From the NCBI GenBank assembly GCA_002269645.1, contig NIVC01002611.1, forward strand, positions 1 to 64,000: a DNA stretch of 64,000 nucleotides, given 5' to 3'. The DNA is from Macrostomum lignano (taxonomy: Eukaryota). Positions 1 to 64,000 of the stretch are shown here, piece after piece. The translations under genes were made by a program, and so were the position numbers. The notes under the pieces were generated by a model. The model saw nothing but the letters and a program-made list of their open reading frames with translations, was not told the origin of the DNA and did no database searches. Numbering within the stretch: position 1 is the first letter of the stretch; each line of letters starts with the position of its first letter.

Positions 1-208
1 GATTAAGATTAACAGGGTGATTCTCAATCAAAGGGATTATGATTAAGAAGGCGATCCTTAATGAGGGATTAAGATTAAGTGGGCGATTCTCAATCAAATG
101 GATTGTGATTAAGAAGGCGATCCTTAATAAGAGGAATTAAGATTAAGTGGGCGATTCTCAATCAAAGGGATTGTGATTAAGAAGGCGATCCTTAATAAGA
201 GGGATTAA
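1..208. repeat. 66-68 bp tandem repeat, about 3 copies, running off the window start
   Basis: gattaagattaa...gattctcaatcaaa...gaaggcgatccttaat recurs at about 1, 67 and 135. It would lie in the first intron of the Sam50-like gene. Confidence 0.9.
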
Positions 209-243
209 ATTAGCTCTAAAAGAAACCCATGGCCTCAAGTAAC

Positions 244-348
244 CTGCGAGTGGACGAGCTGATCGCGGGTTCGACGCAGGCCCTTGACGTGCACGCGCTC
301 AACAAAAGCGTGCATCTCTGGGTCAGGATTTAGCTTGGCTGTTGGCAT
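244..348 (-). CDS. SAMM50: First coding exon of a Sam50 (sorting and assembly machinery, POTRA domain) homologue; gene continues beyond the window start
   Basis: MPTAKLNPDPEMHAFVERVHVKGLRRTRDQLVHSQ resembles the Sam50 POTRA start (human VVQHVHFDGLGRTKDDII, from recall). ATG at 348 in aacATG context. The ORF ends at a possible CAG|GTTACT donor at 244/243. Only 35 codons are visible. Confidence 0.55.
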
Positions 349-1969
349 GTTGTTATTGGATTTGAACTGCTCCTCAACACGCTTGTGTATTGCTTTCTGA
401 CGCGACCACATGCATAGCATTCAAAACAGGTTGGCAATGCTAAGTAAACTTTAGGCTTTGGCCATACAGTAATTTCAGAATCATTGTGTCCTTTTTAAAT
501 TAGTTAAATAGATGTTTCAAATTAAAAAATCTATCTAAACCAATTTTGGATCTTATTGGCCACATAGCCTGGGTTTTAGACTATTAAAATTATTTTTTAA
601 GAAGAACTGATTACTATTATGAATACAATGCATCTTCCTAGTTAAATTTAAAGCATAGTTAATAAGCATTAAATAAAGATTTAGTATTTTTGGATGGATT
701 TTCCTGTATACTAAAAATGGTTTTACTATAGGCCTACTAATATAGTTTACAAATTCTATGCTACTGTGTAGGCCTATAATATAGTACAATTTCTATACTA
801 CTACCTATGGAGCGATTTTATATCATGACATATCAACTTTGGTATCTTAAATTTTGTACGTAAGTTTTAAAAAATGATAAAATCAAAATTACATTAAGCC
901 AGGGTTCAAGTCTAAGCTTTTAGCTTAGGGCCTAGTCATATATACTAGAATAACTAGATGGCAATCTAGTTATTCTAGTATTTGTAGGCTAAATATAGTT
1001 ATTAATAAGGCCTAACTATTTAACCATAGCCATAAAATCGATCAGTAAAGACTTTATGCAACTTATAGATATAGTACTTAATTAGATTGAGGCATTTAGA
1101 CTTAATAAGACAGTTAAATACTCTTGCCATTTATCCAAAGTTGTGTTAATTTTTGTTCTAGCCTAGGGTTTCTTTCATTGATAAATTGCATTTTTTGTAA
1201 AAAAAAGTAAGTTGTATAGCCAATATAAATCAAAGAGGTTGAACATATATGCAGTTAAACTTAGGCCTAACTAAAAAAATTGATAGGCCTAAATTGGCCT
1301 ATACTTGCTTAAATAAATATGATTCTAGACCTTAAATAATTACCAAAACTTCCTATGCCTTAGTTTTACTTTAGGACTATCATATGATATCTTATACTAT
1401 GCTAATATTAATGTTTGGGAATTTGGTAAAGGTCCTATCCTATGACTTGCCAATATGTATGCAAAAAGCAAATTTGAAGTTTTTTGCAAAAAATACAATA
1501 ATATTTAATTGATAGGCTTGATAGTTTAAATCACTTATATAAAATAATATATATATAAAACAAATATAAATTAAAAAGAAAAAATAACTTTGCAATTCCA
1601 ATGGACATCTAGGAAGCTTTTGGCTATCCTATAGTTTTGTACATTAAATTATTTTTATTGAAAATAATAAGTTTTAACTTTTAAATAACTTTAAGTAAAT
1701 GACAATAAATAATAAGGGGTAACATGGAATCAACTATCTAGTTTTGTTAGTCTATAATAGATAATAATGTGACATCCAGTAGATAATAAAATAGGCAACG
1801 TTCACCTTCCCACTGTATCTTTGGACTGCCCTGCAGCTAAAAGACACCTAGTAGAGGAAGTTCTCAAAGGTCTTGTTTTGGGAAAGGGCACCGCCATAGG
1901 TATTTTTATAAGTGACTTAAATAGTCAATTTGAAAATAAATTTATCCATTAGACATCTCTTAGATATAC

Positions 1970-2443
1970 CCTATAGTCAGGAAAGTGGCCTTTGCCATGG
2001 AAAATTCTGGCGCATACAAGAGGTCCTTGGCGCACTTGGCGCACAATCATGGTGCACACTGAGGTCCCTGGTGCATGCGGCACACAATCATGGCGCACAC
2101 TGAGGTCCCTAGCGCATGCGGCGCATAATTGCAGTGCATAAAGTCTCTGACATATGCAATGCTAGGCCTATGCACAACTTTGGTGCATAAGGAATCAGAA
2201 TAGAATCTTTATTAGCATAAAACTGGTATGAATGAATTCTAAGAATTTTGTAAATTTGTCATAAAATACATAATCTATATAAAATACATAAATTATGTTA
2301 ATTTATATAAATTACATAAAATAAGGGCACAGACATGGCACATAGACGGCGCACAAATGGCGCATAGATGGTGCATAGACAGCACATAGATGGTCCCAAA
2401 AAATTTATTCTGGCGCACACTGTGCCACCTTCCTAACTATGGG
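1970..2443. mobile_element. MITE-like non-autonomous element, 474 bp, unclassified
   Basis: Imperfect 20-bp TIRs: cctatagtcaggaaagtggc (1970-1989) versus the reverse complement of 2424-2443, cccatagttaggaaggtggc (17/20, all transitions). Direct repeat ATATAC at 1964-1969 and 2444-2449. Internal GGCGCA-motif repeats. Confidence 0.6.
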
Positions 2444-5400
2444 ATATACCATGTATCTAGCAAAATTTGGCCTTCATGTGAGCCCATGTGCCCTGCCCTT
2501 GATGGTGATAGTATGGACAAATGGGTCCACTAGGTTCACAAAGTTCAGTTGATGATTGACAATGGCATGATTATAATAAATGCATTTAATAAACAAAAGT
2601 AGACACTTGATAATATGTTATATTTGTTCTCTATTTTCTATGCTGTCACTTACTAAGCTTAAAGCCACTTAAAAGTTATTATTTTCAGCAAAAATAAATT
2701 AGCTAACATGTGAAACTACAGGATAGGCCTGCCTTAGGCATAGGCCTAGGCCTAGCTAACAAGCCAAGCCTATGACATTCACTAACATAACTATCAAGCC
2801 AGGGCACATGCTTTTGTTTTTGTATTTTAAAAATTAAACAAAATGATAAGTTCTTGCATGAAAATCATTATAAAATTTATTTTCTATTTCTTAGCAAACT
2901 TTTTGTAGGCTGTTAGTGTTAGTTTCATAAATAAACTTAACTCTTTTGGGCAAAATGATCCTGGTGCTTATTTGTTAATAGGTAAAATGCATTAAAACAC
3001 TGAAAATTGAACTAGGACCTATGCCCTGGACCTGCAAGAAAATTTATTAACTTTTTATTAATTGGCCAAATTCCAAAACCAAAAGTAATGAAAATGTTAT
3101 AAGATCTATCAAAAGTATTTGAAACTATTTCTAGGAAATTTGGGCTACTGTAGCACTGTGATTTTAAAAAATTAAAGCTACCTAGTCCCTATTAGTTTTA
3201 AGTGATTAGCAAGATCTAAAGAGGCTAAGGCTAAGGGACCTAATGAATGAGCCTAATTGGTTTAACTTGCCCTAGCTCCGTCGATCGAACGAACACGATA
3301 CGCTTAGATTATAAAAATTTATAAAAAACGCGTTTTCACTTTTTTAGTGCTTAAACAAATTAATTAGCTGGTGTTTGGAGGGTTAAAAATGTTAGTCGAA
3401 ACCGAAGTTAAATTCAGCCTTTCCATCCATTTTTTTGTTTTGCATAGCAAATAATTTTTATGTAGAAGTAGAATGGAATCGTAGTAGTCTACTATAAGTA
3501 GAGAGAGTATCAATCAATCGTAGTTCCGCGAATGAAAAATACATTTTTACAATATGTGATGTGTTCGAGTTTGGCTCGTCTGTAGAGAAATACGAAAATA
3601 CACTAGAATCTGCCGACGAGCTCCAGAAAGGGCATGTTTGCAGTCAATCGAGAGTTGCCTGTCTCGGGCCTAGTGCATGATGACACCCTAAACCGCACCG
3701 ACGGCACCGGCTTCACAGCCATCTGGAGGCTGTCTGACGCCTCAGGGATGCGGCGTTACCTGCATGACAGCCGAAGGGTACCTATGGAGCGATACCGGCC
3801 CTTTTATCGCTCAGGCAGTAAAAACGCTGAGCACTTTATCTGCCCCTGCCCGCGGATTTCAACAGTGCCAGCTAGGCTCAACTCACCTCAAGCCAAACCC
3901 GGTGCTCTCCGACACTGCAGTTGCAGGCACGGTATTATTCAATTGTACACTATAGGAACTGCATGATGAAAGCAATTGAATAATACCGTTCCCCGCGCGA
4001 GTTGCGTAACTTGCAGTTGCGATCGGAGAGAACTGGTTCACTAGATCACTGAATGAATTCCAGACAATGCGCCAACAGTCAAAAGTTCCACCCACCAAGC
4101 AAAGATATTTTTATTCATATTTTACCGTGCATTTTAAATGAGAAGTTTCTCTCTAACTATGCGTGATTTGTACAGGTGGATTTGTACTATAGTCTATAGA
4201 TTGGACTTCATATGTTACATGTACCACGTCGTTTGTAATAGATCTAGTACTGCATACGGAATGGAAAAAACGAACAATCAAACTCTATCTGGGAACCAAC
4301 CAAAGACATGTAACTCGTACATGTACATGAGATGCAAAATTTGCAATGCAAACAGACTTTCATTGCCTGGAGAAAATTTTCCCGACTACATGTGTATTCC
4401 TGCTTGTACATGTAACACAAGTTCGTACAAAGTTTGTTCATGAGGACAGAGAACCTGAGTTTGGCAGCTTTAACCCAACTCTATAGCTAGAACTCTTCCT
4501 CTGCACCAATCTTAAAAACCTTGTGACGCAAATTGCATCATGCGCCAACAGTTGAGACGAGAACCGCGGGGTGGGGGGGGGTGAATTGCGTCACTTGGAG
4601 CTGAGATCTGAGAAAGCTTCGTTGACCTACTGGTTTCGAGATGGAATCTTGATTCTCGTTGCTGTGTGCATGTACATACAACTCAAATAGTCAATAATTT
4701 GATTCTGCCTTGATAAAAATTATCTCAAAAATAAAAATGATCGAACGCAATATCTCGTATCTTTGTGGTCGTAATTAAGTTAATTAACTTTATCATGCTT
4801 TCATTGTATGACCTAAAAGACAAACTTTTATATAATTAACCTGCACAGATCTATTTGATAGTTAATTATCAATCCCAATCAACTCCAGCTGGGGTTGTTA
4901 GGGCATTTAGTTTGCGACAATTATCATCATGAAGTAAACTCTCACTCAAATGTGCAGTGTAAGATTATTATTCTACTTTGCACTTCTCACACAGCGGCTT
5001 AGCAGCATTCTGATTCTGATTGGCCCTGCTCTTGGCCTGGTGGATTATATAACAAATATCGATTATTTCACGGGCCCCACCAGCCCCCCTCTCTAGTTGT
5101 ACAGGGGAAATGAAATGTACATGCGATTTAAGGCTGGAGCCGGCTTGCGTCAAAATATACTGCTGGCTTGAGCCAAGGTGCGAATATTGGTGGCGACGGG
5201 GTGGGTGCGGGGAGCCCCTAATGTTTATCGGTGGGCTTTAAAGGAAGCCGCCGCGCCCTCCCGCTGGGTTTGTGTGGAGGAGTCTCGCAGTCAGCTTTTC
5301 ACTTGTGCGGCTTCATATAAATATCGATCAAACGCGCCGGCTGGAAAGGGTGGCTGTAATTATACCGATTTTTACTCGGCTTTAAAAGGGACTCCCCCAA

Positions 5401-5456
5401 ACTAGGAAGCCATTTGAGATAAAAAACTGTCTGCGCAGCGCCTCCTTTGCCAGCAT

Positions 5457-8385
5457 ATGGATCAACATGTAAGCATTAATTTCCTGTTGTTAGTGCTATA
5501 TCGCTAAAACAATCTGGCAAAACGCGCAGAATAGCAATTTTTTCAACACTCTTGTTGCGTCTCTGTTTGTTGCAGAAAGGAAAAGACAACAGCGGACTGA
5601 ACAGCCTCATTCACTCCATGATTCTGGATCACACGCTTGGCGACTCCACTGCCGACTCTGGGACGCTAAAGTTTGAGAGTACGTGCACACTTTGCTTGCT
5701 TTAGTCTGCGCCTTTTCTTGTCTCGCATTTATTGAATCTGCACCGTGACGAAACTTTGAAAAAGCCCCCCCCCCCGAGTCCCCGACTTAAATAGGCTCAA
5801 ACAGTTGAAGAAACATCTGTCCAAATTTTAGGCTAAAGCGGCAACAGAATTCCTTTCCCGCTCGTCATCTGATTTCTCAATGCTGAAAACCAGTCTCCCA
5901 CCCACCCCGGATTTGCGCAGGCTCCGACATGAATAACAACAGCATCTGGTCCATGCACCACGACCACTACGCCAGTCCCAATCCGCTGCAGTCTCTGTTC
6001 GGCATCCAGAGCCTGGGCACGGGTCTCACCCCAACTCCAACCAATGAGAACATGAATCTGGCGGCAGCCAACTCTCCCTCTGTGTCGTCCGCTATGCAGA
6101 CGCCCAAGACCAATCTAGAGGCGGCTGGCTTTCGCGCGATTCGCAGCTCCCAGCACAGCGGCCGTAAGAGCGGCAATACGTCTATGGGCTCCGAGCCAAT
6201 GGACTCCAGCGGCATTTCCAGCGGCACGGACTTATCCGACTCGATTTTCGGCGGCGAAGGCGGACAGCAGCAGCAGCAGCAGAAAACCGCGGCGAGCCAA
6301 GCCGAGAGTGCGCAGCATCAGCAACAGCAAGCGCACCAGTCGCCTCACCAGCAGCAGCAACAGCAGTCCAACAATCGCCAGTTCAACCACCAGCAGCAGC
6401 AGCAGCACCAAGCCAGCAGCCTGACCGAGGCTCAGAAGGCACAAATGCAGAGCCAGGCGGCACTCGCCCAGCTGCTGAGCAACCCAGCTGTAAGCGTCGC
6501 CTATGGCCAACAGCAGCAGCCGCCTCTGGTGCCACCGGGAGCTGCCGCGGCCACCGGCTTCAACCAGGACCTCATCAGGGCCTACTGGCTAGAAGAGATG
6601 AGACGCCAGCAGCAGGAGACTCAACTGCAGCTCTACAGCGCGGAGCTTCTGAAGCTGTTCAATACCGGAAGCCAGTATCCGTACCAATGGCCGGGCAATA
6701 ATCCAGCTGCAGCTGCCGCTGCCGCCGCCGCTGCCGCATCGGTTATTGGCAGCAGCGCCCAGCTGCCCGGTGCTCCAGGAGCTGGCGGACCGCCATCCGC
6801 TGCCGCCGCCGCTGCTGCGGCCGCAGCAAACCAGTCGCTCCGTGCGGTCACCTCATCGGAGCAGCAGATGGAAGGCGCCGCCGGGTCCTCGCTGGCCCTG
6901 GCAGCTGCAGCGGCTGCTTCCGGAGCCCGCGGCGGTGGAGCCGGCCAGCCGAACTACCACGAGGAAGTGTCCTCCATGGCGGCGCTCTACCGAAACTTGA
7001 TGACAAACAGCGACGACGAGATTGAGAAGGCGGCCAGCTTCTACCGGAACTCGGCCTCGACGAGCGACGCGCACCACCACTGGTCTGGCAAGCTGCCCGT
7101 TCGCGTCTACAAAAATGCCATCTTCTCGCGCAAAGTCTTTCTCGGCGGTGTGCCCTGGGACGTCAGCGACCTCGACCTGCAGCAGGCTTTCCTGCGCTTC
7201 GGCACTCTGCAGGTGCTCTGGCCGGCTCGCGAGGCCTCGAACGTGCAGATTCGCTCGTCACCGAGAGGCTACTGCTATCTGATCTTCGACCAAGAGCTCT
7301 CCGTGCGCAACCTGCTCAAGCAATGCACCCGCGACGCCACTAACATCGGCGAGTACTATTTCAAGATCAGCAGCAGCAAGATGAAGGCCAAGGAGGTGCA
7401 GGTGATCCCCTGGTGCATCAACGATTCTCAGTTCACCAAGCAGGGCTCGCACAGGCTGGACGCCAAGCGCACAGTGTTCATCGGCGCTCTGCACGGCATG
7501 ATCACCGCCGAGGCGCTCGCCACCATCATGAACGACCTGTTCGGCAACGTGGCCTTCGCCGCCCTGGACACTGACAAGTACAAGTACCCCATTGGCTCCG
7601 GCCGGGTGGCCTTCACCAGCCAGCGCTCCTACATGAAAGCTGTGCAAGCCAACTTTGTCGAGGTGCGCACGGCTAAGTTCACCAAGACGGTAAGCTCTGG
7701 AGAGTTCATTCTGTTTACTTGCCGGTTTACAGGTAGATAGATTAGCCAACTTTTAGTTCAGTTAGCAAGTTAAACTCGCAGAGGCCCTCTTACGACGGTC
7801 TCTTTCACACCAAACGTTTGTCCCCGCGCCCCACCGTAAAGTTTGATAATGCCTAAAGCGGCCCATTCAGTTAGTATTGTAATTTGTTTTTTTTGATGGT
7901 CATATAACACTATACAGCAGGTTTTAGGTTGCTCAAAACACGACGACTCAATTGGAACCAAATGTACAAGGAAAGCAAAGTACAGAAACTTTATATATTT
8001 AGCTTGTTTCTGTTTTCTTCATCTGATATTTATCAACAGATTCTTGAAGCCGCCCGAAATCTACGTATTACGAGAGGTTTAAAAATTTAACAAAAAACTT
8101 GTTTTACTCTACTTACAGCAGTAGTCTGACACGCTTGCAATCGTTACATTTATTTGCTTCTAATTAAAAACTTCATCCCAGATTCAAATCGACCCGTACC
8201 TGGAGGACAGCATGTGCAACCACTGCTTCGTGTCGCCCGGCATCTACTTCTGCCGCGCTTTCGAGTGCTTTCGTTACTTCTGCCCGAGCTGCTGGAACCT
8301 GTGGCACGGCAACGGCTCCGACCAGGTGTACTCGCACAAGCCGCTGCGCCGCACCTTCAAGACCAACCTGCCCGACAAGAAGTGA
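5457..8385 (+). CDS. CPEB1: Cytoplasmic polyadenylation element-binding protein, CPEB1/Orb class (2 RRM + ZZ zinc finger), about 695 aa
   Basis: Exons 5457-5468, 5576-5678, 5921-7689, 8182-8385, all GT-AG and phase-compatible (2088 nt). RRM1 SRKVFLGGVPWD, RRM2 RTVFIGALHG and GSGRVAF, ZZ domain IQIDPYLEDSMCNHC...YFCRAFECFRYFCPSCW...H. VFLGGVPWD is CPEB1-type rather than CPEB2-4. The last two exons are secure; the first two are inferred from splice signals. Confidence 0.95.
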
Positions 8386-8556
8386 GCAATGGGAACAAGA
8401 CAGTTTTTGTGCATCGCAAGTGCAATTTGCATATTTTTCACCGGACTAGCGCCGCTTTTGAATTAGAGGACCGGCGTTGTTTCTAAAGCTTTGTTTGTTC
8501 TTTGTTCTCTTAGCTTACCGTACGGATCTTTTTGTTTAGATTTTGTTCATTCGACA

Positions 8557-8600
8557 TTTTTATCAAAAAAATGAAAAAAATTCTATTAAAAACGAATAAA
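8557..8600 (+). promoter_or_regulatory. Candidate CPE (TTTTTAT) plus poly(A) hexamer AATAAA in the CPEB 3' UTR
   Basis: TTTTTAT at 8557-8563 and AATAAA at 8595-8600, about 170-210 nt after the stop codon. Confidence 0.4.
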
Positions 8601-9454
8601 AAATATTGTTTTTAGTTTTTCCCCTTGGTGTTAGTGCTTCCACAGCAATCCCGCTCCCCAGTGCCACGCCAATAGCCGTTACTCAATGCTCCCTGCCCTT
8701 CGCTGCCTCGGCAATATTATTCGGCACTTTCTCACCGAAACTTCAGTTTAAGATTTTTTGCGCTGCGAAAGATCTGCTTGCCTTTTGCAAAACGCTTTTT
8801 CATATCATAGTTCCGAAGTTGGTTCGAGACTGCCAGAAACTGCCAGCTTGGATCGATTGAAATTTATAGACTAACAAAAAGCTTGCAAAAGCACGCAAAT
8901 TCTTTTGCCAGCTTTTAAAAATGAAAACTTTTCAAATTGGCGCTTTTTTGTTTAAATAGCCTCTTGTGGCGAAATTTCCATTTTTACGGTATGCAGTGAA
9001 CTTCGTCAACTTGTTTTACTGTTATAACAAATTCGAAATATTTTGCTCAGAAATCTAATGCTTTCGCTTCCGTTTAGAAACTTTTTATTGATTCAAATTG
9101 CAAAACTTTGCTCATCGGGTCAGAAATTTTTATTATAGTAAAAATATGGTGGCATAATTCAGATTTCGCCCTCTATCTTGCCTACCATTGCACGCCCTTG
9201 TTTGACTCGTTTTCTAAATAACTATTTTTAATATTTTACTAGATTTTAATAACGCTCCGTGGTACATCGATGCAATCTGTGGGAAAGCTCCGGTTCATTC
9301 TAAATTGTTTGAAGTTTACTCTTTTGTTTTCAGAAATAAGAACCCGTCAAACTTTTTATGCCATATCTAAAAAAGGAAGAGGCTTTGGTGTTCCTTATTT
9401 TTTAGTACATTTTATTGACATGCAAATGGAGCAAGCGCCATCGATAGTGTAACA

Positions 9455-9775
9455 CGGCCAGCCAATCGAGAACGGCGATGAAATGACTGCCAATCAAATA
9501 GCTTTTTGTAAAGGGAAAGAATCTTATGCCGGCCAATCAATGCTCGTAGAAGTAAAGGGACAGAAAGGAAGTGGTGTTCAGCTTGGTTAGGAGACTAAAA
9601 TAATGGTAGCGGCCAGCCAATCGGAGAGCTTGATTAGGATAGCGGCCAGCCAATTAGAGAGCTTGGTTAGGAGACGAAAATAACGATAGCGGTCAGCCAA
9701 TCGGAGAGCTTGATTAGGAGACTGAAAATAAGGATGGCGGCCAGCCAAGCAGAGATTTGAGAAGGCCAATCAGTA
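9455..9775. repeat. Degenerate repeat cluster with about seven CCAAT-box motifs
   Basis: (g)gccagccaatc-like motifs near 9460, 9490, 9530, 9615, 9645, 9695 and 9765, with partial 30-50 bp periodicity (gagagcttgattagga). Confidence 0.6.
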
Positions 9776-9988
9776 GCAGCGAGATCCGACAGCAGCTTAA
9801 CTGTGTCCACAAAAAGCAAAGTTGAAGATTTATTCTGCCTCTAATAGCTGGGTATAGAACTTTAAAGTTCTCAAATCATTGCGGCCAGTTTATTTGTTTG
9901 CCAGTTTAAAGCAGGCTATGGCTGTTTGCAACTGGGATATTGTTTAACAGTTTGAGTCATTGTTAATTAGAGTCGGGTGATGCAAATG

Positions 9989-10384
9989 TCAAACATGGCT
10001 GACATCACCATCATCAGGCTTAGCCACGGTAGGCTTCTTGGCTTTAGCGTGATACCACCTGGAACGGGCGCAAACCGGTAGCTTTCTATTGAAATTGCCA
10101 CGCTGCACCAGCACCTGGCACATCAGGATAATTAAGATCAGATAGATGGCGACAGTAGTGTTAATAAGCCATAACAGCGCAAGTTGCACCTGCCCGAACA
10201 CGGTTGGTTCAGCGGCGGATTCTAGTCGCGGCGCCGACTTGATGCACCTGATTGCTGGAAAACCACACATAGTAAAGTTGCACCGCACAGTGCACCCAAG
10301 CTTGTAGATTGGAGTTGAAGCGCCAATGTCAACTACAAGCAGCGAAATTGCTAATGCGAAGCAAACTCTGCTCAGCCTCAGCAT
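9989..10384 (-). CDS. Uncharacterised small type-I membrane protein, 131 aa
   Basis: Signal-peptide-like MLRLSRVCFALAISLLVVDIGAS, 4-Cys ectodomain with an NFT sequon, hydrophobic LALLWLINTTVAIYLILIILMCQVLV, basic tail. Acceptor ttttag at 10415, donor gtaagt at 11170, TATA-like at 11231-11240, AATAAA (minus strand) at 9889 and 9829. Confidence 0.7.
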   Translation of the reverse strand: MLRLSRVCFALAISLLVVDIGASTPIYKLGCTVRCNFTMCGFPAIRCIKSAPRLESAAEPTVFGQVQLALLWLINTTVAIYLILIILMCQVLVQRGNFNRKLPVCARSRWYHAKAKKPTVAKPDDGDVSHV

Positions 10385-10489
10385 TGTTGCTCTCGAATTT
10401 TTATTGCAGGAAGCCTAAAATTGCGCGGATAGTGGGTCACAGATGCGAGCTATGGAGTAGCGGTGTTGAAATAGAGAATTATACATGCA

Positions 10490-11125
10490 GCGAAATCCTC
10501 CTGAAGGGTTGGGGAATCTTAGAGACATCCTCCTGAAGGGTTGGGGAATCTCGGCGATATCCTTCTGAAGGGTTGGGGAATCAAGGCGACATCCTCCTGA
10601 AGGGTTGGGGAATCTCGGCGATATCCTCCTGAAGGGTTGGGGAATCTCGCGATATCCTCCTGAAGGGTTGGGAAATCTCGGCGATATCCTCCTCAAGGGT
10701 TGGGGAATATCGGCGATATCGTCCTGAAGGGTTAAGGATTATCGGCGATATCCTCCTGAAGGGTTGGGAAATCTTGGCGATATCCTCCTGAAGGGTTGGG
10801 GAATCTCGGCGATATCCTCCTGAAGGGTTGGGAAATCTTGGTGAAATCCTCCTGAAGGGCTGGAGAATCTCGGCGATATCCTCCTGAAGGGTTGGGGAAT
10901 CTCGCGATATCCTCATAAAGGGTTGGGGATTATCGGCGATTTCGTCCTGAAGGGTTGGGGAATCTCGGCGATATCCTCCTGAAGGGTTGGGAAATCTTGG
11001 CGATATCCTCCTGAAGGGCTGGGAAATCTTGGCAATATCCTCCTGAAGGGTTGGGGAATCTGGGCGACATCCTCCTGAAGGGTTGGGGAATCAAAGCAGT
11101 ATTCCCCTGAAGGGTTGGGGAACCT
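10490..11125. repeat. About 32-bp minisatellite, about 20 copies
   Basis: Unit atcctcctgaagggttggggaatctcggcgat. It lies in the inferred 5' UTR intron of the membrane-protein gene. Confidence 0.95.
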
Positions 11126-12439
11126 AGGCAATGCCTTAGGCAATGGAGAATCCAAATGGTGGTTACTTACGATTGAGTGAAATTATGATATTGCATATGA
11201 AAGCTTCATCAAGAGCAAGTCGTCTCTGAATAATATATAGGTGAGCGCAGCCAATCACACAGAGGTGAGTACAGTTTATTAGCCGAGGGCGAGCGCCCAC
11301 GCGAATCTGTAAAAGCTGGAATAGGCGCGCTGATCGAATGGCAATATTTGACAGAAAATACCCTATCAAGGATGCCTGGATAATAGCCTCTGGACTGGAA
11401 CCGGGACAAAAACAAGTAATATATATCTCGGCTAAACTCTAACGTAACAATAATAATAATGATAACGTAATTTTTTTAATACATGTCAGCGTTTTTGTTG
11501 ATAATATTAATAATCCAATTAACTACTATACCAGAGGCGCCGCGACCCCTGGTTCGATTCCGTTTGTGGCTTGTGTGCGGGATAAATTGGCCGGGAGGTT
11601 GTCGTGCGATTCGCAGCCATGAGGACCAACCACCGAAGCACATGTGCTGAGAATTGAGTTTCAAAGAGTTAATAAATTCAGCGATTCAGCGACCAATTAA
11701 ATTTTCCGCTCGTTTCTAGTCCGGGATGCTGCTACTTGGAGGTCCACGAATCTAGACAGGTGTCTTTGATACCCTTATTTTGCAACCTTCTTTTTTATCA
11801 TCTGATTCCTCTTCTAATCTCGAGTCCCTCGAATTTTTCTGTCAAGGAGACTCGATCAGTAATTGGTGTAGAATCTGGAATTTCAACTTCAATCGTCTTC
11901 AAAGTTATAAATTAAAAGCAATTTTCATTGGAGTCCTCGCTCCAGGTTCTAGATTTGATCAAATTAAGTTGTCCTTGTACGCCGCCCTCTCCCGCATCCC
12001 ACCATCAAGGAGGACACAGCAGCGCCCTTGCAGGGGTCAGCTGCGAAGTAGACATAACTGCGGGTCGATATTTGTGCCGTCTTGTTTTACTGCAGTGCCC
12101 AAGCCACCCACCCCCCCCCCCCCGGCGGACGGCAGGCCACGTTTAACTGCGAACTGCTCAAAGCGTTGTTTTGTACTCGGGCTTCACATTCTTCTCTCGC
12201 TACTTGTTAGTAGGCCAACTATTAAGTAAACTGTTTGCTATATAAAGATGAACAATAAAGGCCAGGTATACACTAACTTGTTTGTCTTTTATAGCACGAT
12301 CAACTTATAAGAAGTTAGAGTTTAATTCTGATTTTGGAATTCGAAACTTGCAGTAGAAAGAAAAACTAATTGTGCGCTAGTATCCCCGAATTTTGAAACT
12401 CTGCGCTTTTCTGTTTACTGTTTATGGCAGTTTCCACAG

Positions 12440-12950
12440 TTTCTGCAAAGCTCGGTCGTAGGTTGGAGGTTCCAGATAGGAAGCTCGGTCGTAGGGCGGA
12501 GGTTCCAGATGGGAAGCTCGGTCGTAGGGTGGAGGTTCCAGATAGGAAGCTCGGTCGTAGGGCGGAGGTTCCAGATGGGAAGCTCGGTCGTAGGGCGGAG
12601 GTTCCAGATGGGAAGCTCGGTCGTAGGGTGGAGGTTCCAGATGGGAAGCTTGGTTGTAGGGTGGAGGTTCCAGATGGGAAGCTTGGTTGTAGGGTGGAGG
12701 TTCCAGATGGGAAGCTTGGTTGTAGGGTGGAGGTTCCAGATGGGAAGCTTGGTTGTAGGGTGGAGGTTCCAGATGGGAAGCTTGGTTGTAGAGTGGAAGT
12801 TCCAGAACGGATGCTCGGTTGTAGGGTGGGAGTTCCAGAACGGATGCTCGGTTGTAGGGTGGGAGTTCCAGAACGGATGCTCGGTTGTAGGGTGGGAGTT
12901 CCAGAACGGATGCTCGGTTGTAGGGTGGGAGTTCCAGAACGGAAGCCTGG
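12440..12950. repeat. 33-bp minisatellite, about 15 copies in three variant blocks
   Basis: Unit gtagggtggaggttccagatgggaagcttggtt; the variants ctcggtc, cttggtt and ccagaacggatgctc are clustered in order. Confidence 0.95.
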
Positions 12951-13505
12951 TTGGTGTGCTGACAAATAATTGGAAATGATGCAATGAATTTTTGGAGTAA
13001 AAAGTTTCTTGAAATACAAACGCAGTCTTTCGCAAATACGGTCTGTTACATTAGTTGTATTTGTATTGCTGTTAAAATTAGATTTTCTGTTGTGGCGATA
13101 CCTGGTACACTTTAATAAAATATTTAATAATTGTATTAATATATAAATTACATGTAATAAATACGAGGCTAAGAGCTAGGGTTAGACAGACACGGCGCTG
13201 CAATATTAGTTCTATTAATTACAATCGTAAGTCAAATGAAAATGCCGATGGGCGCCTAGGCTGCCTGATTGATTAAGGCTTTGACAACGAAATCTTTGCA
13301 GTATAGTGTTGAGAAACTTTGTCAAATGCCGTAATAAGCGCATATGCAATACTGTATAACTATAAATTATAGCGCAGGGCATAATTTTGGGATTCTCGTG
13401 TAATTAATCAGCTCACTGGGATAACAAATAATTTAAGTTGTAGACTATTGTTAAAATTAATTACCGATGGAAATTGCCATTCAATAAAAAATCGACTTTT
13501 GAAAC

Positions 13506-16500
13506 TTAAGTTTCCTGACTCAAGCCCGCCGACTCAAGTTCCCTGACTCAAGTTCCCTGACTCAAGTTCCCTGACTCAAGTTCCCTGACTCAAGTTCCCT
13601 GACTCAAGCTCCCTGACTCAAGTTCCCTGACTCAAGCCCGCTGACTAGAGCTCCCTGACTCAAGCTCCCTGACTCAAGTTACTACTGACTAAAGTTACCG
13701 CTGATTCAAGTTTCCGCTGATTCAAGTTCCCTGACTCAAGTTCCCTGACTCAAGTTCCCTGACTCAAGTTCCCTGACTCAAGTTCCCTGACTCAAGCTCC
13801 CTGACTCAAGTTCCCTGACTCAAGCCCGCTGACTCAAGCTCCCTGACTCAAGCTCCCTGACTCAAGTTACTACTGACTAAAGTTACCGCTGATTCAAGTT
13901 CCCGCTGATTCAAGTTCCCGCTGAGTCAAGTTCCCGCTGATTCAAGTTCCCGCTGATTCAAGTTCCCGCTGACTCAAGCACCCTGACTCAAGCCCCCTGA
14001 CTCAAGCCCGCTGACTCAAGTTCCCGCTGATTCAAGCACCCTGACTCAAGCCCGCTGACTCAAGTTCCCTGACTCAAGCCCGCTGACTCAAGTTCCCTGA
14101 CTCAAGCCCGCTGACTCAAGCCCGCTGACTCAAGCTCCCTGACTCAAGTTCCCTGACTCAAGTTCCCTGACTCAAGTTCCCTGACTCAAGTTCCCTGACT
14201 CAAGTTCCCTGACTCAAGCTCCCTGACTCAAGTTCCCTGACTCAAGCCCGCTGACTCAAGCTCCCTGACTCAAGCCCGCTGACTCAAGCTCCCTGACTCA
14301 AGTTCCTACTGACTAAAGTTACCGCTGATTCAAGTTCCCGCTGATTCAAGTTCCCGCTGAGTCCAGTTCCCGCTGACTCAAGCTCCCTGACTCAAGCCCG
14401 CTGACTCAAGTTCCCTAACTCAAGCTCCCTGACTCAAGCTCCCTGACTCAAGCTCCCTGACTCAAGTTCCCTGACTCAAGTTCCCTGACTCAAGCCCGCT
14501 GACTCAAGCTCCCTGACTCAAGCCCGCTGACTCAAGCTCCCTGACTCAAGTTCCTACTGACTAAAGTTACCGCTGATTCAAGTTCCCGCTGATTCAAGTT
14601 CCCGCTGAGTCCAGTTCCCGCTGACTCAAGCTCCCTGACTCAAGCCCGCTGACTCAAGTTCCCTAACTCAAGCTCCCTGACTCAAGCTCCCTGACTCAAG
14701 CTCCCTGACTCAAGTTCCCTGACTCAAGCTCCCTGACTCAAGCCCGCTGACTCAAGTTCCCGCTGATTCAAGTTCCCGCTGACTCAAGTTCCCGCTGACT
14801 CAAGCTCCCTGACTCAAGCCCGCTGACTCAAGTTCCCTAACTCAAGCTCCCTGACTCAAGCTCCCTGACTCAAGCTCCCTGACTCAAGTTCCCTGACTCA
14901 AGCTCCCTGACTCAAGCCCGCTGACTCAAGTTCCCGCTGATTCAAGTTCCCGCTGACTCAAGTTCCCGCTGACTCAAGCTCCCTGACTCAAGCCCGCTGA
15001 CTCAAGTTCCCGCTGACTCGAGTTCCCGCTGACTCAAGCACCCTGACTCAAGCCCGCTGACTCAAGTTCCCTGACTCAAGCCCGCTGACTCAAGCCCGCT
15101 GACTCAAGCTCCCTGACTCAAGCTTCCTGACTCAAGTTCCCTGACTCAAGCTCCCTGACTCAAGCCCGCTGACTCAAGTTCCCGCTGATTCAAGTTCCCG
15201 CTGACTCAAGCTCCCTGACTCAAGTTCCCTGACTCAAGCTCCCTGACTCAAGCCCGCTGACTAAAGTTCCCGCTGATTCAAGTTCCCGCTGACTCAAGCA
15301 CCCTGACTCAAGCCCGCTGACTCAAGTTCCCTGACTTAAGCTCCCTGACTCAAGCTCCCTGACTCAAGCTCCCTGACTCAAGTTCCCTGACTCAAGCTCC
15401 CTGACTCAAGCCCGCTGACTCAAGTTCCCGCTGATTCAAGTTCCCGCTGACTCAAGCACCCTGACTCAAGCCCGCTGACTCAAGTTCCCTGACTCAAGCC
15501 CGCTGACTCAAGTTCCCTGACTCAAGCTCCCTGACTCAAGTTCCCTGAATCAAGTTCCCTGACTCAAGTTCCCTGACTCAAGCCCGCTGACTAAAGTTCC
15601 CGCTGATTCAAGTTCCCGCTGACTCAATCACCCTGACTCAAGCCCGCTGACTCAAGTTCCCTGACTCAAGCTCCCTGACTCAAGTTCCCTGACTCAAGCT
15701 CCCTGACTCAAGTTCCCTGACTCAAGCTCCCTGACTCAAGCCCGCTGACTCAAGTTCCCGCTGATTCAAGTTCCCGCTGACTCAAGCACCCTGACTCAAG
15801 CCCGCTGACTCAGGTTCCCTGACTCAAGCCCGCTGACTCAAGCCCGCTGACTCAAGTTCCCTGACTCAAGTTCCCTGACTCAAGCCCGCTGACTCAAGTT
15901 CCCGCTGATTCAAGTTCCCGCTGACTCAAGCACCCTGACTCAAGCCCGCTGACTCAAGTTCCCTGACTCAAGCTCCCTGACTCAAGCCCGCTGACTAAAG
16001 TTCCCGCTGATTCAAGTTCCCGCTGACTCAAGCACCCTGACTCAAGCCCGCTGACTCAAGTTCCCTGACTCAAGCTCCCTGACTCAAGCTCCCTGACTCA
16101 AGCTCCCTGACTCAAGTTCCCTGACTCAAGCTCCCTGACTCAAGCCCGCTGACTCAAGTTCCCGCTGATTCAAGTTCCCGCTGACTCAAGTTCCCGCTGA
16201 CTCAAGCACCCTGACTCAAGCCCGCTGACTCAAGTTCCCGCTGACTCAAGTTCCCGCTGACTCAAGCACCCTGACTCAAGCCCGCTGACTCAAGTTCCCG
16301 CTGAGTCAAGTTCCCGCTGATTCAAGTTCCCGCTGATTCAAGTTCCCGCTGACTCAAGCTCCCTGACTCAAGCCCGCTGACTCAAGTTCCCTAACTCAAG
16401 CTCCCTGACTCAAGCTCCCTGACTCAAGCTCCCTGACTCAAGTTCCCTGACTCAAGCTCCCTGACTCAAGCCCGCTGACTCAAGTTCCCGCTGATTCAAG

Positions 16501-19500
16501 TTCCCGCTGACTCAAGTTCCCGCTGACTCAAGCTCCCTGACTCAAGCCCGCTGACTCAAGTTCCCGCTGACTCAAGTTCCCGCTGACTCAAGCACCCTGA
16601 CTCAAGCCCGCTGACTCAAGTTCCCGCTGACTCAAGCCCGCTGACTCAAGCCCGCTGACTCAAGTTCCCTGACTCAAGCTCCCTGACTCAAGTTCCCTGA
16701 CTCAAGCTCCCTGACTCAAGCCCGCTGACTAAAGTTCCCGCTGATTCAAGTTCCCGCTGACTCAAGCACCCTGACTCAAGCCCGCTGACTCAAGCTCCCT
16801 GACTCAAGTTCCCTGACTCAAGCTCCCTGACTCAAGCTCCCTGACTCAAGTTTCCTGACTCAAGCTCCCTGACTCAAGCCCGCTGACTCAAGTTCCCGCT
16901 GATTCAAGTTCCCGCTGACTCAAGCACCCTGACTCAAGCCCGCTGACTCAAGTTCCCTGACTCAAGCTCCCTGACTCAAGCTCCCTGACTCAAGCTCCCT
17001 GACTCAAGTTCCCTGACTCAAGCTCCCTGACTCAAGCCCGCTGACTCAAGTTCCCGCTGATTCAAGTTCCCGCTGACTCAAGTTCCCTGACTCAAGCCCG
17101 CTGACTCAAGTTCCCGCTGATTCAAGTTCCCGCTGACTCAAGCCCGCTGACTCAAGCTCCCTGACTCAAGTTCCCTGACTCAAGTTCCCTGACTCAAGCT
17201 CCCTGACTCAAGTTCCCTGACTCAAGCCCGCTGACTCAAGCTCCCTGACTCAAGCCCGCTGACTCAAGCTCCCTGACTCAAGCCCGCTGACTCAAGCTCC
17301 CTGACTCAAGTTCCTACTGACTAAAGTTATCGCTGAGTCCAGTTCCCGCTGACTCAAGCTCCCTGACTCAAGCCCGCTGACTCAAGTTCCCTAACTCAAG
17401 CTCCCTGACTCAAGCTCCCTGACTCAAGCTCCCTGACTCAAGTTCCCTGACTCAAGCTCCCTGACTCAAGCCCGCTGACTCAAGTTCCCGCTGATTCAAG
17501 TTCCCGCTGACTCAAGTTCCCGCTGACTCAAGCTCCCTGACTCAAGCCCGCTGACTCAAGTTCCCGCTGACTCAAGTTCCCGCTGACTCAAACACCCTGA
17601 CTCAAGCCCGCTGACTCAAGTTCCCGCTGAGTCAAGTTCCCGCTGATTCAAGTTCCCGCTGATTCAAGTTCCCGCTGACTCAAGCCCGCTGACTCAAGCC
17701 CGCTGATTCAAGTTCCCGCTGAGTCAAGTTCCCGCTGATTCAAGTTCCCGCTGATTCAAGTTCCCGCTGACTCAAGCTCCCTGACTCAAGCCCGCTGACT
17801 CAAGTTCCCTAACTCAAGCTCCCTGACTCAAGCTCCCTGACTCAAGCTCCCTGACTCAAGTTCCCTGACTCAAGCTCCCTGACTCAAGCCCGCTGACTCA
17901 AGTTCCCGCTGATTCAAGTTCCCGCTGACTCAAGTTCCCGCTGACTCAAGCTCCCTGACTCAAGCCCGCTGACACAAGTTCCCTGACTCAAGCCCGCTGA
18001 CTCAAGCCCGCTGACTCAAGCTCCCTGACTCAAGCTCCCTGACTCAAGTTCCCTGACTCAAGCTCCCTGACTCAAGCCCGCTGACTCAAGTTCCCGCTGA
18101 TTCAAGTTCCCGCTGACTCAAGCACCCTGACTCAAGCCCACTGACTGAAGTTCCCTGACTCAAGCCCGCTGACTCAAGCCGCTGACTCAAGTTCCCTGAC
18201 TCAAGCTCCCTGACTCAAGCCCGCTGACTCAAGTTCCCGCTGATTCAAGTTCCCGCTGACTCAAGCACCCTGACTCAAGCCCGCTGACTCAAGTTCCCTG
18301 ACTCAAGCTCCCTGACTCAAGTTCCCTGACTCAAGCTCCCTGACTCAAGCCCGCTGACTAAAGTTCCCGCTGATTCAAGTTCCCGCTGACTCAAGCACCC
18401 TGACTCAAGCCCGCTGACTCAAGTTCCCTGACTCAAGCTCCCTGACTCAAGTTCCCTGACTCAAGCTCCCTGACTCAAGTTCCCTGACTCAAGCTCCCTG
18501 ACTCAAGCCCGCTGACTCAAGTTCCCGCTGATTCAAGTTCCCGCTGACTCAAGTTCCCGCTGACTCAAGCACCCTGACTCAAGCCCGCTGACTCAAGTTC
18601 CCTGACTCAAGCCCGCTGACTCAAGCCCGCTGACTCAAGCTCCCTGACTCAAGCTCCCTGACTCAAGTTCCCTGACTCAAGCCCGCTGACTCAAGCCCGC
18701 TGACTCAAGTTCCCTGACTAAAGCTCCCTGACTCAAGCCCGCTGACTCAAGCTCCCTGACTCAAGCCCGCTGACTCAAGCTCCCTGACTCAAGTTCCTAC
18801 TGACTAAAGTTACCGCTGATTCAAGTTCCCGCTGATTCAAGTTCCCGCTGAGTCAAGTTCCCGCTGATTCAAGTTCCCGCTGATTCAAGTTCCCGCTGAC
18901 TCAAGCTCCCTGACTCAAGCTCCCTGACTCAAGTTCCCTGACTCAAGCTCCCTGACTCAAGCCCGCTGACTCAAGTTCACGCTGATTCAAGTTCCCGCTG
19001 ACTCAAGTTCCCGCTGACTCAAGCTCCCTGACTCAAGCCCGCTGACTCAAGTTCCCGCTGACTCAAGCTCCCTGACTCAAGCTCCCTGACTCAAGCTCCA
19101 TTAACTCAAGTTAATGACTCAAGCTCCCTGACTCAAGCCCGCTGACTCAAGTTCCCGCTGATTCAAGTTCCCGCTGACTCAAGCACCCTGACTCAAGCCC
19201 GCTGACTCAAGTTCCCTGACTCAAGCCCGCTGACTCAAGCCCGCTGACTCAAGCTCCCTGACTCAAGCCCGCTGACTCAAGCTCCCTGACTCAAGCTCCC
19301 TGACTCAAGCCCGCTGACTAAAGTTCCCGCTGATTCAAGTTCCCGCTGACTCAAGCACCCTGACTCAAGCCCGCTGACTCAAGTTCCCTGACTCAAGCCC
19401 GCTGACTCAAGCACCCTGACTCAAGCCCGCTGACTCAAGTTCCCGCTGATTCAAGTTCCCGCTGACTCAAGCCCGCTGACTCAAGCCCGCTGACTCAAGC

Positions 19501-22500
19501 CCGCTGACTCAAGCCCGCTGACTCAAGTTCCCTGACTCAAGCTCCCTGACTCAAGTTCCCTGACTCAAGCTCCCTGACTCAAGCCCGCTGACTAAAGTTC
19601 CCGCTGATTCAAGTTCCCGCTGACTCAAGCACCCTGACTCAAGCCCGCTGACTCAAGCTCCCTGACTCAAGTTCCCTGACTCAAGCTCCCTGACTCAAGC
19701 TCCCTGACTCAAGTTTCCTGACTCAAGCTCCCTGACTCAAGCCCGCTGACTCAAGTTCCCGCTGATTCAAGTTCCCGCTGACTCAAGCACCCTGACTCAA
19801 GCCCGCTGACTCAAGTTCCCTGACTCAAGCTCCCTGACTCAAGCTCCCTGACTCAAGCTCCCTGACTCAAGTTCCCTGACTCAAGCTCCCTGACTCAAGC
19901 CCGCTGACTCAAGTTCCCGCTGATTCAAGTTCCCGCTGACTCAAGTTCCCTGACTCAAGCCCGCTGACTCAAGTTCCCGCTGATTCAAGTTCCCGCTGAC
20001 TCAAGCCCGCTGACTCAAGCTCCCTGACTCAAGTTCCCTGACTCAAGTTCCCTGACTCAAGCTCCCTGACTCAAGTTCCCTGACTCAAGTTCCCTGACTC
20101 AAGCTCCCTGACTCAAGTTCCCTGACTCAAGCCCGCTGACTCAAGCTCCCTGACTCAAGCCCGCTGACTCAAGCTCCCTGACTCAAGCCCGCTGACTCAA
20201 GCTCCCTGACTCAAGTTCCTACTGACTAAAGTTACCGCTGATTCAAGTTCCCGCTGATTCAAGTTCCCGCTGAGTCAAGTTCCCGCTGATTCAAGTTCCC
20301 GCTGATTCAAGTTCCCGCTGACTCAAGCACCCTGACTCAAGCCCGCTGACTCAAGTTCCCTAACTCAAGCTCCCTGACTCAAGTTCCCTGAGTCAAGCTC
20401 CCTGACTCAAGTTCCCTGACTCAAGCTCCCTGACTCAAGCCCGCTGACTCAAGTTCCCGCTGATTCAAGTTCCCGCTGACTCAAGTTCCCGCTGACTCAA
20501 GCACCCTAACTCAAGCCCGCTGACTCAAGTTCACTGACTCAAGCCCGCTGACTCAAGCCCGCTGACTCAAGCTCCCTGACTCAAGCTCCCTGACTCAAGT
20601 TCCCTGACTCAAGCCCGCTGACTCAAGCCCGCTGACTCAAGTTCCCTGACTAAAGCTCCCTGACTCAAGCCCGCTGACTCAAGCTCCCTGACTCAAGCCC
20701 GCTGACTCAAGCTCCCTGACTCAAGTTCCTACTGACTAAAGTTACCGCTGATTCAAGTTCCCGCTGATTCAAGTTCCCGCTGAGTCAAGTTCCCGCTGAT
20801 TCAAGTTCCCGCTGATTCAAGTTCCCGCTGACTCAAGCTCCCTGACTCAAGCTCCCTGACTCAAGTTCCCTGACTCAAGCTCCCTGACTCAAGTTCCCTG
20901 ACTCAAGCTCCCTGACTCAAGCCCGCTGACTCAAGCCCGCTGACTCAAGTTCCCGCTGATTCAAGTTCCCGCTGACTCAAGCCCGCTGACTCAAGCCCGC
21001 TGACTCAAGTTCCCTGACTCAAGCTCCCTGACTCAAGTTCCCTGACTCAAGCTCCCTGACTCAAGCCCGCTGACTCAAGTTCCCGCTGATTCAAGTTCCC
21101 GCTGACTCAAGCACCCTGACTCAAGCCCGCTGACTCAAGTTCCCTGACTCAAGCCCGCTGACTCAAGCCCGCTGACTCAAGTTCCCTGACTCAAGCTCCC
21201 TGACTCAAGCCCGCTGACTCAAGTTCCCGCTGATTCAAGTTCCCGCTGACTCAAGCACCCTGACTCAAGCCCTCTGACTCAAGTTCCCTGACTCAAGCTC
21301 CCTGACTCAAGTTCCCTGACTCAAGCCCGCTGACTCAAGCCCGCTGACTCAAGTTCCCTGACTAAAGCTCCCTGACTCAAGCCCGCTGACTCAAGCTCCC
21401 TGACTCAAGCCCGCTGACTCAAGCTCCCTGACTCAAGTTCCTACTGACTAAAGTTACCGCTGATTCAAGTTCCCGCTGATTCAAGTTCCCGCTGAGTCAA
21501 GTTCCCGCTGATTCAAGTTCCCGCTGATTCAAGTTCCCGCTGACTCAAGCTCCCTGACTCAAGCTCCCTGACTCAAGTTCCCTGACTCAAGCTCCCTGAC
21601 TCAAGCCCGCTGACTCAAGTTCCCGCTGATTCAAGTTCCCGCTGACTCAAGCCCGCTGACTCAAGCCCGCTGACTCAAGTTCCCTGACTCAAGCTCCCTG
21701 ACTCAAGTTCCCTGACTCAAGCTCCCTGACTCAAGCCCGCTGACTCAAGTTCCCGCTGATTCAAGTTCCCGCTGACTCAAGCACCCTGACTCAAGCCCGC
21801 TGACTCAAGTTCCCTGACTCAAGCCCGCTGACTCAAGCCCGCTGACTCAAGTTCCCTGACTCAAGCTCCCTGACTCAAGCCCGCTGACTCAAGTTCCCGC
21901 TGATTCAAGTTCCCGCTGACTCAAGCACCCTGACTCAAGCCCTCTGACTCAAGTTCCCTGACTCAAGCTCCCTGACTCAAGTTCCCTGACTCAAGCTCCC
22001 TGACTCAAGCCCGCTGACTCAAGTTCCCTGACTCAAGCTCCCTGACTCAAGCTCCCTGACTCAAGCCCGCTGACTCAAGTTCCCGCTGATTCAAGTTCCC
22101 GCTGACTCAAGCACCCTGACTCAAGCCCGCTGACTCAAGTTCCCTGACTCAAGCTCCCTGACTCAAGTTCCCTGACTCAAGCTCCCTGACTCAAGCCCGC
22201 TGACTCAAGTTCCCTGACTCAAGCTCCCTGACTCAAGCTCCCTGACTCAAGTTCCCGCTGACTCAAGCACCCTGACTCAAGCCCGCTGACTCAAGTTCCC
22301 GCTGATTCAAGTTCCCGCTGACTCAAGCCCGCTGACTCAAGCCCGCTGACTCAAGTTTCTTGACTCAAGCTCCGTGACTCAAGTTCCCTGACTCAAGCTC
22401 CCTGACTCAAGCCCGCTGACTAAAGTTCCCGCTGATTCAAGTTCCCGCTGACTCAAGCTCCCTGACTCAAGCCCGCTGACTCAAGTTCCCTGACTCAAGC

Positions 22501-25500
22501 TCCCTGACTCAAGCTCCCTGACTCAAGCCCGCTGACTCAAGCTCCCTGACTCAAGTTCCTACTGACTAAAGTTACCGCTGATTCAAGTTCCCGCTGATTC
22601 AAGTTCCCGCTGAGTCAAGTTCCCGCTGATTCAAGTTCCCGCTGATTCAAGTTCCCGCTGACTCAAGCTCCCTGACTCAAGCCCGCTGACTCAAGTTCCC
22701 TAACTCAAGCTCCCTGACTCAAGCTCCCTGACTCAAGCTCCCTGACTCAAGTTCCCTGACTCAAGCTCCCTGACTCAAGCCCGCTGACTCAAGTTCCCGC
22801 TGATTCAAATTTCCGCTGACTCAAGTTCCCGCTGACTCAAGCACCCTGACTCAAGCCCGCTGACTCAAGTTCCCTGACTCAAGCCCGCTGACTCAAGCCC
22901 GCTGACTCAAGCTCCCTGACTCAAGCTCCCTGACTCAAGTTCCCTGACTCAAGCTCCCTGACTCAAGCCCGCTGACTCAAGTTCCCGCTGATTCAAGTTC
23001 CCGCTGACTCAAGCACCCTGACTCAAGCCCGCTGACTCAAGTTCCCTGACTAAAGCTCCCTGACTCAAGCCCGCTGACTCAAGTTCCCGCTGATTCAAGT
23101 TCCCGCTGACTCAAGCACCCTGACTCAAGCCCGCTGACTCAAGTTCCCTGACTCAAGCTCCCTGACTCAAGTTCCCTGACTCAAGCTCCCTGACTCAAGC
23201 TCGCTGACTAAAGTTCCCGCTGATTCAAGTTCCCGCTGACTCAAGCACCCTGACTCAAGCCCGCTGACTCAAGTTCCCTGACTCAAGCTCCCTGACTCAA
23301 GCTCCCTGACTCAAGCTCCATTAACTCAAGTTAATGACTCAAGCTCCCTGACTCAAGCCCGCTGACTCAAGTTCCCGCTGATTCAAGTTCCCGCTGACTC
23401 AAGCACCCTGACTCAAGCCCGCTGACTCAAGTTCCCTGACTCAAGCCCGCTGACTCAAGCCCGCTGACTCAAGCTCCCTGACTCAAGCCCGCTGACTCAA
23501 GCTCCCTGACTCAAGCTCCCTGACTCAAGCCCGCTGACTAAAGTTCCCGCTGATTCAAGTTCCCGCTGACTCAAGCACCCTGCCTGACTCAAGCCCGCTG
23601 ACTCAAGTTCCCTGACTCAAGCCCGCTGACTCAAGCACCCTGACTCAAGCCCGCTGACTCAAGTTCCCGCTGATTCAAGTTCCCGCTGACTCAAGCCCGC
23701 TGACTCAAGCCCGCTGACTCAAGTTTCTTGACTCAAGCTCCGTGACTCAAGTTCCCTGACTCAAGCTCCCTGACTCAAGCCCGCTGACTAAAGTTCCCGC
23801 TGATTCAAGTTCCCGCTGACTCAAGCTCCCTGACTCAAGCCCGCTGACTCAAGTTCCCTGACTCAAGCTCCCTGACTCAAGCTCCCTGACTCAAGCCCGC
23901 TGACTCAAGCTCCCTGACTCAAGTTCCTACTGACTAAAGTTACCGCTGATTCAAGTTCCCGCTGATTCAAGTTCCCGCTGAGTCAAGTTCCCGCTGATTC
24001 AAGTTCCCGCTGATTCAAGTTCCCGCTGACTCAAGCTCCCTGACTCAAGCCCGCTGACTCAAGTTCCCTAACTCAAGCTCCCTGACTCAAGCTCCCTGAC
24101 TCAAGCTCCCTGACTCAAGTTCCCTGACTCAAGCTCCCTGACTCAAGCCCGCTGACTCAAGTTCCCTGACTCAAGCTCCCTGACTCAAGTTCCCTGACTC
24201 AAGCTCCCTGACTCAAGCCCGCTGACTCAAGTTCCCGCTGATTCAAGTTCCCGCTGACTCAAGCACCCTGACTCAAGCCCGCTGACTCAAGTTCCCTGAC
24301 TCAAGCCCGCTGACTCAAGCCCGCTGACTCAAGTTCCCTGACTCAAGCTCCCTGACTCAAGCCCGCTGACTCAAGTTCCCGCTGATTCAAGTTCCCGCTG
24401 ACTCAAGCACCCTGACTCAAGCCCTCTGACTCAAGTTCCCTGACTCAAGCTCCCTGACTCAAGTTCCCTGACTCAAGCTCCCTGACTCAAGCCCGCTGAC
24501 TCAAGTTCCCTGACTCAAGCTCCCTGACTCAAGCTCCCTGACTCAAGCCCGCTGACTCAAGTTCCCGCTGATTCAAGTTCCCGCTGACTCAAGCACCCTG
24601 ACTCAAGCCCGCTGACTCAAGTTCCCTGACTCAAGCTCCCTGACTCAAGTTCCGTGACTCAAGCTCCCTGACTCAAGCCCGCTGACTCAAGTTCCCTGAC
24701 TCAAGCTCCCTGACTCAAGCTCCCTGACTCAAGTTCCCGCTGACTCAAGCACCCTGACTCAAGCCCGCTGACTCAAGTTCCCGCTGATTCAAGTTCCCGC
24801 TGACTCAAGCCCGCTGACTCAAGCCCGCTGACTCAAGTTTCTTGACTCAAGCTCCGTGACTCAAGTTCCCTGACTCAAGCTCCCTGACTCAAGCCCGCTG
24901 ACTCAAGTTCCCGCTGATTCAAGTTCCCGCTGACTCAAGCTCCCTGACTCAAGCCCGCTGACTCAAGTTCCCTGACTCAAGCTCCCTGACTCAAGCTCCC
25001 TGACTCAAGCCCGCTGACTCAAGCTCCCTGACTCAAGTTCCTACTGACTAAAGTTACCGCTGATTCAAGTTCCCGCTGATTCAAGTTCCCGCTGAGTCAA
25101 GTTCCCGCTGATTCAAGTTCCCGCTGATTCAAGTTCCCGCTGACTCAAGCTCCCTGACTCAAGCCCGCTGACTCAAGTTCCCTAACTCAAGCTCCCTGAC
25201 TCAAGCTCCCTGACTCAAGCTCCCTGACTCAAGTTCCCTGACTCAAGCTCCCTGACTCAAGCCCGCTGACTCAAGTTCCCGCTGATTCAAATTTCCGCTG
25301 ACTCAAGTTCCCGCTGACTCAAGCACCCTGACTCAAGCCCGCTGACTCAAGTTCCCTGACTCAAGCCCGCTGACTCAAGCCCGCTGACTCAAGCTCCCTG
25401 ACTCAAGCTCCCTGACTCAAGTTCCCTGACTCAAGCTCCCTGACTCAAGCCCGCTGACTCAAGTTCCCGCTGATTCAAGTTCCCGCTGACTCAAGCACCC

Positions 25501-28140
25501 TGACTCAAGCCCGCTGACTCAAGTTCCCTGACTAAAGCTCCCTGACTCAAGCCCGCTGACTCAAGTTCCCGCTGATTCAAGTTCCCGCTGACTCAAGCAC
25601 CCTGACTCAAGCCCGCTGACTCAAGTTCCCTGACTCAAGCTCCCTGACTCAAGTTCCCTGACTCAAGCTCCCTGACTCAAGCTCGCTGACTAAAGTTCCC
25701 GCTGATTCAAGTTCCCGCTGACTCAAGCACCCTGACTCAAGCCCGCTGACTCAAGTTCCCTGACTCAAGCTCCCTGACTCAAGCTCCCTGACTCAAGTTC
25801 CCTGACTCAAGCTCCCTGACTCAAGCCCGCTGACTCAAGTTCCCGCTGATTCAAGTTCCCGCTGACTCAAGTTCCCTGACTCAAGCCCGCTGACTCAAGT
25901 TCCCGCTGATTCAAGTTCCCGCTGACTCAAGCCCGCTGACTCAAGCTCCCTGACTCAAGTTCCCTGACTCAAGTTCCCTGACTCAAGCTCCCTGACTCAA
26001 GTTCCCTGACTCAAGCCCGCTGACTCAAGCTCCCTGACTCAAGCCCGCTGACTCAAGCTCCCTGACTCAAGCCCGCTGACTCAAGCTCCCTGACTCAAGT
26101 TCCTACTGACTAAAGTTATCGCTGAGTCCAGTTCCCGCTGACTCAAGCTCCCTGACTCAAGCCCGCTGACTCAAGTTCCCTAACTCAAGCTCCCTGACTC
26201 AAGCTCCCTGACTCAAGCTCCCTGACTCAAGTTCCCTGACTCAAGCTCCCTGACTCAAGCCCGCTGACTCAAGTTCCCGCTGATTCAAGTTCCCGCTGAC
26301 TCAAGTTCCCGCTGACTCAAGCTCCCTGACTCAAGCCCGCTGACTCAAGTTCCCGCTGACTCAAGTTCCCGCTGACTCAAACACCCTGACTCAAGCCCGC
26401 TGACTCAAGTTCCCGCTGAGTCAAGTTCCCGCTGATTCAAGTTCCCGCTGATTCAAGTTCCCGCTGACTCAAGCCCGCTGACTCAAGCCCGCTGATTCAA
26501 GTTCCCGCTGAGTCAAGTTCCCGCTGATTCAAGTTCCCGCTGATTCAAGTTCCCGCTGACTCAAGCTCCCTGACTCAAGCCCGCTGACTCAAGTTCCCTA
26601 ACTCAAGCTCCCTGACTCAAGCTCCCTGACTCAAGCTCCCTGACTCAAGTTCCCTGACTCAAGCTCCCTGACTCAAGCCCGCTGACTCAAGTTCCCGCTG
26701 ATTCAAGTTCCCGCTGACTCAAGTTCCCGCTGACTCAAGCTCCCTGACTCAAGCCCGCTGACACAAGTTCCCTGACTCAAGCCCGCTGACTCAAGCCCGC
26801 TGACTCAAGCTCCCTGACTCAAGCTCCCTGACTCAAGTTCCCTGACTCAAGCTCCCTGACTCAAGCCCGCTGACTCAAGTTCCCGCTGATTCAAGTTCCC
26901 GCTGACTCAAGCACCCTGACTCAAGCCCACTGACTGAAGTTCCCTGACTCAAGCCCGCTGACTCAAGCCGCTGACTCAAGTTCCCTGACTCAAGCTCCCT
27001 GACTCAAGCCCGCTGACTCAAGTTCCCGCTGATTCAAGTTCCCGCTGACTCAAGCACCCTGACTCAAGCCCGCTGACTCAAGTTCCCTGACTCAAGCTCC
27101 CTGACTCAAGTTCCCTGACTCAAGCTCCCTGACTCAAGCCCGCTGACTCAAGTTCCCGCTGATTCAAGTTCCCGCTGACTCAAGCTCCCTGACTCAAGCC
27201 CGCTGACTCAAGTTCCCTGACTCAAGCCCGCTGACTCAAGCCCGCTGACTCAAGCTCCCTGACTCAAGCCCGCTGACTCAAGCTCCCTGACTCAAGCTCC
27301 CTGACTCAAGCCCGCTGACTAAAGTTCCCGCTGATTCAAGTTCCCGCTGACTCAAGCACCCTGACTCAAGCCCGCTGACTCAAGTTCCCTGACTCAAGCT
27401 CCCTGACTCAAGCTCCCTGACTCAAGCTCCCTGACTCAAGCTCCCTGACTCAAGTTCCCTGACTCAAGTTCCCTGACTCAAGCTCCCTGACTCAAGCCCG
27501 CTGACTCAAGTTCCCGCTGATTCAAGTTCCCGCTGACTCAAGCACCCTGACTCAAGCCCGCTGACTCAAGTTCCCTGACTCAAGCTCCCTGACTCAAGCT
27601 CCCTGACTCAAGCTCCCTGACTCAAGCTCCCTGACTCAAGTTCCCTGACTCAAGTTCCCTGACTCAAGCTCCCTGACTCAAGCCCGCTGACTCAAGTTCC
27701 CGCTGATTCAAGTTCCCGCTGACTCAAGCACCCTGACTCAAGCCCGCTGACTCAAGTTCCCTGACTCAAGCTCCCTGACTCAAGCTCCCTGACTCAAGCT
27801 CCCTGACTCAAGTTCCCGCTGACTCAAGCACCCTGACTCAAGCCCGCTGACTCAAGTTCCCGCTGATTCAAGTTTCCGCTGACTCAAGCCCGCTGACTCA
27901 AGTTCCTTGACTCAAGCTCCCTGACTCAAGCTTCCTGACTCAAGCTCCCGCTGACTCAAGCTCCCTAACTCAAGCTCCCTGACTCAAGCTTCCTGACTCA
28001 AGCTCCCGCTGACTCAAGCTCCCTAACTCAAGCTCCCTGACTCAAGCTCCCGCTGACTCAAGCTCCCTGACTCAAGCTCCCGCTGACTCAAGTTCCCTGA
28101 CTCAAGTTACCGCTGACTCAAGTTCCCGCTGACTCAAGCT
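13506..28140. repeat. 14.6-kb satellite of 14/16-bp variant units with core TGACTCAAG (about 1000 units)
   Basis: Units gttccc-, gctccc-, gcccgc-, gcaccc-TGACTCAA (14 bp) and gttcccgc-TGA(C/T)TCAA (16 bp). TGA occurs on both strands in rotating frames, so there are no ORFs. Confidence 0.99.
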
Positions 28141-28227
28141 CAAATAAATAATATAATTAGGTTTTGGCTTAAGAAAATCGTGATTTAACAAAACTGGAAT
28201 CCCTGATTTGGGACTTCGGTCCTGCAA

Positions 28228-28575
28228 TCACAGCACAGCGCACATCTCGCTGCCCCGCTTTTTGCCTCCGCCGTTTGTTCGACTGTTGCTGCCAAATTTC
28301 GACATCCGTGCAGCCGACTGAGCCGGCTGGGACGATTTCTTGCTCTTCTTGCTCTTCTTTTTCTTCTTCTGCTGTTGCTGCTGCTTGCTGGTCTGCCTCT
28401 TGGCCTTCTCAGACTTTTTGTGCTCGGTGTCTGAGCTGGCGCTGCTCGCGCTGCTGGCGCTGGCTTCATCCTTCAACTCCTGCTGCTGCTTCTGTCGACT
28501 TCCCGTCTGCATCGCCCTGTGGTTTGCGGCGCTTTGCTTGCGTTTGCCCTGGGCCCGGTGCAACTTTGCTAGGGG
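28228..28575 (-). CDS. Probable terminal coding exon of an unidentified Lys/Ser/Gln-rich low-complexity protein
   Basis: GC-rich codon-like sequence encoding ...ELKDEASASSASSASSDTEHKKSEKAKRQTSKQQQQQKKKKKSKKSKKSS...MCAVL*. Possible acceptor cccctag just upstream. No family recognised; the 5' boundary is uncertain. Confidence 0.4.
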   Translation of the reverse strand, partial: PLAKLHRAQGKRKQSAANHRAMQTGSRQKQQQELKDEASASSASSASSDTEHKKSEKAKRQTSKQQQQQKKKKKSKKSKKSSQPAQSAARMSKFGSNSRTNGGGKKRGSEMCAVL

Positions 28576-28732
28576 ATGGGAGGCCGGCTATGCAGCATTT
28601 ATCTACCCCATCCCATGCCGAACCACCACTACAGTCGGCTACTCAGAAGTTTTGTTTTACCTGAGAAGGGTTATAAATTCGTGGAGTTCTAAAAAGCTGG
28701 CAACTGGGGGTGCCGCACAGGAGATTTTTTCT

Positions 28733-28990
28733 CAAATTTGGCTTCTCAAATTTGGCTTCTCACATTTGGCTTCTCACATTTGGCTTCTCAAATTTGGCTT
28801 CTCACATTTGGCTTCTCAAATTTGGCTTCTCACATTTGGCTTCTCACATTTGGCTTCTCACATCTGGCTTCTCAAATTTGGCTTCTCAAATTTGGCTTCT
28901 CAAATGTGGCTTCTTAAATGCTGCTTCTCAAATGCTGCTTCTCAAATGTGGCTTCTCAAATTCTGCTTCTTTAATGCTGTTTTTCAAATG
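28733..28990. repeat. 14-bp tandem repeat (atttggcttctcaa/c), about 17 copies
   Basis: Direct reading; the array degenerates toward 28990. Confidence 0.9.
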
Positions 28991-29698
28991 TGGCTTCTCA
29001 GATTGGCTTGTACTGTAAAATCTACTTCGCAAAAAATTGATTATTACTGCTCTGGACTCATTCTTTGACGCATCGCTGCGCCAATTTGAGCGCCTAATCA
29101 CGCGCTTTGGCACTCATTCACAATTTTGGCGCAAAATCACTTTCTCAGCACATAGACACTCATTTCAGCCACCATCAAGCATTTATTTTAGCAAAAACCC
29201 TCTGCACGATTGAATAAATTGTTAAAAATATTTTGTGCAATTAAATTAGAATTTTGTTATAATCACATTTCCAGGCCGCATCGGTCCAATTCCTGTAATT
29301 TTGTTTTTTAAAGCTCCATGATCAGGACACCCACCTCTGTAGCTGATAGTATTTATTTCTCTTCATACTCAGCTACAAGTACTCAAATGGCGCTGCTGCT
29401 GGCCTCTGACTGGCGGAACTACTGACGAGTCGGATCAGAGGCTGAGAGGCTGAGAGAGAACCGCCTCATCATAAAGGATCGAGATTATGATATTTTAATT
29501 CAAGCGCTTTGGCCTCAGTTTATTAGTCGGGAGGGCTGCTCCCTCAACTGTTCACTGTGGACTGCAACAGGTGCAGCGCTTGCTAATGAGGGCTCTAACT
29601 GAAAGGTGGCAATTGCCCTTTTGAAATAACTGACGATGCCATTTTGCACTTCAGCCTCCAGCTTAACCAGGGGTCACTAAGGGCAGAGGGAATTTATC

Positions 29699-30140
29699 CA
29701 GACAGCTCACCGGGGAATGTGAATGAGACAGCTCACCGGTGAATCTGAGTGAGACAGCTCACCGGTGAATGTGAATGAGCCAGCTCACCGGTGAATGTGA
29801 ATGAGACAGCTCACCGGTGAATGTGAATGAGACAGCTCACCGGTGAATGTGAATGAGACAGCTCACCGGTGAATGTGAATGAGACAGCTCACCGGTGAAT
29901 CTGAGTGAGACAGCTCACCGGTGAATGTGAATGAGACAGTTGACCGGTGAATCTGAGTGAGACAGATCAGCGGTGAATGTGAATGAGACAGTTCACCGGT
30001 GAATCTGAATGAGACAGCTCACCGGTGAATGTGAATGAGACAGTTCACCGGTGAATCTGAATGAGACAGCTCACCGGTGAATGTGAATGAGACAGTTTAC
30101 CGGTGAATCTGAGTGAGACAGCTCACCGGTGAATGTGAAT
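29699..30140. repeat. 26-bp minisatellite with palindromic core TCACCGGTGA, about 16 copies
   Basis: Unit gagacagctcaccggtgaatgtgaat. Confidence 0.95.
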
Positions 30141-31278
30141 GATGCACAGCATCAGCGTGAATGTGAATGGTGCACAGCATCAGCGTGAATGTGAATGGTG
30201 CACAGCATCAGCGTGAATGTGAATGGTGCACAGCATCAGCGTGAATGTGAATGATGCACAGCATCAGCGTGAATGTGAATGGTGCACAGCATCAGCGTGA
30301 ATGTGAATGGTGCACAGCATCAGCGTGAATGTGAATGATGCACAGCATCAGCGTGAATGTGAATGGTGCACAGCATCAGCGTGAATGTGAATGGTGCACA
30401 GCATCAGCGTGAATGTGAATGATGCACAGCATCAGCGTGAATGTGAATGGTGCACAGCATCAGCGTGAATGTGAATGATGCACAGCATCAGCGTGAATGT
30501 GAATGGTGCACAGCATCAGCGTGAATGTGAATGATGCACAGCATCAGCGTGAATGTGAATGATGCACAGCATCAGCGTGAATGTGAATTGTGCACATCAT
30601 CAGCGTGAATGTGAATGATGCACAGCATCAGCGTGAATGTGAATGATGCACAGCATCAGCGTGAATGTGAATGGTGCACAGCATCAGCGTGAATGTGAAT
30701 GATGCACAGCATCAGCGTGAATGTGAATGGTGCACAGCATCAGCGTGAATGTGAATGATGCACAGCATCAGCGTGAATGTGAATGGTGCACAGCATCAGC
30801 GTGAATGTGAATGGTGCACAGCATCAGCGTGAATGTGAATGGTGCACAGCATCAGCGTGAATGTGAATGATGCACAGCATCAGCGTGAATGTGAATGGTG
30901 CACAGCATCAGCGTGAATGTGAATGATGCACAGCATCAGCGTGAATGTGAATGGTGCACAGCATCAGCGTGAATGTGAATGATGCACAGCATCAGCGTGA
31001 ATGTGAATGATGCACAGCATCAGCGTGAATGTGAATTGTGCACATCATCAGCGTGAATGTGAATGATGCACAGCATCAGCGTGAATGTGAATGGTGCACA
31101 GCATCAGCGTGAATGTGAATGGTGCACAGCATCAGCATGAATGTGAATGGTGCACAGCATCAGCGTGAATGTGAATGGTGCACAGCATCAGCGTGAATGT
31201 GAATGATGCACAGCATCAGCGTGAATGTGAATGATGCACAGCATCAGCGTGAATGTGAATGATGCACAGCATCAGCGT
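30141..31278. repeat. 28-bp minisatellite, about 40 copies
   Basis: Unit g(a/g)tgcacagcatcagcgtgaatgtgaat, directly abutting the 26-bp array. Confidence 0.97.
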
Positions 31279-32082
31279 CATCAAACTGCCAGATCTGGTC
31301 AGGACTGAGGCACTTACCCAGCAGGCGAGCGTAGTGAATCGTCAATAGAAGAGTTCAGGCATGAAAAGCATAAAATATTTTTATCTTGGCAAGCGGAGTT
31401 ATCGCTCCCAGGGGATCTGCATCCACTACATTGTCTTCCACTGCTGTCACGCAGCTCCGCAAGTGAGTAGAGATTTTGTAGAATTTCTAAAAAAATAATT
31501 TCCAAACCCAGATGAAGCGATTTCACTATGTAACTGCAATGAACAACTCCGATGGGAGATGCTGAGAGCGCAGACTCATCGCTTAGACAGATCTCTGTCA
31601 GATTAGCGGGACTCGATAGCAGTTGAGACCCCATAGGTGGGCGCCGCTCAGCTGCGTGTCCGCCCGCGCCAATCCCCAGACTTCCATCCGAATTGTCCCC
31701 GACTGCCTTGGGGAATTGCATTCGAGGACAAAATAAAAGCAACGCCGGCCCCCCTTAGCGGCCGGCTCGCCGCCTGTTTCGGGACACAAAAAACCCAGAG
31801 AGACAAGAAGACAGCAAATTTTTCTCGTTAAATTTGATCGCAACACTCGAAGAGCAAGAGAGACAGCTTCTTTGTAAAAGCAAGTGAGTAGCAACTGGCC
31901 TGAATTGAATTTCAATTCTGCTGCTCCCTAGAGAGGGAATATCGGTGGTGTTTCGCCTCCCATCATTAGCAAATGGAAGGCTAATTAGAACGAAAAGGCG
32001 AGCAATTAACCCCAGACAAATAAAAACAGGAAAAAATTGAGAAAGCGCCACAGTCCCAACCCGATTTTGAAACTGCAGCAAA

Positions 32083-32349
32083 ATGTCGCGGACACTGCTA
32101 CTCTGCACTCTGGTAGCCGCCCTCATCCTGACGGTCGCGGCGGCCCCCTCCGTAGGCGACGACGGCTGGCATCAGCGACGCGGCGGCGCCGAGCCCTACA
32201 GGTTCTTCATGCTGAAGCGCCTGTTGAAGCGCCCCGCCGACGACCGCGACATTGAGCAGCTGCTCAAACAGCTCAACGATTGGAGCAGCGAGTCGCGATC
32301 AGACTCCGTCATCTTTCGCCTGCGTCGAGGCGGCGGCGGCGGCGTTTGA
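32083..32349 (+). CDS. Neuropeptide-like secreted prohormone, 88 aa
   Basis: Signal peptide MSRTLLLCTLVAALILTVAAA. Dibasic sites RR, KR, KR, RR release GGAEPYRFFML and ...SDSVIFRL. ctgcag acceptor then caaaATG; AATAAA near 32555. Confidence 0.8.
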   Translation: MSRTLLLCTLVAALILTVAAAPSVGDDGWHQRRGGAEPYRFFMLKRLLKRPADDRDIEQLLKQLNDWSSESRSDSVIFRLRRGGGGGV

Positions 32350-32715
32350 AGTTGAAGATCCTGATTGAGCCCTAGCTGAACCTCTAACACAGACTTTGCT
32401 GTGCTCTGCTTCTAAGAGACCCCCAAATTGAGACTGAACAACCAAATACAATTGAATTCTTGGCGAAAATTTTCAGCCATAAATCATAATCAACGTTCGA
32501 TTGATAATTATTGCTTTTCTGATAATTTTATGGCACAATGGGCAAAGCCTAAGAATAAAAAACTAAATAGCAGGTGCATCAATTTTTAGGCAAAACTGAA
32601 TTACTACTGTTACTATGAGCGTTACAACTATTAATATTTCAAGAGTTTTATGCCAAACAATGTTTCTCAAGTGCAGAAACTGAGAGAATTTTTATCCATC
32701 AGAAAGTTCTCAGCT

Positions 32716-33627
32716 CAGCTCAGCTCATTCCCAGCACAGATCCCTCATCATCCAGGTAGAACACAGCTCAGCTCATTCCCAGCACAGATCCCTCATCATC
32801 CAGGTAGAACACAGCTCAGCTCATTCCCAGCACAGATCCCTCATCATCCAGGTAGAACACAGCTCAGCTCATTCCCAGCACAGATCCCTCATCATCCAGG
32901 TAGAACACAGCTCAGCTCATTCCCAGCACAGATCCCTCATCATCCAGGTAGAACACAGCTCAGCTCATTCCCAGCACAGATCCCTCATCATCCAGGTAGA
33001 ACACAGCTCAGCTCATTCCCAGCACAGATCCCTCATCATCCAGGTAGAACACAGCTCAGCTCATTCCCAGCACAGATCCCTCATCATCCAGGTAGAACAC
33101 AGCTCAGCTCATTCCCAGCACAGATCCCTCATCATCCAGGTAGAACACAGCTCAGCTCATTCCCAGCACAGATCCCTCATCATCCAGGTAGAACACAGCT
33201 CAGCTCATTCCCAGCACAGATCCCTCACCATCCAGGTAGAACACAGCTCAGCTCATTCCCAGCACAGATCCCTCATCATCCAGGTAGAACACAGCTCAGC
33301 TCATTCCCAGCACAGATCCCTCATCATCCAGGTAGAACACAGCTCAGCTCATTCCCAGCACAGATCCCTCACCATCCAGGTAGAACACAGCTCAGCTCAT
33401 TCCCAGCACAGATCCCTCATCATCCAGGTAGAACACAGCTCAGCTCATTCCCAGCACAGATCCCTCATCATCCAGGTAGAACACAGCTCAGCTCATTCCC
33501 AGCACAGATCCCTCATCATCCAGGTAGAACACAGCTCAGCTCATTCCCAGCACAGATCCCTCATCATCCAGGTAGAACACAGCTCAGCTCATTCCCAGCA
33601 CAGATCCCTCATCATCCAGGTAGAACA
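32716..33627. repeat. Near-perfect 48-bp tandem array, about 19 copies, overlapping the 3' end of the minus-strand gene
   Basis: Unit acacagctcagctcattcccagcacagatccctcatcatccaggtaga; only rare cat/cac variants. Confidence 0.98.
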
Positions 33628-33904
33628 GCGCCCCAACCCCGGCAGCCGCGGTGGCGCCCAGCATGAGGCCCGCATAGCCGTACACCCGGTACACGCAGTA
33701 GCCAAACATGACGAGGAAGGCGGCAAGCAGCAGGCCGAGCTGTAGGCGGGCCAGCCTCCGCTCCGTGTGCTCACCGGCCTTCTCCAGCTTGTCCAGCCGG
33801 TGCTCCAGGTTGAACAGCCGGCGCTGGGCCGCCCCAGCCAGCTGCAGACTCTCGTCATCATCGTTAGGATTTTCCGGATTTTTACCGGCGGCTGCGGCAG
33901 GCAT
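33584..33904 (-). CDS. Uncharacterised small coiled-coil + two-transmembrane protein, 106 aa (possibly longer at the N-terminus)
   Basis: Heptad-like LFNLEHRLDKLEKAGEHTERRLARLQ followed by hydrophobic LGLLLAAFLVMFGYCVY and YAGLMLGATAAAGVGALFYL. Acceptor tttctttaag at 33940, upstream donor gtaagt at 35367, and a phase-compatible 37-nt exon at about 35368-35404. Confidence 0.7.
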   Translation of the reverse strand: MPAAAAGKNPENPNDDDESLQLAGAAQRRLFNLEHRLDKLEKAGEHTERRLARLQLGLLLAAFLVMFGYCVYRVYGYAGLMLGATAAAGVGALFYLDDEGSVLGMS

Positions 33905-34039
33905 GTCGCTTTGCAGGTTGGCGCCTCGGGCAGGGTGAGCTTAAAGAAATAATTTGAAGAGTGTACATGCCTGACGGTGAGAAATTCAGTGCCGCTGTAC
34001 ACCCTGTGTGAGCGTGAGCCATCATGGAGGCCTATCAAG

Positions 34040-35340
34040 CTGTGGGGGCGCCAAACCTGCTGTGAGAGGGGCGCCAAACCTGCTGTGAGGGGGCGCCAAA
34101 CCTGCTGTGAGGGGCGCCAAACCTGCTTTTAGGGGGCGCCAAACCTTCTGTGAGGGGGCGCAAAACCTGCTGTGTGGGGGGGCGCCAAACCTGCTGTGTG
34201 GGGGCGCCAAACCTGCTGTGTGGGGGCGCCAAACCTGCTGTGAGTGGGCGCAAAACCTGCTGTGTGGGGGGCGCCAAACCTGCTGTGTGGGGGGCGCCAA
34301 ACCTGCTGTGAATGGGAGCGCCAAACCTGCTGTGTGGGGGCGCCAAACCTGCTGTGTGGGGGGGCGCCAAACCTGCTTTGAGGGGGTGCCAAACCTGCTG
34401 TGAGGGGGCACCAAACCTGCTGTGTGGGGGGCGCCAAACCTGCTGTGAGGGGCGCCAAACCTGCTTTGAGGGGGCGCCAAACCTGCTGTGAGGGGGCACC
34501 AAACCTGCTGTGTGGGGGGCGCCAAACCTGCTGTGAGGGGCGCCAAACCTGCTGTGTGGGGGGCGCCAAACCTGCTATTAGGGGGCGCCAAACCTGCTGT
34601 GTGGGGGCGCCAAACCTGCTGTGTGGGGGGCGCCAAACCTGCTGTGTGGGGGGCGCCAAACCTGCTGTGAATGGGAGCGCCAAACCTGCTGTGTGGGGGC
34701 GCCAAACCTGCTGTGTGGGGGGCGCCAAACCTGCTTTGAGGGGGCGCCAAACCTTCTGTGAGGGAGCGCCAAACCTGCTGTGAGGGGGCACCAAACCTGC
34801 TGTGTGGGGGGCGCCAAACCTGCTGTGAGGGGCGCCAAACCTGCTGTGTGGGGGGCGCCAAACCTGCTATTAGGGGGCGCCAAACCTGCTGTGTGGGGGT
34901 GCCAAACCTGCTGTGTGGGGGCGCCAAACCTGCTTTGAGGGGGCGCCAAACCTTCTGTGAGGGGGCGCAAAACCTGCTGTGTGGGGGGCGCCAAACTTGC
35001 TGTGTGGGGGGGCGCCAAACCTGCTGTGTGGGGGCGCCAAACCTGCTGTGTGGGGGCGCCAAACCTGCTGTGAATGGGAGCGCCAAACCTGCTGTGTGGG
35101 GGCGCCAAACCTGCTGTGAATGGGGGCGCCAAACCTGCTGTGTGGGGGGCGCGAAACCTGCTGTGAGGGGGCGCCAAACCTGCTGTGTGGGGGGCGCCAA
35201 ACCTGCTGTGGGGGGCGCCAAACCTGCTGTGAATGGGGCGCCAAACCTGCTGTGAAGGGGCGCCAAACCTGCTGTGAATGGGGGCGCCAAACCTGTTGTC
35301 AGGGGGCGCCAAACTTGCTGTGAGGAGGCGCGAAACCTGC
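34040..35340. repeat. Variable 20-24 bp GC-rich minisatellite
   Basis: Unit (g)n-gcgccaaacctgctgtg(t/a); it lies in the inferred intron 35367-33940. Confidence 0.95.
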
Positions 35341-35799
35341 TGAGGTCTTTATTAAAAAATCACTTACCTGTTTTGGCTCCGGAGAATGCAGACTTTAGCT
35401 GAGCCTGCCAAGAGTAGAGACAAGACTATACCGACTCAGAGATCTGTTTACCACCCTTACCTTAGAATTCAAAACATTGACTTTTTATGCAGAGTAAGAG
35501 CCATCAATAATTAATTGCTAAAGTAAGGCCGCGGGCTCTGCGTGTGTTTAATAATTCAGTCTAATAACCCGCTAGACCAAGATTTCTCAATTGAATTCTT
35601 GAGGGCGATTCTTGGAAATTGACTGCTAGACCAGCCGGTTTTACCGTTCGCAGGGCAAGGGATAATTAAATTGAGTGCAATGCACGTAGGGACAGTGTAT
35701 GCAAGCCTGTACAGGTAGGGACAATAGGCAATCTAAATTCTCACGAGGTGCCGTTAGATGGCGCGGTCATTTAAGGCCGCGATTCTTACATGTGAGCTT

Positions 35800-37205
35800 C
35801 CTCTGTCATTTAAGTGGTGCTGCCTGTCATTATAGACGCCATTCTCAGGTGGTGCTGCCTGTCATTATAGACGCCATTCTTAGGTGGTGCTGCCTGTCAT
35901 TATAGACGCCATTCTCAGGGGTGCTGCCTGTCATTATAGACGCCATTCTTAGGTGGTGCTGCCTGTCATTATAGACGTTATTCTTAGGTGGTGTTGCCTG
36001 TCATTATAGACGCCATTCTCAGGTGGTGCTGCCTGTCATTATAGACGTTATTCTTAGGTGGTGTTGCCTGTCATTCTAGACGTTATTCTTAGGTGGTGCT
36101 GCCTGTCATTATAGACGTTATTCTTAGGTGGTGCTGCCTGTCATTATAGACGCCATTCTCAGGGGTGCTGCCTGTCATTATAGAAGCCATTATTAGGTGG
36201 TGCTGCCTGTCATTATAGAAGCCATTCTTAGGTGGTGCTGCCTGTCATTATAGACGCCATTCTCAGGGGTGCTGCCTGTCATTATAGAAGCCATTATTAG
36301 GTGGTGCTGCCTGTCATTATAGACGCCATTCTTAGGTGGTGCTGCCTGTCATTATAGAAGCCATTCTTAGGTGGTGCTGCCTGTCATTATAGACGCCATT
36401 CTCAGGGGTGTTGCCTGTCATTCTAGACGTTATTCTTAGGTGGTGCTGCCTGTCATTATAGACGCCATTCTCAGGTGGTGCTGCCTGTCATTATAGACGC
36501 CATTATTAGGTGGTGCTGCCTGTCATTATAGAAGCCATTCTTAGGTGGTGCTGCCTGTCATTATAGACGCCATTATTAGGTGGTGCTGCCTGTCATTATA
36601 GAAGCCATTCTTAGGTGGTGCTGCCTGTCATTATAGACGCCATTCTCAGGGGTGTTGCCTGTCATTCTAGACGTTATTCTTAGGTGGTGCTGCCTGTCAT
36701 TATAGACGCCATTCTCAGGTGGTGCTGCCTGTCATTATAGACGCCATTATTAGGTGGTGCTGCCTGTCATTATAGAAGCCATTCTTAGGTGGTGCTGCCT
36801 GTCATTATAGACGCCATTATTAGGTGGTGCTGCCTGTCATTATAGAAGCCATTCTTAGGTGGTGCTGCCTGTCATTATAGACGCCATTCTTAGGTGGTGC
36901 TGCCTGTCATTATAGACGCCATTATTAGGTGGTGCAGCCTGTCATTATAGACGCCATTCTTAGGTGGTGCAGCCTGTCATTATAGACGCCATTCTTAGGT
37001 GGTGCTGCCTGTCATTATAGACGCCATTATTAGGTGGTGCTGCCTGTCATTATAGACGCCATTATTAGGTGGTGCAGCCTGTCATTATAGAAGCCATTCT
37101 TAGGTGGTGCTGCCTGTCATTATAGACGCCATTATTAGGTGGTGCTGCCTGTCATTATAGACGCCATTCTTAGGTGGTGCAGCCTGTCATTATAGACACC
37201 ATTAT
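35800..37205. repeat. 35-bp minisatellite, about 40 copies
   Basis: Unit aggtggtgctgcctgtcattatagacgccattctt. Confidence 0.97.
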
Positions 37206-37779
37206 TAGAAATAAAGAACTCCCGAGACACATTATCCTCAACAGTTTGCATGTGCACCGCTAGAAGAAGGCAAAAAACAGGCCGATAGCAAAATAGGTGT
37301 GCAACTAGTTAAAGAAAACAGTTTGGGAAAACTGACAGATTTATTAATTATTGACTGATTAAGAGCAGAGCTAATGCAGTCAGGAGTTGCAGAAAAAAGG
37401 TAATGCAACCGCTTCAACATTCAGCTCGAGCGCCGGAGTGGCGGCCGCGCAGATTAATTTGCATCCATATGGTAGGGGAAAAGACTAAGAAAAACGCGAA
37501 AATCAAGCAAATAAAAAAGCAAGCAGGGTTGACGAAAAATAAATTATTTAAAAACTGGATTTGATAAATCAGGTAGATCGGGATGAGATTGTGAATAGAT
37601 GCGATAGCTACTGATCCAATGCATTATTTGTAATACAGCACGCTACTGTCAAAAAAAAGTATGACATAACTGTGCGTTAGCGCTGGTAGAAATTGCGAGA
37701 TAAATATTACTAACCATAAGATGGAATGGTGAATTTGATCTTAAGATTATAGGATTCTGAGTTGGGATTATAGAATTCG

Positions 37780-38805
37780 GGATTGGGGATCATAGGATTC
37801 GGGATCATCGGATTCGGGATTGGAAATTATAGGATTCAGGATTGGGGATCATGGGATTCGGGATTGGGGATCATAGGATTCGGGATTGGGGATCATAGGA
37901 TTCGGGATTGGGGATCATAGGATTCGGGATTGGGGATCATAGGATTTGGGATTGGGGATATAGGATTCGGGATTGGGGATCATAGGATTCGGGATTGGGG
38001 ATCATAGGATTCGGGATTGGGGATCATGCGATTTGGGATTGGGGATATAGGATTCGGGATTGGGGATCATAGGATTCGGGATTGGGGATCATGCGATTTG
38101 GGATTGGGGATATAGGATTCGGGATTGGGGATCATAGGATTCGGGATTGGGGATCATAGGATTCGGGATTGGGGATCATGCGATTTGGGATTGGGGATAT
38201 AGGATTCGGGATTGGGGATCATAGGATTCGGGATTGGGGATCATGCGATTTGGGATTGGGGATATAGGATTCGGGATTGGGGATCATAGGATTCGGGATT
38301 GGGGATCATAGGATTCGGGATTGGGGATCATGCGATTTGGGATTGGGGATATAGGATTCGGGATTGGGGATCATGCGATTTGGGATTGGGGATATAGGAT
38401 TCGGGATTGGGGATCATAGGATTCGGGATTGGGGATCATAGGATTCGGGATTGGGGATCATGCGATTTGGGATTGGGGATATAGGATTCGGGATTGGGGA
38501 TCATAGGATTCGGGATTGGGGATCATGCGATTTGGGATTGGGGATATAGGATTCGGGATTGGGGATCATAGGATTCGGGATTGGGGATCATAGGATTCGG
38601 GATTGGGGATCATGCGATTTGGGATTGGGGATATAGGATTCGGGATTGGGGATCATGCGATTTGGGATTGGGGATATAGGATTCGGGATTGGGGATCATA
38701 GGATTCGGGATTGGGGATCATAGGATTCGGGATTGGGGATCATAGGATTCGGGATTGGGGATCATAGGATTCGGGATTGGGGATCATAGGATTCGGGATG
38801 GGGAT
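37780..38805. repeat. 21/22-bp minisatellite, about 46 copies
   Basis: Unit gggattggggatcataggattc with variants gggattggggatcatgcgattt and gggattggggatataggattc. Confidence 0.97.
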
Positions 38806-39299
38806 TAAAATAAAGGGAAGAAAATGATGAATGAGCAGCAGAGGAATGAAAAAGAGGAGAGAAAAATTGAAATTGCATTGGAAAAAAAGTAAAGACGAGA
38901 CGGAGAAAAAAATTAATCGCTTTTTAATAGTAAATTTAATAAACAAAAAACGATTAAATAACCCTTTATGCTAGCGCAAAGGCGAAAAAAGCACTTCGTA
39001 CTCCCTGTCAGGCGATGATCGCTGTACAACAAAGAGATACTGTGAATTTTGAGAATAAAAAATGATAAACAATAGTACGTACATCAACAGGTTTTCATGG
39101 CTCCAAGCCTTACTTTTTAAATGGTGTGAATTATGAAGAACGCTACACATTGTGCACTTGGAATAAAAAAGTAACACTGAAAAAACATTTAATAAATTAA
39201 TAGTGCTTAAAACTTACAGAAGAGACTTTTTCGTGATTTAGGCGCTTAAAATTTTTTTAAAGCTTGTTATTTTTAGTTTGATTTTTTAAGCGACATTAA

Positions 39300-39720
39300 C
39301 CCCACATTCCTTCCCTCTAACCGACACCCACCTCACATTCCTTCCCTCTAAGCGACACCACCCCACTTTCCTTCCCTCTAAGCGACACCACCCCACTTTC
39401 CTTCCCTCTAAGCGACACCCACCCCACTTTCCTTCCCTCTAAGCGACACCCACCCCACATTCCATCCCTCTAAGCGACACCCACCCCATATTCCTTCCCT
39501 CTAAGCGACACCCACCCCACATTCCTTCCCTCTAAGCGACACCCACCCCATATTCCTTCCGTCTAAGCGACACCCACCCCACTTTCCATCCCTCTAAGCG
39601 AAACCCAACCCACATTCCTTCCGTCTAAGCGACACCCACCCCACATTCTATCCCTCTAAGCGAAACCCAACCCACATTCCTTCCGTCTAAGCAACACCCA
39701 CCCTTCTTTCCTTGCCTTTA
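39300..39720. repeat. About 31-bp C-rich minisatellite, about 13 copies
   Basis: Unit cacccaccccacattccttccctctaagcga, downstream of the AMPK beta stop codon. Confidence 0.93.
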
Positions 39721-39866
39721 ATCAACACCCAATGCATTAGAAACAAGAAAATGGAATAGATGACGGTTAAAATTGTAACTAGGCGAACTGACTAAGCGAA
39801 AAGGAAAACTAAAACTAAAGAGGCATTTGCCAAAGGCATTAAATTAGAGTACTGAAAAATGATAAT

Positions 39867-42800
39867 TTAATCGCACGGCTTGTACATGACAGTAGTGACG
39901 AACTTCTTCCTATACCGATGAATAGTTGACAGAACCACAACGCCGTCTTTGATGCTCAGCGCGTACAGGTGATTAAGCATCACGTGATCCGGCTCGGGCA
40001 GTAGATTTGGATCGTACCTGGAGTCGGTTGGCCGATTAAGAATCACCTGGAGCAGCTGTTGCGGCAGCACCGGCGGAGCTCGATTTGGGCCTGCCTGCCT
40101 GCCGGTTGGAACCTGGCTGGTGTAGCGGCCTGGCGGACTGCCCGACCGGTTGCGGAGGCGTTCGGACACCTCCGACTGAGTATGCTCCTTGGTTTGCGAG
40201 CTCTCAGCGATGTCCATAGCTAAGGCTTCGAATACTTCAAAGTCGGACGATTTCACTTGGAGAACGTTGTTAGAGGTGCCCATGTTGTTTTGAGCTGTTG
40301 GCTGCAGTTTAGCGATATGCGAAATGTTGTAATTGAAAGCAGCTTTTAATACAGAGGACTTGGCGCCTTCCCCCTGTTAATCTGACGGATTCCCCCTGAG
40401 CCACAGTTAATCTGACCGATTCCCTCTGAGCCACAGTTAATCTGACTGATTCCCCCTGAGCCACAGTTAATCTGACCGATTCCCCCTGAGCCACAGTTAA
40501 TCTGACCGATTCCCCCTGAGCCACAGTTAATCTGACCGATTCCCCCTGAGCCACAGTTAATCTGACCGATTCCCCCTGAGCCACAGTTAATCTGACCGAT
40601 TCCCTCTGAGCCACAGTTAATCTGACTGATTCCCCCTGAGCCACAGTTAATCTGACCGATTCCCCCTGAGCCACAGTTAATCTGACCGATTCCCCCTGAG
40701 CCACTGTTAATCTGACCGATTCCCCCTGAGCCACTGTTAATCTGACCGATTCCCCCTGAGCCACAGTTAATCTGACCGATTCCCTCTGAGCCACTCTAAT
40801 ACCGAACAAACCTAGACTCTCACCTCCTTAGCGTTGACCTGCCACTTGCCGTCTACAATAAACTGATATTGGTGCTCTCCCTCCGGCAGGTCCACAATCG
40901 TATAGAAATGATCCTGGCTAAAAAACGATAAAAAACTTTTCGCTACTATCAGTAGACAACTTAGAAAACTTAAAACTAATAAAAACAAATAAGAGAGCGG
41001 CAAACCTCTTCACTAATGGAATCTTAGTCTGCCAGTTGTTGAAACTGCCGCTAAGGTACACCTCCTTGGCGGTGCCGCCCTCCCATTTGAATACGGTGGG
41101 CAGCTTATTGGCGGTCACGTGATCGCCAGGCCTCTCGGTTATCGTGGAAGCGCGAATTCTGAAGCCCTCGTCCTCGCTAGACTGCTGTTAGTGTTAAAGC
41201 CAAGTACAGACAAGAAATTCAATCGTGAGAATATTTAATAAGCGAGTAAAAAGAAAACTGCTTATAAAAACAATAAATAACCCCGTTCCAAGAACCGTAG
41301 TTCGCACACTTTCTAGTCATGACAGCGCAAATTAATACAAAAAATTCTTAGAACTTTGGCCTATAACACACAGAGGCAATGCATGACTCTGTATGCGTCA
41401 TTATATGTTATGCGAAAAACTTCAGAGAGATTCTTTGCTAGACTCGGGAATCTGGATCCTTTTTGATTTAGTGATGCAGCATAGATTTGGATCATCAATG
41501 CTCAACAGATCGAGCATCATCTAGAGACTCAAGAATCTGGATCATCAATGCTCAACAAATCGAGCATCATCTAGAGACTCGGGAATCTGGATCTTCTCTG
41601 CTCAAGAGATCCAGCATCATCTACAGACTCGGGAATCTGGATCCTTTCTGCTCAAGAGATCCGGCATCACCTACAGACTCGGGAATCTGGATCCTCTCTG
41701 CTCAAGAGATCCAGCATCATCTACAGACTCGGGAATCTGGATCCTTTCTGCTCAAGAGATCCGGCATCACCTACAGACTCGGGAATCTGGATCCTCTCTG
41801 CTCAAGAGATCCAGCATCATCTACAGACTCGGGAATCTGGATCCTTTCTGCTCAAGAGATCCGGCATCACCTACAGACTCGGGAATCTGGATCCTCTCTG
41901 CTCTGCTTAAGAGATCCAGCATCACCTACAGACTCGGGAATCTGGATCCTCTCTGCTCAAGAGATCCAGCATCACCTACAGACTCGGGAATCTGGATCCT
42001 CTCTGCTCTGCTTAAGAGATCCAGCATCACCTACAGACTCGGGAATCTGGATCCTCTCTGCTCAAGAGATCCAGCATCACCTACAGACTCGGGAATCTGG
42101 ATCCTCTCTGCTCAAGAGATCCAGCATCACCTACAGACTCGGGAATATGGATCCTCTCTGCTCTGCTTAAGAGATCCAGCATCACCTACAGACTCGGGGA
42201 TCTGGATCCTCTCTGCTCTGCTTAAGAGATCCAGCATCACCTACAGACTCGGGAATCTGGATCCTCTCTGCTCAAGAGATCCAGCATCACCTACAGACTC
42301 GGGAATCTGGATCCTCTCTGCTCAAGAGATCCAGCATCACCTACAGACTCGGGAATCTGGATCCTCTCTGCTCAAGAGATCCAGCATCACCTACAGACTC
42401 GGGAATCTGGATCCTCTCTGCTCAAGAGATCCAGCATCACCTACAGACTCGGGAATCTGGATCATCAATGCTCAACAGATCGAGCATCATCTAGAGACTC
42501 GGGAATCTGGATCCTCTCTGCTCAAGAGATCCAGCATCACCTACAGACTCGGGAATCTGGATCCTCTCTGCTCAAGAGATCCAGCATCACCTACAGACTC
42601 GGGAATCTGGATCCTCTCTGCTCAAGAGATCCAGCATCACCTACAGACTCGGGAATCTGAATCCTCTCTGCTCTGCTCAAGAGATGCAGCATCACCTACA
42701 GACTCGGGAATCTGGATCTTCTCTTCTCAAGAGATCTTTACAACCATTTGAAGTCTCAGGCCTCATGACTTAAAAAAACAAATAATAAAAAATGCAAATT

Positions 42801-42968
42801 TACCTTCACAATGCTGGGAATTTCAGCTGAAAATTCTGGGCCATAATTGAACGGCTCATTCTTTCGCTTGTACGGCGCCTGGTAGGCATCCTCGCCGCCG
42901 GCGGCGGCACTGCCAAGCTGGGCAGAAAGTCTCCGAGCTCGGCCCTCACTGTTTGGCGTGTTACCCAT
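39867..42968 (-). CDS. PRKAB: 5'-AMP-activated protein kinase regulatory subunit beta, about 289 aa
   Basis: Exons 42968-42804, 41181-41006, 40917-40824, 40301-39867, GT-AG and phase-compatible (870 nt). Myristoylation start MGNT, glycogen-binding domain PTVFKWEGG...VYLSGSFNNW...DLPEGEHQYQFIVDGKW, C-terminal PEPDHVMLNHLYALSIKDGVVVLSTIHRYRKKFVTTVMYKP. NAGNAG acceptor at exon 2. Confidence 0.97.
40375..40800. repeat. 30-bp minisatellite, about 14 copies, in AMPK beta intron 3
   Basis: Unit gttaatctgaccgattccccctgagccaca. Confidence 0.95.
41435..42735. repeat. 50/55-bp minisatellite with an internal hairpin, about 25 copies, in AMPK beta intron 1
   Basis: Unit gactcgggaatctggatcctctctgctcaagagatccagcatcacctaca; ctggatc...gatccag is self-complementary. 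Confidence 0.95.
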
Positions 42969-44592
42969 GACACGGAATGCTCACTGCAGCTGCGGGTGGC
43001 AATGCAATAGATCCATGCAAATAGCTTTAACTTGGCTTACATCTAACTGCTGTGAGCTATACTATATGTTAGGATGTTTACTTTCTATTGCATTATGATC
43101 CACACAATGTACATCATCCAAGGTGTTATCTATCAAAGGTGTTGGCTTTGAAATAAAAATCTGTGATTAGTGACATATTTTTACTTACTTTCTTCAATTC
43201 AACATATCAATCAATTGACTAATGGTATATAGTTTAGGAAAACAATGCTGTATTTTGACTTTCAGAAATGCCATTGGCCTATTTAAAGCATTAAATAGTG
43301 GCATAGCAATGATTTTGGAGTGGGCAATAAGGAAGCATACAATAAAAGTCTCTAAATTTAAGTAAGGTCATTGTAAAAAAATAAAATTTCTAGATTTTTG
43401 AAAGATATATCCCTAATACATGGCATACATAAATGCCCAACTTCAAAATTTCACCTGACTATGCAACTTAATTTTTGACCAAAAATGTTAATTACTTATA
43501 AAACACCCTATAAAAGTAATGTAATATTGGGTAAACAGCAAGAGTAACTATAACTGTATTATAAAGGCTAAATGCCTTGTCATCTAATTAGTACTATATT
43601 AATTTAATTGGGTTAGCATTTTTGCAATTTACCTTGGCCAGACCCTTTACCAACCAGCCAAATTGACTGGGTTGGCTAGGTGTTGGGCATGTATGATGGC
43701 ATATAGCAAATAATCAAATGATTTTATTCTAGCATATATGCTAATATCATATTGATATTAAACCTTATCAATTTAGACTTGAACTGTTTATACTATGGGA
43801 TAAAAATATAATATTCTAATCATTGCTAGGATTAAAATTATATATAGTAGAAGCATATCTAAATATTGTCTTGCTAATACATGTTATTATTATTCTAAGA
43901 AATATATATTTTTATAAATTTTCATATATCTAGACAAGCACTGTTCTTGTCTAAGTTTATTAATATTTCCTTATATATTCTAAAAACTTCTATGCTCTTT
44001 TTGTATATGTCTATTAAATATGGCAAAATTCTAAAAACTTCTCTAATATATTTAGCCCACACAGGGGCGTAGCCAGGATTTTTTTTGGGGGTATCGGTTA
44101 GCTGTTATCAGTCTACTTTCACTCATTACATGTGCATTTTTCCGGCTTGGCTTAATTCATGAAACGACTTTTAGTGTACATATTTGTATATGCATATATA
44201 CTCGTAATTCATATTCGTAAAGCAAGAAAAAACGAAATTATTTCAACTTCTATCAAATCACCAACACTTTTCCAAGCAAATAACGCAGTGACCAACCTTC
44301 CATATTGATTTTATTTATTCAATATCAAAGAGCAAATTTCACATTTACATCATATGGGACAATACAAGAAGTAGAAATGTAGAATACTAAGTATAGCTCA
44401 CTTATAGCATTTTGATTAATAGAGAATATAATAGTATGCGCAAGCTCTTATTGTATTAGTTTGGTTTTTGTTCCTATATTATTACATTTAATGTACATGT
44501 AATCTTCTACTCGTATTGTGATTAGTTATGTATGTTACGCATGCTCAATCTAGGCCTATCAAAACTTGCTGTCTAAAAGTTTAACTTTGTAC

Positions 44593-47336
44593 TTACAGAT
44601 CAATTCTACGAGACCCATTCTGTACGAACTGATCGATAACTTTATCAATGTCCAGCTTCATGTCCTTGTGGATTAGAAGCTGGGCCAATCCTGTCAGTCG
44701 CTCCTGTCCCATTGTAGAACGTAGGTACGACTTCAGTGGACGAAGCTGACTGAATGATCGCTCAGCAGTTGCAGTGGTGACGGGAATCGTCGCCAGAACT
44801 TGTAGTAGAAGCCGGATGTTAGGAAAGCTCTGGAGGCTAACAGCTGAATTTGCCAACGTCTCGAGCACACTTCGCGGTCTGTCCTTTTGATCGACATTCT
44901 GCCAGCGCTTTTTCCATAGCAAGAATTCAGCCTCGATATCGTCCACAAAGCTTAATCCTCGTAACTGTCCGATGTAAATTTCTATCGATTTCTTCACGCT
45001 GTCAAAACTTTCGTCAACAACACTCTGAGGAAGCAGTCGTGCCATCTGGAATGCAAGCTGCGCATGAGAACTGAAGCGCTCCTCAAGAGTAGCAATTATC
45101 CCATCCAGGAATGGATTGTACATTGCTATGCGGAAGTAATCACGTGCCGTGGAGACATCGGGGTTGGCACGATGCTTCTGTCGACACCTGGCACTGGTTC
45201 GAGGCTTTTGTAGTGGCTCGCCGAGTGCTTTCTCAGCAGAATCGAATATCTTATTGTAACGGACATGGCCATCATCAGAGCGGAGATCTCGAAGAACATC
45301 GATGACAGCCTTAATTTCATTGACACAATCAACAAGATCGAGATCTACACACTGCAATTTCTCTGATAATGGCTTGGTGATGGTGAGAACGGCATCGATG
45401 ATATGGCCTGCAATAACATATTCGCTGTCTAGCAAAAGTTTGAGGTTGTTTCGAGCATTGCTGCCTGCCTCTCCTCCCCATGTGCTGATCTCCTCTAGAG
45501 TTTCAATGATTGCTGGGAAGAGCAGGTTGAATCGGATGAAAGCCTCCTGCTTCTCAACCCATCTGGTCTTGCAGTGCTGTAGAAGTTGATGCACAGATGA
45601 CTCCGGAACCAGCTCTTTGATTTTTTTTTCAAGCAGAGCTGTTCTCTGCGGTGATGAACGAATGAAGACTGTGACTGTATTAACAGCAGTAATAGCGGCA
45701 CGAACTGAATCTAGCTTACAAGCATCCTGCAGGGACAGGTTTAGATTATGCGCAGCACAGTGCACATAGATTGCTAGTTTTTTTCCCAGCTGCTCGCGAA
45801 TCACTGCCTGAACGCCATTGAACTTGCCAGACATGGCTGAAGCTCCATCATAGCCTTGAGCAACAAGTTGTGCTGTAATATGGAGAGAATCGAGCGTCTC
45901 GAGAAGCTTTGTTGCAAGCCCGATACCAGTCAAATCTTCAACGTGAACAAAGCATATGAACTCTTCGTGAATAGCTACACTTCCATCACTGATGTCGAGG
46001 TACCTAACACAGATGGACATCTGTTCTTTGTGCGAAGAATCCGTAGTCTCATCTGCAAGCAGCGCAAAGTAGCCTGCTTTGTTGATTTTTTTTACTAAAT
46101 CTTGGGTGATAACATCAGACAGAGCCTGAATTATTTCATTCTGTGATTCACTGGAAGTGTATTTGGCATTTGATGGTCCAGTGCAAATGTGTTCACGTAG
46201 AATAGGATCATGTTTTGCGAGAAGCTGCAGAAGCGCGACGAAGTTCCCTTTATCATAGTCAATAGTTCCATCTGGATGAACTTTTATAGGTCCAAAGTCA
46301 CGATGTCCTCGAAAAGCCAGACCACAGCGAGCGAGAAATTCAATTGGTTCAATTACGTGTTTTAGTCTTTCCCTATTTTCCTTCACTAGCTTTGCGCGAC
46401 TGACATCCAGCATGTGGCCAACATTCGTTCCAGATAGCAGGGCATCGGCTTTGATCACAGAGTCACTTCTGTGGTAGTCACATTGCAAATGTTTCTTCAG
46501 CTTTGTTGTGATGACATCGAACTTAGTGCATGGAGTTCCCACAAAGGCATCGACTGTTTGTCCATGGATGGCAAAGTTGGTCGGAAGAAATAGAACGCAA
46601 TACCTAAAGGAAAAAGAAATGGTTAGAATGGTAGGAGTGAGCATTAAGTCCATACCACAGATACTAGAACACTAGATACTAGATACTAGAGTTGTTCTAG
46701 TATATGTGGTCCATACATGTACCTCAAGACCAGATCCAGATGTCAAGAGTACAATTTAGCAATACATCAATAAACTCATTAACTTCTAACTTACTTGCAA
46801 AATACGCCGCCGAGCTTAGCAGAATACGCAAAGCATGCGTTGTGACCAGTTAGATGTTGGTGAGACAAGTAGCGCTTGTGGACATTGCCCTTATCAGATT
46901 TAAGCGTGAACGGGAATGAGTACCCTTGTGGGGGCACCCAACAGTCCTTAAGGAATCGCAGTCGAGTAGCTGTATCCAGCTTTCCATCGCGACGAAGCTC
47001 AACAGCATAGCCGATGTCATTGACATTGATCTCAGTCTCAGCAGCTGCTTCATCTGCTTGATGTTGGAGATCAGACTCGTCAAACTGACTTGAAGAAGTA
47101 ATAGTAGCTTGCAGTTGTTGCTCGGGAGCTGTTGGAACTGAATTCGGAGTAGCCAAGTCGGGCAAACTGCCAGTAGCAGTGTCACAAGACACAATAGATG
47201 AATCTGGCTGTGTAGTGCTAGAACTAGGCGTAGACAGTAGCGCAGGATCAGGGTTAGGGCGGGACCGCTTTAAGTTCTCAAATAATGAGCGGATATCATG
47301 ACCATGAGATTTTCGCTTGCTCATTTTGAATTCCAC
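44593..47336 (-). CDS. hAT transposase (TTF-type zinc finger, DUF4371-like region, C-terminal dimerisation domain), about 850 aa, two exons
   Basis: Exon 47336-46795 plus exon 46603-44593 splice in frame (GGVFCK|YCVLF). Motifs LLADETTD, QGYDGASAMSG, HCAAHNLNL, KTRW and TATAERSFSQL; no stops or frameshifts. Confidence 0.93.
46656..46708. mobile_element. 53-bp mini TIR element nested in the transposase intron
   Basis: TIR cacagatactagaaca / tgttctagtatatgtg (15/16); exact 8-bp direct repeat GTCCATAC at 46648-46655 and 46709-46716. Confidence 0.7.
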
Positions 47337-50300
47337 ATGAACTCTTTTGCAGACTTTAGTAGCAGTCCAGAAATAAAAAAAATCTGCCTTAGATTTAGAA
47401 TAAACGGCTTTATGGCCTTAGAATAAACGGCTTGGAGGAGGCGAGGTTATAGTTAATTCTTTCCTTATTCCTTCCCCTTTTTAGTCTTCGCAGGATGGTG
47501 GGGTCATCAGGCAGACGTAGATGCTCATCTTAGTCTTTCTTAATGTACATGCCTATTTAGTTCCTCCTTCTTTCCTTCTAGTTCTAGTTCTCTCCTCTGT
47601 ACATAATATACCCTTCACCCCCTGGCCCCTGAATTTTATTTTCTAGTTAATTCAAGACAGACTTCTTTCAAACAATTCAGAAGCTAATGCATTTTGCAGC
47701 GAAAACTGGCCAGGCAACCCACCCCATCGTTCATCACTGATTCCACTGGCTCAGCTGGCAGACTGCCCACGGGCCACGCCCCAGTCCCACCCCCTCGGCC
47801 CTCGGTTATCCACTCACCCCCCTCACCCCTTAATAGTCGGTTGGTCGGTTGGGAGAATGAGTTGATAGTTGATAGTTGTCCAAGGACCAAGTTATACGAG
47901 TACAAAGAAAGCAATGAAATGACTTGAGATCCACACATCCCCTTAGGCCTTAATGTATTTCTAATGCATACAAGCTATTAATAATACTATTACATATAAT
48001 CACTCTATTCGTTTGTTAATTGTTATTCTATCGATTCGGATACCTTTCTCTTCCTTAACGGTCACTTGCAACTAAAAAAAGTAAATAAAAAATTTTTGCT
48101 TTGGAAATTTGGGGGTATCGGCCGATACACCGATACCCCCCTCGCTACGCCCCTGAGCCCACAAATAAAAACACTCTAACTACCAAAATTACCTAAAGGG
48201 ATTACCCATAGATGCGACCTCCATAGGGGCCTAATCAAGGCTCTTATTGCCATTATGCTACATTTAGAATACTACCATTGCTACTATTAATATAGATTTT
48301 TATTTATTTGTTAACATTTTTATTGGCTAGAATTTAATCAAGATAATAGTTTAATAATCAATTTGTTTTTTAGAAAAATATAGCAAATATATAGTGCAGT
48401 GGTTAGATAAAAATCTATTTTTTAGATTGAGCCAAAGAAATTTCATATTTTTGCTATGGTCTTAAGAATTAGAATTGGATTCTAGGATTGGATTGGGTTC
48501 TATGTTTCTTAACATTAGATTTATAAAATCTTAGTCCTATCAGCATTGTTTACTTTATGCAACTTGTTTATTCCATATCTATTAGTCTATTATCATATTA
48601 TGTCTCTTTTATGTACTATCTATTTTATGCATCTTAAATGCATTACATACATTGCTAAAGCTCAGCTTCTTTACTTTAGCACTTTGACACAAAAATTATA
48701 GAATTCTGGCTTATACGAAATTCTTTATATAAATTGAATATTTAAATTTGACCAGAAATCTTGAAAATAAATAAATAAGTCTCAAACAGTAGTGGATTTA
48801 GGAGGGAGATGCAATGCACAAGGCATTAGGCATGGTGCATGCCCTCTAGTAAATAGTAATGCCTGAGGAGCAGCCATTTTTTGGACAATAAATGTAGTGA
48901 CAAGCGAAGCCATGATGTTTTATTTTTTGCTCTCTGTCCCTTGTACTTAACTTAGTATGCCCCATCCCGTGGTGCTTCAAGCTCATGTATATATGTGAAC
49001 CACGTGATTCAAGTATTTAATCATATAGTAGTCTTGAAATATTTACACCGACCAATCATTTGGAAAAAGAGCCTAGCGAGTGCTAATATATATAAACGCA
49101 CCCGTGTTTGCTTAAAACTAACGAAAACAGCACGATTTAAGTTTTTTGTTTACGGTATGACAGCATGCTGGTTGCTGTCTCAGCTTGCTGGTTAATCGAA
49201 AAATGATTGTTACAATATCAACAAAGCTAGTTAACTTTTTAGCGCCAATAAATGCATTCATGTTTTAGTAGCTTGTTGCAGGACTATCTTTCTGCTGTGG
49301 GTTTCTTGTTAGTTAGTTTTAGACATGCATCATGACGGTAGGCCTAGGCCCTTGCAGCTTAAATTTAAATGCTTTCTACTCGCTGAAGGCAGTGCACGTG
49401 CGTGCGTGCTGCTGGCCGGCAACTAGGAAACTAGGGTCTAAAATCCATGTAGTTCTAAAACTGAGCTGGGGTGAAGGCTGTGTGGCTAAGCCTACACATG
49501 AAATGCCTAAACTAGGCTTACTACTATAAGGCATTGAATTAGACCATTGAATTAGATTTTTTAATAAAATAATTGGTTCTAATTCTAAATTCTAATACTA
49601 TGGTATTAAACGAACTAACAAGTCTGGTTTATTTAGGTCAAGTTAATTGTGTTGTTTAAAAGGTAATCTAGCCACTTGGTATAGGGGGGGGGGCTACTCC
49701 TACTCCTAGGCCTAGGCCAGCCCCAGTGGGCCTAGCCAGGTAGAAGTTGAGTAGTAGGTAGGTGGTAGGCCTAGTAGTTGAGTGAGTTGAGTTGAGTAGA
49801 AAAAAGTAGGGCCTAAGCCTTTGCTTCCCATATAGTCATATGCAAAAAATATCAGTTTTTATTCTAGAGAGTAAGAGAGACTAAGAGTGAGTGCAATTCT
49901 AGGTTTAGACCTAATTAGAAAAAATAACCAGATATTGCTATAAAGTAGGCTATAATGCTAATATTGTATTGGCCATTTAAAAAATATTTGACTTTGAAAA
50001 AGTTCTTGGCTATAAAGTAGTGTATATTTCATTGCTATATTATAATATTAAATAGGCCGGCTTCCAGACAGTCCAGTGACACAGCTGTGTCCTACTCATG
50101 AGGCCATTCTATCCTCGGAAAACACGGCCTTGCAGCCTAGCAATGAATATAGCGGTGTAGCACTGCATGTATTTCTGGCTTTATTTTACGTTGTATTGAA
50201 AACATTTGTGCACATATGCACGAAAAAGTTCTTTCATTGAAACAGTTATACCCTTTTACATTATATATATATATTGGCAATGCCAATGGCTTAATTTAAT

Positions 50301-51329
50301 TTAAGCAGTTCTATACACCTAAAAATATGGGCCCTAAAATTTATGCTTTTTCTTCATCTAGTGTTATGGTATATAAAAGGCGCATATATCCAAGACCTAT
50401 CTATATAATATAATGGTATTTCTATATAAATAGTAATGCTAATTGCTAAATAAAAAATAGAGCTTGACTAGTAAACCATTTGCTAGTATATGACTGGGTT
50501 ATTATTTTTTATTAACAGAGCCAGATTTGTCTATATTGTTGATATATTTCTAGCCAAAGCATTATAGTATTAGTTGCCTATATTAGCTATTAGCTATGCC
50601 TTGTCTAGATATAGTATAGGGCCTAATTCTATCTAGCCTAGGATAGAACTCTATAGCTTTAAGGACTTAATTTTAATGTAGGCCTATTAAGTTTTTAATC
50701 CATTTTACACAAAATTGACTATTTGATTTGATATCAAACCTATTTAATTTAAGCCCTAGGCCTAGCCAAAATAAATCATTGCTAAATAGAATTGAAATTT
50801 AAAATTAAATATACTAGCCTACTAAAATTTATATACACCAAGTTATATATAGTGCTAGGCCTAGGGCTAAAGAAAAGTTGAACCCTAATAATACTATTTA
50901 TTATACTAATGAATTAGTGAGTAAACTTGAAGCCTACCTACTAGGCCTAATATAAATAATTAAGCATACAAGCAAATATTAGAGATTTAGTATATTTGGT
51001 TTGGATTAATATATTCTAATTAGGTCTATATTTGATTCAAAATAGCTAAGCCTACCTAAGCTTTAGCCTAGGCTAAAGATAAAAGCATTAATTTAGCCTT
51101 TTTATTGGATTAAAATATGTTTAGTTAGCATGCTTTGGTGTAACCCTTTTTTCATCTTTCTATATCCTCTTTTCTTATTCTCTATCTTCTATCCTTATAC
51201 TCTTTTCTACCCTTTTTACCCTCCCCTCACCTTTTGATCCTATCCTCTTCAACCTATCTCTACCCTCTTCTACTAGGTTCTACCCTTGTTTATAGCTTTA
51301 CATTTATTTGTGGCTTCATTCTCTTAGCC

Positions 51330-52300
51330 CTAGCTTGAGATCAAGCCCCAGCTCAAGCTCTAGCCACACCACAGCCCTAGCAGCTAGCTCTAGCTTAAGC
51401 TCAAGCACTAGCCCAGCCCCAGCCCTATCCCACTCTATCCCAGCCCCTAATCTAGCCCTAACCTTAGCCCTAGCCCTAGTTCCTCCCCTAGCCCTGGCCT
51501 TAGCCTTAGTGCTTGTTATCCCTGCCCCAGCTCTGGCCCTATCACTATCCTGCCCCAGCCCTAGCCCTTGCCCTAGCCCCAGCCCTAGCCCCAGCCCTAG
51601 AACCAGCCCTAGCCCCAGCCCTAGCCCCAGCCTTTGCCCTTGCCCTAGCCTTAGCCCAAGCCCAAGCCCCAGCCTTAGCCTCAGCCCCAGCCTTTGCCCT
51701 AGCCCAAGCCCAAGCCCAAGCCCTAGCCCTTGCCCTAGCCTTAGCCCAAGCCCCAGCCTTAGCCCCAGCCCCAGCCTTTGCCCTAGCCTTAGCCCAAGCC
51801 CTTGCCCTAGCCTTAGCCCAAGCCCAAGCCCTAGCCCTAGCCTAGCCCTTGCCCCTGCCCTAGCCCCTGCCCTAGCCCCTGCCCTAGCCCTAGCCCCAGC
51901 CCTAGCCTTAGCCTTAGCCCAAGCCCTAGCCCTTGCCCGAGCCCTTGCCCTAGCCTTAGCCTAAGCCCTTGCCCCTGCCCCTGCATCTGCCCTAGCCCCT
52001 GCCCTTGCCCTAGCCCTAGCCCCAGCCCCTGCCCTTGCCCTAGCCCTAGCCCCAGCCCTACCCCACCCAAGCCCTACCCCACCCCAGCGTCAGCCCTACC
52101 CCACCCCATCGCCAGCCCTACCCCACCCTAGCGCCAGCCCTACCCCACTCCAGCCCCAGCCCTACCCCACTCCAGCCCCAGCCCTACCCCACCCCAGCCC
52201 TACCCCATCTCAGCGCCAGCCCTACCCCATCTCAGCGCCAGCCCTACCCCATCCCAGTCTTGGCCCTAGACCCCCAGATCTGGCCCTTTCACTATCCTAG
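51330..52300. repeat. Degenerate hexamer array (CCCTAG/CCCCAG/CCTTAG/CCCAAG), telomere-variant-like
   Basis: Direct reading; mirrored as a G-rich array at about 59780-60750. Confidence 0.9.
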
Positions 52301-53109
52301 CCCTAACCCCAGCAGAATTCTACTTCTTTAACTCCTGCACCCCTGCACTCCCTACACCCCGTGCACTCCACATGTGCTGTTTGTATTTTTATGAATACTT
52401 TTTTTGTTGCTTTAATCATTAATTCCTCCCAGGCAGTCCTTCTAGGCTATCTTTCCTAGGCAGCCCCCAGGCAAACCTTTCAAGGCAGCTTTCCCAGGCA
52501 AACCCTCCCAGACAGCCCCCCTACCCTCCTCTACTTTTCTATCCTCTCCTTACTCTTCTCTACCCTTTATCCTCCTACTCTCCTCTACTATCCTACACAC
52601 CTCTATCCTTCTCTACCCTCTACCCCTTCTCTACCCTCTTCTACCAGCTCCTCCCCTCCTCTGCAGCTATACCCTTGTCTATGGCTTTACCCTCCGTTGC
52701 CAGCCTCACCCCCTACTCTCCTCTACCAGCTCCTACCCTTCTCTGCCCTTCTACCATTTTCTACCCTCCTACCTTCTACTCTCCCCTGCCCTGCTCTACC
52801 CTTCGACACTTTCCCTTCTCTCTTCTACCAGCTCCTACCCTCCTCTACCAACTATTACCCTCCTAGCCTCCGCCATCAGCTCCTACCCTCCTATAACAGG
52901 AGGAATAACAGGATAATGAACCTAGATTAGATTCTATCTACTATACTAGGTTAGTAGCCTATCCTACCTACTAGGCTAGTAAATATAATACCTATCATTC
53001 TACCGTCTAGACTTATAGGTGCTAATCTACTTTATAGTCTGTTAGGCTTCGCGGGTCAACCTGCCAGTCTTCTAGGTACTAATCCACTCTATCTACCTGA
53101 CTAGTAGTT

Positions 53110-53640
53110 GCTAAACAACTCTGTACCCTACAAGGCTAGCACCCTGAGTCAACACGACCTCAGGGTGCTGCAGAGCGACACACTTGCGGCCTACCTTTTC
53201 GTTTTGGTGCTCGATGGGGTGCTACGGAGGGCCCTGCCAACATATGAGGACGGCTTCCTACTGTGGCTGCAAACAAACAGCCGCCATCTGGAGTCGGCGT
53301 AACCCAGGAGCTGTTTGCCTCTACGGCTGAGGGAGCCCAGCGCATGCTAGACAGCCTGGTGGCAGCTGCGGCATCGGTCGGGCTAGCGGTGAACATCGAG
53401 AAGAGGCAGGTGATGTGTACCTGCGGAGCTGCCTATCAAAATCACCTGCTGGGACGCCTGACGATCGTGCATTGGCTCTACCTCGCTGCACGCGCTTCAC
53501 GTACCTCGGCAGTCTTGTGCCCAGTGTCCAGGAGGACTTGGCGCGACGCAGGGGCCTGGCCTGGGTTGCCTTCCGCTCTATCCGAGTTGTCCTGTAGGAC
53601 GCCGCGCTGCCAGACTGCTGCGACGACCTAGCGAGACCCT
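53110..53640 (+). pseudogene. Degenerate non-LTR retrotransposon reverse transcriptase fragment (RTE-like)
   Basis: Frameshifted pieces (G)VLQSDTLAAYLFVLVLDGVLRR, GAQRMLDSLVAAAASVGLAVNIEK and FTYLGS...EDLARRRGLAWVAF match LINE RT motifs (GVLQGDTLAP; FxYLGS). The catalytic YADD segment is missing. Confidence 0.75.
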
Positions 53641-54974
53641 CCGCAGGCAAAGACTTCAACTGGCGGGCCACACCATTCGGCGGAGGCTTACTGTTCTCAA
53701 CCAGTGCAGGACGTCCTGCTACTCACGATGCAGGGCCCCTGGCCCCGAGGCTACGGCCGGGCGAGCCGCTACGCGGATTGCTTGCTAGATGACGCTGGGG
53801 TGATCGGCTAGGAATTCTGTTGCCGCCTTCAGAGAGCTCGCACCGAGAAAACTGATCTGACACCGCCTCCATTGTGAACTGTACTCTGTTGAGTCCCCGG
53901 CGGTTTGCCTTGTTGTTGTCTCTTCAGAATAATTTGCCCAGCTGCGAACTGTGATGGTGCATATCGCGTACTCGCGATTCAAAAGTTTATGCTTCTTACT
54001 GTTTCACTGATCTAATTCCAAACCTACCACGCAAACTATTTACTTTTAATTCCGTGTGCTTTTCTTGTGTTTTACTTTTTACTTTTTACTTTTTACTTTT
54101 TTCTTGTGTCAATGCTATTTATTGCGTGTAATATTGTCGCAAAATTAAACTTCGGATGTCAATATTTAGCTACTGCCGCTGTTCTGCATTACAAATACTT
54201 CCGCATGTACTGACGTAACATTGCGCCAATAATTTTACATTGCGTGGCGTCGAAACCAATCTGCTGTTGAATGCTACTAGCGTAGCTAATGGCCGTTTGA
54301 ATCTCTTGAAATACATTGAAATGTCATGCTGTAGTATTGCTGTTGAAGATCTAAACGAGACTAGCCATACTCCCTACTGATCCATATGCTTCTCAAGCAA
54401 GGTATACGGAAAGCAGAATGAGCAGCAAACTTAGTATTTGATCTTTGGATCCCTTATAGAACCAAGGGAAGGGATCTAGTCTAGATCTAACATTTAAATA
54501 AAAATTCTTGATATAATGGAATGCAATAAATGCCAACCGGAGTAATTTTTTAACTTCCACTTTCCCCGAGTTTGACCACTTTCTCTGCTACAGGCTTAAG
54601 CTAAACCAACGCAAAATGCGAGCCTGAATAAAAAACAACTCACTCCACAACCTTAACCTTAATATTTCTTTCTGCCACTGCTGTGTCTTGCAATACTCAA
54701 AAATCCTGTGACTTCGCTTCACAGATATTGCTTGAGAAACATATGCCGTCCCATTTGAATTGGCGCAAGTCTCTTTTACATCGTCAAAAGCAATATGTCT
54801 GGTGCCAATTATATTTGTGCCGATCAAACTTCCTAGAGAATGATTTGTTGATAACTACATGTCCCTGTCTTGAAGCTTGCACGCTGTCTTTAACCATTAT
54901 TTTGTCGGTGTACAACGTGGAACCGATCAGACAAGTTGGTCGTAAATTCCCTAAAATCCTGGATAGGGGCTGAG

Positions 54975-56815
54975 CTGTTGGGGAAGAGCTAGGCGGCAAG
55001 CAGCGGAGCTGTTGGGGGAGCCGCGGTAGGCAGCGGAGCTGTTGGGGGAGCCGCGGTAGGCAGCGGAGCTGTTGGGGGAGAGGCGGTAGACAGCGGAAAT
55101 GTTGGGGGAGCCGCGGTAGGCAGCGGAGCTGTTGGGGGAGAGGCGGTAGACAGCGGAAATGTTGGGGGAGCCGCGGTAGGCAGCGGAGCTGCTGGGGGAG
55201 AGGCGGCAAGCAGCGGAGCTGTTGGGGGAGCCGCGGTAGGCAGCGGAGCTGTTGGGGGAGCCGCGGTAGGCAGCGGAGCTGTTGGGGGAGAGGCGGCAAG
55301 CAGCGGAGCTGTTGGGGGAGCCGCGGTAGGCAGCGGAGCTGTTGGGGGAGCCGCGGTAGGCAGCGGAGCTGTTGGGGGAGAGGCGGCAAGCAGCGGAGCT
55401 GTTGGGGGAGCCGCGGTAGGCAGCGGAGCTGTTGGGGGAGAGGCGGCAAGCAGCGGAGCTGTTGGGGGAGCCGCGGTAGGCAGCGGAGCTGTTGGGGGAG
55501 AGGCGGCAAGCAGCGGAGCTGTTGGGGGAGCCGCGGTAGGCAGCGGAGCTGTTGGGGGAGCCGCGGTAGACAGCGGAAATGTTGGGGGAGCCGCGGTAGG
55601 CAGCGGAGCTGCTGGGGAGAGGCGGCAAGCAGCGGAGCTGTTGGGGGAGCCGCGGTAGGCAGCGGAGCTGTTGGGGGAGCCGCGGTAGGCAGCGGAGCTG
55701 TTGGGGGAGAGGCGGCAAGCAGCGGAGCTGTTGGGGGAGCCGCGGTAGGCAGCGGAGCTGTTGGGGGAGAGGCGGCAAGCAGCGGAGCTGTTGGGGGAGC
55801 CGCGGTAGGCAGCGGAGCTGTTGGGGGAGAGGCGGCAAGCAGCGGAGCTGTTGGGGGAGCCGCGGTAGGCAGCGGAGCTGTTGGGGGAGAGGCGGTAGAC
55901 AGCGGAAATGTTGGGGGAGCCGCGGTAGGCAGCGGAGCTGTTGGGGGAGCCGCGGTAGGCAGCGGAGCTGTTGGGGGAGAGGCGGCAAGCAGCGGAGCTG
56001 TTGGGGGAGCCGCGGTAGGCAGCGGAGCTGTTGGGGGAGAGGCGGCAAGCAGCGGAGCTGTTGGGGGAGCCGCGGTAGGCAGCGGAGCTGTTGGGGGAGA
56101 GGCGGCAAGCAGCGGAGCTGTTGGGGGAGCCGCGGTAGGCAGCGGAGCTGTTGGGGGAGCCGCGGTAGACAGCGGAAATGTTGGGGGAGCCGCGGTAGGC
56201 AGCGGAGCTGCTGGGGGAGAGGCGGCAAGCAGCGGAGCTGTTGGGGGAGCCGCGGTAGGCAGCGGAGCTGTTGGGGGAGCCGCGGTAGGCAGCGGAGCTG
56301 TTGGGGGAGAGGCGGCAAGCAGCGGAGCTGTTGGGGGAGCCGCGGTAGGCAGCGGAGCTGTTGGGGGAGAGGCGGCAAGCAGCGGAGCTGTTGGGGGAGC
56401 CGCGGTAGGCAGCGGAGCTGTTGGGGGAGAGGCGGCAAGCAGCGGAGCTGTTGGGGGAGCCGCGGTAGGCAGCGGAGCTGTTGGGGGAGCCGCGGTAGGC
56501 AGCGGAGCTTTTGGGGGAGAGGCGGCAAGCAGCGGAGCTGTTGGGGGAGCCGCGGTAGGCAGCGGAGCTGTTGGGGGAGCCGCGGTAGGCAGCGGAGCTG
56601 TTGGGGGAGAGGCGGCAAGCAGCGGAGCTGTTGGGGGAGCCGCGGTAGGCAGCGGAGCTGTTGGGGGAGAGGCGGCAAGCAGCGGAGCTGTTGGGGGAGC
56701 CGCGGTAGGCAGCGGAGCTGTTGGGGGAGCCGCGGTAGGCAGCGGAGCTGTTGGGGGAGAGGCGGCAAGCAGCGGAGCTGTTGGGGGAGAGGCGGCAATT
56801 GCAGTGGAGCTGTTG
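54975..56815. repeat. 30-bp GC-rich minisatellite, about 61 copies, in the element spacer
   Basis: Units gccgcggtaggcagcggagctgttggggga and gaggcggcaagcagcggagctgttggggga; one 1-nt deletion near 55610. Confidence 0.97.
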
Positions 56816-57051
56816 GGTGAAGGAGGAGGTAGCATACATGTAAGTACATGTAGGTTTCTATGCGATCATATTCCACAGAAGTCGCCTTCAAAATTGGATA
56901 CATGTTCGGCGTTCGAAAAATGAATCCCTCTCAGTGTGCATCCCTCCCTGGTGGTACCAAAGAATACCATTTTGTCAATCAAGTTTAGGATTGCCCATTA
57001 ACCTACAGATAGTAGAAAGCGAAGACAATGAGGAAAGTGAAGCCTTTTGAC

Positions 57052-57256
57052 GGGTCGCTTTCATAAGACCGAAATTTTACAACGCCGAAAACTACTGCAC
57101 GATGCTTTCACAAGACCGAAACTTCATAAGACCGACCGAGACACAACGCTGAAAACTGACCAAGGTCTTATGAGGTCTTATGAAGTTTCCGTCTTGTGTA
57201 GGGCCCTGCATTTTGAGTTTTTGGCGTTGTGAAATTTCGGTCTTATGAAATCCCCC
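57052..57256. mobile_element. Palindromic MITE-like element (about 200 bp) in the spacer
   Basis: tttcataagaccgaaattttacaacgccgaaaact (57059-57093) versus the reverse complement of 57216-57250 (33/35), plus an inner inverted pair built on acaagac(c/g)gaaacttcataagacc. No clear TSD. Confidence 0.7.
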
Positions 57257-58440
57257 CTTTTACGAAGCCGATGAGTTCGTGCCGTAGTGTACTAAAATAT
57301 CCGAGTTTAAGTGTATTCTTCTATAATTTAATTCGCTGCCTGTCAGCCACGATGGATCTATACAGGGAGCGGAGATTAATTTACATGTATGTACTCGTAT
57401 AAACATAAAAATTCATATCTTACTTCCTTGGCTCTTTCTTTACCAGTGGAATGGCCGTCTATGGCCAAAAGTCATTAAATTGTTGCCTGAGAATTCAAAA
57501 CGAGACCGATTGTAGAGCCACTGAAGCAATCCACTCGGGGTAGGCTGAATTTGCTGAGCGAGTGGATTGCTTCAGTATTCAATTTTCAACATGGAAGAAG
57601 TGGATATAAACATTGACATGAATGTCAACTTTTGACTGCTGGACAATCTGTAGCAACGACACTTCATCGTGTCGGGACTAGCCATACTCCCTAATAAAGT
57701 ATCAGTAGGGAGTATGGCTAGTCTCGTTTAGATCTTCAACAGCAATACTACAGCATGACATTTCAATGTATTTCAAGAGATTCAAACGGCCATTAGCTAC
57801 GCTAGTAGCATTCAACAGCAGATTGGTTTCGACGCCACGCAATGTAAAATTATTGGCGCAATGTTACGTCAGTACATGCGGAAGTATTTGTAATGCAGAA
57901 CAGCGGCAGTAGCTAAATATTGACATCCGAAGTTTAATTTTGCGACAATATTACACGCAATAAATAGCATTGACACAAGAAAAAAGTAAAAAGTAAAAAG
58001 TAAAAAGTAAAACACAAGAAAAGCACACGGAATTAAAAGTAAATAGTTTGCGTGGTAGGTTTGGAATTAGATCAGTGAAACAGTAAGAAGCATAAACTTT
58101 TGAATCGCGAGTACGCGATATGCACCATCACAGTTCGCAGCTGGGCAAATTATTCTGAAGAGACAACAACAAGGCAAACCGCCGGGGACTCAACAGAGTA
58201 CAGTTCACAATGGAGGCGGTGTCAGATCAGTTTTCTCGGTGCGAGCTCTCTGAAGGCGGCAACAGAATTCCTAGCCGATCACCCCAGCGTCATCTAGCAA
58301 GCAATCCGCGTAGCGGCTCGCCCGGCCGTAGCCTCGGGCCAGGGGCCCTGCATCGTGAGTAGCAGGACGTCCTGCACTGGTTGAGAACAGTAAGCCTCCG
58401 CCGAATGGTGTGGCCCGCCAGTTGAAGTCTTTGCCTGCGG

Positions 58441-58971
58441 AGGGTCTCGCTAGGTCGTCGCAGCAGTCTGGCAGCGCGGCGTCCTACAGGACAACTCGGA
58501 TAGAGCGGAAGGCAACCCAGGCCAGGCCCCTGCGTCGCGCCAAGTCCTCCTGGACACTGGGCACAAGACTGCCGAGGTACGTGAAGCGCGTGCAGCGAGG
58601 TAGAGCCAATGCACGATCGTCAGGCGTCCCAGCAGGTGATTTTGATAGGCAGCTCCGCAGGTACACATCACCTGCCTCTTCTCGATGTTCACCGCTAGCC
58701 CGACCGATGCCGCAGCTGCCACCAGGCTGTCTAGCATGCGCTGGGCTCCCTCAGCCGTAGAGGCAAACAGCTCCTGGGTTACGCCGACTCCAGATGGCGG
58801 CTGTTTGTTTGCAGCCACAGTAGGAAGCCGTCCTCATATGTTGGCAGGGCCCTCCGTAGCACCCCATCGAGCACCAAAACGAAAAGGTAGGCCGCAAGTG
58901 TGTCGCTCTGCAGCACCCTGAGGTCGTGTTGACTCAGGGTGCTAGCCTTGTAGGGTACAGAGTTGTTTAGC
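58441..58971 (-). pseudogene. Mirror copy of the degenerate LINE RT fragment
   Basis: Translations are identical to those of 53110-53640, on the opposite strand. Confidence 0.75.
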
Positions 58972-59779
58972 AACTACTAGTCAGGTAGATAGAGTGGATT
59001 AGTACCTAGAAGACTGGCAGGTTGACCCGCGAAGCCTAACAGACTATAAAGTAGATTAGCACCTATAAGTCTAGACGGTAGAATGATAGGTATTATATTT
59101 ACTAGCCTAGTAGGTAGGATAGGCTACTAACCTAGTATAGTAGATAGAATCTAATCTAGGTTCATTATCCTGTTATTCCTCCTGTTATAGGAGGGTAGGA
59201 GCTGATGGCGGAGGCTAGGAGGGTAATAGTTGGTAGAGGAGGGTAGGAGCTGGTAGAAGAGAGAAGGGAAAGTGTCGAAGGGTAGAGCAGGGCAGGGGAG
59301 AGTAGAAGGTAGGAGGGTAGAAAATGGTAGAAGGGCAGAGAAGGGTAGGAGCTGGTAGAGGAGAGTAGGGGGTGAGGCTGGCAACGGAGGGTAAAGCCAT
59401 AGACAAGGGTATAGCTGCAGAGGAGGGGAGGAGCTGGTAGAAGAGGGTAGAGAAGGGGTAGAGGGTAGAGAAGGATAGAGGTGTGTAGGATAGTAGAGGA
59501 GAGTAGGAGGATAAAGGGTAGAGAAGAGTAAGGAGAGGATAGAAAAGTAGAGGAGGGTAGGGGGGCTGTCTGGGAGGGTTTGCCTGGGAAAGCTGCCTTG
59601 AAAGGTTTGCCTGGGGGCTGCCTAGGAAAGATAGCCTAGAAGGACTGCCTGGGAGGAATTAATGATTAAAGCAACAAAAAAAGTATTCATAAAAATACAA
59701 ACAGCACATGTGGAGTGCACGGGGTGTAGGGAGTGCAGGGGTGCAGGAGTTAAAGAAGTAGAATTCTGCTGGGGTTAGG

Positions 59780-60752
59780 GCTAGGATAGTGAAAGGGCCA
59801 GATCTGGGGGTCTAGGGCCAAGACTGGGATGGGGTAGGGCTGGCGCTGAGATGGGGTAGGGCTGGCGCTGAGATGGGGTAGGGCTGGGGTGGGGTAGGGC
59901 TGGGGCTGGAGTGGGGTAGGGCTGGGGCTGGAGTGGGGTAGGGCTGGCGCTAGGGTGGGGTAGGGCTGGCGATGGGGTGGGGTAGGGCTGACGCTGGGGT
60001 GGGGTAGGGCTTGGGTGGGGTAGGGCTGGGGCTAGGGCTAGGGCAAGGGCAGGGGCTGGGGCTAGGGCTAGGGCAAGGGCAGGGGCTAGGGCAGATGCAG
60101 GGGCAGGGGCAAGGGCTTAGGCTAAGGCTAGGGCAAGGGCTCGGGCAAGGGCTAGGGCTTGGGCTAAGGCTAAGGCTAGGGCTGGGGCTAGGGCTAGGGC
60201 AGGGGCTAGGGCAGGGGCTAGGGCAGGGGCAAGGGCTAGGCTAGGGCTAGGGCTTGGGCTTGGGCTAAGGCTAGGGCAAGGGCTTGGGCTAAGGCTAGGG
60301 CAAAGGCTGGGGCTGGGGCTAAGGCTGGGGCTTGGGCTAAGGCTAGGGCAAGGGCTAGGGCTTGGGCTTGGGCTTGGGCTAGGGCAAAGGCTGGGGCTGG
60401 GGCTAAGGCTGGGGCTTGGGCTTGGGCTAAGGCTAGGGCAAGGGCAAAGGCTGGGGCTAGGGCTGGGGCTAGGGCTGGTTCTAGGGCTGGGGCTAGGGCT
60501 GGGGCTAGGGCAAGGGCTAGGGCTGGGGCAGGATAGTGATAGGGCCAGAGCTGGGGCAGGGATAACAAGCACTAAGGCTAAGGCCAGGGCTAGGGGAGGA
60601 ACTAGGGCTAGGGCTAAGGTTAGGGCTAGATTAGGGGCTGGGATAGAGTGGGATAGGGCTGGGGCTGGGCTAGTGCTTGAGCTTAAGCTAGAGCTAGCTG
60701 CTAGGGCTGTGGTGTGGCTAGAGCTTGAGCTGGGGCTTGATCTCAAGCTAGG
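59780..60752. repeat. G-rich hexamer array (CTAGGG/CTGGGG/CTAAGG/CTTGGG), mirror of 51330-52300
   Basis: Direct reading; occasional true TTAGGG (about 59775 and 60620). Confidence 0.9.
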
Positions 60753-63700
60753 GCTAAGAGAATGAAGCCACAAATAAATGTAAAGCTATAAACAAGGGTA
60801 GAACCTAGTAGAAGAGGGTAGAGATAGGTTGAAGAGGATAGGATCAAAAGGTGAGGGGAGGGTAAAAAGGGTAGAAAAGAGTATAAGGATAGAAGATAGA
60901 GAATAAGAAAAGAGGATATAGAAAGATGAAAAAAGGGTTACACCAAAGCATGCTAACTAAACATATTTTAATCCAATAAAAAGGCTAAATTATTGCTTTT
61001 ATCTTTAGCCTAGGCTAAAGCTTAGGTAGGCTTAGCTATTTTGAATCAAATATAGACCTAATTAGAATATATTAATCCAAACCAAATATACTAAATCTCT
61101 AATATTTGCTTGTATGCTTAATTATTTATATTAGGCCTAGTAGGTAGGCTTCAAGTTTACTCACTAATTCATTAGTATAATAAATAGTATTATTAGGGTT
61201 CAACTTTTCTTTAGCCCTAGGCCTAGCACTATATATAACTTGGTATATATAAATTTTAGTAGGCTAGTATATTTAATTTTAAATTTCAATTCTATTTAGC
61301 AATGATTTATTTTGGCTAGGCCTAGGGCTTAAATTAAATAGGTTTGATATCAAATCAAATAGTCAATTTTGTGTAAAATGGATTAAAAACTTAATAGGCC
61401 TACATTAAAATTAAGTCCTTAAAGCTATAGAGTTCTATCCTAGGCTAGATAGAATTAGGCCCTATACTATATCTAGACAAGGCATAGCTAATAGCTAATA
61501 TAGGCAACTAATACTATAATGCTTTGGCTAGAAATATATCAACAATATAGACAAATCTGGCTCTGTTAATAAAAAATAATAACCCAGTCATATACTAGCA
61601 AATGGTTTACTAGTCAAGCTCTATTTTTTATTTAGCAATTAGCATTACTATTTATATAGAAATACCATTATATTATATAGATAGGTCTTGGATATATGCG
61701 CCTTTTATATACCATAACACTAGATGAAGAAAAAGCATAAATTTTAGGGCCCATATTTTTAGGTGTATAGAACTGCTTAAATTAAATTAAGCCATTGGCA
61801 TTGCCAATATATATATATAATGTAAAAGGGTATAACTGTTTCAATGAAAGAACTTTTTCGTGCATATGTGCACAAATGTTTTCAATACAACGTAAAATAA
61901 AGCCAGAAATACATGCAGTGCTACACCGCTATATTCATTGCTAGGCTGCAAGGCCGTGTTTTCCGAGGATAGAATGGCCTCATGAGTGGGACACAGCTGT
62001 GTCACTGGACTGTCTGGAAGCCGGCCTATTTAATATTATAATATAGCAATGAAATATACACTACTTTATAGCCAAGAACTTTTTCAAAGTCAAATATTTT
62101 TTAAATGGCCAATACAATATTAGCATTATAGCCTACTTTATAGCAATATCTGGTTATTTTTTCTAATTAGGTCTAAACCTAGAATTGCACTCACTCTTAG
62201 TCTCTCTTACTCTCTAGAATAAAAACTGATATTTTTTGCATATGACTATATGGGAAGCAAAGGCTTAGGCCCTACTTTTTTCTACTCAACTCAACTCACT
62301 CAACTACTAGGCCTACCACCTACCTACTACTCAACTTCTACCTGGCTAGGCCCACTGGGGCTGGCCTAGGCCTAGGAGTAGGAGTAGCCCCCCCCCCCTA
62401 TACCAAGTGGCTAGATTACCTTTTAAACAACACAATTAACTTGACCTAAATAAACCAGACTTGTTAGTTCGTTTAATACCATAGTATTAGAATTTAGAAT
62501 TAGAACCAATTATTTTATTAAAAAATCTAATTCAATGGTCTAATTCAATGCCTTATAGTAGTAAGCCTAGTTTAGGCATTTCATGTGTAGGCTTAGCCAC
62601 ACAGCCTTCACCCCAGCTCAGTTTTAGAACTACATGGATTTTAGACCCTAGTTTCCTAGTTGCCGGCCAGCAGCACGCACGCACGTGCACTGCCTTCAGC
62701 GAGTAGAAAGCATTTAAATTTAAGCTGCAAGGGCCTAGGCCTACCGTCATGATGCATGTCTAAAACTAACTAACAAGAAACCCACAGCAGAAAGATAGTC
62801 CTGCAACAAGCTACTAAAACATGAATGCATTTATTGGCGCTAAAAAGTTAACTAGCTTTGTTGATATTGTAACAATCATTTTTCGATTAACCAGCAAGCT
62901 GAGACAGCAACCAGCATGCTGTCATACCGTAAACAAAAAACTTAAATCGTGCTGTTTTCGTTAGTTTTAAGCAAACACGGGTGATAAACGAATAGCTACA
63001 CTTTACATATTAGAGGACAGAAAAGATCAAAGTAAGTTTATCATTGAGTCTTACTATGCAGTCGCAGTAGATTTGCGTAATACACAGTCTATGAAAAAAG
63101 TATTTGTTATATCTTTGTCTACGAGTCCGGTACTATTGAAGTAGCTCATAAGCAATTATTGCCTATGCGTGCCATGGATTTGTTTTGCAGATTTTAAGTT
63201 GTTAAATTTAAATTAAAATTTTCACGCAATGTCGTAGAAGAAAAAATAATTGGTCAATTAGCAAGTAAAAGTACACATATTACTAGCCGTAAAGAAAGCG
63301 CCGCGAGTGCGGTAAAGAAAACTTTTACAAGATAATAACCCTCGGACGCGAGACTTGCTAAGCTTCAAAAAAGGTTATGAAACTTTGAAATAGAAATATA
63401 CAATGCATTATTATTCTCACCAAGGTAGAGATTTGCGCATGCATAAATACTCTAAAGAACTTGTAATATTGGTTTAAGCACTGCATGATGCTCAAGAATG
63501 AAGCCTTAGAGGCTATCTCGACTGGCCGTAGCCCGAGGGAATTATTGTGATTAGATTTAATCATGCATATGTTGCCATCGCGCAGCAGAGATTTCTTTTC
63601 GCTATCTTGAGTTTTTTTCAGCTAGGACTGTTCAATTAATGCTGATTTCTGGCGATGCATTGTACATGTACGAGTAGTATAGAAATATGAATTCGAGTAT

Positions 63701-64000
63701 CGTCAAACAACTTCTAAGCTTAACTCAATCTCCCTATCTCCATAAAATGAGTTTTAAAATTATTCAATGCACAAAAGCATAGCGCCGCACAATAAAAGTA
63801 AAAGCGCGTTATTGCGTCATCTCGATTGCAGTTAAGTCTAGCAATAAAAAAAGAGAGCAAAACACAATAGCATTTAAGCATCAAATATACCAGTTTATAT
63901 GTAGGTGTCACAAACAGCATGCTATAAAAACATGCACGCACTGAATGAACCGCTCGTCATACTAATTGATATTGGTTGAGCGCTTTCTGTCGTAGCATTC

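Follow-up and report, generated by a model that had tools for sequence, protein, structure and literature searches.

A probable foldback-like insertion with 5.3-kb inverted arms and an exact 7-bp target-site duplication in Macrostomum lignano

Foldback elements such as Drosophila FB, Tetris and sea-urchin TU are dominated by long terminal inverted repeats that consist of outer unique, tandem-repeat and inner domains, enclose a variable non-coding middle and mostly come without a transposase (PMC4079207). The repeats of Tetris are up to 1.7 kb in length, and its 8–10-bp target-site duplications are attributed to Mutator (PMC4079207). Galileo, a fly element whose membership is defined by its THAP/P-type transposase, combines 7-bp duplications with long, internally repetitive terminal repeats of 18–1250 bp, which grow by recruitment of inverted internal sequence and are longest in non-autonomous (two-TIR) copies; its authors regard terminal-repeat length as an unreliable classifier (PMC3573991). 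Elongation of terminal repeats by inverted copying has been documented for Galileo (PMC3573991) as well as for other foldback elements. Here we describe a locus in the flatworm Macrostomum lignano that resembles the foldback class in its dominant long repeats, non-coding middle and absence of a transposase, and Galileo in its 7-bp duplication. Its arms, however, are 5.3 kb in length—around 4 times the longest confirmed repeats of Galileo and Tetris (1.25 and 1.7 kb; PMC3573991, PMC4079207)—and carry a retroelement fragment and host-like DNA in place of family-specific repeats.

The locus lies in a 64-kb stretch of contig NIVC01002611.1 (assembly Mlig_3_7), the whole of which we refer to as the window. 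Two near-identical 5.3-kb inverted arms, a 3.3-kb middle and exact 7-bp flanking duplications make up a unit of 13.9 kb (13,885 bp without and 13,899 bp with the duplications). The arms, spacer, termini and duplication had been proposed in a sequence-only reading of this DNA, and we recovered every one of them where that reading had placed it. The features are as follows.

49092–49098, no strand: left target-site duplication ATAAACG, identical to 62984–62990 (direct reading)
49099–54381, plus strand: left arm, 5283 bp, starting CACCCGTGTTTGCTTAAAAC, with 99.886% identity to the reverse complement of 57701–62983
49099–49693, plus strand: outermost arm domain, unique and ending in a poly-G run (no further copy in the window)
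49694–51140, plus strand: AT-rich arm domain with many TAGGCCTA motifs (sequence reading)
51140–52900, plus strand: tandem-repeat arm domain of CT-rich degenerate repeats and a hexamer array (TRF)
51373–52257, plus strand: hexamer array of the CCCTAG/CCCCAG type (TRF and hexamer counts)
53114–53799, plus strand: decayed reverse-transcriptase (RT) remnant, a single broken gene from a resident retroelement (collinearity with an M. lignano RT protein)
54359–54376, plus strand: left-arm copy (1 of 3) of the 18-mer GACTAGCCATACTCCCTA, at the arm's inner end (exact match)
54382–57700, no strand: spacer (middle domain), 3319 bp, without recognizable coding capacity (alignment and Pfam scan)
54993–56817, no strand: 30-bp minisatellite in the spacer, 60.8 copies (TRF, 88% matches, score 2841)
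57059–57250, no strand: small palindromic MITE-like sequence in the spacer (self-inverted BLAST match)
57676–57723, no strand: junction hairpin formed by the direct 18-mer (57676–57693), a 12-nt loop and the inverted 18-mer (57706–57723) (sequence reading and DNA fold)
57701–62983, minus strand: right arm, 5283 bp, repeating the left arm in inverted orientation and ending ...GTTTTAAGCAAACACGGGTG (inverted-repeat search, BLASTN and MAFFT)
About 58272–58967, minus strand: mirror copy of the RT remnant in the right arm (inverted arm)
62984–62990, no strand: right target-site duplication ATAAACG (direct reading)

An inverted-repeat search returned three adjoining blocks that jointly cover 49099–54381 and 57701–62983, and BLASTN joined the arms in a single alignment of 5284 columns with 4 mismatches and 2 gaps. 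Alignment with MAFFT placed the four substitutions at 50093 (T/C), 50836 (C/T), 51088 (T/A) and 51681 (T/C)—the first two had already been quoted correctly—and the two one-base indels in the poly-G run at 49684–49693 and at position 53743. The resulting arm divergence is 0.076%, compared with 0.3–1.3% among copies of a neighbouring hAT family. The arms account for 76% of the unit (2 × 5283 of 13,885 bp).

The unit reads CACCCGTG…CACGGGTG at its ends. The left terminus, CACCCGTGTTTGC..., begins at 49099 and its reverse complement ends at 62983, where outward extension of the inverted repeat is blocked by G at 49098 against A at 62984. Immediately outside, ATAAACG is present exactly on both sides, and the flanks beyond it are unique and unrelated to each other; reading the duplication as 8 bp fails (TATAAACG versus ATAAACGA). 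A random 7-bp direct match at a fixed position is expected about once in 8000 cases given the local base composition. The earlier estimate of 1 in 16,000 was too favourable, but the duplication is still clearly non-random. Sharp identical termini together with an exact 7-bp target-site duplication are the hallmarks of a transposase-type insertion.

A Pfam scan of stop-free stretches of at least 50 amino acids in the arms and spacer detected no domain, and in particular no transposase, except for a weak match to RVT_1; as this was the sole Pfam match of the unit, its description as non-autonomous stands. The RVT_1 match (E = 0.28 at best) belongs to the RT remnant, which is 5′-truncated, shifts reading frame four times, is interrupted by one internal gap and several stops, and is collinear with residues ~1054–1310 of the M. 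lignano protein P0126 (UniProt A0A1I8I8J6) at 52–76% identity. UniProt labels P0124, a gene model that overlaps the remnant, as an RT-domain protein. The proposed cargo of the unit is real with respect to the retroelement remnant, the 30-bp minisatellite and the MITE-like palindrome of ~190 bp (57051–57260 folds as DNA at −59.6 kcal/mol). The 'telomere-like arrays' were overstated: CCCTAG occurs 31 times and CCCTAA twice, with no canonical CCCTAA dimer.

Elsewhere, the arms are unremarkable. The outermost domain contains a few short subterminal repeats (for example, CAGCWTGCTGGTT twice). The TAGGCCTA motif is also frequent at positions 1–4000 of the window, and the AT-rich domain is similar to normal intergenic DNA of the host. 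The terminus is the one mark of transposon DNA that the arms carry; with their AT-rich sequence, CT-rich and hexamer arrays and RT fragment, they look like host intergenic DNA that was copied secondarily.

The spacer is single-copy in the window except for one 18-bp repeat, of which the window contains three exact copies (0.08 expected, even allowing 3 mismatches), all of them at inner arm boundaries. Two copies form the junction hairpin, which folds as DNA with a 21-bp stem at −21.7 kcal/mol; its inverted 18-mer lies at the start of the right arm, and the right-arm boundary (57700/57701) falls within the loop. Host-type DNA that ends inside a hairpin loop lends no support to the earlier view of the 5.3-kb arms as working terminal repeats, a role that they probably do not have, composed as they are of host-like AT-rich DNA, degenerate tandem arrays and a decayed piece of RT sequence.

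Long arms with internal tandem repeats (arrays at 51140–52900) around a spacer in which no stop-free stretch of at least 50 amino acids has a Pfam domain, arms that constitute most of the element and exact duplications on both sides agree with the foldback class, and that architecture was rightly recognized. The succession of outer unique, tandem-repeat and inner domains around the middle likewise follows the published foldback layout (PMC4079207). Duplications of 7 bp are compatible with P-type transposases (Repbase superfamilies) and fall within the 7–8 bp of the P superfamily and Galileo; this is the one feature of the unit that speaks for such an assignment. The CAC terminus that had been attributed to Galileo was not confirmed in a published Galileo study.

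Other superfamilies fit less well. A hAT insertion should show an 8-bp duplication, which a genuine hAT element nearby does exactly and the unit does not. Transib and RAG-like elements have CAC termini and 5-bp duplications; the CAC start is shared here, yet the unit has a 7-bp duplication and CACCCGTG is not a CACNGTG heptamer. CACTA/EnSpm elements have CACTA termini and 3-bp duplications, whereas the unit begins CACCC and its adjacent 3-bp flanks differ (ACG versus ATA). Maverick/Polinton elements are characterized by 6-bp duplications and genes for polymerase B, integrase and capsid; the unit contains no such gene domains and its duplication is 7 bp. For Mutator/FB, 8–10 bp (usually 9) are expected (PMC4079207) and only 7 bp match.

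The neighbouring hAT element (44062–48155) has CAGGGGCG termini, short terminal repeats, the exact 8-bp duplication AGCCCACA and an intact 846-amino-acid transposase-like gene. Near-identical copies (98.7–99.7%) occur at unrelated sites on three other contigs; the logic of termini and duplication that we apply to the unit therefore works on a multi-copy element. Both have sharp termini and exact duplications within the same 64 kb; the hAT element is a young DNA transposon, and its copies indicate that this genome contains recent, well-preserved insertions of this sort. The two share no sequence, and the hAT element differs in its 8-bp duplication, short terminal repeats, transposase-like gene and several demonstrated copies. 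Neither the rest of the window nor 65 kb of other M. lignano loci showed a further copy of the unit's termini, and three public collections (bacterial, viral and metagenome), which do not contain the M. lignano genome, gave none either. With one copy known, a single duplication is the evidence for mobility, and a mobile family is hypothetical.

On balance, we favour a non-autonomous class II (cut-and-paste type) insertion of foldback-like structure, with inverted repeats that were lengthened by inverted copying, and give this interpretation somewhat better than even odds. A transposase supplied from elsewhere would have cut the target with a 7-bp stagger and joined both termini, and gap repair would then have yielded ATAAACG on both sides; the expected pre-insertion (empty) site is ...AATATATATAAACGAATAGC.... 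The right arm and spacer would be the older sequence, which fits the observation that the 18–21-bp hairpin holding the inner boundary belongs to them. A break near the old left end may have been mended with the opposite arm as template, the copy starting at a short original terminal repeat and running inward until it halted at the hairpin, after which its end was joined to the spacer at 54381/54382 without homology. This growth would amount to terminal-repeat elongation, either after insertion here or earlier in a donor copy. We infer the direction of copying and the stall at the hairpin from one junction; as the left arm, too, has the 18-mer at its inner end, other histories could fit, such as one in which a near-perfect palindrome received an insertion at its centre. 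The unit, at an AT-rich intergenic site, is a probable new addition to a known kind of element.

The more ambitious interpretation, put forward by the sequence-only reading, is a multi-copy and possibly undescribed family of the P superfamily (Galileo type) with giant terminal inverted repeats, in which a THAP/P-type transposase moves the whole 13.9-kb unit and its cargo in trans. The duplication length is within the Galileo/P range (PMC3573991), the architecture is that of a foldback element with internally repetitive arms, the near-identical arms and intact duplication suggest a recent event, and DNA transposons are young in this genome, as judged from the neighbouring hAT copies. We nevertheless consider this family unlikely, given one copy in the DNA searched, no transposase encoded in the unit, arms of host-like junk that far exceed confirmed Galileo and Tetris repeats, a CAC terminus that was not confirmed in a Galileo study and the Galileo authors' own caution about repeat length (PMC3573991). 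It is likewise unlikely that M. lignano harbours a foldback family, mobile now or very recently, that has repeats of more than 5 kb, could move over 10 kb of captured host and retroelement DNA as one unit and is driven by a 7-bp-cutting transposase, P-like or of an undescribed type, that is not known from flatworms. At the opposite extreme, the arms could have arisen through a one-off inverted duplication of ordinary DNA in place, by fold-back repair or template switching, without transposition and with a coincidental 7-bp match. Large palindromes formed by fold-back repair share with the unit near-identical kilobase-long arms, a unique spacer and a short hairpin at the junction, a typical site of template switching or stalling; the arms resemble ordinary intergenic DNA, a single copy is known and the M. 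lignano genome is rearrangement-prone and recently duplicated (PMC5730564). However, no direct repeat is expected at the outer edges of such palindromes, whereas both arms stop at the same base beside ATAAACG, between flanks that are otherwise unrelated and unique, and a chance match of that length is rare. We regard this origin as quite improbable.

The structure could also be an artefact of assembly, through either a chimeric fold-back PacBio read or a Canu mis-join in a repeat-rich neopolyploid genome: Canu 1.4 assembled Mlig_3_7 from PacBio CLR reads, with Pilon polishing, more than 50% of the genome is repeats and 180–312 Mb of the assembly is redundant (PMC5730564). Of the six differences between the arms, two are homopolymer indels, as is typical of such data. 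The model P0124, from the older annotation of the ML2 assembly, crosses the left arm, the spacer and the inverted right arm on one strand, shifts frame and omits short stretches. Its third passage through an arm segment hints that one assembly or the other, if not both, has a problem here. Yet the same model indicates that a different assembler, working from the same reads, also joined arm, minisatellite spacer and inverted arm. Moreover, missed-adapter chimeras are spacer-less palindromes at contig ends, whereas the unit, which lies within a 157-kb contig, has a 3.3-kb unique spacer and unique flanks to its left and right, and an exact duplication is not what an artefact would produce; we therefore judge an artefact very unlikely. 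P0124 also invites the idea that the locus today, whatever its origin, is a hairpin-RNA gene, in which read-through double-stranded RNA feeds small-RNA silencing, for example of the retroelement family represented in the arms. The arms are 99.9% complementary over 5.3 kb and include a fragment of a resident RT-bearing element. This function seems highly doubtful, as P0124 is probably an ab initio model stitched across the decayed RT fragment and the transcript-based NCBI annotation is free of genes from 47.3 to 57.3 kb.

If the unit reflects a single event, it would be an ordinary by-product of transposon and repair activity. A real family, by contrast, would show that terminal inverted repeats of cut-and-paste elements reach greater lengths than hitherto known, provide a clean example of repeat growth, because copying stopped at a hairpin, and bring a further type of DNA transposon to a flatworm model in which studies have, to our knowledge, been confined to LTR elements and a few DNA transposons. 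Repeats make the M. lignano genome hard to assemble, and long near-perfect inverted repeats are rearrangement hotspots and possible sources of double-stranded RNA. Both properties are relevant to the unstable karyotype and PIWI biology of M. lignano.

The unit at 49092–62990 comprises two inverted arms and a spacer (13,885 bp without the duplications at its outer edges). It is reasonably likely to reflect one recent insertion event of the transposase type, in which the inserted element was non-autonomous, foldback-like and of unassigned superfamily; its inverted repeats would have been lengthened by inverted copying. Its parts are as follows.

49099–54381, forward strand: left arm, 5283 bp
54382–57700: spacer, 3319 bp
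57701–62983, reverse strand: right arm, 5283 bp

In an inverted-repeat search, the arm pair was covered by three adjoining blocks, and BLASTN joined the arms in a single alignment of 5284 columns with 99.886% identity. The arms differ by 4 substitutions (at 50093, 50836, 51088 and 51681; a substitution divergence of 0.076%) and 2 one-base indels, one within a poly-G run and the other at 53743. The arm starts with CACCCGTGTTTGC, the reverse complement of which forms the opposite end of the unit, and the inverted repeat cannot be extended outwards. ATAAACG directly adjoins both outer ends as a 7-bp direct duplication; an 8-bp reading fails. These searches, together with direct reading, bear out the arm coordinates, near-identity, spacer length, termini and exact duplication reported in the sequence-only reading. 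Its view that the duplication is non-random also stands, although its chance estimate of 1 in 16,000 does not: given the local base composition, seven bases at a fixed position would match by chance in around 1 in 8000 cases.

A complete hAT element at 44062–48155, with CAGGGGCG termini (CAGGGGCGTAGC...) and an exact 8-bp duplication (AGCCCACA), serves as a neighbouring control. Its apparently intact two-exon gene, BOX15_Mlig007787g1, lies at 44593–47324 of contig NIVC01002611.1 (156,915 bp; the same coordinates apply in the window, which is thus the first 64 kb of this contig) and encodes an 846-aa transposase-like protein with DUF4371 and a hAT dimerisation domain; a 686-aa open reading frame (ORF; 44593–46653, reverse strand) matches the NCBI protein of this gene at 100% identity. 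At least three other contigs carry near-identical copies (98.7–99.7% identity over 934 bp) at sites unrelated to one another, which marks the family as young; recent insertions of DNA transposons therefore keep their duplications in the Macrostomum lignano genome. The two arms are closer to each other than the hAT copies are mutually (0.076% compared with 0.3–1.3%). The three other hAT-bearing contigs were considered as homeologs for an empty-site test and rejected, as they carry independent hAT insertions with unrelated flanks. On one contig with another hAT copy (NIVC01002497.1, locus L003), a 903-aa PIWI/Argonaute gene with ArgoL1, PAZ and Piwi domains lies at 3087–5965 of the locus, around 4 kb from that copy.

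We favour a transposon insertion because the unit has sharp, identical termini and a 7-bp duplication. A one-off inverted duplication made in place predicts neither feature, and we consider such an event, with the 7-bp match arising by chance, quite unlikely. The terminal 20-mer of the unit has no other copy in the window and no match, with up to three mismatches, in 65 kb of further M. lignano sequence (loci L002–L004). It was also unmatched in genome, viral and metagenome contig collections. None of these sources covers the M. lignano genome, so the lack of further copies is uninformative. The same applies to translated ORFs of the terminal regions, which had no match in a protein database without ORF-type gene calls for M. 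lignano; the hAT protein cluster in that database has NCBI and UniProt members only. Apart from the hAT gene, no annotated genes lie within 10 kb of the unit. Three further candidates were rejected: one element inserted twice independently, in opposing orientations (the inner ends have neither a terminus nor a duplication), a virus-like or Maverick element (there are no genes) and a LINE-type insertion of the entire unit (there is no tail and the ends are identical).

It is very unlikely that the unit is an assembly artefact. PacBio chimeras that result from missed adapters are palindromes without a spacer, at contig ends, whereas the unit lies inside a 157-kb contig and both its 3.3-kb spacer and its flanks are unique; an artefact would also not create a 7-bp duplication. 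In addition, the older ML2 annotation contains a gene model, P0124 (UniProt A0A1I8GDW3), that shows arm, spacer and inverted arm together, mapping exactly, piecewise and on one strand to the left arm (53281–53799), to the minisatellite up to 56818 and to the right arm (58365–58777). A second assembler therefore gave the same arrangement, albeit from the same reads. Past the right arm, P0124 runs once more through an inner arm segment; the ML2 contig would accordingly have this segment three times, owing either to mis-assembly or to a different arrangement in another haplotype. A homology search with P0124 returned only a self-match; its low-complexity minisatellite part probably saturated the candidates. 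The assembly used here, Mlig_3_7 (GCA_002269645.1), was produced with Canu 1.4 from PacBio CLR reads and polished with Pilon; more than 50% of the M. lignano genome is repeats (tandem repeats, 13%; DNA transposons, 3.05%; LINEs, 1.66%), and 180–312 Mb of Mlig_3_7 is redundant owing to a recent genome duplication (PMC5730564). With this redundancy, an empty site probably exists as a homeolog or allele.

The inner boundary of the right arm suggests how the arms of an inserted foldback-like element may have grown. The window contains exactly three copies of an 18-mer, GACTAGCCATACTCCCTA, compared with 0.08 occurrences expected even when three mismatches are allowed.

54359–54376: copy within the left arm, at its inner end
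57676–57693: direct copy, right at the end of the spacer
57706–57723: inverted copy within the right arm, at its inner end

The second and third copies fold as a hairpin with a 12-nt loop and a 21-bp stem (−21.7 kcal/mol, DNA parameters), and the boundary of the right arm (57700/57701) falls inside the loop; the junction between the left arm and the spacer (54381/54382) shows no homology. We infer that the right arm and spacer would be the older contiguous sequence, and that the left arm would be an inward-running copy of the right arm that halted at the hairpin. An element with short terminal repeats may have been broken internally, with repair copying the opposite arm from the terminal repeat onwards; such a course would keep both the outer termini and the duplication. 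Other histories may apply, such as insertion at the midpoint of a nearly perfect palindrome. Arm growth by inverted copying would have the same outcome as the elongation of terminal repeats in Galileo, in which the repeat gains a duplicated, inverted stretch of internal sequence and non-autonomous copies have the longest repeats (PMC3573991). It would also agree with the published proposal that transposase loss and repeat elongation give rise to foldback structure (PMC4079207).

Content of the arms, from the outer end inwards, and of the spacer.
Outermost arm domain, 0.6 kb: unique, ends in poly-G, few short subterminal repeats
Second arm domain, ~1.4 kb: AT-rich DNA with abundant TAGGCCTA motifs
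Third arm domain, ~1.8 kb: CT-rich degenerate repeats, including a hexamer array
Innermost arm domain, 1.5 kb: bears a reverse-transcriptase remnant
Spacer: 30-bp minisatellite, 61 copies
Spacer, 57059–57250: MITE-like near-perfect palindrome of ~190 bp (DNA fold of 57051–57260, −59.6 kcal/mol)

The reverse-transcriptase remnant (53114–53799) is collinear with residues ~1054–1310 of an M. lignano reverse-transcriptase protein (P0126, UniProt A0A1I8I8J6) at 52–76% identity. It is 5′-truncated, its reading frame changes four times to give five segments, and it contains several stops and a single internal gap; it gives a weak RVT_1 match in Pfam (E = 0.28); it is an old piece of a resident retroelement that predates the arm duplication. 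Beyond this trace, a Pfam search of all stop-free stretches of at least 50 aa in the arm and spacer found nothing, and Rfam and tRNA scans of 48–64 kb were also empty. The unit is without a transposase. The non-autonomous status and the minisatellite claimed from sequence alone are borne out, the claimed LINE remnant as a retroelement remnant with reverse-transcriptase sequence and the MITE as a MITE-like palindrome at which no clear target-site duplication was seen. The supposed telomere-like arrays are not telomeric: the hexamer array is of CCCTAG/CCCCAG type, one base off the TTAGGG-type repeat, with two occurrences of CCCTAA and no CCCTAA dimer. Judged by its sequence, the arm content looks like captured host DNA, not family-specific sequence.

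AT-rich stretches of this genome, some within the unit (49300–51100, mirrored at 60900–62800) and some beyond it (1–4000), repeatedly carry the palindromic TAGGCCTA motif (AGGCCT/CCTAGG). Elsewhere in the window, a 14.6-kb satellite at 13514–28141 contains ~1007 copies of a 14-bp unit (CCTGACTCAAGCCC; alternatively, a 42-bp period) and has a very strong GC skew of around −0.38. An unusually dense patchwork of unrelated repeats follows at 28729–42736, where at least nine different minisatellite arrays (units of 14, 28, 48, 22, 35, 22/87, 31, 30 and 50 bp), each 0.3–1.6 kb in length, are closely packed. A 603-aa ORF at 5929–7740 (forward strand) is rich in glutamine and alanine in its N-terminal half, and its C-terminal part, on direct reading, looks like a CPEB-type RNA-binding protein; it is probably an exon of a host gene.

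Structurally, the unit fits the foldback class. Its 7-bp duplication differs from those of hAT (8 bp), Mutator/FB (8–10 bp), Transib (5 bp), CACTA (3 bp) and Maverick (6 bp, with genes) elements and lies within the 7–8 bp of P-type elements; the comparison with P and Galileo covers duplication length. The longest repeats verified for Galileo (1.25 kb) and Tetris (1.7 kb) are exceeded about fourfold by the arms, and the authors of the Galileo study do not regard repeat length as a reliable classifier (PMC3573991). A published Galileo study gave no confirmation of CAC termini as a Galileo trait, and a literature search on Macrostomum and flatworms generally found nothing relevant on elements of the foldback or P type. 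The full claim of the sequence-only reading, a giant-TIR family of P/Galileo type that is mobilised in trans, is unlikely. The unit is probably a further example of an already known element type; its interest would be higher if a survey of copies and empty sites showed a mobile family with arms of more than 5 kb.
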